This document shows, one piece after another, positions 1 to 32,000 of a DNA stretch of 32,000 nucleotides (the first letter of the stretch is position 1; every line of letters starts with the position of its first letter). Location of the stretch: contig NC_014033.1 in assembly GCF_000025925.1 (NCBI RefSeq), positions 990,001 through 1,022,000 of the forward strand. The letters run 5' to 3'. Below the pieces are notes generated by a model. It had not been told where the DNA came from. It did not search any database and worked only from the letters and a program-made list of their open reading frames with translations. The translations under genes and the position numbers were made by a program. The stretch comes from Xylanibacter ruminicola 23. Lineage in GTDB: Bacteria > Bacteroidota > Bacteroidia > Bacteroidales > Bacteroidaceae.

Positions 1-1
1 A

Positions 2-29
2 TGTTTAATGTTTAATCTTTAATCTTTAA
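2..29. repeat. 4 x 7-nt tandem repeat (TGTTTAA TGTTTAA TCTTTAA TCTTTAA) abutting the ispE start codon
   Basis: Read directly from the sequence. The last A of copy 4 is the A of the ATG at 29. The repeat touches the window edge, so it may continue upstream. Confidence 0.8.
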
Positions 30-862
30 TGATAACATTTCCTATAGCAAAGATCAATCTCGGTCTGAACGTTGTCGAGAAGCGTGCTGATGGTTATCAC
101 AACCTGCAGACGGTGTTCTTCCCCGTGCCCCTGCTCGATGCGCTCGATGTGCAGGAGATGGGCGCCGAGTTCCCCTCGCAGTATGATTGCGACCTGAAGG
201 TGTCGAACATCCATATCGATGGCGACGAGCAGCGCAACCTGGTAGTTCGTGCCTACAACCTGTTGAAGCAGGATTTTCCTGATATGCCTCGCGTGCACGC
301 GCACCTGTATAAAGGTATCCCCACGCAGGCTGGTATGGGTGGCGGATCGAGCGATTGCGGCTTTATGATTACGCTGCTTAACAAGATGTTTAACCTAGGG
401 CTGAGCGATGAGCAGATGATACAGTATGCCGCCCGTCTGGGTGCCGACTGCGCCTTCTTTATCCTCAACAAGCCTTGCTATGCCGAGGGTATCGGCGAAA
501 AACTGCAGCCCATACAGCTCTCATTATCAGGCTGGTATCTCTCGTTGGTTCGACCAGACATTCCGGTTTCTACCCGCGAGGCCTTCGCGCTCATAAAACC
601 CCACTACCCCGAGTTTAACTGTAAAGAGGTAGTACAGTTGCCCGTTGAAGAGTGGCGTGGCAAACTAACTAACGATTTCGAGGACAGCGTGTTTGCTGTG
701 CATCCCGAGTTAGGTGCCGTTAAGGATCGCCTGTATCAGCTGGGTGCCACCTATGCTGCCATGTCGGGTTCGGGCTCTACCCTGTTTGCCCTGTCAAAGC
801 AGCCGCTTAATCTCGATGAGTTCGCTCAAGAGGGAACATTTATTACAACTATATCAATATAA
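29..862 (+). CDS. ispE: 4-diphosphocytidyl-2-C-methyl-D-erythritol kinase
   Basis: 277-aa ORF. The N-terminus PIAKINLGLNVVEKRADGYHNL and the GHMP-kinase glycine loop PTQAGMGGGSSD are typical of IspE. Confidence 0.9.
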   Translation: MITFPIAKINLGLNVVEKRADGYHNLQTVFFPVPLLDALDVQEMGAEFPSQYDCDLKVSNIHIDGDEQRNLVVRAYNLLKQDFPDMPRVHAHLYKGIPTQAGMGGGSSDCGFMITLLNKMFNLGLSDEQMIQYAARLGADCAFFILNKPCYAEGIGEKLQPIQLSLSGWYLSLVRPDIPVSTREAFALIKPHYPEFNCKEVVQLPVEEWRGKLTNDFEDSVFAVHPELGAVKDRLYQLGATYAAMSGSGSTLFALSKQPLNLDEFAQEGTFITTISI

Positions 863-873
863 TTTAAAACATT

Positions 874-1914
874 ATGAAACAAACAATCCTTGTTACTGGT
901 GGAACCGGTTTTATCGGCAGTCACACCACTGTAGAGCTGCAGGAAGCAGGCTACGAAGTTGTTATCATCGACAACCTGTCGAACTCAAACGCAAATGTAG
1001 TGGATGGTATCGAGAAGATTACCGGCATTCGTCCTGCTTTTGAGAAGGTTGACTGCTGCGACATGGAGGCTCTCGAAGGCGTGTTTAAGAAGTACCCCAA
1101 GATCGAGGGTATCATCCACTTTGCAGCCTCGAAGGCTGTGGGTGAGAGCGTTGAGAAGCCACTGATGTACTATCGCAATAACCTCACATCGCTCATCAAC
1201 CTGCTGGAGCTCATGCCTAAGTACGATGTCAAGGGTATCATCTTCTCATCAAGCTGCACCGTTTACGGTCAGCCTTCACCCGAGAACCTGCCTGTTACCG
1301 AGAACGCTCCTATCCAGAAGGCTATGAGTCCTTACGGCAACACCAAGCAGGTAAACGAAGAGATTATCCAGGATTACATCCACTCTGGTGCACCTATCAA
1401 GAGCATTATCCTGCGTTACTTCAACCCCATCGGTGCCCACCCATCAGCACTCATCGGCGAGCTGCCTAACGGTGTGCCCATGAACCTCATTCCTTTCGTT
1501 ACACAGACTGCCATGGGTATCCGCGAGCAGCTGAAGATCTTCGGTAACGACTACAACACACCTGATAAGACCTGTATCCGCGACTATATCTATGTAGTTG
1601 ACCTGGCTAAGGCTCACGTAAAGGCTATGGAGCGCGTGCTTGATAAGCCAGAGTGCGAGGCTGTCGAGGTATTCAACATCGGTACCGGTAAGGGTCTTTC
1701 AACCCTCGAGGTTGTAGAGGGCTTCGAGAAGGCCACTGGCGTAAAGGTTAACTGGACCTACGCTCCACGTCGCGAGGGCGATATCGAGCAGGTTTGGGGT
1801 AATGTCGACAAGGCCAACAAGGTACTTGGCTGGAAGGCCGAGACGCCTACCGAGGAGATTCTGCGCACCGCATGGCGCTGGCAGCAGCAGCTCCGCGAGC
1901 GCGGCATCCAGTAA
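874..1914 (+). CDS. galE: UDP-glucose 4-epimerase
   Basis: 346-aa ORF with Rossmann motif GGTGFIGSH and SDR catalytic YGNTK. Length and overall pattern fit GalE. It starts 11 nt after ispE. Confidence 0.9.
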   Translation: MKQTILVTGGTGFIGSHTTVELQEAGYEVVIIDNLSNSNANVVDGIEKITGIRPAFEKVDCCDMEALEGVFKKYPKIEGIIHFAASKAVGESVEKPLMYYRNNLTSLINLLELMPKYDVKGIIFSSSCTVYGQPSPENLPVTENAPIQKAMSPYGNTKQVNEEIIQDYIHSGAPIKSIILRYFNPIGAHPSALIGELPNGVPMNLIPFVTQTAMGIREQLKIFGNDYNTPDKTCIRDYIYVVDLAKAHVKAMERVLDKPECEAVEVFNIGTGKGLSTLEVVEGFEKATGVKVNWTYAPRREGDIEQVWGNVDKANKVLGWKAETPTEEILRTAWRWQQQLRERGIQ

Positions 1915-1926
1915 CTTCAAGATCCA

Positions 1927-2560
1927 AAGGAAGAACATCAGTGTTCTTCCTTTTTTAAATCCATTTCTTTTTTTTGCATCCCGGTAATGCGGTGCGCCTA
2001 TTTTTGCAGGTTTCACCTGCCGGGGGATACCCCCGTACCCCAGTGCAGGGTTCACCCTGCACTCGTCCCAACCTCCTTAGTCCTCCTTATCTTAAGGAGG
2101 ATCTCAAACCACTCCCCAAACCCCTCGCCAATCTTTGGCAAGGGGCTTAACCGCTCCTCCTGTCGCTCTTTCATTAAGGTACGCTCAGGGCATCAAAGCC
2201 CTGGCGTGATTGTTTTTTAATAGGGGCTCTGCCCCTAAAAACCCGTACGATTATGGCGGTAGCGTGAGCGAAGCGAACAAAGCAATATATGGCGAACCCA
2301 GAATTGGGTCGACGAAGTCAACCTGTAAGGGTGACGTAGTCAACCCAATTTTGGGCAAAGGCTCGAGAGCCATACCAAAACTTTGACGGAGAGGGTCTTC
2401 CCTCGTAGTCAACTACATCCCCTCCATATAGGGAGGGGCTTGGGGAAGGTGGATGTTTCTTTTAGTTCTTTTCTTTGCGCCAAAGAAAAGGACAGACTCG
2501 TGGCTGGGAGGGTTGTGAAGAAAGGTAGATGGTATTGGAGGAATTGAAAATGAAAACGAC
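1927..2560. repeat. Hairpin-rich mosaic intergenic repeat block A
   Basis: About 630 bp non-coding, built from short palindromes: GTGCAGGGttcaCCCTGCAC, CCTCCTTAtctTAAGGAGG, GCCAAtctTTGGC, GGGGCTCTGCCCC. It shares modules with block B at 5618-6384 (see findings). Confidence 0.75.
1929..1956 (+). terminator. Rho-independent terminator after galE
   Basis: GGAAGAACA-tcag-TGTTCTTCC forms a 9-bp perfect stem and is followed by TTTTTT. Confidence 0.8.
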
Positions 2561-2611
2561 AAGGTTATTTAAAAAAACACCATAAATTTTCATTATATTT
2601 AAAATAATTTG

Positions 2612-2619
2612 TATATTTG
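2612..2619 (+). promoter_or_regulatory. Bacteroidetes-type -7 promoter box TATATTTG
   Basis: Matches the TAnnTTTG consensus and lies 25 nt upstream of the ATG at 2644. Confidence 0.5.
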
Positions 2620-2643
2620 CAGCAAAATATATAAGTATTACCG

Positions 2644-3588
2644 ATGAAACGATTTATCTATACCTTACTGCTAAGCCTTATTGGCACTTGCAGCATACAA
2701 GCACAAAAACAGTTGGTGTTCACACCTACGTGGACAGCCCAGGCACAGTTTGCCGGGTTCTACGTGGCTGATGCCCTTGGATTCTTCAGGGACGAGGGAC
2801 TGGATGTGATTATCAAGCATCCGTCGGCTTCGAACACCAGTCTTAACCGTCTGAAGAGCGGCGAGAGTCATTATGTGGCCCTGCATCTGGTGTCGGCACT
2901 CGATATGATTGATAAAGGCGACGAGCTGATTAACGTGATGCAGTGCTTTCAGCAGAGCGGCGAGATGATAGTATCACACAAGCCCCTGCGAGGTCTGAAG
3001 AGTCTCGATCGCAAGCGTGTGGGCTGCTTTAAGTCGGGCATCTCCAAGCTGCCCATTGCCCTGGCACGCCGCGAGAAGGTTAACATCGAGTGGATACCGT
3101 TTATCTCTCACACCAACCTGTATGTCTCGGGGGCCATCGATGCTACGCTGGCCATGAACTACAACGAGTATTACCAGCTGATTATGGCCGGACAGCGCCT
3201 GAAGAGGAATCAGATTATATACATGCGCGACATCGGTTGCAACGTGCCCGAGGACGGCGTCTATGTTACCAGGGAGTACTTCACCAAGCACAAGGCCGAA
3301 GTAGATAAGTTTGTGAAGGCCTCGAAGCGCGGTTGGGAGTATGCCATCAGTCATCCCAAGGAAACGCTGGATATCGTGATGCTGTACATGCGACAGGCAG
3401 GCATTTCGGGCAATGAGGACGCACAGAAGTGGATGCTGAAAGAGTGCCTGCGCCTGCTGGTAAGTCCCAGAACCGGCAAACGCACCTATAAGCTTGAGTC
3501 CGAAGGTCTGAACCAGGCCAACAGCATTCTGCTGCAAGGCGGCGAGATAACTAAACCTATCACTTACAAACAAATCACCGAACCATGA
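2644..3588 (+). CDS. Periplasmic substrate-binding protein, NMT1/THI5 (SsuA-like) family
   Basis: 314-aa ORF with signal peptide MKRFIYTLLLSLIGTCSIQAQ. WTAQAQFAGFYVADALGFFRDEGLDV is typical of NMT1-like ABC substrate-binding proteins. No ABC permease or ATPase is adjacent. Confidence 0.65.
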   Translation: MKRFIYTLLLSLIGTCSIQAQKQLVFTPTWTAQAQFAGFYVADALGFFRDEGLDVIIKHPSASNTSLNRLKSGESHYVALHLVSALDMIDKGDELINVMQCFQQSGEMIVSHKPLRGLKSLDRKRVGCFKSGISKLPIALARREKVNIEWIPFISHTNLYVSGAIDATLAMNYNEYYQLIMAGQRLKRNQIIYMRDIGCNVPEDGVYVTREYFTKHKAEVDKFVKASKRGWEYAISHPKETLDIVMLYMRQAGISGNEDAQKWMLKECLRLLVSPRTGKRTYKLESEGLNQANSILLQGGEITKPITYKQITEP

Positions 3589-5633
3589 AGTACAACAGTT
3601 ATATCAAACCTTTCCGGACCCTCTACGCCCGCATCACCATGTGGATCATGTTAACGGTGCTGGTGGTGTTCGTCATCATCACCTATCTGGTTACCTACTT
3701 TGGTGCCAAGGGTGTGCTGTTAGGCTCAACCGAGAATGCCAAGAGCCGCATGGAGATCACTAACCAGCGTATCAACACCGTGATGCATGCTGTAGAAGTG
3801 GCCGTTTACAACACCATCCCCGAGGTGGAGCTATCGCTGGACAAACCCGACGATATGTATCGCATCGTGCGCCGATTGCTCGAAATCAATCCTTATATCG
3901 TGGGCTCAACAGTGGCGTTCGAACCCTACTACTACAAGGAGAAGGGCGAGCAGTTCTCGCCTTATGCCTACAGGAGCGTCGACAACAATATCCAAACCAA
4001 ACAGCTGGGTACGTCCGACTACGAGTACCACTATATGGACTGGTATCAGATACCCAAACTGCTGAAGAAGAACTACTGGAGCGAGCCTTACTACGATCGC
4101 GGTGGCGGCGAGCAGATGATGACCACCTTCTCGCACCCGCTCTACGACAAGAAGGGCACCCTGTATGCCATCATCACGGCCGACATATCGCTTGAGTGGG
4201 TTTCCGACCTGCTCCGTAAGAGCGATATCGATTTCAACAATAAAGCCCTGGAGCTGAATATCAATAGCGAAGCTGAACTGCAGGCCGAATTGGAGAACGA
4301 CAGCGATTTCTTCTATCACTACGCCTACTCGTATATCATCGGCAAGGGTGGCACCTATATCGCCCACCCCATGCGCGAACGCATTCTGAACGATACGTAT
4401 TTCAACCACTCGATGAAATACAACGACAGTATCGACAACCTGATAGGCTACGAGATGATCGACGGTAAGAGCGGCATGCGCACCATCAATCGCGACGGCA
4501 CCGATTTCATCGTCAGCTACAGTCCGATAGAACGTACAGGCTGGTCGATGGCTACGGTCATCCCCAACAACCTGATTACCAACCGTTCCTTCAAGTATGC
4601 CACCATCATCGTGGGCGTCATGCTGCTTGGCTTACTGGTGCTGTTCATCATCTGTCGCAGCATCCTCAAGCGTGCTACCCGTCCGCTGGCCTTGTTTGCA
4701 CACTCGGCCGACAATATCGCCAAGGGTAACCTGAACGCCTCGCTGCCGGTGATACGTACGCACGACGAGATGAAGCAGCTGCACGACTCGTTTGCCATGA
4801 TGCAGACGTCGCTGAAACAGCAGATCGAGGAGTTGAAGACGGTGAATGCCCAGAAGGGACGTATCGAAGGCGAGCTGAAGGTGGCGAGCGACATCCAGAT
4901 GTCGATGCTGCCCAAGATATATCCGCCTTATCCCGACCGCCAGGATATCGACATCTTCGGCAGTCTGACCCCCGCCAAGGCCGTGGGCGGCGACCTGTTC
5001 GATTTCTATATCCGCGACGAGAAGCTGTTCTTTGTTATCGGCGACGTGTCGGGTAAGGGTGTGCCGGCATCACTGGTAATGGCGGTATCGCGCACGCTGT
5101 TCCGCATCGTGTCGTCGCACCTCGAAGAGCCTAGTGGGATCATGCATCAGATGAACGAGGCGCTGTCCGACCAGAACGACTCGAACATGTTCGTCACCCT
5201 GTTCATCGGTTCGCTCGATTTGAGAAACGGTCATTTGCAATACTGTAATGGTGGTCATGATGCTCCGTTGCTGGTGAACCTGAAGGAGAAGTCGCACCAG
5301 CTGTTGGATTGTAAGTCGAACCTGCCTGTAGGTGTAATGCCTGGTTTCGACTTCGAGTCGCAGGAAACGGATATCGATACCGACACGCTGATATTCCTGT
5401 ATACCGACGGACTTACCGAAGCCGAGAACATCCAGCATCAGCTGTTTACCGAGGCCCGCATCTTCGAAGTGGCCCAGCAGCTGTTGACCGACGGAACGGC
5501 ATCGGCTGATGGCGAACCCGTTTCGGCTCAATCGGTTGTTGAGCGCATGGCGCGGGCTGTGCATCAGTTTGTCGGCGATGCCGAGCAAAGTGATGATCTC
5601 ACCATGCTAGCAATAAAAAGGAAGAACATCTAA
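3585..5633 (+). CDS. Membrane sensor serine phosphatase (Cache-like periplasmic domain, HAMP, PP2C/SpoIIE)
   Basis: 682 aa with an N-terminal TM. Cache-like segment: YWSEPYYD...TTFSHPLYDKKGTLYAIITADISLEWV. A second TM and HAMP follow (RPLALFAHSADNIAKGNLNASLP). SpoIIE motifs: GGDLFDF, GDVSGKGVPASLVMA, YTDGLTEA, QSDDLTMLAI. The start overlaps the upstream stop as ATGA. Confidence 0.85.
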   Translation: MKYNSYIKPFRTLYARITMWIMLTVLVVFVIITYLVTYFGAKGVLLGSTENAKSRMEITNQRINTVMHAVEVAVYNTIPEVELSLDKPDDMYRIVRRLLEINPYIVGSTVAFEPYYYKEKGEQFSPYAYRSVDNNIQTKQLGTSDYEYHYMDWYQIPKLLKKNYWSEPYYDRGGGEQMMTTFSHPLYDKKGTLYAIITADISLEWVSDLLRKSDIDFNNKALELNINSEAELQAELENDSDFFYHYAYSYIIGKGGTYIAHPMRERILNDTYFNHSMKYNDSIDNLIGYEMIDGKSGMRTINRDGTDFIVSYSPIERTGWSMATVIPNNLITNRSFKYATIIVGVMLLGLLVLFIICRSILKRATRPLALFAHSADNIAKGNLNASLPVIRTHDEMKQLHDSFAMMQTSLKQQIEELKTVNAQKGRIEGELKVASDIQMSMLPKIYPPYPDRQDIDIFGSLTPAKAVGGDLFDFYIRDEKLFFVIGDVSGKGVPASLVMAVSRTLFRIVSSHLEEPSGIMHQMNEALSDQNDSNMFVTLFIGSLDLRNGHLQYCNGGHDAPLLVNLKEKSHQLLDCKSNLPVGVMPGFDFESQETDIDTDTLIFLYTDGLTEAENIQHQLFTEARIFEVAQQLLTDGTASADGEPVSAQSVVERMARAVHQFVGDAEQSDDLTMLAIKRKNI

Positions 5634-5648
5634 CGTTCTTCCTTTTTT
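5619..5648 (+). terminator. Rho-independent terminator; the phosphatase stop codon lies in the loop
   Basis: AGGAAGAAC-atctaac-GTTCTTCCT followed by a T-run. The TAA stop at 5631-5633 sits in the loop. The sequence is nearly identical to the galE terminator module. Confidence 0.8.
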
Positions 5649-6333
5649 AAATCCATTTTCCAATTTTCCTTCAATAACCATTACCTTCTTTTTTCACAAC
5701 CACTCTTTTTTCTTCACAACCACCCAACCCTCCTTATCCTAAGGAGGGCCTCAAACCACTCCTAAATCCTCGCCAATCTTTGGCAAGGACTTAGTTGACT
5801 ACGAGGGAAAACCCTCTCCGTCAAAGTTTTGGTATGGCTCTCGAGCCTTTGTCCTCAGCTACGCTTCGGATTCGCCATATATTGCTTAATGGGGGCTCGC
5901 CCCCATACCCCGCACTTCGTGCTACATGTTTACTCACTACGTTCGAAAACATTCTTCGACAAGCGAAGCGAGCAGAGCTCGTAACCGCACTTCGTGCTTC
6001 ATGCTTTCTCGTGATAAATCACTCGAAAACATTCCGCACGAGGAGGTCTTTAGAGGAATGCAAATTCTTTGAATCGATATTGAGTCTCGGATTGCGGTAC
6101 GCAATCTGAGCAACGAAATGCGAAATGCTGTTTGAGCGTAGCGAGTTCATTGAGCGATTTGAAGAATTTGTGTTCCGGCCTCCGAGCTCAGGACGTTTTC
6201 GCACTCTTTCTTTTGTTTCGGTTTTCTTTCTGGTGACAGAAAGAAAATGAAAAGCCCTCCTTAGGATAAGGAGGGTTGGGTGGTTGTGAAAAAAGATGGT
6301 GGTTATTAAAAGAAGAATTGGAGGGTTGTGAAA

Positions 6334-6361
6334 TAAAAAAACCTCCTTAAGACTAAGGAGG
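6334..6361 (-). terminator. Rho-independent terminator for the permease gene, embedded in block B
   Basis: On the minus strand, CCTCCTTAgtctTAAGGAGG is followed by TTTTTTTT. It lies 24 nt downstream of the stop at 6385. Confidence 0.65.
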
Positions 6362-6384
6362 GCAAGGGTGGATTTGAAAAAGAA

Positions 6385-7662
6385 TTATTGACTATTTCTT
6401 TTTGCTTTCTTGAACTTCGCCATGTACCCGTAGGTGTACGACAGGATGATATACGATATTAATCCTGTCAGGATTCCGTCACAGATACTGCCCGTAATCG
6501 ACATGAGCAGGATGGTGAGGAACGCCGGCATCGACTCGAGGTAGAACGTTACCTTGATGTGTCGTACCACGGCAAACATAAAGAATCCCGCTACTACCAT
6601 GGCTGGTGCTGTGGCCGATGTGGGGATGGCCAGGAAGATGGGCGAGAATACCAGACTGACGGCAAAGCACAGGGCTGTTACCAGTGCCGATACACCAGTG
6701 CGACCGCCCTCGGCAAAACCCGTTGAGCTCTCAACAAACGTGGTTACGGGACTGCAACCTAAGCAGGCACCTGATACGGTGGCCAGGGCATCGCTCAGCA
6801 TAATGCTACGCATATGGGGAATTCGTCCGTTCTTACGGATGATACCCGCACTGGCCATCACACCTACCACGGTGCCCAGAGTGTCGAACACATCGAAAAA
6901 CAGCATCGTTGTTACACATACCCAGAAGTCGGGCCACATCAGATACTCAAAGTCGAACTGACATAACAGTGGTAGTGGCGATGCGGGCATCGAAATCAGC
7001 TCTTCGGGTATCATGGTAACGCCAGCGGGCAGTCCTACCACGGTTACAATCAGGATGCTCAACAGCAGTCCGCCTTTGATGTGCATCACGGTAAACAGTC
7101 CCGTCAGCAGCAGTCCCAGCAGGAACAGCAGCGATGTGGGTGTGGTCAGCGTCTCCATATGGTTAAAGATGGTACCCTCGGCCAGGATGCCGCTGTTCTT
7201 GAAACCAATCATCGCTACAAAGAAGCCTATACCGGTGGCAAAGGCATATTTCAGCGTGGTGGGCACCATCTCGAAGATAATCTGTCGCAGGTTGCTTACG
7301 CATATCAGCACAAACAGCAGTCCCTCTACCAGTACCGCCGTCAGTGCAAACTGCCACGAGTAGCCCATGGTCAGGCATACCGTCTCAACAAAAAAGGTGT
7401 TCAGTGTCAGTCCAGGAGCCAGTCCGAAGGGGCGCTTGGCGATAAACGCCATGAACAGCGTGCCTACGATGGCCGAGAGGGCTGTGGCGGTAAACAGCGA
7501 CTGTATGGGGAATCCCTGTTCGCTCAGGGGGGCAAAAATCACCGGCATCAGTGCCAGGATGTAAACCATGGTGACAAACGTGGTGATGCCCGATATGATT
7601 TCGGTCTTCAAACTATCTCTCTGCTGAGAGAATCCTAAGAGGGTGAAGAATTTTTCTTTCAT
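6385..7662 (-). CDS. NCS2/AzgA-family purine (adenine/guanine/hypoxanthine) permease
   Basis: 425 aa and polytopic. The N-terminus FTLLGFSQQRDSLKTEIISGITTFVTMVYILALMP is characteristic of AzgA/PbuG-type permeases. Confidence 0.8.
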   Translation of the reverse strand: MKEKFFTLLGFSQQRDSLKTEIISGITTFVTMVYILALMPVIFAPLSEQGFPIQSLFTATALSAIVGTLFMAFIAKRPFGLAPGLTLNTFFVETVCLTMGYSWQFALTAVLVEGLLFVLICVSNLRQIIFEMVPTTLKYAFATGIGFFVAMIGFKNSGILAEGTIFNHMETLTTPTSLLFLLGLLLTGLFTVMHIKGGLLLSILIVTVVGLPAGVTMIPEELISMPASPLPLLCQFDFEYLMWPDFWVCVTTMLFFDVFDTLGTVVGVMASAGIIRKNGRIPHMRSIMLSDALATVSGACLGCSPVTTFVESSTGFAEGGRTGVSALVTALCFAVSLVFSPIFLAIPTSATAPAMVVAGFFMFAVVRHIKVTFYLESMPAFLTILLMSITGSICDGILTGLISYIILSYTYGYMAKFKKAKRNSQ

Positions 7663-8765
7663 GCTTTGGGTATGTAGGGGATAATCAGGTCGAACTTAGC
7701 GCCCTGGGTGTATGTGGTATCGAGTGTGAGCGTGCCGCCCATGTGCTGGGCCACCATGCGGGCTATCGACAGACCGAGACCGGCACCCTGACTAAAGCTA
7801 TCCAGCTTGGTGAAACGCTCAAATATCAGCTCGCTCTTGTCGGCTGGAATACCGCAGCCGGTATCGGTTACGGCAAAATGCATCTTGTCGGCCTCGTGGT
7901 CCAGACTCAGTGTGATGCTGCCCTGCTTGGTAAACTTGGCGGCATTGTCTAACAGTTTGGCCAGGATGATGCCTACCAATCGTGGGTGGCACATCACCTT
8001 CTCCTCGGCGGGGATGTTACATTGGCTGTCTACCTTTACGCCCTTCTCTACAACCGTTGCGATAGCATCTACGGCACCTGCCATCGTCATCAGTGGCATG
8101 CACTCCTCGGCTGGTGGCAGCTCGGTGTCGCCCTCCATGTGCGATATCAGTATCAGGTCGTCAAGAATGTTTGTCAGCAGTCGGGTGTTCACCTGTATGC
8201 GCGTGCTGTAATCCTGTCGGTCCTGTTCGGGCAGCTCCATGCCGGGCATGGTAAGTATCTGCGTAAAACCGCTGATGGCGTTAAGTGGCGTGCGTATCTC
8301 GTGTGTCATGCTCTGCAGGAATGCCGTTTTGGCTTTCGATGCCGCCTCGGCACGGTCGCGCTCGATAGACAGCTGCTTGTTTTGTGCCACCACCACGTTA
8401 CGTTCGCGCTCCAGCTGTCGGTTTTTTATCTCCAGGGTGTGGCGCCAACGGTTGTTGGCCGACAGGAACAGCAGGAAACCGATAATGCCCAGAATCATCA
8501 CCACGCCACCCGATGTGAATCGTGATCGCTGCTGCAGCTGTTGGTTCTGTCGGCGCATCGCCTCCATCTCTTCGTGCGAAATCTGCTCCTTTATAGGCGC
8601 TTGTTGTATGTTGTTGGCAGCTGCCTTTTGGGGCACACTATAAGTCTGAGGTTGAACATTCGGTGCTTGATGTTCAAACTTACATGCCGATAAAGCGATG
8701 ATAATCAACAGCATAGCTATAGTAGCCGTTGTAGCCGTTAGTAATTTCTTAAGTAATTGTTCCAT
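7659..8765 (-). CDS. Membrane histidine kinase (HisKA + HATPase_c); no receiver domain and no adjacent response regulator
   Basis: H-box HEIRTPLNAISGF, N-box LLDNAAKFT, G-boxes DTGCGIP and GAGLGLSI, with two TM segments. The ORF-track start at 8789 is a TTG inside the -7 box, so I take the ATG at 8765 (MEQLLKK). The stop overlaps the permease ATG as ATGA. Confidence 0.85.
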   Translation of the reverse strand: MEQLLKKLLTATTATIAMLLIIIALSACKFEHQAPNVQPQTYSVPQKAAANNIQQAPIKEQISHEEMEAMRRQNQQLQQRSRFTSGGVVMILGIIGFLLFLSANNRWRHTLEIKNRQLERERNVVVAQNKQLSIERDRAEAASKAKTAFLQSMTHEIRTPLNAISGFTQILTMPGMELPEQDRQDYSTRIQVNTRLLTNILDDLILISHMEGDTELPPAEECMPLMTMAGAVDAIATVVEKGVKVDSQCNIPAEEKVMCHPRLVGIILAKLLDNAAKFTKQGSITLSLDHEADKMHFAVTDTGCGIPADKSELIFERFTKLDSFSQGAGLGLSIARMVAQHMGGTLTLDTTYTQGAKFDLIIPYIPKA

Positions 8766-8786
8766 TGGTCTGACTCTTTTCGAGTG

Positions 8787-8794
8787 CAAAGGTA
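8787..8794 (-). promoter_or_regulatory. -7 promoter box TACCTTTG (minus strand) for the kinase-permease operon
   Basis: The reverse complement of CAAAGGTA matches TAnnTTTG. It lies 21 nt upstream of the ATG at 8765. Confidence 0.45.
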
Positions 8795-8836
8795 CAAAAA
8801 AAAGATGGCACGAACAAATATCCGTGCCACTTTTTT
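8795..8836 (-). terminator. Bidirectional hairpin terminator immediately after the lysin-like gene
   Basis: Stem TGGCACG / CGTGCCA (8806-8812 / 8823-8829). A T-run follows on the minus strand (plus-strand A-run 8795-8803), and a T-run also follows on the plus strand (8831-8836). Confidence 0.7.
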
Positions 8837-9260
8837 AAGCGTTATTTTGGCTTAGATTCCAGCCTTGTAACATGGGGATGGGATTGATGTCGGTGGTGCC
8901 GTTTTCGTGGATGGCCATGGCTGCGGCGACGGTTATCCAGCGCAGTGGTTGCTCTGCTGGGTTGCCCAGGCACTCCAGGGCTCCGATACCCGATAGCTGT
9001 GCCACATGATCGATATACGCGCGGGTGTTGTTTTCGGCCACCGGTGCCCATTTATGGATGATGTCGCGGATGTTGTACAACCGGTATTTATGATAGTACG
9101 TGCGCGTAAGCAGTCTGAAGGCGGCGCGCCACCCCCACTCCATACTCTCAAACTGGCAGAAGTCGCCATCCTGTTGCTGTGCCTTCATGCCCTTCCACTT
9201 ATCGCCGCTAAGTCGGATGTTAAGTGGGTTGCAATTACGTAGTCCTCGTGGTGTGCTCAT
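8835..9260 (-). CDS. Phage-type cell-wall hydrolase-like protein (family often annotated 'structural protein P5')
   Basis: 141 aa. The N-terminal RNCNPLNIR motif resembles the NNPGNIR signature. No signal peptide. The ATG overlaps the stop of the upstream small membrane protein as ATGA. The family assignment is from memory of the motif, not from a search. Confidence 0.5.
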   Translation of the reverse strand: MSTPRGLRNCNPLNIRLSGDKWKGMKAQQQDGDFCQFESMEWGWRAAFRLLTRTYYHKYRLYNIRDIIHKWAPVAENNTRAYIDHVAQLSGIGALECLGNPAEQPLRWITVAAAMAIHENGTTDINPIPMLQGWNLSQNNA

Positions 9261-9499
9261 GATGGTAGTCGTTTGCTGATGATGTTTACATAGTGGTTAA
9301 GCCCGAAGATAGAGGCGGCAAACAGGAATGCCTGTGCCACGTAGAATAGCAGTCCGGTGGCCACATCGTTGATGCTCACCACCTGATACGTCACCAGCCC
9401 GATGCTGCTCACAATGAGCAGCACGGCACTGGCATACTGAGAGGTTTTAAAACTTGTGTTTTCCATGGTACTTAGATTTAGTAAGTGCTGCAATGACAT
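9257..9499 (-). CDS. Small two-TM membrane protein, holin-like by position
   Basis: 80 aa, or 69 aa if it starts at the ATG at 9466 (MENTSFK). Two hydrophobic helices (AVLLIVSSIGLVTYQVV and LLFYVAQAFLFAASIFGL) and a basic C-terminus (SKRLPS). Translationally coupled to the lysin-like gene. Confidence 0.45.
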   Translation of the reverse strand: MSLQHLLNLSTMENTSFKTSQYASAVLLIVSSIGLVTYQVVSINDVATGLLFYVAQAFLFAASIFGLNHYVNIISKRLPS

Positions 9500-9574
9500 A
9501 GATTACAACCCTGACGATTACTTTTACTGTTTTGTTCATAATTCTGTGTGTTTAATGAGTATCTGTTTACGTTA

Positions 9575-9582
9575 CAAAGATA
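9575..9582 (-). promoter_or_regulatory. -7 promoter box TATCTTTG (minus strand) for the membrane protein / lysin pair
   Basis: Plus-strand CAAAGATA is the reverse complement of TATCTTTG. It lies 75 nt upstream of the ATG at 9499. Confidence 0.4.
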
Positions 9583-9764
9583 CGAAAAATAATCGAAACG
9601 GCCAAGGGTTTTATGATAAATTTTTGTGCAAAAACTTTATTTAAAGTAACACTATAGTTTACATATAATAAAATATTGTTATCTATGTGTTTACAATGTT
9701 TATATTTTTGTTTCTTTTGTACATATTGATACACCAAACACTTGTACATATCAATATTTTTTAG

Positions 9765-9772
9765 TACCTTTG
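9765..9772 (+). promoter_or_regulatory. -7 promoter box TACCTTTG for the primase-helicase gene
   Basis: Matches TAnnTTTG and lies about 107 nt upstream of the ATG at 9880. It is preceded by direct repeats (TTGTACATAT x2) and an inverted repeat (ATATTGATA / TATCAATAT). Confidence 0.45.
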
Positions 9773-9879
9773 TTGCTGGTTGGGATTTAAGCCTGAGCAC
9801 GGGCCCCAGCAATCGCTGAAAAAACGTCTATGGCGATTGTAGTGCAAGACACAAAACTAAACCAAATGTAACAATCATT

Positions 9880-12648
9880 ATGACCCAAAACTTATTAGAG
9901 AAAATCTACGACCATTCAAATAATGGTCTAGATATCATTTTCGACGTATGCCCTCAGGCCGTCGATGCAGTAGCCAACAAGCGTAAGTTCCGTTTGCGTA
10001 GCAACGAGCACACCCCTTCGGCTTGTGTTTATCCGCCTACAGGAAACGTCGCCTACTGGCACGTAAAGGACTTTGGCATGGGCGAAGGCGAAGGTTACTT
10101 CTCGCCTATCGACCTGTACATGTGGGATCGCGGCTACACGCAAGCCCAGTTTGCAATAGCTGTTCAGGAGTTGGCCGAGCAGTATGGTGTACAGGACGAA
10201 CTGAAGCAGGGTGCTAACAAGCCCGAGGTGATTAAGCGCCCCGCCCTGCCCTGCGAAATTGGCAAGCCCGTTAGGGTTACCTATGGCGATGGTTTTACTG
10301 CTGCCGACCTGAGTGTTTGGGGACCTTGTGTAAAGGCCGAACACCTTATGGAATTGGGTTGGCGTACAGTGGCGGCCATTACCCGTACCAGCGATGGCAC
10401 CACTACCATTAAGAAACCCACCGACACCTATCCTATATATGCGCAGGTATGCATGTATCAGGATGACGATGGCAATATGCAGTCGTTTATCAAGGTTTAC
10501 GAACCCAAGAACTTCAACAAGTCGTTCCGTTTCAGTATCATCGGGCATAAGCCCCAGCACTATCTCTTCGGACTGGCAGCCCTGCGCCGCAAGTACGAGG
10601 AACGTGGCGAAGTTAAGCTCGACGAGGTGGTGATAGTTTCGGGTGGCAGCGATGCCGCAAACTGCTTAAGCTTGGGCTATCAGCCCGTATGGCTGAGCAG
10701 CGAGACCGAGACACTGCAGGAGTCCGATCTGAAGTTGCTAATGAAATACGCCAAGCGCGTGGTTAACATCCCCGATATCGATGATACCGGCATGAAGGCA
10801 GGTCGCCGACTGGCACTTAGCCTGCCCACAATTCATACCGCTTGGATGACTGCCAGCGACATGCACCTACTGCACGACAACCGTGGTCGCTATCGCAAGG
10901 ACCTGAAGGATTATATCCAGCTTAATCCCCATCGTGCTGCTATGCGACGCCTGATTAGTCGTGCCCAATGTGCACAGTATTGGATAGAGCGCCACGATAA
11001 AGATGGCAACATCTCCTATTCCATCTCAGCTGCCCGGCTTAACTATTATCTGGCACTTAACGGCTACTACACGTTGAAGGACGACGCGCACAAGGACCCC
11101 GTTTACATTCATATAGATGGTATTAAGGTTACGCGCGTGATGGCCAAAACGATTACCAACTTCCTGTTCACTCAGGCGCAGCGCGAGGGATTAGACGAGG
11201 CATTACAGAATCGACTGCTGCGCAGCCACGATTTGCCAACAAACAGCGTGAGCCATCTAATAGAGTGCGACAACCTCGACTTTAATAATTCCACACCCAC
11301 ATCACAGCGATTTTATTTCCGTAATGGTTGGGTTGAAGTAACGGGCAGTGACATCACACGGCATCCCTACTCTAATCTGTGCGACAGTTATGTGTGGGCC
11401 GATAATATCGTGGAGCATGATTATCGTAACATGCCGGCGATGTTCACGGTTGATAAGAATAGTGAGGGGCAGCTTGTGGTAGCTATTACCGAAAATCAAC
11501 CTAGCAAACTGTTTCAGTTTGTGATAAATGCCTCCAGGCTGTACTGGCGCAAGGTTGATGAGGGCCATCAATCACTTACCCTCCAGGAGCGCAACGACGA
11601 GAATCAATGCCTGCTGGCCAAGCTGGTTAATATTGGTTATCTGCTGCATGGCTATAAGTCGGAGTCGGCTGCATGGGCCACATTCTGTATGGACTCTACG
11701 ATGGGCGAAACCGAGGACGAGTGCAATGGGCGTAGCGGCAAGTCGTTCTATCTCAAGGCACTAGGCCAACTGCTTAACACTTTTAGCATCGAGGCGCGTG
11801 TAAAGTCGGTGGTCGAGAACCGATTCTTGTTTGATGGTGTGAGCGAGAAAACCGATCTTATCATTGTAGATGAGTGCCACAAGGCCCTGAACTTTGATTA
11901 TTTCTTTGGCAGGATCACCGGCACCTTCCGTGGCGAGGCCAAAGGCGATCACCCGTTCGAGATTCCATTCTCCAAGAGTCCTAAGTTTGCCTTTGGTACC
12001 AACTATACCATCCGCAAGAACGATCCCAGCACCATGGGACGTGTTTGGCCGCAGATATTCTCCGATTACTATCACGAGAAAACCAAGCAAAACGACTATC
12101 TGCAAACACGTAAGATTAGCGACGACTTTGGTTGCAACCTGATGGGCTCAGAATATCCCGAGAACGACTGGCAGGCCGATATCGCCTTCCTCATGCAGTG
12201 CGTAAAGCTTTACCTGTCGTTGCCCGCAGCTGAGCGCAAGATAATGCCACCAATGCAGCAGGTTGAGCGCCGTGCTGAGCGTGCCGCTGTGGGTAAGGAC
12301 TTCGAGGAGTGGGCCGAGGTGTATTTTGCGCCTGATGGCGGTAATCTCGATCGCGAAATTAAGCAAGACGAGATGTATGCCAACTTTAGTCGCGAGATAA
12401 CATATCGTGTATCCAAGAACGTGTTTACCAAGCGCCTCAAAGCCTACTGCGATTATGCCTCGCACATCCATTGCCTTAATCCCGCATCAATTACTGGTAA
12501 ACCTAAGGATGGCGAACGTATTCTGCGCCGCGCCGATGGAGTGCTTTCGTACTTTTACTATGTGCAGTCGACTGAGGAATATGAGGCTAAACTAGCCGAG
12601 AGAGCGCAGAGAGGATCCGAGTCCGAAGAGCAGGTCATCATATTCTAA
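9880..12648 (+). CDS. Primase-helicase-like replication protein (toprim-like domain + P4/D5/VirE-type P-loop NTPase)
   Basis: 922 aa. Toprim-like segment: VVIVSGGSDAAN ... NIPDIDDTGMKAGRRLA. Walker A is NGRSGKSF and Walker B is DLIIVDE, in the C-terminal half. The N-terminal EHTPSACVY resembles the TPSF core of the DnaG CHC2 zinc finger but lacks the cysteines. Confidence 0.75.
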   Translation: MTQNLLEKIYDHSNNGLDIIFDVCPQAVDAVANKRKFRLRSNEHTPSACVYPPTGNVAYWHVKDFGMGEGEGYFSPIDLYMWDRGYTQAQFAIAVQELAEQYGVQDELKQGANKPEVIKRPALPCEIGKPVRVTYGDGFTAADLSVWGPCVKAEHLMELGWRTVAAITRTSDGTTTIKKPTDTYPIYAQVCMYQDDDGNMQSFIKVYEPKNFNKSFRFSIIGHKPQHYLFGLAALRRKYEERGEVKLDEVVIVSGGSDAANCLSLGYQPVWLSSETETLQESDLKLLMKYAKRVVNIPDIDDTGMKAGRRLALSLPTIHTAWMTASDMHLLHDNRGRYRKDLKDYIQLNPHRAAMRRLISRAQCAQYWIERHDKDGNISYSISAARLNYYLALNGYYTLKDDAHKDPVYIHIDGIKVTRVMAKTITNFLFTQAQREGLDEALQNRLLRSHDLPTNSVSHLIECDNLDFNNSTPTSQRFYFRNGWVEVTGSDITRHPYSNLCDSYVWADNIVEHDYRNMPAMFTVDKNSEGQLVVAITENQPSKLFQFVINASRLYWRKVDEGHQSLTLQERNDENQCLLAKLVNIGYLLHGYKSESAAWATFCMDSTMGETEDECNGRSGKSFYLKALGQLLNTFSIEARVKSVVENRFLFDGVSEKTDLIIVDECHKALNFDYFFGRITGTFRGEAKGDHPFEIPFSKSPKFAFGTNYTIRKNDPSTMGRVWPQIFSDYYHEKTKQNDYLQTRKISDDFGCNLMGSEYPENDWQADIAFLMQCVKLYLSLPAAERKIMPPMQQVERRAERAAVGKDFEEWAEVYFAPDGGNLDREIKQDEMYANFSREITYRVSKNVFTKRLKAYCDYASHIHCLNPASITGKPKDGERILRRADGVLSYFYYVQSTEEYEAKLAERAQRGSESEEQVIIF

Positions 12649-12678
12649 CGGTACTGTTTTTGTGCTTTTTTGTTTCAG

Positions 12679-12706
12679 GCCTGCCCCGTTTGGGGCGGGC
12701 TTTTTT
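12679..12706 (+). terminator. Rho-independent terminator after the primase-helicase gene
   Basis: GCCTGCCCC-gttt-GGGGCGGGC forms a 9-bp stem with one G-U pair, followed by TTTTTT. Confidence 0.8.
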
Positions 12707-12710
12707 ATGG

Positions 12711-12935
12711 GGTGTTGCAAATATTGCAGTTGCAATAGCAAATATACTATCTTCATACTCATTTTTAGAATACTATATATACCCTGTTTTTTAGATTTTA
12801 ATTGCAACACCGCAACAGATAGTCATTCTAGAAATCTATCTATTTGTTAATCAGACGTATATGCAGTCGTCTTGGTATTGCAAATAGGTGTTGCAATTGT
12901 GTTGCAGATAAAAACCGCCGCATATTTGCAACACC
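12711..12935. promoter_or_regulatory. Iteron-like repeat field (candidate replication origin or operator array)
   Basis: The perfect 10-mer GGTGTTGCAA occurs at 12711 and 12887. Its reverse complement TTGCAACACC occurs at 12802 and 12926. Degenerate copies: ATTGCAG 12723, GTTGCAA 12729, GGTATTGCAA 12874, TGTGTTGCAG 12898. An AT-rich core lies at about 12736-12800. Small palindromes: AGATAG..CTATCT (12817-12841) and AGACG..CGTCT (12853-12871). Confidence 0.6.
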
Positions 12936-12985
12936 CAATCCCCCTTTTCAGCGCCTCTGCGCATCCCCTTTTACCCTAACACTAA

Positions 12986-13019
12986 CCCCGCTCTACTATC
13001 ATAGTAAAGCGGGGTTAGT
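12986..13019. repeat. 34-nt hairpin repeat R1 (CCCCGCTCTACTATCATAGTAAAGCGGGGTTAGT)
   Basis: Long imperfect palindrome, AACCCCGCTCTACTAT / ATAGTAAAGCGGGGTT. It lies 13 nt downstream of the toxin stop and is 32/34 identical to R2 in the same orientation. Confidence 0.8.
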
Positions 13020-13032
13020 ATTAGTGGGGATG

Positions 13033-13356
13033 TTATTTTATTCTTAAAATAAGCGTTTCGGGGTTCATCCTTACGTCCCAGATATCAACTACATGTACTG
13101 TGTCTGCTGCTTCGTCGTAGTAATGAATAAGTTTAAAACGGCGATTCATAAGATGTCTACGACGATACGATACCGATTCGTTGGCCAACAGTTCTTCGGG
13201 GGGATATGATTCGGGGAATAACTTTACACGCTCTTCAAAAGCGGCTATTTCTGTTTTCCAACGTAAGGCTGTTGATTTTCCGAATTCTAAGTATGCATAG
13301 TTAATGTGCTCATCAAGCAGAATCAGCACATTTTCGTGCCAGATTATCTTAGCCAT
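13033..13356 (-). CDS. Type II toxin, RelE/ParE family
   Basis: 107 aa from MAKIIWHENV. The C-terminal pattern FKLIHYYDEAADTVHVVDIWDVRMNP is typical of ParE/RelE toxins. It overlaps the upstream ORF by 13 nt. The ATG at 13404 was rejected because it gives a 61-nt overlap. Confidence 0.7.
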   Translation of the reverse strand: MAKIIWHENVLILLDEHINYAYLEFGKSTALRWKTEIAAFEERVKLFPESYPPEELLANESVSYRRRHLMNRRFKLIHYYDEAADTVHVVDIWDVRMNPETLILRIK

Positions 13357-13619
13357 GGGTATTTTTTCGAAAGGCGGTTCCACATCTGTTCCGACGTAGC
13401 CCATTTACTGGGATTGTTGCGATCCTCCCATGCCTGATTAATTCTGGCTTTAGCTTCGTCAATGTTCTTAGCTCCGAATACGGGCATGCTATCCCAATTC
13501 ATATCATCAATCTCGTCGTGTACATAATGCACACCGTCATGATGCTGCGTAGCTAATTCTGCAGCGGGTTCGCTGGCAGTTTGGCATTTAGTTTCTATGT
13601 CTTTTATGTCTTCACTCAT
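13344..13619 (-). CDS. Candidate cognate antitoxin (no family recognised)
   Basis: 91 aa with an acidic N-terminal half. The call rests on its position immediately upstream of, and overlapping, the ParE-like toxin. I recognise no RHH or HTH signature. Confidence 0.45.
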   Translation of the reverse strand: MSEDIKDIETKCQTASEPAAELATQHHDGVHYVHDEIDDMNWDSMPVFGAKNIDEAKARINQAWEDRNNPSKWATSEQMWNRLSKKYPWLR

Positions 13620-13650
13620 TTTTTTATGCTGTTGAGTTATCTTTCGTGTG

Positions 13651-13658
13651 CAAATATA
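13651..13658 (-). promoter_or_regulatory. -7 promoter box TATATTTG (minus strand) for the toxin-antitoxin pair
   Basis: Plus-strand CAAATATA. It lies 31 nt upstream of the ATG at 13619. Confidence 0.45.
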
Positions 13659-13721
13659 CGATTAAGTATGCAAACTACAAAATAAATCACGATTTTTTTT
13701 AGTTTCTGCTGAAACTAGCAC

Positions 13722-13755
13722 CCCCGCTCTACCATGATAGTAAAGCGGGGTTAGT
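13722..13755. repeat. 34-nt hairpin repeat R2 (CCCCGCTCTACCATGATAGTAAAGCGGGGTTAGT)
   Basis: 32/34 identical to R1 in direct orientation. It lies 54 nt downstream of the stop of the BIG2 lipoprotein gene. Confidence 0.8.
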
Positions 13756-13809
13756 GTGATTGGGCGGGGAGTCATCGCCTGGGGGCGATGGCTGGGTGAT
13801 TAGGGCACC

Positions 13810-15291
13810 TTAGGGGGTAAGCGTCCAGGTAAGGTTGTTGCTACCAGTACTTGAGCTGGCGAAATTCAGGTCAGTCAATCCCGTGCCATCCCATGTGTTG
13901 CTGGTTACGGTTACGCCGTTAATGGTCACAGCGCCAGTGCTGCCATGGTCATAATGTCCTTTTCCTATCGGCCAGGCAGCAAAGTGGTTTCTGGTAGCCT
14001 GAACCTGGGTGATGCCTGCGGTAATGGTGATACTGCCAAAGGTGCTACTTACTCCGCTGCCGATGCCAGCGCCATGACCATATGAAATGGCAATAATAGT
14101 GCCGCCACTGATGGTGATAGCGCCACATGAGGAGCCACTGAAACCGCTGCCGATGCCGGCACCTTCCCCACTATTGGCATTAACCGTGCCGCCACTGATG
14201 GTGATAGCGCCACATGAGGATTTAAAATCACCGCTGCCGATGCCGGCACCATTCATACTAGAACTGGCATTAACCGTGCCGCCACTGATGGTGATATGGC
14301 CGCATGAGGCGCCATCGTAACCGCTCCCAATGCCGGCTGCCAAATCACCACCGGTGGCAGTGAGAGTGCCTGTGCCATTAATGGTGAGCGTTTTGCCTAT
14401 GGGGCCTGCCTGGATGGCGGGATATTCCCTGTAGAAGCCCTTAACAGTGTTGGTGCCTGTAATGGTGATGGTGGCATTGCCATCACAGGTAAGGCCTGCC
14501 CAATTGGTGCTGGAGTTGTTACCGCCATTGATGGTAACATCTTTCAGCTCTACGCTGGCACCTGCGGCTATGCTAATCTTGTAATTGCCGGTCAGAGTGC
14601 CCGTAAGCACATCGCCATTCTGGGCTATGTAATCACCACTCAAAGCTGCAAGATTGATAGCTGGATCCACTGTCAGCGTATAGCTGACTGTCTTTGTGTT
14701 ATAAGTGTATTCGTCGCTGTCGGTAATGATGGCTGTAATAGTAGCTGTTCCAGCACCTTTTATTGTTACATCGCCGTTTGTGGCATTAACTTCAGCCACT
14801 GTTATATTATTCGAAGTGTATGATACCACTCCATCACCCACAATGGTTAGAGGGTTATTAAATGCAACATCGTTAATATACTTGGGTACGCTGGCAGTAG
14901 CAAAGCTGATGCTACCCTCCTTCTTGGTGACCGTTACTTCTACCGTGGTGGTGTTCTCGCTGAAGATTTCGGTGCGGTAGTAGTCGTCCTCGCCTTGGGC
15001 CTTGATGGTGATGCGGGCGGTGCCGGGGCTGACGGCGGTGATGAGGCCGGTGGCGTCGACGGTGGCTACGGCGGGGTTATCGGATGAGTAGAGCAGCACT
15101 ACATGAGCCTGTGTAGAAGCCTGTATGGGCTTGCTCTCACCTACTTTCAGCGTTAACTGGGCTCTTAGCACCTGCAAGGCAGGGGTAATGGGATTGTCGA
15201 GCATGTCGAACAGCTCGCCGCAACTGGTCATCACAAGGGGCAACGTGAGCATCATGCCCCACCCCAAAATCTGTCGGATAATACGTTTCAT
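13810..15291 (-). CDS. Surface lipoprotein with two BIG2-type Ig-like domains and C-terminal Gly-rich, Cys-containing beta-helix-like repeats
   Basis: 493 aa with lipoprotein signal LPLVMTSC. BIG2-like segments: YSSDNPAVATVDATGLITAVSPGTARITIKA and YTSNNITVAEVNATNGDVTIKGAGTATITA. There are 3-4 repeats of GAGIGSGxxxxSCGxITISGGTVNA. Confidence 0.7.
   Translation of the reverse strand: MKRIIRQILGWGMMLTLPLVMTSCGELFDMLDNPITPALQVLRAQLTLKVGESKPIQASTQAHVVLLYSSDNPAVATVDATGLITAVSPGTARITIKAQGEDDYYRTEIFSENTTTVEVTVTKKEGSISFATASVPKYINDVAFNNPLTIVGDGVVSYTSNNITVAEVNATNGDVTIKGAGTATITAIITDSDEYTYNTKTVSYTLTVDPAINLAALSGDYIAQNGDVLTGTLTGNYKISIAAGASVELKDVTINGGNNSSTNWAGLTCDGNATITITGTNTVKGFYREYPAIQAGPIGKTLTINGTGTLTATGGDLAAGIGSGYDGASCGHITISGGTVNASSSMNGAGIGSGDFKSSCGAITISGGTVNANSGEGAGIGSGFSGSSCGAITISGGTIIAISYGHGAGIGSGVSSTFGSITITAGITQVQATRNHFAAWPIGKGHYDHGSTGAVTINGVTVTSNTWDGTGLTDLNFASSSTGSNNLTWTLTP
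14054..14340. repeat. Intragenic tandem DNA repeats, period 87-90 bp
   Basis: An identical 35-mer, GTGCCGCCACTGATGGTGATAGCGCCACATGAGGA, occurs at 14099-14133 and 14186-14220. A third copy at 14276-14310 matches at about 31/35. CCGCTGCCGATGCC occurs at 14054, 14144 and 14231. Confidence 0.85.
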
Positions 15292-15335
15292 GTTGAAATT
15301 TAGTAATATCTTAATAAGTTAATTAATTTTGCCTG

Positions 15336-15343
15336 CAAATTTA
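15336..15343 (-). promoter_or_regulatory. -7 promoter box TAAATTTG (minus strand) for the BIG2 lipoprotein gene
   Basis: Plus-strand CAAATTTA. It lies 44 nt upstream of the ATG at 15291. Confidence 0.4.
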
Positions 15344-15407
15344 CGAAATAGTTGATAATCAGCCAAATAAAATCGGGAAAAAGTTTGGTAGTTTGGCAAT
15401 TTTTTTG

Positions 15408-15415
15408 TATCTTTG
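15408..15415 (+). promoter_or_regulatory. -7 promoter box TATCTTTG for the HU-like gene
   Basis: Matches TAnnTTTG and lies 46 nt upstream of the ATG at 15462. Confidence 0.5.
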
Positions 15416-15461
15416 CAATGGTAATAATACCACAAAACACATTTAATAAAAACACACAATT

Positions 15462-16100
15462 ATGGCAACAAACGAAATTAAGTTGGGCATCAACTTGCGC
15501 CAGAACAAGAATGCCCGCAACTCGGGGTACGGTAAGTACTATCCCGAAATCGACACGCAGACCACTCTCTCGCTGCGAGGCTTTGCCAAGCACATGAGTG
15601 ATCATGGTTCAATCTATTCGCTCGACATCATCGAGGGCGTGTTGAAGAAAATCACCCAGTGCCTGCCCGAACTCATCAGTCAGGGCGTGCCAGTACGCAT
15701 GGAGCCCCTGGGCACATTCCTGCCCACCTGCGATGTAGAGAAGCCCATTCTGAACATCGCGGCCATGGAGAATGCCGACCCTAACGAGGTGGTAAAGGGC
15801 GTGCACATCCGATTCCTGCCCTACGGTGTGGAGGACGACAACATCACCTCGCGCCGATTCAAGCAGGAGTTCTGTTCGCTCGAGTTCCGCAACATTGTGG
15901 ATACGGTTAAGGTTACCGTGGATGGCAAGGAGAAGAAGGTTACCACGCTGAAGCCTATCGCCACGGCCATAGCCGAGTATAAGTCGGGGCACGAGGCCAG
16001 CGCGCCATCAACCGGCGGTGGTAGTCAGCCATCAACCGGCGGCGGTAACACCGGTGGCAATACCGGTGGCGGCAGCAGCCATGAGCCTATCGGTGATTAA
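15462..16100 (+). CDS. Bacteroidales-type HU-like DNA-binding protein with a Gly/Thr/Ser-rich C-terminal tail
   Basis: 212 aa. The N-terminus (YGKYYPEIDTQTTLSLRGFAKHMSDHGSIYSLDIIEGVLKKITQCLPELISQG) resembles the HU_HIG-like family common in Bacteroidales accessory regions. The tail reads STGGGSQPSTGGGNTGGNTGGGSS. Confidence 0.65.
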   Translation: MATNEIKLGINLRQNKNARNSGYGKYYPEIDTQTTLSLRGFAKHMSDHGSIYSLDIIEGVLKKITQCLPELISQGVPVRMEPLGTFLPTCDVEKPILNIAAMENADPNEVVKGVHIRFLPYGVEDDNITSRRFKQEFCSLEFRNIVDTVKVTVDGKEKKVTTLKPIATAIAEYKSGHEASAPSTGGGSQPSTGGGNTGGNTGGGSSHEPIGD

Positions 16101-16140
16101 AAAAAAAGAAGGCCGGGAGCTTATATAGCTCTCGGCCTTC
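16099..16140 (-). terminator. Hairpin terminator between convergent HU-like and ppiD genes
   Basis: GAAGGCCGGGAGCT / AGCTCTCGGCCTTC forms a 14-bp stem with one G-U pair. The plus-strand A-run 16099-16107 gives a U-tract for the minus-strand ppiD transcript. Confidence 0.8.
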
Positions 16141-16160
16141 GGAAGTAAATACTTAAACAA

Positions 16161-18296
16161 TTAGAAGAACAGGTAGCGGTTGTCTACCACACCAGCCTTC
16201 TGATACAATTCCTGCATGAAGATGCGAGCAGCCTGAGTGGCCTGCATCTGGAGCTGAGCCTCGGTCTGAGCAGCGTCGAACTTAGCGCCGGCGCGGTTGC
16301 TCTTCTTAACTACCTTGAACAGGTAAGCACCACCGTTACCCTTAACCACGTGCTTGCTGAACTCGCCAGCCTTAGCAGCTGCAACGGCACCAGCCAGAGC
16401 GGGCTCTGAAGCACCTGTGGCCTGTACGAATACAGGAGCCGAGAATGTGATCTGATTAACCGCGTCGATGCGAGCACCCTTAGCCTTAGCTGCAGCCAGG
16501 TCGTTAACACCGGCCAGCTTAGCCTTGATCTGCTCGAACTTCTTATCGCGGATAACCTCGGCCTTAAGAACATCCTTCAGGCTGCTCATGTCGCGGTAGC
16601 CTACAGGGTTGATCTTAGTGAGGGCTACAACCAGCAGGTGATCGTTGTTACCGCACTCGTACAGTGGGCTAACCTCGCCTGGCTTAGCGTCGAAGATCCA
16701 CTTCATAGTCTCACGGGTAGAACGCAGGTTGGCTACGTTGTGCTCGTAGTTGAACAGATCCTGACGTGGAGTAACCTTGAAGCCGAACTTAGCAGCGTTC
16801 TTCTCCATATCCTCGATAGTCTTGTTCTCGCTTACAAACTGGCTGAACTTGTTGTAAGCCTCAGAGTATGTCTGCTTAGAGAAATCGATAGTGTGCTTGA
16901 TAACAGCTGCATCGTACTTGTCAACCATAGCCTTGCGAGCGGTAACCTGCAGGATGATGTTGCCCTGAGTAAACTCGAGGTTCTTAACATCGTTTACAGC
17001 CAGGTTGTTGATAGCTGCGAGGTAGGTCTTCGACTCCTCGTCGATAGAGCTGCTGTTCTCGTACATAGCTGATGTGAGCCACTGCTTGGTGCCTGGCTGA
17101 CCGTACTTCTGAGCCAGCTGCTCGAAATCAGCACCAGCCTTCAGAGCTGTGTAGATGCTGTCGGCAGTCTTCTTAGCGGCCTCTACGGTAGCACCGCCAA
17201 CCTGAATCTGGCGATACTCGATAGAGTCAGGAGCCTGAGTCTTGGCAATCAGCTTAACAACGTTGAGAGTGTTATCGAAAGCGGTCTCGAATACAGCTGA
17301 AGTCTGACCTACAGCCATTGAATCGAGCTTAGCAGCGATGTCTGATGGATAAGCGCGCTTGGTAGCAGCCATGCCAGTGTAGGCAAACTGCGACTGGGCC
17401 TTGCGAGCCACCTCGGCAGCGTTAGCACCGCTCTGCAGCTTCTGGGCTGCGTCGGTCATAGTCTTCATCAGCTCCTTGCGGTCGGCTGCTGAAGCTACTA
17501 CCTGGAAATCAACATACTTAATATCGCGGCTCTCAACGTCCTGCTTAAACATCTCCTTCTCCTCGTCGTACTTAGCCTTCAGATCCTTGTCGTCAACCTT
17601 TACATCGTTGTCGTTGATTGAAGAGTAAGCGATAGAAGCCAGCTGGATGTCGCTCTCGGTGTTCTGACCCTCGAAAGCCATCTTAGCTGAGATGGGGTTA
17701 GAGAGCAAGCAGTTGCTGAGCAGAGCCTGGTACTTCTGAGCCAGGGTGTTGGTGCGCAGCTGCTTCTCGATGAACTGCCAGTACTTGTAGATGGTCTGGT
17801 AGCTCTCAGCCAGCTGAGGATTTGAGCCTGCCTTCTTGTAATCGTCCAGGAACTTGGTGAGCATGGTAACGTCGAAACGACCAGTCTGCTGGTTTACGAA
17901 TGGGCTCTGCATCAACATGGGGTTTGTACCCTCCTTCATGATGTTCTGCAACTCCTCGTCGGTAACTGTCAAACCAAGCTTCTCTGCCTCGTTGGCAATG
18001 ATCTGCTCGTTAACGTACTGACTCCAAACCTGATCCTTAATCTGGTTCAGCTCCTCCTCAGAGAAGTTCTCGCGGTTCTGAGTAATCTTCAGAACGTCCT
18101 GATACTCATCAACCAGGGCCTGGAAGTCCTGAACATTGATTTTGTTTCCTAACACTTCGCCAATCTGCTGTCGCTGCTGGTTCTTGGTTGCTTCGCAAGA
18201 ACGGAAAGCTTCCTCAGCAATGAAGGCGAAAAGGCCTAAGCCGATAATGCAAACGAGGGCTACGCCTCTTTTACGGATTTTTCCTAATGCTGCCAT
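16161..18296 (-). CDS. ppiD: Periplasmic chaperone / peptidyl-prolyl isomerase PpiD-like
   Basis: 711 aa. The N-terminal anchor MAALGKIRKRGVALVCIIGLGLFAFI and the long SurA-like body are typical of Bacteroidetes PpiD. Synteny with CNNM/CBS and lptC supports the call. Confidence 0.75.
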   Translation of the reverse strand: MAALGKIRKRGVALVCIIGLGLFAFIAEEAFRSCEATKNQQRQQIGEVLGNKINVQDFQALVDEYQDVLKITQNRENFSEEELNQIKDQVWSQYVNEQIIANEAEKLGLTVTDEELQNIMKEGTNPMLMQSPFVNQQTGRFDVTMLTKFLDDYKKAGSNPQLAESYQTIYKYWQFIEKQLRTNTLAQKYQALLSNCLLSNPISAKMAFEGQNTESDIQLASIAYSSINDNDVKVDDKDLKAKYDEEKEMFKQDVESRDIKYVDFQVVASAADRKELMKTMTDAAQKLQSGANAAEVARKAQSQFAYTGMAATKRAYPSDIAAKLDSMAVGQTSAVFETAFDNTLNVVKLIAKTQAPDSIEYRQIQVGGATVEAAKKTADSIYTALKAGADFEQLAQKYGQPGTKQWLTSAMYENSSSIDEESKTYLAAINNLAVNDVKNLEFTQGNIILQVTARKAMVDKYDAAVIKHTIDFSKQTYSEAYNKFSQFVSENKTIEDMEKNAAKFGFKVTPRQDLFNYEHNVANLRSTRETMKWIFDAKPGEVSPLYECGNNDHLLVVALTKINPVGYRDMSSLKDVLKAEVIRDKKFEQIKAKLAGVNDLAAAKAKGARIDAVNQITFSAPVFVQATGASEPALAGAVAAAKAGEFSKHVVKGNGGAYLFKVVKKSNRAGAKFDAAQTEAQLQMQATQAARIFMQELYQKAGVVDNRYLFF

Positions 18297-18336
18297 AATG
18301 TATTTAAATTTTTAATTATTATTCATAAAACGGGTG

Positions 18337-18344
18337 CAAAATTA
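18337..18344 (-). promoter_or_regulatory. -7 promoter box TAATTTTG (minus strand) for ppiD
   Basis: Plus-strand CAAAATTA. It lies 40 nt upstream of the ATG at 18296. Confidence 0.45.
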
Positions 18345-18388
18345 ATAAATTTGTTCGAAACGACCTAATTTTTTCGTATAAATTTTGG

Positions 18389-19666
18389 CTATTCGGTAAT
18401 GATTAATCGCACCAATTCGATTTTTGTTGCCGTATTCTTGATGATTTTAAACTCGTAGCGGCCCATTTTTACTACCTCGTTCAGTTTTGGGAACGACTGA
18501 TACTCGTGCAGAATCAGGCCTCCAAGGGTCATGTATTCATCGCTTTCGGGCAGGTCGAGATCAAACATCTCGTTAATCTTGGCTATCTCCAGTCGGGCTG
18601 ATAGCATGTATTCGTGGTCGCTCAGTTGTTTGGCCACGTGGTTAGTATTGTCGTGCTCGTCTTCAATCTCGCCTGTAATCTCCTCCATGATATCCTCGAG
18701 CGATACCAGTCCGCTGGTGCCGCCAAACTCATCTACCACCACGGCCAGCGAGCGTTTCTGCTGCATCAGCTGGGTCATCAGCTTCGATGCCAGCATGGTC
18801 TCGGGTACGAAAGAAATCTCACGTACCAATTGGCAATTTACAATGGACGATTGATAATTGTTTTTGTCCAGTCGGAACATGTCGCTGGAGTGTACATAAC
18901 CGATGATATGGTCGATATCCTCGTGATACACCAGAATCTTTGAGTGGCCGCTCTCGATAAACACCTGTCGCAGCTGTTCGATGGTGTCGGTATCCTCTAC
19001 CGCATCAATCTCGGTACGGGGCACCATACAGTCGCGAATCTTCGTCTCCGAGAAGTCGAGCGCATTCTGGAAAATCTTTACTTCTTCCTCGATTTCATCG
19101 TCATTATCGGCGTTATCGATACTGGTCTGAACCAGGTAGTCGAGGTCTACTTTCGTAAACTCCTTTTCCTCGCCGGCACTCTTCATGCGGATGCCTATCA
19201 GGCGCAACAGTCCCTTCGACAGCAGCGTGGCAAAGCGCGATATGGGGTAAAGCACCACATAGCATATCCACGCAGGCACGGCAAACACCGTGAGCAATGT
19301 GTTAGGATTGTTCTTAAAGATAGATTTAGGCAGGAACTCGCCTGTAAACAGCACTACCAGTGTAGATAGCAGCGTATCGGCCGTAACCCTCACCCCGTCG
19401 CTTAGTGGCGCAAACAGTGTGGCGTCGAACAGCTGGGCAAACAGGATACCGTAGATTACCAGTGCGATGTTGTTGCCCACCAGCATGGTTGACACAAAGT
19501 TGTTTGGATGCTGGTAGAACACATGGATGATGCGCTGCGAAAAACGGTTCTTTTCGCGATCCATCTCGGCACGCAGGCGGTTGGACGAAATAAAGGCTAT
19601 CTCCATACCCGAAAAGAAGGCCGAGAACAGCATCGAAACCAGTAGCCAGATAATCGTTGTAGTCAT
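18389..19666 (-). CDS. CNNM (DUF21)-CBS-CorC_HlyC family membrane protein (hemolysin-family / GldE-like)
   Basis: 425 aa. An N-terminal 4-TM DUF21 is followed by a CBS pair and then GTSGLVSLEDIMEEITGEIEDEHD, typical of the CorC/HlyC transporter-associated domain. Confidence 0.8.
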   Translation of the reverse strand: MTTTIIWLLVSMLFSAFFSGMEIAFISSNRLRAEMDREKNRFSQRIIHVFYQHPNNFVSTMLVGNNIALVIYGILFAQLFDATLFAPLSDGVRVTADTLLSTLVVLFTGEFLPKSIFKNNPNTLLTVFAVPAWICYVVLYPISRFATLLSKGLLRLIGIRMKSAGEEKEFTKVDLDYLVQTSIDNADNDDEIEEEVKIFQNALDFSETKIRDCMVPRTEIDAVEDTDTIEQLRQVFIESGHSKILVYHEDIDHIIGYVHSSDMFRLDKNNYQSSIVNCQLVREISFVPETMLASKLMTQLMQQKRSLAVVVDEFGGTSGLVSLEDIMEEITGEIEDEHDNTNHVAKQLSDHEYMLSARLEIAKINEMFDLDLPESDEYMTLGGLILHEYQSFPKLNEVVKMGRYEFKIIKNTATKIELVRLIITE

Positions 19667-19667
19667 A

Positions 19668-20336
19668 TCATCCGTTCTTTCTATGTTTCTGCAGCTGTGG
19701 GCGCAGCGATGGCTGTACCTGTGCGGTATCGGGCTGGGCGCCTGGTTTCTGCGTGGTGGTATCGTTCTGCTCGCCGGTCATATCCTCGCGCTGGAACGAT
19801 CCCTTCGAGTTGCTGACGGTATAGTGCGTCATATGCTCGTCCGACAGGAAATAGGTGCCCTCCATGCTGCGTTCGGGGGTGGTAACCTTCGAGTATACGT
19901 TAGAGTACAGTTCGTGGCGCATACCGTCCCAAAACAGCTCCTCGCTCTCGAACAGCAGGCCGTTAATGTTACGTATGCGTACGCGACCGCGCAGATGCCA
20001 CAGCTTCTTCTGATCGTAATACTTGGCTGAGTCGGCCTGGATATAGGCTTCTACGTGGAATTTCTCGTCGAACTGCTCGAAGAAAACACCCTTTTCGAAC
20101 AGCCAGTACGAGGGATTCTTAACCACGTTCACATCCCAGCGCTCGGTTACAATCTTGTATTTGATCACGCCGCTGTCGCTAATCAGCGTATTAACGCCAT
20201 ACGACGTCATCACCGACACCGAATCGCGGTCGTGTATAGCAGCTGCCGTGTGCTCGTGCACCTCGGTACAGCCGCCTAATATCATTGCTGCAAACGCGGC
20301 TACGGCTATTATTCTACCTTCCACTTTGCAAACCAT
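19668..20336 (-). CDS. lptC: LPS export system periplasmic lipoprotein LptC-like
   Basis: 222 aa with lipobox AMILGGC. Size and position upstream of the CNNM/CBS gene match Bacteroidetes LptC. The call is mostly contextual. Confidence 0.55.
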   Translation of the reverse strand: MVCKVEGRIIAVAAFAAMILGGCTEVHEHTAAAIHDRDSVSVMTSYGVNTLISDSGVIKYKIVTERWDVNVVKNPSYWLFEKGVFFEQFDEKFHVEAYIQADSAKYYDQKKLWHLRGRVRIRNINGLLFESEELFWDGMRHELYSNVYSKVTTPERSMEGTYFLSDEHMTHYTVSNSKGSFQREDMTGEQNDTTTQKPGAQPDTAQVQPSLRPQLQKHRKNG

Positions 20337-21595
20337 CTCTCGTTGAATGTCAGACCGATGTTCAGGCGGAACATCGTTTCCTTAATCATATTATCAGCCG
20401 AACGGTTTACAACCTGTCCGCTGATATTCAGATACGAACGGCCGTTGTAACCGTTCATGATGGGAATACCGAAACCAAGACTGGCCGAGAGCTCTTTGGG
20501 GCCCTCTTTTCCGTTAATATAATAATAAGGTGTGGCCATACCTACACCCGCACGATAGCGCACGCGCTGCAGGAACTTACGACCCATAGGGCGTGGTGTC
20601 CACTCGGCACCCAGGTTAAAGCGATAGCTGTCTTTCAGCAGGCCCGACTTCATGGTATAGGTCTTGGCCTGTGAGTCGAACGAAGGATAATCTACGCTAC
20701 CCCACTTCTGCATGGTAAAGTCGGCACCCATACGGAACTGCTGTCCGTGGTTGTAAGCCAAACCAAAACCAAAGCTGGTAGGAATGCTCAGTGCATCGGC
20801 AAGCTTATAGGCAGTGGTATCGGCCTTGCTGATAGTAGAGTTGCTGTTGATGACCGAGCACTTGGCATCGGCCTTCAGTGAGTGGCCTGGTGTCCAGGTA
20901 GCACCCAGGGTGATGTTATCCTGCTTGCTCAGAGGCAGTTCCAGCTGCATACCAAAGTCGAGCTTGTAGCTGCTGATATCGGCAGTGTACAGCATCTGCA
21001 GGGCGCTTACGTTGCTGGCACTGCTACTGCTGGTAATGCTGCGGTTGTAGTCGCCCCAAAGGTACGACAGGTTGGCACCGATGCTCAGGGGCTTGAACAG
21101 GCGGATACCGGTACCGATAAACAGCTGGTGTATACCGCCATCACCCTTGTTGGTGGTAGTCATCTTGGTGATGCTGGCATCGTTCAGATATTCGCTCTGT
21201 GAGTAGTTATAGCCGATGTTAGAGTAAGGCAGTACGCCGAAGGTAACACCCACGCCCTTAAAGGCACGGAACTGACCTACCACGTAGTCGAAACCGCCAC
21301 TCTTACCATTCATTTTCTTGCCGTTTTCCTTATAGTTGGTAATCTGACCCGACAATCCGGCATCGAACAGCATGGTAAGTGAGTCGACAGCCGAATACGA
21401 AGCGGGGTTCATGGTGTTAACCTCGTTACCGCGACGCATGGCCAGGCCCACGCCGTTCATACCTTTATTAAAACCTACACTCTGATCAGTCAGATCACCT
21501 AAGCCGAACTGGCTATAGGGAGAATTAGTGTTGCTCTGGGCAAAAGCCGATGTCGTCATGGTTGCTAAGACGAAACTGGCGAGAATTTTATTCAT
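20309..21595 (-). CDS. Outer-membrane beta-barrel protein (FadL/PorV-like putative porin)
   Basis: 428 aa with signal peptide ending SAFAQ. The N-terminal SPYSQFGLGDL motif is followed by an alternating Gly/aromatic-rich beta-strand pattern throughout. Confidence 0.6.
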   Translation of the reverse strand: MNKILASFVLATMTTSAFAQSNTNSPYSQFGLGDLTDQSVGFNKGMNGVGLAMRRGNEVNTMNPASYSAVDSLTMLFDAGLSGQITNYKENGKKMNGKSGGFDYVVGQFRAFKGVGVTFGVLPYSNIGYNYSQSEYLNDASITKMTTTNKGDGGIHQLFIGTGIRLFKPLSIGANLSYLWGDYNRSITSSSSASNVSALQMLYTADISSYKLDFGMQLELPLSKQDNITLGATWTPGHSLKADAKCSVINSNSTISKADTTAYKLADALSIPTSFGFGLAYNHGQQFRMGADFTMQKWGSVDYPSFDSQAKTYTMKSGLLKDSYRFNLGAEWTPRPMGRKFLQRVRYRAGVGMATPYYYINGKEGPKELSASLGFGIPIMNGYNGRSYLNISGQVVNRSADNMIKETMFRLNIGLTFNERWFAKWKVE

Positions 21596-21634
21596 ATTTA
21601 ATCTTTTAATTCAGTTGAAAATCTTTTCAGCGTG

Positions 21635-21642
21635 CAAAATTA
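21635..21642 (-). promoter_or_regulatory. -7 promoter box TAATTTTG (minus strand) for the OMP-lptC-CNNM operon
   Basis: Plus-strand CAAAATTA. It lies 39 nt upstream of the ATG at 21595. Confidence 0.45.
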
Positions 21643-21686
21643 TCAAAAAAAAACGAAGAAATGGCTTTTTCTTCGAAAATATAAGT

Positions 21687-21694
21687 TATTTTTG
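21687..21694 (+). promoter_or_regulatory. -7 promoter box TATTTTTG for the DUF4105 gene
   Basis: Matches TAnnTTTG and lies 19 nt upstream of the ATG at 21714. Confidence 0.45.
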
Positions 21695-21713
21695 CATCGT
21701 GAAACATTTAAAA

Positions 21714-22895
21714 ATGAAAATTAAGAGCCTGCTAACCGCAGCTATCCTGCTGAGTGTCAGCTATATAACGCCAATTTATGCGCAATCGGCACCAAATGCC
21801 GAAAATGGCGCTTTTGTGGCCGTTGAGTCGAATATCGACCCGATGGACTCGGTTGAAGTGAGTTTACTGACCTGTTCGCCCCACGAAGAGATTTACAGTT
21901 TGTATGGTCATGCAGCCATCCGTTGGCATCAGGGCGACACCGATCTGGTGTTTAACTGGGGTATGTTCAGTTTCAGTAAGCCATACTTTGCCCTACGCTT
22001 TGTGTTCGGACTAACCGATTACGAGCTGGCCGCCTACCCCTTTGAGCGTTTCTGGCCCTACTACCAGCAATGGGGCAGCAGCATTACCGAGCAGGTGCTG
22101 AACCTGACCAACGACGAGAAGCGTACCCTGCAGCGCCTGCTGGGCGAAAACCTGCAGGAAGAGAACCGCGTGTATCGCTATAATTTCTTCTACAACAACT
22201 GTTCAACCAAACCTAGAGATGTAATCGAGAAAAGTATTGATGGACAGGTAGTTTACGAAGAGCGAAGTGACTATCAGCCAACCTTCCGCGAGATGGTGCG
22301 CGAGTGCAATCGCAACCACCTGTGGTCGAAGTTTGGAAACGATATGCTGCTGGGTGTGAAAGCCGACCTGGCTACCACCCGCGAGGAGCAGGAATTCCTG
22401 CCTATGAATCTGATGACCGACTTTGCGCATGCGCAGATTTATAAGGATGGCGAATACCGCCCCTTGATAAAGGAGCAGCGCCTGCTGGTAGCACCGGGCG
22501 TACAGGTCATCGAACAGGACTTTTTCCTCACACCCACCGAAATAGCCGTACTGCTGCTCATCATATCCGTATGTATTGCCCTCTACGAGTGGAAAAGCAG
22601 TCGCGTTGTGAAATGGTGGGATGTAGCGCTGATGACCGTTCAGGGACTTGTTGGTATCGTGCTTACGGTGATGATATTCTCGCAGCACCCCACTACATCG
22701 CTTAATCTTAACCTGCTGCTGTTCAATCCTCTGGCGCTGGTGTTTATACCCGCCGTTATCAAAGGCAAGCGCAACCTGTGGACCAAACTGCTGCTGGTAA
22801 TGCTGATACTGTACGGACTGGGTGGCATACTGCAGAGCTATTCGGAGGGTATGTGGATTGTGGCACTATGTTTGCTGATACGTTGTAAGAAATGA
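21714..22895 (+). CDS. DUF4105 (Lnb N-terminal periplasmic domain) membrane protein
   Basis: 393 aa from MKIKSLLTAAILL, which carries a signal peptide. The hallmark is LLTCSPHEEIYSLYGHAAIRW. The C-terminus has multiple TMs. The ORF-track start at 21528 is a GTG overlapping the divergent gene and was rejected. Confidence 0.7.
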   Translation: MKIKSLLTAAILLSVSYITPIYAQSAPNAENGAFVAVESNIDPMDSVEVSLLTCSPHEEIYSLYGHAAIRWHQGDTDLVFNWGMFSFSKPYFALRFVFGLTDYELAAYPFERFWPYYQQWGSSITEQVLNLTNDEKRTLQRLLGENLQEENRVYRYNFFYNNCSTKPRDVIEKSIDGQVVYEERSDYQPTFREMVRECNRNHLWSKFGNDMLLGVKADLATTREEQEFLPMNLMTDFAHAQIYKDGEYRPLIKEQRLLVAPGVQVIEQDFFLTPTEIAVLLLIISVCIALYEWKSSRVVKWWDVALMTVQGLVGIVLTVMIFSQHPTTSLNLNLLLFNPLALVFIPAVIKGKRNLWTKLLLVMLILYGLGGILQSYSEGMWIVALCLLIRCKK

Positions 22896-24055
22896 AGAAT
22901 AGATATCTATACGTTACGCTGCTTACGATGCTGGCGCTCAGCTCGCAAGCGCAGCAACAGAAGGGAGTAAGCCCCCGGCTGGTGGTAAATATTACCATCG
23001 ACCAGCTGCTTACCGACTATCCCGCTCTGTTCGACGATGGATTAATCTATGAGCAAGGTTTCTATCCCTACAGTCAAGTTGACCTGTCGTCTGCCATTTC
23101 GTCAGTCGTAACAGGCACATCGCCATTCTATCACACCATTACGGCCGATAAATGGCTCGACCGTCAGTCGTTGCAAACCGTAGCGGCTACCCCCGATGAA
23201 ATCGCCGTTTCTACCCTGGCCGATGAGCTGAAGATAGCTACCAAGGGTGCCGGTAAGGTATGCGCCGTGGCTGCAAAAAAAGAGACAGCAGCGCTGCTTG
23301 CAGGGCATAACGTGGACCGCCTGGCATGGAACGATGACAAGCGTAGAAATCAGGATGCTACCAGCCTGACGGTTAAGGCTTTACAACTGGTTGTTGAAGA
23401 AAGGCTTGGGCAAGATTCTATCCCCGATCTGCTATTTCTGCAGTACGAGAAAGAAGATTACCAATCGGCCCTGCAAAAGCTGGTGGTTGAGATACAGCGC
23501 ATGGTGGGCAAGCAGCACGCCCTGTTTGTGCTCACCTCTACCGGCTATCGCGATCTGAATACCGATGAATACGCCAAATATCACATCCCCACGGGTGTAT
23601 ATTATACCAACCGCACTGCCAACCTGCTGAACATGTACCTGGGTGCCCTGTGGGGCCAAGGCAAGTACGTTGAGGGCAGCTACCGTAACCAGCTGTACCT
23701 GAACCACCAGCTGTTGGAACAGAAACGCATCGCCCTGTCCGACGCCACACAGAAGGCTAAGGAGTTCCTGCTGCAGATGGCAGGCGTAAAGCGTGTAAAC
23801 ATCCATCTGTACGAGGCCCACATGGGCGATCTGCAGGTAGAGTTGGCACCTGGCTGGCAGATGCAGAACGACGACACTCACGAGCAACTTAAAACCAAGC
23901 AGCCACTGGCCTGCTTCCCCATTATATTCTATGGTGCCGATATACCCGCACAGAAGGTGCAGGCACCCGTTAGCATAGAGCGTATTGCCCCCACAATTTC
24001 GAAGGCAATCCGCATTCGTGCCCCCAATGCATGTATGGCTACACCTCTTTTTTAA
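22892..24055 (+). CDS. Alkaline-phosphatase-superfamily-like protein (short, possibly degenerate)
   Basis: 387 aa with a signal peptide. RLVVNITIDQLLTDY resembles the metal-binding-Asp N-terminal strand of AP/NPP enzymes. VVTGTSPFYHTI resembles the TGxxPxxHGI segment. The start overlaps the DUF4105 stop as ATGA. Confidence 0.4.
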   Translation: MKNRYLYVTLLTMLALSSQAQQQKGVSPRLVVNITIDQLLTDYPALFDDGLIYEQGFYPYSQVDLSSAISSVVTGTSPFYHTITADKWLDRQSLQTVAATPDEIAVSTLADELKIATKGAGKVCAVAAKKETAALLAGHNVDRLAWNDDKRRNQDATSLTVKALQLVVEERLGQDSIPDLLFLQYEKEDYQSALQKLVVEIQRMVGKQHALFVLTSTGYRDLNTDEYAKYHIPTGVYYTNRTANLLNMYLGALWGQGKYVEGSYRNQLYLNHQLLEQKRIALSDATQKAKEFLLQMAGVKRVNIHLYEAHMGDLQVELAPGWQMQNDDTHEQLKTKQPLACFPIIFYGADIPAQKVQAPVSIERIAPTISKAIRIRAPNACMATPLF

Positions 24056-24087
24056 TAAAAAGGCTTGGTGGTTAAAAATTTTTTTTG

Positions 24088-24095
24088 TAATTTTG
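24088..24095 (+). promoter_or_regulatory. -7 promoter box TAATTTTG for secA
   Basis: Matches TAnnTTTG and lies 54 nt upstream of the ATG at 24150. Confidence 0.45.
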
Positions 24096-24149
24096 CCGCC
24101 GTTTTATAACGACATACATCAACAATAAGTAAAAAAATAAAAATTAAAT

Positions 24150-27100
24150 ATGAATTTCAACAAGTTATTGAAGTCGCTGTTTGGTGACAAATCCAGCCGC
24201 GACATGAAGCTTATCCAGCCACTCGTTGAGCAGGTAAAGGCTGTTTACCCCGAGGTACAGAAGCTGGATAACGACGCACTGCGCCAGCGCACTAAGACAC
24301 TGCAGCTGCAAGTACAGAACTCTGCCCAGGAGCAGAAAGCCCGTATCGAAGAACTGAAGGCTACAATCGAAAACACCCCTATCGATGAGCGTGCCGATAT
24401 CTTCGCTCAGATCGATAAGATCGAGAAGGAAGTATTGGAGATTTACGAGCAGGCCCTGAACGAGGTAATGCCCGAGGTATTCGCTATCGTAAAGGAAACC
24501 GCACGCCGCTTTGCCGAGAATGAGGAGGTGGTTGTTACAGCTACCGATTTCGACCGCGAGCTGGCTGGCGATCCTAAGAAGGACTTTATTACCATCGATG
24601 GCGACAAGGCTATCTACCACAACCACTGGACTGCTGGTGGTAACGACCTGAAGTGGGAAATGGTACACTACGACGTACAGTTGTTTGGTGGTGTTGTACT
24701 GCATCAGGGAAAGATTGCCGAGATGGCTACTGGTGAGGGTAAGACCCTGGTGGCTACCCTGCCTGTATTCCTGAACGCACTCACCGGTAACGGTGTACAC
24801 GTGGTAACCGTGAACGACTATCTGGCTAAGCGTGACTCAGAGTGGATGGGTCCTCTCTATATGTTCCATGGCTTGAGCGTGGATTGTATCGATAAGCATC
24901 AGCCTAACTCTGAGGCCCGTCGTAAGGCTTATCAGGCTGATATCACCTTCGGTACCAACAACGAGTTCGGTTTCGACTATCTGCGTGATAACATGGCCGT
25001 ATCGCCTGCCGATCTGGTACAGCGCGCACATAACTACGCCATCGTCGATGAGGTCGACTCAGTATTGATCGACGATGCCCGTACACCTCTGATTATCTCT
25101 GGTCCTATCCCCAAGGGCGACGATCAGATGTTCGAGGAGTATCAGCCACTGGTTGAGAAGCTGGTAGGTGTTCAGCGCCAGTTGGCCACCCAGTATCTGG
25201 CCGACGCCAAGACCCTGATTACCGAGGGTAACAAGCTGATGGAGGCTGGCAACAAGAAGGAGGCACAGGAGAAGCTGGATGCCGGTTTCCTGTCGCTCTA
25301 CCGTTCGCACAAGGCCATGCCTAAGAACAAGCCACTGATTAAGTTCCTCTCGGAGGAAGGTATCAAGGCTGGTATGCAGAATACCGAGAATATCTACATG
25401 GAGAACAATAACCGCCGCATGCCTGAGTGTGTTGAGCCTCTGTACTTCGTAGTAGATGAGAAGATGAATAGCTGCGACCTGACCGATAAGGGTACTGCCT
25501 GGCTGGCTAAGCAGGTAAACGATAACGAGCTGTTTGTGCTGCCCGATATCACTACCGAGCTGTCGGCTCTCGAGGCTGAGACCGGACTCACCGATCAGGA
25601 GCGCCTGGATAAGAAAGATGAGCTGATGAGCCACTACGCTGTACAGAGTGAGCGTGTGCACACCCTTCAGCAGCTGCTGAAGGCTTACTGCATGTTTAAT
25701 AAGGACGACGAGTATGTGGTTATCGACGGCGAGGTGAAGATCGTTGACGAGCAGACTGGTCGTATCATGGAGGGTCGTCGCTGGAGCGACGGACTGCACC
25801 AGGCTGTTGAGGCCAAGGAGCACGTAAAGGTAGAGGCTGCCACACAGACATTCGCTACCATCACCCTGCAGAACTACTTCCGTATGTATCACAAGCTCTC
25901 AGGTATGACCGGTACCGCTTCTACCGAGGCTGGTGAGTTCTGGGATATCTACAAGCTGGATGTGGTTGAGATTCCTACCAACCGCCCAGTAATCCGTAAC
26001 GACCAGGACGACCGCGTTTACAAGACCGCTCGCGAGAAGTACAAGGCTGTAATCGAGGAAGTAGTAAAGATGAGAAATCAGGGCCGTCCAACACTGATTG
26101 GTACCACATCGGTGGAGATTTCAGAGTTGCTGAGCCGTATGCTTGATATGTATGTGAACCCTGAGACCGGTAAGCGCGAGGGTATCCCCCACCAGGTGCT
26201 GAATGCTAAGCTGCACCAGAAGGAGGCCGACATCGTAGCATTGGCCGGACAGAGCACTAACGGTAAGGGTGCCGTTACCATTGCCACCAACATGGCCGGT
26301 CGTGGTACCGATATTAAGCTTTCGCCTGAGGTAAAGGCAGCCGGTGGTCTGGCTATCATCGGTACCGAGCGCCACGAGAGCCGTCGTGTTGACCGTCAGC
26401 TGCGTGGTCGTGCCGGACGTCAGGGCGACCCAGGTTCATCTGTATTCTATGTATCGCTCGAGGATAAGCTGATGCGACTGTTCGCCTCTGAGCGTATCGC
26501 ATCGGTCATGGACCGTCTGGGATTCAAGGATGGCGAGATGATCGAGAGTCCTATGATCTCTAAGAGCATCGAGCGCGCCCAGAAGAAGGTTGAGGAGAAC
26601 AACTTCGGTATCCGTAAGCGTCTGATCGAGTACGATGACGTGATGAACAAGCAGCGTACCGTGATCTACGAGAAGCGTCGCCACGCCCTGATGGGTGAGC
26701 GTATCGGTATGGATATCGCCAACATCATCTGGGACCGCGTAGTAAATATCATCGAGAACTCTACCGATTACCAGAGCTGTAAGGAGGAATTCCTGCACAT
26801 CCTCTCGATGGAGGTGCCCTTCAGCAGCGACGAGTATCTGAACCAGCCACGCGAGGTACTTACCGAGAATGCCTTCCAGGCTGCCATCGGTAACTTCAAC
26901 CGCAAAACCGAGCGTATCCAGACTGTTGCCCAGCCTATCATCAAGCAGGTGTACGAGGCTCAGGGACAGATCTACGAGCGTATCATGGTGCCCATCACCG
27001 ACGGTCGTAAGATGTACAACATCCCTTGCAACCTGAAGGAGGCTTACGAGAGCGACTGCAAGAGCATTGTGAAGGAGTTTGAGAAGAGCATCCTGCTGCA

Positions 27101-27539
27101 TATCATCGACGATAGCTGGAAGGAGAACCTGCGCCAGTTGGATGAGCTGAAGCACTCTGTACAGAATGCCAGCTACGAGCAGAAGGATCCACTGCTGATC
27201 TTCAAGCTTGAGAGTGCCAAGGTTTGGGACGAGATGATTAACGATATGTACAACCGTATCTGCTCGATCCTTACACGCAGCGGTATCCCCGAGATGCAGC
27301 AGCAGGAAGTACAGGAGGCTGCCCCCGAGCAGCCCGCCCAGCGCCAGCAGTACGTAGAGACCAAGCAGGAAGTTGAGCAGTTGGTTGACCGCAACCAGCA
27401 GGCCGCTGCACAGCACGACACACGTGCCCAGCAGAGCCACGAGCCCATCGTAAAGGATAAGCTGCCCGGACGCAACGATCCATGTCCCTGTGGTTCAGGT
27501 AAGAAATTCAAGAATTGTCACGGTAAAGGAATAGTATAA
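24150..27539 (+). CDS. secA: Preprotein translocase ATPase SecA
   Basis: 1129 aa. Motifs: [14 protein letters not shown] (Walker A), [31 protein letters not shown], and the C-terminal zinc motif [14 protein letters not shown]. Confidence 0.97.
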
Positions 27540-27546
27540 TACGATT

Positions 27547-28248
27547 ATGATTACAATCAACCATTTGAAGAAGGCGTTTGGCAACACCGTTGCCTGCGAC
27601 ATTGAACAGTTCAAAATCAACGACGGCGAGATTCTCGGCCTCGTAGGTAACAATGGTGCAGGTAAGACCACGCTCTTCCGCATGCTGTTAGACCTGCTGA
27701 AACCCGATGAGGGTGATGTAGCACTCGATGGCATTAACCCCGCCCAGAGCGAGGAATGGAAGGCCGCTACAGGCTCGTACATCGACGAGGGTTTCCTTAT
27801 CGATTTCCTCACACCCGAGGAGTACTTCGCATTTATCGGTAAGATTACTGATAAAACGCAGGAAGAGGTTGACGAGCGACTGAAGGACTTCGAGAAGTTC
27901 GCTGCCGGTGAGATTTTCGGACAGAAAAAACTGATTCGTAATCTCTCGGCTGGTAACAAACAGAAGGTAGGTATCATCTCTGCCCTGTTTAACAACCCCA
28001 AACTGGTGATTCTCGACGAGCCATTCAACTTCCTCGATCCTTCGAGCCAGAACACGCTCAAGCATGTGCTTACCGAGTACAACAGGCGTACTGGCGCTAC
28101 TATTCTGGTTTCGAGTCATAACCTGGCACACACCATCGACATCTCTACACGCATTGCGCTGCTGGAGAAGGGTCACATCGTTCGCGATCTGGCCAATGCC
28201 GACGGAAGTGCACGTGCCGAACTCGAAAATTACTTTGAGACAGAATAA
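27547..28248 (+). CDS. ABC transporter ATP-binding protein (no adjacent permease)
   Basis: 233 aa. Walker A GNNGAGKTT, signature LSAGNKQK, Walker B LVILDEP, H-loop SSHN. It starts 7 nt after secA. Confidence 0.85.
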   Translation: MITINHLKKAFGNTVACDIEQFKINDGEILGLVGNNGAGKTTLFRMLLDLLKPDEGDVALDGINPAQSEEWKAATGSYIDEGFLIDFLTPEEYFAFIGKITDKTQEEVDERLKDFEKFAAGEIFGQKKLIRNLSAGNKQKVGIISALFNNPKLVILDEPFNFLDPSSQNTLKHVLTEYNRRTGATILVSSHNLAHTIDISTRIALLEKGHIVRDLANADGSARAELENYFETE

Positions 28249-28278
28249 CCTATCATCATTTTTAGGTATTTTATAAAA

Positions 28279-28315
28279 ACTTGCGACCTTTGCAATCGGG
28301 TTGCAAGTTTTTTTT
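28279..28315 (+). terminator. Rho-independent terminator after the ABC ATPase gene
   Basis: ACTTGCGACC / GGTTGCAAGT forms a 10-bp stem with one G-U pair, followed by TTTTTTTT. Confidence 0.75.
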
Positions 28316-28317
28316 CG

Positions 28318-28325
28318 TACCTTTG
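28318..28325 (+). promoter_or_regulatory. -7 promoter box TACCTTTG for feoAB
   Basis: Matches TAnnTTTG and lies 19 nt upstream of the ATG at 28345. Confidence 0.5.
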
Positions 28326-28344
28326 CACTCAAAATAAATAAGTT

Positions 28345-30753
28345 ATGAAACTGTCGGAACTGAAAACAGGCGAAAAAGGTATAATAGTTAAGGTGCTGGG
28401 ACACGGCGGATTCCGTAAGCGCATCATCGAAATGGGTTTTATTCGTGGTCAGGAGGTTGAGGTATTGCTTAACGCCCCGCTACAGGATCCCGTGAAGTAC
28501 AAGCTGATGGGGTACGAGGTGAGTCTGCGTCACCAGGAGGCTGATAACATCGAGGTGGTGTCGGCCGATACCCCATTCGAGGCTACTACCTTTAATCTGG
28601 CTACCGACAGTAATCGCCATGAGGATGATTATATCCGTCATGAGGCTATGAAGGAGCGCCGTACCATCAACGTAGCGCTGGTGGGTAATCCTAACTGTGG
28701 TAAGACCTCGCTGTTCAACTATGCATCGGGTGCCCACGGCCATGTGGGTAACTACAGCGGTGTAACGGTGGATGCCACCGAGGCCCATGCATCGATGTTC
28801 GGTTACGAGTTTAACCTCACCGACCTGCCTGGCACTTACTCGCTTTCGTGCTACTCGCCCGAGGAACTCTATGTACGCGAGCATCTGACAGAGAAAATGC
28901 CTGATGTGGTGATTAACGTCATCGACTCGTCGAACCTGGAGCGTAACCTGTATCTCACCACCCAGCTGGTTGACATGAACATACGTATGGTGTGCGCGCT
29001 GAATATGTACGACGAGTTTGAACGCCGTGGCGACCAGATTAACCTCGACACGCTGAGTACGCTGTTTGGTATGCCAATGATTCCTACATCGTTTAAGAGC
29101 GGACAGGGCGTAAAAGATCTGTTCCGTGCCGTCATCCAGGTGTACGAGGGTACCAGTAAGTTCTCGCGACACCTGCACATCAACTACGGTCATGAGATCG
29201 AGGACGGTATCTCGCATATCCAGAAGTACCTGAAGGCCGACGAGCATATCACCCAGCACTACTCTACCCGATACCTCTCACTGAAGCTCCTGGAGCACGA
29301 TAGTCAGGTGTTGGAGTATCTGGGCAACCACATGGCTGGCGAGCAGCGTATTCAGGATTTCCGTAACCTGACAACCGAGCGCGATAAGGCATCGGCCCGT
29401 GTAAAGGAAGAGACAGGCAGCGATAGCGAGACAGCGATTATGGACGCCAAGTACGGTTTTATTAACGGTGCACTGAAAGAGGCCGACTATAAGACCGGAC
29501 ATAAGAAAGATACCTATAAAGCTACACATAGGATTGATGGGCTGCTGTCGCATAAGTATCTGGGATTCCCCATCTTCTTCTTCCTGCTTTATATCATGTT
29601 CCAGACTACCTTTACACTCGGTCAGTACCCCATGGACTGGATTGAGGAAGGCGTACAGTGGTTAGGCGAAAAGATTAGCGAAGGCATGACCGACGGACCA
29701 CTGAAGGCCATGCTGGTAGATGGTGTTATCGGTGGTGTGGGTTCGGTTATCGTGTTCCTGCCACAGATTCTGATACTCTACTTCTTCATCTCGTTGATGG
29801 AGGATTCGGGCTATATGGCGCGTGCTGCCTTTATCATGGATAAGCTGATGCACAAGATGGGACTGCACGGCAAATCGTTTATCCCCCTTATTATGGGCTT
29901 TGGCTGTAACGTACCTGCCGTGATGGCTACACGTACCATCGAGAGTCGCCGCTCGCGTATCATCACCATGATGATTCTGCCGTTTATGAGCTGTTCGGCC
30001 CGTCTGCCTATCTATATCATGATAGCCGGAACGTTCTTCTCGTTGCAGTACCGCTCGTGGGTTTTGCTGTCGCTCTATGCCATCGGTATAGTAGTGTCGG
30101 TAGTTGTCAGCAAAATCTTCTCATCGCTTGTTATCAAGGGCGAGGACACACCATTTGTGATGGAACTGCCACCTTATCGCTGGCCAACACCAAAGGCCAT
30201 CTGGCGCCATACCTGGGAGAAAGGTAAGGAATACCTGAAGAAGATGGGAGGCATTATCCTGGTGGCCAGTATCATTGTATGGGCATTGGGCTACTTCCCA
30301 CATAACGAGGACCTGCCACGCGAACAGCAGCAGGAGCAGAGCTATATCGGACGCATGGGTAAAACCATCGAGCCCATCTTCACCCCACAGGGCTTTAACT
30401 GGAAACTGGACGTATCGCTGTTGGCTGGTGTAGGTGCCAAGGAGATTGTGGCTTCTACCATCGGCGTACTGTATAGTGGCGACGACAGCTTTGGCGACGA
30501 CGACAGCTTTAGCGACGACACCGAGAAATACACCCGTCTGCGCCAGATGATGCTGAACGAGGGTATCACCCCACTGGCAGGCTATGCCTACCTGATATTT
30601 ATTCTGCTGTACTTCCCCTGTATAGCTACCATTGCCGCCATCAAGCACGAAACAGGCTCGTGGCGCTGGGCCAGCTTTGCAGCCGTTTACACCACTGTGG
30701 TGGCCTGGATAGCCAGTATGCTGGTGTTCCAGATTGGCAGTTTGCTGATATAA
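28345..30753 (+). CDS. feoB: Ferrous iron transporter, FeoA-FeoB fusion
   Basis: 802 aa. The N-terminal FeoA-like domain (LSELKTGEKGIIVKV...GQEVEV) is followed by G-domain motif G1 GNPNCGKTS and a polytopic permease with two gate-like regions. Confidence 0.93.
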   Translation: MKLSELKTGEKGIIVKVLGHGGFRKRIIEMGFIRGQEVEVLLNAPLQDPVKYKLMGYEVSLRHQEADNIEVVSADTPFEATTFNLATDSNRHEDDYIRHEAMKERRTINVALVGNPNCGKTSLFNYASGAHGHVGNYSGVTVDATEAHASMFGYEFNLTDLPGTYSLSCYSPEELYVREHLTEKMPDVVINVIDSSNLERNLYLTTQLVDMNIRMVCALNMYDEFERRGDQINLDTLSTLFGMPMIPTSFKSGQGVKDLFRAVIQVYEGTSKFSRHLHINYGHEIEDGISHIQKYLKADEHITQHYSTRYLSLKLLEHDSQVLEYLGNHMAGEQRIQDFRNLTTERDKASARVKEETGSDSETAIMDAKYGFINGALKEADYKTGHKKDTYKATHRIDGLLSHKYLGFPIFFFLLYIMFQTTFTLGQYPMDWIEEGVQWLGEKISEGMTDGPLKAMLVDGVIGGVGSVIVFLPQILILYFFISLMEDSGYMARAAFIMDKLMHKMGLHGKSFIPLIMGFGCNVPAVMATRTIESRRSRIITMMILPFMSCSARLPIYIMIAGTFFSLQYRSWVLLSLYAIGIVVSVVVSKIFSSLVIKGEDTPFVMELPPYRWPTPKAIWRHTWEKGKEYLKKMGGIILVASIIVWALGYFPHNEDLPREQQQEQSYIGRMGKTIEPIFTPQGFNWKLDVSLLAGVGAKEIVASTIGVLYSGDDSFGDDDSFSDDTEKYTRLRQMMLNEGITPLAGYAYLIFILLYFPCIATIAAIKHETGSWRWASFAAVYTTVVAWIASMLVFQIGSLLI

Positions 30754-30787
30754 GTAGAATAAATTTGGTACTTTCGATATTTCTTTG

Positions 30788-30795
30788 TATCTTTG
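30788..30795 (+). promoter_or_regulatory. -7 box TATCTTTG with -33 TTTG at 30764-30767
   Basis: Matches TAnnTTTG, with a 20-nt spacer to an upstream TTTG. It lies 26 nt upstream of the ATG at 30822. Confidence 0.55.
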
Positions 30796-30821
30796 TCGCC
30801 GTTAAAACAATTTTACTAACG

Positions 30822-31889
30822 ATGAAGAAAAGATTACAATGGTTATTGGCAGCACTCTTGCTGGGCACGCCAAGCATCGGCTATGCCCAGAAAGGAAATC
30901 TGCAGAAAGGTGACTATGGATTCCTGTATTGTCACATGAACGATCATGGGCGCGCATGGACAGCCTATGCCTTGAGTCGCGATGGTTTTCATTATAAGGA
31001 CCTGCTGAACGGCGACTCTATCTTCAGCGATGCTGAGCATGCCCGTATCGAAGGCGCCACACGCGATGCTTACATCTGTCGTAAGCACGATGGCAAAGGT
31101 TATCTGATGGTATGCACCGATATGAACGTAGGTGCCCGTAAACGTCTGGGTAAGGTTGAAACCTGGGATAACTACGGTATCGACCTGCTGCGTAGCGACG
31201 ACCTGATTCACTGGAAGTCGGTTACGTTCGACTATCGTAAGGGTACGCAGATATTCTCGGATCCCAACGCTCCCAGCGTATATAAGGACTGGAGTACCAT
31301 CAACCGCGTATGGGCACCACAGATAGTATGGGACGAGGATTATGTATGGCCTAACGGTAAGAAGGGCGGCTATATGGTTTACTACTCGATGCGTAACCGT
31401 GGCGAGGACCATTACGACCGCATGTACTACTCGTATGCCGACGAGACCTTTACTACCCTTACCCAGCCTAAGCTGCTGTTCGATTGGGGCTATGCCACCA
31501 TCGATGCCGATATCAACTGGGTTGAGGCCGACCAGAAGTGGCACATGATGATTAAGAAAGAAGGTGGTAAGGCCGGTTTGTTTACCGCTACAGCACCAAA
31601 GCTGACTGGACCATGGAGCGAGCCGGTAGAGGACGATTACGTGAACTTTGAGGGCAACAAGGCTTGTGAGGGTGTTAGCGCCTTCCAGTTGCCTGGACAG
31701 AAAACCTGGGTGATTGCCTACATCGAGTACTCGTCGAACCCACGTAACTACCGTCTGTGCCTGGCCGACGAGTACATGCGCAACTTCCACTCACCCCGTA
31801 ATATCGAGGGTGTGAAAGCGCCACAGCACGGATCGTTTATGCGCCTGACTAAGAAGGAGTACAAACGACTGGAGAAACTGTTGAAGTAA
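30822..31889 (+). CDS. Secreted glycoside hydrolase, GH43-like five-bladed beta-propeller
   Basis: 355 aa from MKKRLQWLLAALLLGTPSIGYAQ (signal peptide). RDAYICRKHDGKGYLMVCTD and VWAPQIVWDED resemble GH43 catalytic-blade motifs. The ORF-track start at 30660 is a GTG overlapping feoB and was rejected. Confidence 0.6.
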   Translation: MKKRLQWLLAALLLGTPSIGYAQKGNLQKGDYGFLYCHMNDHGRAWTAYALSRDGFHYKDLLNGDSIFSDAEHARIEGATRDAYICRKHDGKGYLMVCTDMNVGARKRLGKVETWDNYGIDLLRSDDLIHWKSVTFDYRKGTQIFSDPNAPSVYKDWSTINRVWAPQIVWDEDYVWPNGKKGGYMVYYSMRNRGEDHYDRMYYSYADETFTTLTQPKLLFDWGYATIDADINWVEADQKWHMMIKKEGGKAGLFTATAPKLTGPWSEPVEDDYVNFEGNKACEGVSAFQLPGQKTWVIAYIEYSSNPRNYRLCLADEYMRNFHSPRNIEGVKAPQHGSFMRLTKKEYKRLEKLLK

Positions 31890-31895
31890 TCGTTG

Positions 31896-32000
31896 TTATC
31901 CGAATACAAAACGCAACGAGGCGTACAGCTGGATAGCAAAGAAATAGATGATAATCAGGGAAGAGCCCTGACGTAAACCATAGGAGAGGATGTCGAGCAC
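31896..32000 (-). CDS. Partial CDS (C-terminal 34 codons) of a hydrophobic protein that runs off the window
   Basis: The minus-strand frame is open from the window edge to the TAA at 31896-31898 and reads VLDILSYGLRQGSSLIIIYFFAIQLYASLRFVFG. It is convergent with the GH43 gene. It is too short to identify. Confidence 0.3.
   Translation of the reverse strand: MLDILSYGLRQGSSLIIIYFFAIQLYASLRFVFG

Follow-up and report, generated by a model that had tools for sequence, protein, structure and literature searches.

A composite accessory island beside ppiD in Xylanibacter ruminicola 23 with a putatively phage-derived, integrase-less replication cassette at its core

What kind of element is the 7.3-kb accessory island that lies between a histidine-kinase (HK) gene and ppiD in the chromosome of Xylanibacter (Prevotella) ruminicola 23? 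An earlier note on this DNA had listed six components, namely a small membrane protein coupled to a lysin-like protein, a primase-helicase, an iteron field, a toxin pair, a surface lipoprotein and an HU-like protein, and had read them as a minimal selfish replicon or satellite. All six are present where it had placed them (Table 1). Searches with Pfam, NCBIfam and PHROG profiles agreed with the note in finding no integrase, terminase, capsid or conjugation genes in the window, by which we mean the whole 32-kb stretch of DNA analysed. Our best explanation, in which we have moderate confidence, makes the block a composite island of accessory DNA, resident for a long time, with a phage-derived, integrase-less replication cassette as its core; that is, a resident satellite-like or domesticated cassette.

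Table 1. Features of the island and its borders (positions in the 32-kb window)
Feature	Position	Strand	Description
Left-border hairpin	8805..8830		Bidirectional intrinsic terminator; 11-pair stem and T-run
Endolysin-like peptidoglycan hydrolase (lysin), 141 aa	8835..9260	-	phrog_873 endolysin
tm80, holin-like small membrane protein, 80 aa	9257..9499	-	Two hydrophobic helices
Divergent promoter region	9500..9879		Candidate -7 boxes and operator-like repeats
Primase-helicase (Pri-Rep fusion), 922 aa	9880..12648	+	DnaG-like primase fused to D5-like SF3 helicase
Primase gene intrinsic terminator	12677..12702	+	11 pairs, 8 G-C, then T-run; -22.2 kcal/mol
Origin-like iteron field	12711..12935		Directly 3′ of primase gene; GGTGTTGCAAATA family iterons
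Hairpin copy 1	12976..13028		24-nt-arm palindrome; left junction of toxin-antitoxin cassette
ParE/RelE-like toxin	13033..13404	-	PF05016 below cut-off; phrog_2455
Candidate antitoxin, 91 aa	13344..13619	-	Upstream of and overlapping toxin
Hairpin copy 2	13722..13764		Right junction of toxin-antitoxin cassette; ancestral right flank
Surface lipoprotein	13810..15291	-	Signal peptide with Cys24; two Big_2 domains; Beta_helix_3 repeats
HU-HIG protein, 212 aa	15462..16100	+	PF18291; glycine-rich C-terminus
Right-border hairpin	16108..16141		Terminator of convergent PpiD gene

The presence/absence comparison that the note had proposed identified the block as accessory. Prevotella sp. MA2016 lacks it, with an empty site that matches its edges (∼8800–16100) and a distance of about 400 bp between HK and PpiD, and no part of the block adjoins PpiD in 70 of 80 related species. 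The stretch downstream of PpiD is different in almost every species compared; the HK–ppiD interval is a chromosomal plasticity hot-spot. Of the two strong border terminators that had been described, both hairpins do fold strongly (z-scores of −6 to −7). The left one has an A-run on one side and a T-run on the other; it separates the lysin stop codon from the HK promoter, and its folding energies are −19.4 and −16 kcal/mol for the two strands (z about −6). The right one folds at −23.7 and −28 kcal/mol. However, because it has a positional equivalent in the empty-site genome (L005), the right hairpin belongs to PpiD and the chromosomal frame and lies outside the island.

The gene divergent from tm80 encodes the primase-helicase. 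Its N-terminus is zinc-ribbon-like but lacks zinc ligands, and is accompanied by a DnaG-like Toprim core (DxD at 299–301), a D5-like SF3 helicase part (Walker A 617–622, Walker B 664–665) and a C-terminal domain (about 791–922) that co-varies with iteron type. Profile matches were to TIGR01391 dnaG (E 1.3e-4) and phrog_239/28855, and the motifs are invariant. The AlphaFold model (pLDDT 76.6), in which the helicase P-loop region has low confidence, resembles the DnaG catalytic core and the T7 gp4 primase, and also the poxvirus D5/E5 and ASFV SF3 helicases; Foldseek matched it to DnaG cores, T7 gp4, MPXV E5, vaccinia D5 and ASFV PrimPol at E about 1e-6. Full-length homologues occur in cultured Bacteroidota phages at 30–38% identity, including gp6 of Bacteroides phage BT-TP2 (36%) and the ‘DNA primase/TOPRIM’ of Polaribacter phage Leef_1 (30%), and the protein appears to be phage-derived. 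A further 326 relatives were found among 2.9 million IMG/VR viral contigs, with none above 38% identity among the best 80. The cellular proteins group in a separate clade, set apart from the phage proteins by a fixed difference in one motif: the Toprim motif reads SGGSD or SGCSD in all cellular copies and SGERD in all phage copies. Throughout the family a serine takes the place of the canonical Toprim glutamate, and a glutamate two residues later is found in all phage copies but not in the cellular ones. Since the glutamate is therefore missing at both positions in cellular copies, the primase half of the cassette protein may be inactive.

The iteron field that the note had recognized proved to be a cluster unique in the window: allowing at most 2 mismatches, GGTGTTGCAAATA occurs six times, with all copies in the field and none elsewhere in the 32 kb. 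Forward iterons (12711–12745) and inverted iterons (12799–12815) are opposed across an AT-rich stretch (12746–12798) and, past a spacer, there are three forward iterons (12874–12910) and one inverted iteron (12923–12935). The field and its AT-rich core are kept in close relatives, with an identical layout in L092. A repeat field was scored where one 8-mer had at least 4 copies in the 450 nt that follow the primase gene: 56 of 76 cellular loci had one, but none of the 76 coding controls. In 400-nt windows, such a field stood downstream at 46 of 65 cellular loci and upstream at 12 of 65. Phage contigs and BT-TP2 have the same motif class 3′ of the primase gene, and BT-TP2 shares the gene-then-iterons architecture of the ruminicola 23 cassette. 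Iteron type and C-terminal half go together in a domain-wise mosaic: L093 is 76–85% identical to the window protein over residues 1–360 but only 44–57% over residues 361–922, and its iteron differs, whereas in L003 the C-terminal half is 98–100% identical and the iteron is the same. In the origins of staphylococcal pathogenicity islands (SaPIs), iterons that directly follow rep are opposed across an AT-rich centre (PMC9371898); the ruminicola 23 field fits this description. As part of our best explanation, and with the same moderate confidence, we regard the field as the candidate cognate origin of Pri-Rep.

The HU-like nucleoid protein was borne out by a PF18291 match above the cut-off (36.5 bits against 26.2, E 5.9e-9), and a candidate −7 box precedes its gene at about 15409–15416. 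Of the 27 cellular loci having both flanks, 25 have an HU-HIG gene no more than 3 kb from the primase, with a median gap of 578 nt and mostly on the same strand. It is downstream of the primase in 19 of 26 dereplicated lineages; near the primase homologue at the 82 viral loci there was none. At least 26 primase lineages below 90% identity share the compact order upstream gene, primase, iterons and HU-HIG, and they do so at unrelated places in the chromosome; genes for restriction-modification, toxin-antitoxin systems or GmrSD are frequent neighbours at the other loci. The cassette, so far uncharacterised, is widespread in rumen Prevotellaceae, the ruminicola 23 island being one copy, and its function is now open to testing.

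For the lysis-like pair, the ATGA overlap that had been read as translational coupling is present at the tm80–lysin junction, and the lysin matches endolysin profiles (phrog_873 ‘endolysin’, E 4e-39; PDB 7q47_A ‘Endolysin’, E 9e-12). It is named ‘Structural protein P5’ in UniRef, has homologues in 742 phage records and is 42–44% identical to annotated Bacteroides phage endolysins adjoining ‘holin family protein’ genes. No Pfam, PHROG or NCBIfam profile matched tm80. At all 20 testable loci, the tm80 homologue is directly followed by a lysin, which belongs either to the phrog_873-like type or to the unrelated Peptidase_M15_3 type; tm80 is described as holin-like because it always precedes a lysin of either type, as a holin would. 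A weak tm80 homologue was also found in the crAss-like phage cr273_1, adjoining a spanin-like ORF (TM segment and coiled coil).

The toxin-antitoxin pair and the lipoprotein have a different status. The toxin scored 21 bits against PF05016 (E 5e-4), just under the 23-bit cut-off; its true start is likely Met17 at 13356, giving a 107-aa form that public sources name ParE. The candidate antitoxin had no Pfam, NCBIfam or PHROG match. The two ORFs are kept as a pair in four relatives (L001, L003, L089 and L126). The note's ParE/RelE pair stands, with a family match just below threshold. The flanking hairpin copies are 88% identical over 43 nt. Copy 1 (−32.4 kcal/mol, z −7.7) has an ancestral left flank and a cassette-specific right flank, and the single-hairpin alleles of L088 and L004 join the left flank of copy 1 to the right flank of copy 2, which marks the pair as a nested insertion at a duplicated hairpin. 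The lipoprotein has the Big_2 domains and repeats that had been described, its Beta_helix_3 repeats being encoded by 87–90-nt tandem repeats. It is 63% identical to that of D31d (dN/dS 0.28) and reduced to remnants in L002, L004 and L088, and is strain-variable cargo.

The 7.3 kb thus does not form a single coherent replicon: the toxin-antitoxin cassette is nested, BIG2 is variable and the rep-ori module is swapped while HU and tm80–lysin stay. What stands of the earlier replicon or satellite reading is the phage-type rep-ori and the lysis-like pair. One could go further and suppose that there is no functional unit, only unrelated genes piled up where an intergenic site tolerates insertions, as the independent insertion or cargo status of the toxin-antitoxin pair and BIG2, the varying region downstream of PpiD and the fact that most primase loci have no tm80/lysin close by (4 of the 27 with both flanks do, as do about 19 of all 91) would allow. 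We consider this unlikely, as primase, iterons and HU are linked far more often than chance would give, no testable locus has tm80 uncoupled from a lysin, and the tm80–lysin/rep-ori/HU frame is kept across sister species despite the change of rep type. In those species the HU gene and lysis pair are retained around a different rep-ori module. At the same locus, L004 has a BT4734-like AEP and a PriCT-2/VapE helicase in place of Pri-Rep, together with iterons of its own (GGTGCAG) that flank an AT-rich palindrome, and strain Ga6B6 has a VirE-type version, in keeping with the note's statement that primase/VirE, HU-like and cell-wall hydrolase neighbourhoods recur. Because HU stays when the rep-ori is swapped, it may be part of the host frame rather than of the replication module.

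Equally doubtful is a true helper-dependent phage satellite, in which helper infection would cause all of the block, or just its rep-ori core, to be excised by a helper or host recombinase, replicated from its own origin and packaged in helper capsids, with release from the cell by its own lysis pair. SaPI/PICI and P4 replicons have the same Pri-Rep and ori architecture, the replication protein has Bacteroidota siphophage homologues whose origins use the same motif class, a related species has an empty site, and the cassette is widespread but patchy across lineages and loci. Against this, the block has no excisionase, packaging or capsid-redirecting genes and no integrase, no att-like end repeats were found, there is no tRNA gene in the window to serve as target, and none of the contigs at 87 metagenome loci was circular. 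The best 80 of the 326 IMG/VR relatives do not exceed 38% identity, and the conserved frame stays put while the inner module is replaced. The block's association with the locus reaches species with only 78% PpiD identity, and the dS of lysin, tm80 and HU is the same as that of flanking core genes. The block genes are intact, with dN/dS of 0.07–0.29 comparable to the core flanks (primase-helicase 0.10–0.21, lysin 0.10–0.14, HU-HIG 0.07–0.29). Flank-like dS and this purifying selection argue for long residence rather than a recently mobile satellite. The note's alternative of a domesticated system is at least as likely as a satellite.

Less probable again is an inert remnant of one or several decayed prophages in a recombination hot-spot, its genes functionless leftovers; the phage ancestry of the replication and lysis genes, the loss of all structural genes, the variability of the locus and the extra phage-like fragments of D31d would fit, but all genes are intact under core-like constraint, the same compact architecture recurs across lineages, HU-HIG is never near phage homologues, the cellular proteins form a clade of their own, and the iterons and AT-rich core are conserved.

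In the resident-cassette reading, the core would be Pri-Rep and the candidate origin directly 3′ of it, with HU-HIG alongside in most cellular relatives and the holin-like/endolysin pair part of only a subset of cassettes, ruminicola 23 included. On the model of SaPI Rep and P4 alpha, Pri-Rep would bind its own iterons through its C-terminal half, then melt the AT-rich stretch and load itself as helicase. HU-HIG would probably act as an architectural or silencing partner at the cassette DNA. The cassette would diversify by homologous replacement of the rep-ori inside the conserved frame, not by site-specific excision, and would gather cargo such as the ParE toxin-antitoxin at the hairpin and the variable BIG2 lipoprotein. 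PADLOC detected nothing in the block. Judged from gene neighbourhood and analogy, its role would most likely be conflict-related, as a helper-responsive satellite-like element or a domesticated anti-phage/abortive-lysis module.

Bacteroides promoters have the −7 box consensus TAnnTTTG. The promoters assigned in the divergent region are predictions from this consensus: candidate boxes lie at 9766–9773 on the plus strand for the primase and at 9572–9580 on the minus strand for tm80/lysin, and the operator-like 15-nt repeat TTGTACATATYRATA has two copies, at 9717–9731 and 9742–9756. In D31d, we also noted further phage-like replication fragments, DnaB_C and DUF3127.

All the proteins of the window were mapped onto the PpiD neighbourhood of 80 species-representative genomes. 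In Prevotella sp. MA2016, whose PpiD is 94% identical, the histidine kinase gene and PpiD are adjacent, and in the DNA alignment window position 8550 jumps to 16161, with ~400 bp between. The empty site that the earlier note had proposed looking for in relatives was thus found. Five close species carry parts of the block in the same place (D31d, SIG140, RUG13469, Ga6B6 and P6B1), and the remaining ~70 of the 80 have unrelated, strongly variable content after PpiD; the universal syntenic conservation that would have told against an accessory element was not seen. The block is thus an accessory element with genuine borders, and the site after PpiD is a plasticity hot-spot. In one species with a PpiD of only 78% identity, PpiD likewise has an HU-HIG gene and a primase ortholog (64%) as neighbours.

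Annotation of the 32-kb window places housekeeping genes on both sides of the block. Its seven proteins have exact Xylanibacter (Prevotella) ruminicola 23 database entries (e.g. ADE81679), and all six components that had been listed for it, from the lysis-like pair to the HU-like protein, were in place. Two strong terminators had been said to border it. Both hairpins are indeed strong, but the right one is the terminator of PpiD, since an equivalent hairpin is present in the block-less genome. The dip in GC content in the intergenic parts is only mild. No tRNA gene was found in the 32-kb window, Rfam gave nothing in 8000–17000 at E values up to 0.1, and PADLOC gave nothing in the block.

Positions of the features discussed, in window coordinates unless a locus from a relative (L-number) is named
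Feature	Position	Strand	Details
Left flank			GHMP kinase, epimerase, NMT1-like protein, SpoIIE-type sensor phosphatase, permease, histidine kinase
Variable segments	1914-2568, 5659-6342		outside the block
Repeated pieces in variable segments	5792-5854, 6254-6321		short
Tandem repeats in variable segments	5685-5723, 6279-6316		19-20 nt
Lysin	8835-9260	-	141 aa
tm80	9257-9499	-	80 aa; ATGA overlap with lysin
TTGTACATATYRATA repeats	9717-9731, 9742-9756		15 nt each, 25 nt apart
Primase	9880-12648	+	922 aa
SGGSD motif	~10639-10653		primase residues 254-258; homologues compared in L081-L252
Iteron field	12711-12935		directly past the primase terminator
Palindrome-containing element, two copies	12976-13028, 13722-13764		43 nt
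Right flank			PpiD, CNNM/CorC protein, LptC, SecA, FeoB
F22 gene	L141 4023-5144 (example)		~1.1 kb immediately upstream of primase, L081-L167
Single-hairpin alleles	L088 7020-7140; L004 13215-13335
D31d insertion	L001 15859-21959		DnaB_C-like, DUF3127 (phage ssDNA-binding-like), zinc-ribbon, two unknown proteins
D31d insertion, SF1 helicase			resembles Mokosh MkoA helicase domain
crAss-like phage cr273_1	L254 1788-4119		ORFs with in-frame TAG codons under table 11

The primase-helicase has no Pfam match. A PDB sequence-profile search returned a DnaG Toprim match alone, which was non-significant, and structure prediction was therefore needed. In Foldseek, the AlphaFold model (pLDDT 76.6) matched the DnaG catalytic cores 5vaz, 1eqn and 2au3 together with T7 gp4 (E ~1e-6 to 1e-5), and also the SF3 helicases MPXV E5, vaccinia D5 and ASFV PrimPol (E ~1e-6). 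The DnaG-like core fold carries a Toprim DxD motif with D299-x-D301 invariant, and the D5-like SF3 part has invariant GRSGKS (617–622) and DE (664–665), with low pLDDT around the P-loop. The Toprim glutamate (EG...) is missing: opposite the Glu of DnaG 'VEGYFD', every member of the family has a serine (Ser254). Zinc-binding Cys/His ligands are absent from the N-terminus, though an EKTPS-like signature is present.

Full-length homologues with 35–38% identity were found in 326 stretches of IMG/VR viral contigs. Among cultured phages, gp6 of the Bacteroides phage BT-TP2 is 36% identical and gp27 of the Polaribacter phage Leef_1, annotated 'DNA primase/TOPRIM', is 30% identical, with coverage of 98–99%. 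Both phages have capsid genes; the annotation of BT-TP2 also includes a terminase, and that of Leef_1 tail genes and an integrase. These phages were reached by the family-profile scan only, the viral scan with window-specific peptides giving nothing. The phage ancestry of the replication protein and its domain make-up are established. Nothing spoke for a plasmid origin, the plasmid collection giving partial helicase-domain matches only (Salinibacter and Persicobacter plasmids).

The viral and cellular copies differ in the active site. At the Toprim motif, each of the 79 viral homologues reads SGERD, with a Glu at +2 from the Ser, whereas the cellular copies have Gly or Cys there, reading SGGSD or SGCSD in 75 of the 75 loci having the motif and in 118 of 120 database matches. 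Walker B is DD in the phages and DE in the cellular copies, which retain the DxD, the other acidic residues and the helicase motifs. From the alignments, an acidic residue of the catalytic site may be lost in the cellular cassettes. The difference sets the chromosomal cassettes apart as a fixed lineage of their own and raises the possibility of exaptation.

The gene content directly 5′ of the primase is variable. In 27 of 65 loci this place is taken by a same-strand gene for a conserved 370–406-aa protein with no Pfam match (family F22), and other loci have unrelated small proteins instead (F45, F53, F148 and F207). A gene pair of ~750 aa and ~333 aa (F204/F205) precedes the primase in L121, L165 and L148. 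F22 is absent from the window, where the tm80–lysin pair lies upstream instead. Two TTGTACATATYRATA repeats, with ends partly inverted relative to each other, lie directly upstream of the −7 box of the primase promoter and have an operator-like appearance.

Directly past the primase terminator, GGTGTTGCAAATA occurs in six copies at up to two mismatches, all of them within the iteron field. The field opens with forward iterons, which an AT-rich stretch of ~55 nt separates from inverted ones; beyond a spacer come three more forward iterons and a last inverted copy. This arrangement recurs in L092, a relative with 65% identity, where the units are GTTGCAAA and the common core is TATATACCCTG. Across the cellular loci, an 8-mer repeated at least four times within 450 nt 3′ of the primase was present in 56 of 76, compared with 0 of 76 coding controls; in 400-nt windows, such repeats were found downstream in 46 of 65 and upstream in 12 of 65. 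The commonest unit across the family is GTGTAACA, with lineage-specific variants. An exact GTTGCAA motif for the whole family was rejected, as it is confined to L092 and the clade of the window, the remaining lineages each having a variant of their own. Phage contigs and BT-TP2 have the same class of motif (TGTCACAA, TGTAACAA, GGTTGCAA and GTTACGAA), likewise after the gene and accompanied by an AT-rich tract. The field of iterons and AT-rich DNA 3′ of the primase is thus conserved and lineage-specific.

The iteron type tracks the C-terminal half of the primase protein. This is seen in two relatives. In L093, residues 1–360 are 76–85% identical to those of the window but residues 361–922 only 44–57%, and its iterons are GTGTAACA; in L003, the C-terminal half is 98–100% identical and the iterons are those of the window. 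The correlation is consistent with SaPI5, in which pri and rep are fused and the C-terminal domain reads the iterons (PMC9371898). Primase and iteron field together form a phage-type rep-ori module, and the primase protein would bind and open this putative origin.

The 212-aa HU-like protein scores 36.5 bits against PF18291 (cut-off 26.2) and has a glycine-rich C-terminal tail; its TIGR01201 match is below cut-off. It thereby shares with the HU-HIG clade, defined by Burroughs et al. 2017 (PMC5499826), a PF18291 score above threshold and the Gly-rich tail of one subclade. In a profile search of the fetched loci, 25 of the 27 cellular loci having 3 kb on both sides showed an HU-HIG gene no more than 3 kb from the primase, at a median downstream distance of 578 nt and usually on the same strand. 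Among dereplicated lineages, 19 of 26 had one within 5 kb downstream, while none of the 82 viral loci had one near the primase homologue. Independent contigs with precomputed Pfam annotation gave the arrangement 370–520-aa unknown protein, primase, toxin–antitoxin pair, HU-HIG. In those contigs the cassette is flanked by housekeeping genes (gyrA, sppA, tamB, tex), and restriction-modification, GmrSD or toxin–antitoxin genes often adjoin it. HU-HIG is thus tightly linked to a phage-type rep-ori module, whereas almost no conserved gene linkage was reported for the clade, for which a role in conflicts with invasive DNA was proposed (PMC5499826). HU-HIG would act on the same DNA as the primase protein.

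The lysin matches phrog_873 'endolysin' (E 4e-39) and the solved structure 7q47_A 'Endolysin' (E 9e-12), and is 42–44% identical to annotated Bacteroides/Phocaeicola phage endolysins, so its homology to endolysins is clear. The genes of those phage endolysins are overlapped from directly upstream by a 'holin family protein' gene. tm80, the small membrane protein gene overlapping the lysin, has no match to any family, holin families included; its position, its size and its two hydrophobic helices are as in holins. In all 20 tm80 homologues with enough downstream sequence, a lysin follows immediately, either phrog_873-like (8) or an unrelated Peptidase_M15_3 (12). This constant pairing with one of two unrelated lysins is holin-like and makes tm80 a candidate holin. 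The pair is near the primase in a minority of loci only. In crAss-like phages, the ORF after a weak tm80 homologue (39% identity, E 9e-5) is spanin-like, combining a TM segment at its N-terminus with a coiled coil. In one such phage, cr273_1, in-frame TAG codons suggest stop-codon recoding.

The single coherent block of the earlier note did not hold up: a toxin–antitoxin cassette is nested, BIG2 is variable and the rep-ori part is exchanged inside a conserved frame. The ParE-like toxin is below threshold for PF05016 (21 bits against a cut-off of 23, E 5e-4); public entries name it ParE. The candidate antitoxin upstream of it (91 aa) has no family match and is conserved together with the toxin. 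The pair lies between the two copies of the palindrome-containing element. In the single-hairpin alleles L088 and L004, the flank to the left of copy 1 continues directly into the one to the right of copy 2, and therefore the pair is a nested insertion of 736 nt placed exactly at the palindromic hairpin, with a copy of the hairpin at either end. In L093 this hairpin adjoins another small gene, and in other loci an IS200/RAYT-like HUH gene (F145; HLH motif alone) occupies the same gap between primase and HU. The hairpin may be a recombination target. It is not a dispersed REP element, occurring in the ruminicola clade at this locus only, and the GTTRRRY core of an attC-like hairpin was not matched on inspection. 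The BIG2 lipoprotein (Big_2 and beta-helix repeats) is 63% identical in D31d and present as remnants in others. D31d has an extra insertion between the toxin–antitoxin pair and its primase.

Exchange also affects the replication genes. Ga6B6 (PpiD 99%) and SIG140 have a BT4734-like AEP and a PriCT-2/VapE-like helicase in place of the primase, with their own GGTGCAG iterons around an AT-rich palindrome, and L093 has a 62% primase allele that is recombinant within the gene. HU and tm80–lysin stay orthologous throughout these exchanges. Similar primase/VirE, HU-like and hydrolase neighbourhoods had been said to recur, and the VirE-type frame is indeed annotated in many Bacteroidales genomes; gene lists of B. 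thetaiotaomicron place a DUF3987 gene beside an amidase gene (PMC10434189). The VirE/BT4734-like arrangement has the same frame at the same locus in Ga6B6 (HU, the AEP, the helicase with its iterons, tm80–lysin) but the replication protein of the block is a non-homologous Toprim/SF3 fusion. The literature searched held no published function for either version and no description of the cassette.

Descriptions of phage satellites with self-loading Pri-Rep/ori replicons come from Firmicutes and Proteobacteria; we know of no described satellites in Bacteroidota. In P4, the alpha protein is at once primase and SF3 helicase, and its C-terminal domain binds the origin by reading short repeats there; P4 also has integrase, capsid-size and transactivation genes, and the alpha motif EGYATA keeps the Toprim Glu. 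The block resembles P4 alpha with ori/crr, by analogy, in its single primase-SF3 helicase protein and repeats, and differs in the Ser at the Toprim Glu position. BT-TP2 and Leef_1 are alike in full-length homology and in GTTAC/TGTNACA-class non-coding repeats with an AT-rich tract after the gene, but have phage structural genes, SGERD and a DD Walker B, and no HU-HIG. The SaPI origin has 6–12 iterons directly downstream of rep, opposed on both sides of an AT-rich centre (PMC9371898). With SaPIs and other PICIs the block shares a self-loading helicase-initiator to which a primase is fused or beside which one lies, an origin immediately 3′ of rep with short opposed iterons split around an AT-rich centre, and specificity in the C-terminal part of Rep. 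Unlike them, it has a DnaG-like primase with a D5-like SF3 helicase, an HU-HIG gene and a lysis pair, no Stl-type repressor was found, and its host phylum is Bacteroidota. On these analogies, the cassette would work like a SaPI/P4 Pri-Rep-ori replicon.

We lean, with some reservation, towards a resident, integrase-less cassette that is satellite-like or domesticated. A true excising satellite ranks second and is improbable. The Pri/Rep protein with iterons 3′ of rep flanking an AT-rich region is as in PICIs, but the absence of integrase, terminase, capsid and conjugation genes noted earlier was borne out: no ORF of the block or the 32-kb window has a recombinase domain. There are no direct repeats at the block ends, and neither PHROG nor Pfam gave a head or packaging function (terS, ppi, cpm, capsid) apart from the virion-lysin domain match of the lysin. 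The block therefore fails as a PICI, lacking integrase, att sites and packaging genes. Two indirect negatives bear on excision, replication and transfer induced by a helper phage: no fetched locus was a circular contig, and the scans of IMG/VR viral contigs gave no close copies of the block.

The block is composite, with nested cargo and module replacement; it is old at this locus and under purifying selection. The dN/dS values are 0.10–0.21 for the primase, 0.10–0.14 for the lysin and 0.07–0.29 for HU, against 0.06–0.17 for the flanks, and the dS of lysin, tm80 and HU equals that of neighbouring core genes. A purely accidental gene cluster comes after the excising satellite and seems about as doubtful, and an inert prophage remnant, despite the phage ancestry of the replication protein, is the least probable. 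The 32 kb contains no virion structural, terminase or integrase genes, and the block fails as a prophage, intact or defective.

Within the resident, integrase-less reading, the role of the cassette would be conflict-related. It is conceivable, though we would not count on it, that in rumen Prevotellaceae, and probably Bacteroidales at large, an exapted phage Pri-Rep whose Toprim acidic motif carries a fixed change, an iteron origin and an HU-HIG partner constitute integrase-less, resident, phage-responsive modules. These might amplify in situ, or titrate or jam the replication of related phages, sometimes with abortive lysis by holin and lysin. If the exapted-initiator reading is true, it provides the first concrete genetic partner for the enigmatic HU-HIG expansion.

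Rumen Prevotellaceae commonly carry the phage-type rep-ori module, without integrase or packaging genes and in tight linkage with an HU-HIG gene. Rumen metagenomes gave >548 confirmed family matches, and the 92 cellular primase loci examined (metagenome and genome contigs) form 56 clusters at 90% identity, i.e. at least 56 lineages below that identity. Bacteroidota dominate gut and rumen communities, and a cassette that replicates or interferes with phage would bear on phage–host dynamics and gene amplification, and on replicon building for the genetically poorly tractable Prevotella. Defined iterons, a specificity-determining C-terminal half, the active-site difference between phage and cellular copies and a natural empty-site strain offer testable handles.

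MmeI-like type IIG restriction-modification genes (F146) and HigB/HigA-like pairs (F203/F202, F112) recur beside or inside the cassette, which suggests a defence-island setting. Elsewhere in the window, two more short segments differ from the closest relatives. These contain short repeated pieces and tandem repeats and are small variable intergenic regions outside the block.

Follow-up and report, generated by a model that had tools for sequence, protein, structure and literature searches.

A conserved iteron field behind a primase-helicase gene of Xylanibacter ruminicola 23 as a candidate replication origin

The window analyzed here, a stretch of 32,000 nucleotides of Xylanibacter ruminicola 23 (NC_014033.1, positions 990,001 to 1,022,000), carries a gene for a 922-aa primase-helicase that is followed by a terminator and a field of short repeats (Table 1). 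The non-coding stretch measures 384 bp (12649-13032), matching the approximately 380 bp given in an initial annotation, and is bordered by two stop codons, one belonging to the 922-aa ORF and the other to a convergent ParE-like ORF. The field starts 63 nt past the stop codon of the 922-aa ORF, directly after the terminator. A toxin-antitoxin cassette and a Big_2/beta-helix gene stand between the field and the HU-HIG gene, which is the usual right-hand neighbor of the field in the window's clade (clade A; distant relatives residing in phages are termed clade B). The hairpin with 24-nt arms is a boundary of the cassette and not an element of the origin, since its two copies bracket the ParE-like/antitoxin genes. 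Endolysin-like and holin-like genes adjoin the module, the window flanks consist of housekeeping genes and a tRNA scan of the window yielded no tRNA gene.

Table 1. Features of the primase-helicase locus and its repeat field (positions refer to the 32-kb window).
Feature	Position	Strand	Details
922-aa primase-helicase, presumed initiator	9880-12648	+	weak Toprim match, PHROG primase/helicase, structure model
Intrinsic terminator of the primase-helicase gene, GGCCTGCCCC-GTTT-GGGGCGGGC plus T run	12677-12706	+	most clade A loci have an equivalent hairpin ahead of the field
Left iteron cluster, orientation a, three overlapping/adjacent copies	12711-12736	+	GGTGTTGCAA (exact, 12711), degenerate AATATTGCAG (~12720) and CAGTTGCAAT (~12727); 2-3 copies in homologous loci
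AT-rich core, presumed unwinding region	12737-12801	.	composition (GC 20-23%); ends in a pyrimidine box, here TACCCTGTTTTTTAGATTTTAA at 12780-12801
Middle pair of iterons spaced by 9 bp, orientation b (opposite to left cluster)	12802-12818	-	TTGCAACACC (exact), then degenerate copy inside CGCAACAG (site 12811-12817); pair spaced 8-9 bp in clade A loci
Second spacer, middle pair to right cluster, ~32% GC	12819-12873	.	sequence not conserved between loci
Right iteron cluster, orientation a, three tandem copies	12874-12907	+	starts 13 and 11 bp apart; in order GGTATTGCAA, GGTGTTGCAA, TGTGTTGCAG; three tandem copies at 11 bp in homologs
Terminal inverted copy TTGCAACACC	12926-12935	-	flanks included, makes up an 18-nt inverted repeat together with the first left copy (12707-12724/12922-12939), bracketing the field; single inverted copy in homologs
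C-rich tail, ATCCCC(C)TTT twice, 25 nt apart	12936-12985	.	position of 'zone 2' of other loci, where 21-23-bp repeats occur; perhaps no part of the origin
Hairpin, 24-nt arms	12976-13024	.	core recurs at 13722-13764
ParE-like ORF, convergent to the 922-aa gene	13033-13404	-	
HU-HIG (HU-related) DNA-binding protein gene	15462-16100	+	

Pattern search and reading of the sequence both located the 10-mer GGTGTTGCAA at 12711-12720 and 12887-12896 on the plus strand and its reverse complement at 12802-12811 and 12926-12935, exactly the two plus two copies described initially. A further copy at 12874-12883 deviates by one mismatch. At this tolerance, the window contains two isolated matches outside the field (3806 and 27579); the seven matches observed compare with a mean of 2.25 in dinucleotide-preserving shuffles, none of 100 of which reached seven, in agreement with the earlier statement that the copies are beyond chance. 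The 7-mer core TGTTGCA occurs with up to one mismatch at nine field sites within 12711-12935 (12713, 12722, 12728 / 12803, 12811 / 12876, 12889, 12900 / 12927), and all degenerate copies of the 10-mer listed in the initial annotation fall inside these nine sites. The iteron units comprise 9-11 bp, appear in both orientations and are phased at 9-13 bp, with orientation a (5-6 copies) being more frequent than orientation b (three copies). Between the clusters, an AT-rich segment had been noted, and indeed the GC content at 12720-12799 is 20-23% versus 45-55% in the flanks. A second cluster of the iteron word is present neither elsewhere in the 32-kb window nor in the 14-kb homologous loci, and the field contains no DnaA box at up to one mismatch.

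Pfam gave no match for the 922-aa protein at E<=0.001, Pfam and NCBIfam together did not provide a usable family and sequence searches of the PDB with the single sequence and with a profile returned no match, so that the domain assignment rests on a structure model (AF2, pLDDT 82). Foldseek matched this model to ASFV PrimPol (4e-9), SaPI5 PriRep5 (7ola, 1e-8; TM 0.5, normalized by target length), MPXV E5/vaccinia D5 and DnaG (5vaz). The protein thus models as a Toprim primase combined with a D5/SaPI5-PriRep-like SF3 helicase and a winged-helix-like C-terminus. The label primase-helicase given at the outset finds no counterpart in Pfam and is backed by the model, by a weak Toprim match (TIGR01391, E 1e-4), by PHROG matches to primase/helicase and by PF19263, which was matched on some homologs. 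The Toprim-like region extends over approximately residues 227-382 with E275, D299 and D301 being invariant in 34 homologs, and Walker A (CNGRSGKS) and Walker B (IIVDE) motifs are located at residues 615-622 and 661-665, respectively. The catalytic motifs are invariant across these 34 homologs, down to 52% identity. The winged-helix-like domain (approximately residues 826-897) is followed by a tail; in the model, the C-terminal 163 residues adopt a beta-helix-helix-beta topology plus a beta-hairpin, with weak matches to winged-helix proteins (best E 0.02).

The comparison covered 79 genome loci, and the architecture proved to be conserved in about 70 related loci, Bacteroides phages included. 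The initial annotation had asked whether the motif is found downstream of homologous genes and co-varies with the protein, and the answer is positive. Nearly all of the approximately 75 homologous loci feature a repeated word 3' of the gene in the same layout, and in nearly every one it is a word of the locus' own at the same positions and in the same orientations. In clade A, the terminator is followed by two to three copies, an AT-rich core ending in a pyrimidine box, two inverted copies, a spacer, three tandem copies at 11 bp and one inverted copy. A strict automatic test for the pattern a,a / b,b / a,a,a / b was passed by 18 of 38 clade A loci, with failures mostly arising from palindromic words or a wrong automatic choice of motif. 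The literal 10-mer is shared with the window only by its two closest relatives (L001 and L013). The iteron framework is TG-NNN-CA, and 29 loci between them have 13 majority cores. In a field of 330 bp, the generic framework TGNNNCAN[AT]T is found 5.3 times as opposed to 0.41 times in shuffles. Motif density is 8 per kb within the fields versus 0.05 per kb in the remainder of the loci and the window contains no other cluster, so that a dispersed genomic repeat, which would have spoken against an origin, is not what we see.

The word class tracks protein phylogeny, and the correlation with the protein tree (r ~0.5) is no proof of interaction by itself because linked sequences co-diverge anyway. 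In five loci (L004, L006, L007, L008 and L010) with proteins that are 79-93% identical, framework and pyrimidine box do not vary and the 3-nt core is switched at all of the approximately eight positions; even between proteins with 90% identity the word changes in concert at every position. The pyrimidine box, CTTAGACCCnCAATTTTTCCTTTTTAAT, is constant across loci with differing iterons. This series of five constitutes natural material for studying the evolution of origin specificity. Within one word class, the iterons form conserved islands and the spacers drift. The fields of the window and L001 are 98.3% identical compared to approximately 81% at synonymous sites, and those of L032 and L034 are 96% identical compared to 80% at third codon positions. 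Pairs in which the class switches, on the other hand, show lower similarity in the field than at third positions (57% vs 87%; 65% vs 80%). At the level of sequence conservation, we show here that the iteron array is under purifying selection.

As to the protein region that reads the iteron, sliding identity plots for the window and L009 (same word) versus the window and L002 (different word) did not reveal any domain following the word. For residues 726-900, clade A gave weakly positive partial correlations; in clade B they were flat, and mutual information per column in clade B peaked at alignment columns 505-511 and 915-940. In class-switch pairs, the protein diverges sharply from residue 871 onward, and of these comparisons only the last points to the C-terminus as the candidate iteron reader.

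The primase-helicase gene is the sole gene that always adjoins the field in both clades. Inverted and direct repetition of sites is typical of operators as well, and an operator array had been named as the alternative to an origin from the beginning. Such an array would control the neighboring genes or terminate or insulate transcription without any role in replication, its regulator possibly being the primase-helicase itself (as autoregulator), the HU-HIG protein or the RteC-like protein that some loci encode upstream. Many clade A loci indeed have the HU-HIG gene approximately 570 bp downstream on the same strand, and part of the gap must therefore hold its promoter; one upstream ORF gave a near-threshold match to RteC, and in the clade B phages the field is situated between early (replication) genes and downstream genes. 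However, a convergent gene comes next in the window and at least eight further clade A loci, which leaves no downstream promoter to regulate. Most clade B loci and the upstream side of the window lack HU-HIG and RteC-like ORFs, and the field is still present. Furthermore, a -33/-7 pair of the Bacteroides promoter type was not found in the field, which contains a single weak -7 motif, and eight to nine sites around a core with 20% GC, in part in tandem at 11 bp, resemble an origin more than an operator. A regulatory array without a replication function therefore fits poorly and appears unlikely. Independently of this, the HU-HIG protein is a possible accessory factor of the origin.

Members of clade A are chromosomal, lack integrase and capsid genes and usually reside beside an HU-HIG gene; one copy of the clade heads a capsule locus. 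Neither in the region 8800-16100 nor in the rest of the 32-kb window did we find integrase, terminase or capsid families, and five other clade A loci likewise lack the respective genes within 10 kb. The element of the window has no excision function either. Att-like direct repeats flanking 8800-16100 were not detected; the only repeats are the hairpin pair around the toxin-antitoxin cassette. Phage families F2-F11 (among them cI/Cro-like, head protease and capsid) are missing from the window and from the clade A loci. Many homologs are found on contigs of 3.0-3.6 kb, about the size of gene plus field, and mini-plasmids were thus considered. An episomal form was not found: the metagenome contigs L286 and L287 are linear without terminal overlap and represent assembly breaks instead of circles, and the end of L286 falls inside the cassette hairpin.

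In IMG/VR, 326 stretches encode a relative of the 922-aa protein. The best 80 of these 326 are all at most 38% identical and do not include a member of clade A. Such distant relatives (35-38% identity) occur in temperate phages of 40-45 kb including the cultured Bacteroides phage BT-TP2, the protein of which shares 36% identity over 99% of the query. At least eight copies of GGTTACRAA in both orientations are present in BT-TP2 (locus L080, field at 5040-5300) in the non-coding gap 3' of gp6, encoding the primase-helicase, and the short ORF gp7. In Polaribacter phage Leef_1 (30% identity), ORFs directly follow the gene and the 700 nt examined do not contain a comparable field. A search of IMG/VR for the window's own iterons in viruses, using the tandem GTGTTGCA, was discarded as it gave more than 120 matches, approximately the chance level for 16 specified bases; only two of these came with a primase-helicase homolog, and the main iteron there is TTGTCACAAA. 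The module descends from, or is common to, the replication module of temperate Bacteroidales phages and is an orphan in the window's chromosome.

This setting raises the question whether the field is a former origin within a decaying prophage remnant, with repeats that are merely still recognizable. The absence of capsid, terminase and integrase genes in the window and around the five other clade A loci, the adjoining endolysin-like and holin-like genes and the lack of clade A members among the best 80 of 326 viral relatives would be in line with such a relic. Against it stand the low dN/dS of the gene (0.18 at a dS of 0.22, window vs L001), by which it is, as far as sequence comparison can tell, intact and under purifying selection, the invariance of the catalytic motifs and the conservation of the field beyond synonymous or third codon positions (window vs L001 and L032 vs L034, respectively). 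Moreover, intact fields and concerted turnover of the iterons are seen across the dozens of species in the clade, which requires continued selection for the match between protein and site. We thus regard a relic as quite improbable.

A partition (centromere-like) or packaging site for a segregation or terminase protein is very improbable: plasmid centromeres and certain pac regions do contain arrays of short phased repeats and zone 2 beside the field carries 21-23-bp repeats in many loci, but ParA/ParB-type or terminase genes linked to the field were not found in clade A, the constant neighbor is the primase-helicase alone and an AT-rich core with flanking inverted sites is not a feature of centromeres. 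Finally, a structured non-coding RNA, in which inverted copies would be helix arms and lineage changes compensatory substitutions, is no more probable, because the folding of the plus strand at 12707-12940 (z = -5.0 vs shuffles) is an automatic result of inverted repeats, the joint changes of inverted copies between loci, which mimic covariation, extend to the tandem direct copies (three at 11 bp and two to three on the left) that switch to the same word, pairing accounts neither for this shared word nor for the surplus of orientation a over b, the terminator lies immediately upstream of a field devoid of a promoter pair and Rfam yielded nothing at gathering thresholds and only meaningless hairpin matches outside the field at relaxed ones.

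Comparison of the loci hence supports the interpretation put forward in the initial annotation. With a probability of roughly three in four, we consider the field at 12711-12935 to be the cognate binding-site array, and most likely the replication origin, of the upstream 922-aa primase-helicase. This reading is based on a layout that is conserved while the word is lineage-specific, on concerted switching, selection and the constant primase-helicase neighbor, and also on the matches of the structure model, the SaPI-like layout, the confinement of the motif to the field and the AT-rich core. The 922-aa protein would recognize the 9-11-bp iteron (TG-NNN-CA, here TG-TTG-CA) via a putative C-terminal DNA-binding module. 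By analogy with SaPI Rep proteins, the opposed copies flanking the AT-rich core, i.e. the left cluster and the middle pair, may place the helicase hexamers by which the core is melted. Three tandem copies spaced by one helical turn, together with the terminal inverted copy, could load or stabilize further protomers, and the Toprim domain would prime synthesis.

In the literature searched, an origin has been described neither for these temperate Bacteroidales phages nor for their chromosomal relatives, and the gene cluster does not appear there either, which agrees with the earlier remark that no such element was known to be defined for this gene family. What emerges is a candidate origin with a specificity rule, a 3-nt core inside a TG-NNN-CA frame, in a family that includes a cultured phage of Bacteroides thetaiotaomicron. 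The cassette of approximately 3.2 kb comprising initiator and putative origin is a candidate replicon for plasmid vectors; genetic tools for Xylanibacter/Prevotella are few. An orphan, integrase-less clade under purifying selection may also reveal a new use of an embedded replicon. Tentatively, clade A, instead of being a dead piece of prophage, could represent a selectively maintained, integrase-less chromosomal replicon that fires in situ, e.g. upon phage infection or stress, and over-replicates the surrounding chromosome, with conflict with related phages driving iteron/initiator turnover. Its parts would, just as tentatively, be the primase-helicase with its iteron origin, joined by an unknown ORF and the HU-HIG protein, often accompanied by lysis genes and toxin-antitoxin cassettes, and its hosts might be rumen Prevotellaceae and related Bacteroidales. 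If this speculation were true, the replicon could serve anti-phage or abortive defense, local gene amplification or hitch-hiking transfer.

Among known systems, iteron plasmids (RepA/pi/TrfA) share with the window the repeated initiator sites beside an AT-rich unwinding element and a replicon-specific word. Their direct repeats of 17-22 bp are phased at approximately 22 bp and a WH1-WH2 Rep protein recruits the host's DnaA and DnaB (PMC4980987, PMC5043065), whereas the units in the window have 9-11 bp and occur in both orientations, the presumed initiator is itself a helicase-primase and a DnaA box is absent. The PICMI satellites of Vibrionaceae encode integrase, AlpA and primase, are inserted next to fis and have been reported to replicate in a rolling-circle-like, concatemer-forming mode; the likeness lies in their being small elements of about 6 kb that use a DUF3987/DUF5906-type primase as replication gene and have very few other genes (PMC10803314). 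The window, however, has the primase-type gene only and is devoid of integrase, AlpA and the fis-adjacent insertion. In BT-TP2 (PQ571279; PMC12694917), a full-length homologous primase-helicase is followed by the field of at least eight iterons in both orientations described above, and clade B members among the 79 genome loci likewise have an iteron field 3' of the primase-helicase gene. Phages of this type differ from the window by their genomes of 40-45 kb with cI/Cro-like, protease and capsid genes, by the framework NNNN-CAAA with four tandem copies and, in BT-TP2 and the related F12 subclade, by an extra small ORF between gene and field.

SaPI origins consist of 6-12 iterons immediately after rep, with an AT-rich center flanked on either side by two or more iterons that point in opposite directions (PMC9371898). 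The layout suggested for the window in the initial annotation matches this description: the field is located immediately 3' of the initiator ORF, in the homologous loci as well, and offers nine sites, four of them exact 10-mers, with the left cluster in orientation a (three copies), a core of 20-23% GC and the middle pair in orientation b. Like SaPI1 Rep1 and SaPI5 PriRep5, the window protein would, judging from its model, be a self-loading SF3-type helicase fused to a primase and equipped with a C-terminal DNA-binding domain, and PriRep5 is among its best matches of solved structure. In SaPIs/PICIs, too, iteron words differ between elements, which makes each initiator specific for its own origin. 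Differences are the occurrence in Bacteroidota instead of Gram-positive cocci without detectable sequence similarity, a primase domain of the DnaG-type Toprim family, the 9-11-bp iterons with their TG-NNN-CA framework, the extra right block (three tandem copies plus one inverted copy) and the conserved pyrimidine box. The likeness to phage-inducible islands therefore holds for the origin; integrase, att sites, repressor and packaging genes are lacking, and because integrase, att sites and packaging genes are missing the element does not count as a SaPI-type phage-inducible island. In satellite phage P4, the alpha protein unites primase, SF3 helicase and a C-terminal origin-binding domain in one polypeptide and acts on octamer iterons in direct and inverted orientation; P4 requires a second cis region (crr) several kb from ori and has an integrase and capsid-size genes. 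The window's module resembles the P4 system in the modeled union of primase and SF3 helicase in one polypeptide and in short direct and inverted iterons, and differs in that a second cluster of the word is absent from the 32-kb window and the 14-kb loci. The comparison of the proteins is indirect, as no P4 chain appears among the 50 best fold matches and sequence searches of the PDB gave no match. Although it is not a PICI, the window element would, by analogy, be SaPI- or P4-like in its origin mode.

A pattern search in the window places the 10-mer GGTGTTGCAA exactly where the initial annotation had read it, with two exact copies on each strand (see table), and no further exact copy is present in the 32 kb. 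The repeat number is above chance, as had been claimed, since the hits observed at ≤1 mismatch were matched in number by 0 of 100 shuffles. Degenerate copies do stand alongside the exact ones: nine sites are found in the field when a 7-mer core is allowed ≤1 mismatch, grouped as three in orientation a, two in the opposite orientation b, three in a with starts 13 and 11 bp apart, and one in b. GC content drops to 20-23% between the first two groups, which bears out the AT-rich segment described between iteron clusters, and the terminator of the primase-helicase gene indeed precedes the array as a clean hairpin.

Features of the iteron field and its surroundings in the window
Feature	Position	Strand	Length	Remark
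M15/endolysin-like ORF (phrog_873, 1e-38) and small membrane ORF	8835-9499	-		membrane ORF of holin-like family F19
ORF of 922 aa	9880-12648	+		left flank of gap
Non-coding gap	12649-13032		384 bp	between two convergent ORFs
Intrinsic terminator	12677-12706			5' of field
GGTGTTGCAA, exact	12711, 12887 (starts)
GGTGTTGCAA, exact reverse complement	12802, 12926
Copy GGTATTGCAA	12874
Window's version of pyrimidine-rich box CTTAGACCCnCAATTTTTCCTTTTTAAT	12780-12801			immediately left of middle iteron pair
Counterpart of second repeat zone	12936-12985
Hairpin-forming sequences	12986-13028, 13722-13764		43 nt	88% identical
ParE-like ORF	13033-13404	-		right flank of gap, convergent
ParE-like/antitoxin pair	13033-13619	-		bracketed by hairpins
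Big_2/beta-helix-repeat protein ORF	13810-15291	-		surface or tail-fibre-like product
Tandem repeats within this ORF	14021-14337		87 nt per unit

Comparable repeats accompany related genes. Among 79 loci encoding relatives of the 922-aa protein (one genome per species, for the most part Prevotellaceae and Bacteroidaceae of the rumen or gut; the window itself is a 99% match to Xylanibacter ruminicola D31d), nearly every one carries a repeated 7-8-mer within 300-600 bp 3' of the gene, at offsets and in orientations as in the window and with a word that differs by locus. This word is GTGTTGCA in the window, L001 and L013, GTGCTACA in L003, GTGTGCCA in L004, GTGACAGA in L006, ACTCACAT in L008, GTGCCACA in L010, GTGTAACA in many loci, GTTCCTGA in L030, GTGGAACA in L035 and ATGAACCA in L068, while GTCACAAA, ATCACAAA, GTAACAAA, GGTTGCAA, GATACAAA and GTTACGAA belong to the distant clade B. 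The words share the frame TG-NNN-CA(-C/G-AT), which by itself occurs 5.3 times per 330-bp field vs 0.41 in shuffles, and 29 loci yield 13 different majority cores, the core being the three nucleotides within the frame. A generic dispersed intergenic repeat is not what is seen, as the words are restricted to the fields, at a density of 8 per kb vs 0.05 per kb in the other ~12 kb of each locus.

Some loci feature unusual arrangements. L043 and L064 each carry both GTCACAAA and GGTTGCAA, interleaved within a single field that lies 180-460 nt past the gene; such a field could be a hybrid origin or one of dual specificity. MAG RUG12181 (contigs L002 and L028, different iteron classes) and MAG RGIG7494 (L049 and L066, same class) each contain two modules in the same bin. 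Ten IMG/VR contigs (L167, L173, L174, L180, L193, L203, L214, L216, L230 and L238) contain two tandem GTGTTGCA pairs ~200 bp apart and no primase-helicase homolog; they may belong to an unrelated iteron family using the same word.

In an alignment of the fields of L004, L006, L007, L008 and L010, whose proteins are 79-93% identical to each other, plus that of the partial locus L036, the frame columns and the box CTTAGACCCnCAATTTTTCCTTTTTAAT (columns ~168-195) were invariant and the 3-nt core was swapped at all ~8 positions (TGA in L006, ACT in L008, GCA/TCA in L004, TGC in L010). Where loci share a word class (proteins 72-85% identical), only the iterons stand out as conserved islands. Between the window and L001 the gene shows a dS of 0.22 and a dN/dS of 0.18, and identity over the field's first 290 nt reaches 98.3%; for L032 vs L034 the field is 96% and third codon positions are 80% identical. 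In class-switched pairs, field identity lies below that of third positions (57% vs 87%; 65% vs 80%). Judged by these identities, the field is either strictly conserved or exchanged whole, a pattern expected for a specificity-bearing binding array.

The 922-aa protein is a primase-helicase, as first labelled. Pfam gives no family for it, a Toprim match is weak (TIGR01391, residues 227-382, E 1e-4), PHROG matches are phrog_28855 (4e-24) and phrog_239 'DNA primase/helicase' (0.004), and PF19263 (DUF5906) is present on some homologs. Invariant in 34 homologs are E275, D299 and D301, Walker A G617/K621/S622 and Walker B D664/E665. The top solved-structure matches of its AlphaFold2 model (mean pLDDT 82) are ASFV PrimPol (4e-9), the SaPI5 primase-helicase PriRep5 (7ola/7om0; 1e-8, TM about 0.5 on the target), MPXV E5/vaccinia D5 and a DnaG primase domain. 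The final ~100 residues are modelled as a beta-helix-helix-beta unit, a beta-hairpin 'wing' and a last helix; modelled alone, this domain has matches almost exclusively among winged-helix DNA-binding proteins (PadR, Cdt1, Fur/Zur, ArsR, RTP, Orc/Cdc6), each of them weak (best E 0.02), so that the C-terminus is probably, though not certainly, a winged helix.

The proposed co-variation of motif and protein was found: word class tracks the primase-helicase phylogeny, and protein identity correlates with word similarity at an r of about 0.5. In class-switch pairs, residues 781-870 are 97-100% identical and identity falls to 57-77% from residue 871 on (wing, last helix, tail), in the segment that abuts the field. 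This drop may reflect functional coupling or plain co-transfer by recombination. Domain-level statistics linking protein region to word are weak in clade A and give no signal in clade B. Our best inference from these comparisons is that the 922-aa primase-helicase binds the field; they do not localise the iteron-reading region.

The layout, words and constraint across loci thus strongly back the candidate-origin reading, and we consider it probable, at roughly three in four, that the field is the iteron origin of its initiator, the 922-aa primase-helicase. An operator array, the alternative named in the initial annotation, is disfavoured, as the next gene downstream is convergent in the window and in at least eight other clade A loci, and the field has no constant neighbour besides the primase-helicase gene, the only gene adjoining it in both clades. 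A fold z-score of -5.0 would speak for a structured RNA but is a trivial outcome of inverted repeats; moreover, tandem direct copies change along with inverted ones, the two orientations differ in copy number, a terminator lies upstream of the field and Rfam holds no relevant match. For a centromere or pac site, partner genes would have to be linked to the field, and they are not. A dead relic is contradicted by the constraint on gene and field (dN/dS 0.18; 98.3% identity to L001).

If the field is such an origin, SaPI Reps (PMC9371898) suggest by analogy how it would fire: the initiator would occupy the oppositely oriented iterons that flank the AT-rich core, load itself as hexamers and then melt the core, and its Toprim domain would prime. 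Further, cooperative binding would come from the right tandem triplet, spaced by one helical turn, together with the terminal inverted copy. The pyrimidine box and HU-HIG have putative roles. The former sits left of the middle pair whatever the word, and clade B loci (L047, L052, L064, L079, and L080 of phage BT-TP2) have another conserved box, AATAAATAAAGGGGA, before tandem iterons; both boxes are candidate host-factor sites, HU-HIG sites or priming starts.

To the right of the field, +290 to +400 past the primase-helicase stop, a second zone of 21-23-bp repeats, often with an internal palindrome, is seen in L004, L006, L009, L010, L017, L018, L020, L026, L028, L029, L032, L034 and L036. Its shared words ATTACGGC or CCTTATTG are independent of iteron class, and it may be a further binding array or an HU-HIG promoter/operator. 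The two hairpins of the window recur in L001 (9108-9136, 9909-9937) around a different RelE/ParE-type pair, the interiors being only 58% identical in nucleotides; L164 has a HigB/HTH_3 pair in the equivalent place (13080-13744), and metagenome contig L286 ends exactly within the hairpin. Between iteron field and HU-HIG gene there thus seems to be a slot in which toxin-antitoxin cassettes can be exchanged. The Big_2/beta-helix-repeat gene of the window lies between cassette and HU-HIG gene.

Clade B proteins are 35-38% identical to that of the window, and the genes stand in a fixed order, preceded by cI/Cro-like and LuxR-type regulators and followed by a ClpP/S49-type head protease and then a capsid-like protein. 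In BT-TP2 (PQ571279), a cultured temperate phage of Bacteroides thetaiotaomicron, the homolog is gp6 and at least 8 GGTTACRAA copies lie in the 594-bp gap after gp7; the paper on this phage does not discuss replication (PMC12694917).

Clade A (47-99% protein identity) is absent from the best 80 of 326 IMG/VR stretches encoding a relative (contigs up to about 47 kb), each of which is ≤38% identical to the window protein. Its modules reside amid housekeeping genes at differing chromosomal sites, i.e. SurA-like/CorC (window and L162), rpsO-truB-ftsX (L288), EF-Ts/PorV (L289) and tilS/RNase E (L290), with no integrase, capsid or terminase genes within 10 kb of those examined. They are consistently accompanied by one or two unknown ORFs on the upstream side and by the HU-HIG gene, located at a constant 562-584 bp past the primase-helicase stop in L162, L288, L289 and L290. 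The endolysin-like/holin-like pair is found just upstream of the module in the window and recurs in several clade A loci. What is unexpected in our finding is this clade of orphan modules in chromosomes.

In L162 (1-22757, compared with 13000-19700 of the window), the module is 64% identical to that of the window and occupies the same chromosomal site (SurA 78% identical), but it adjoins a capsule-type polysaccharide locus that includes a NusG/UpxY-like gene and uses a different iteron class, TGTAACA; the two HU-HIG proteins are not alignable. In L164, a 385-aa ORF upstream of the primase-helicase gene (8646-9803) matches RteC (PF09357), a regulator from Bacteroides conjugative transposons, at 24.8 vs a threshold of 25.3 bits; similar-sized upstream ORFs of L162 and L289 gave no informative family match.

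The window's module lacks the integrase, packaging or structural genes by which a PICI, P4-like satellite, PICMI (PMC10803314) or prophage is defined, and so is none of these; because 22-bp phased direct repeats and a DnaA box are lacking, its field is not a plasmid-type iteron origin. In the literature searched, we found no published account of this origin or of the gene family's cis element. In its workings the field would resemble the origins of SaPI/PICI elements or of P4; at the module level the homology is to the replication module of temperate phages.
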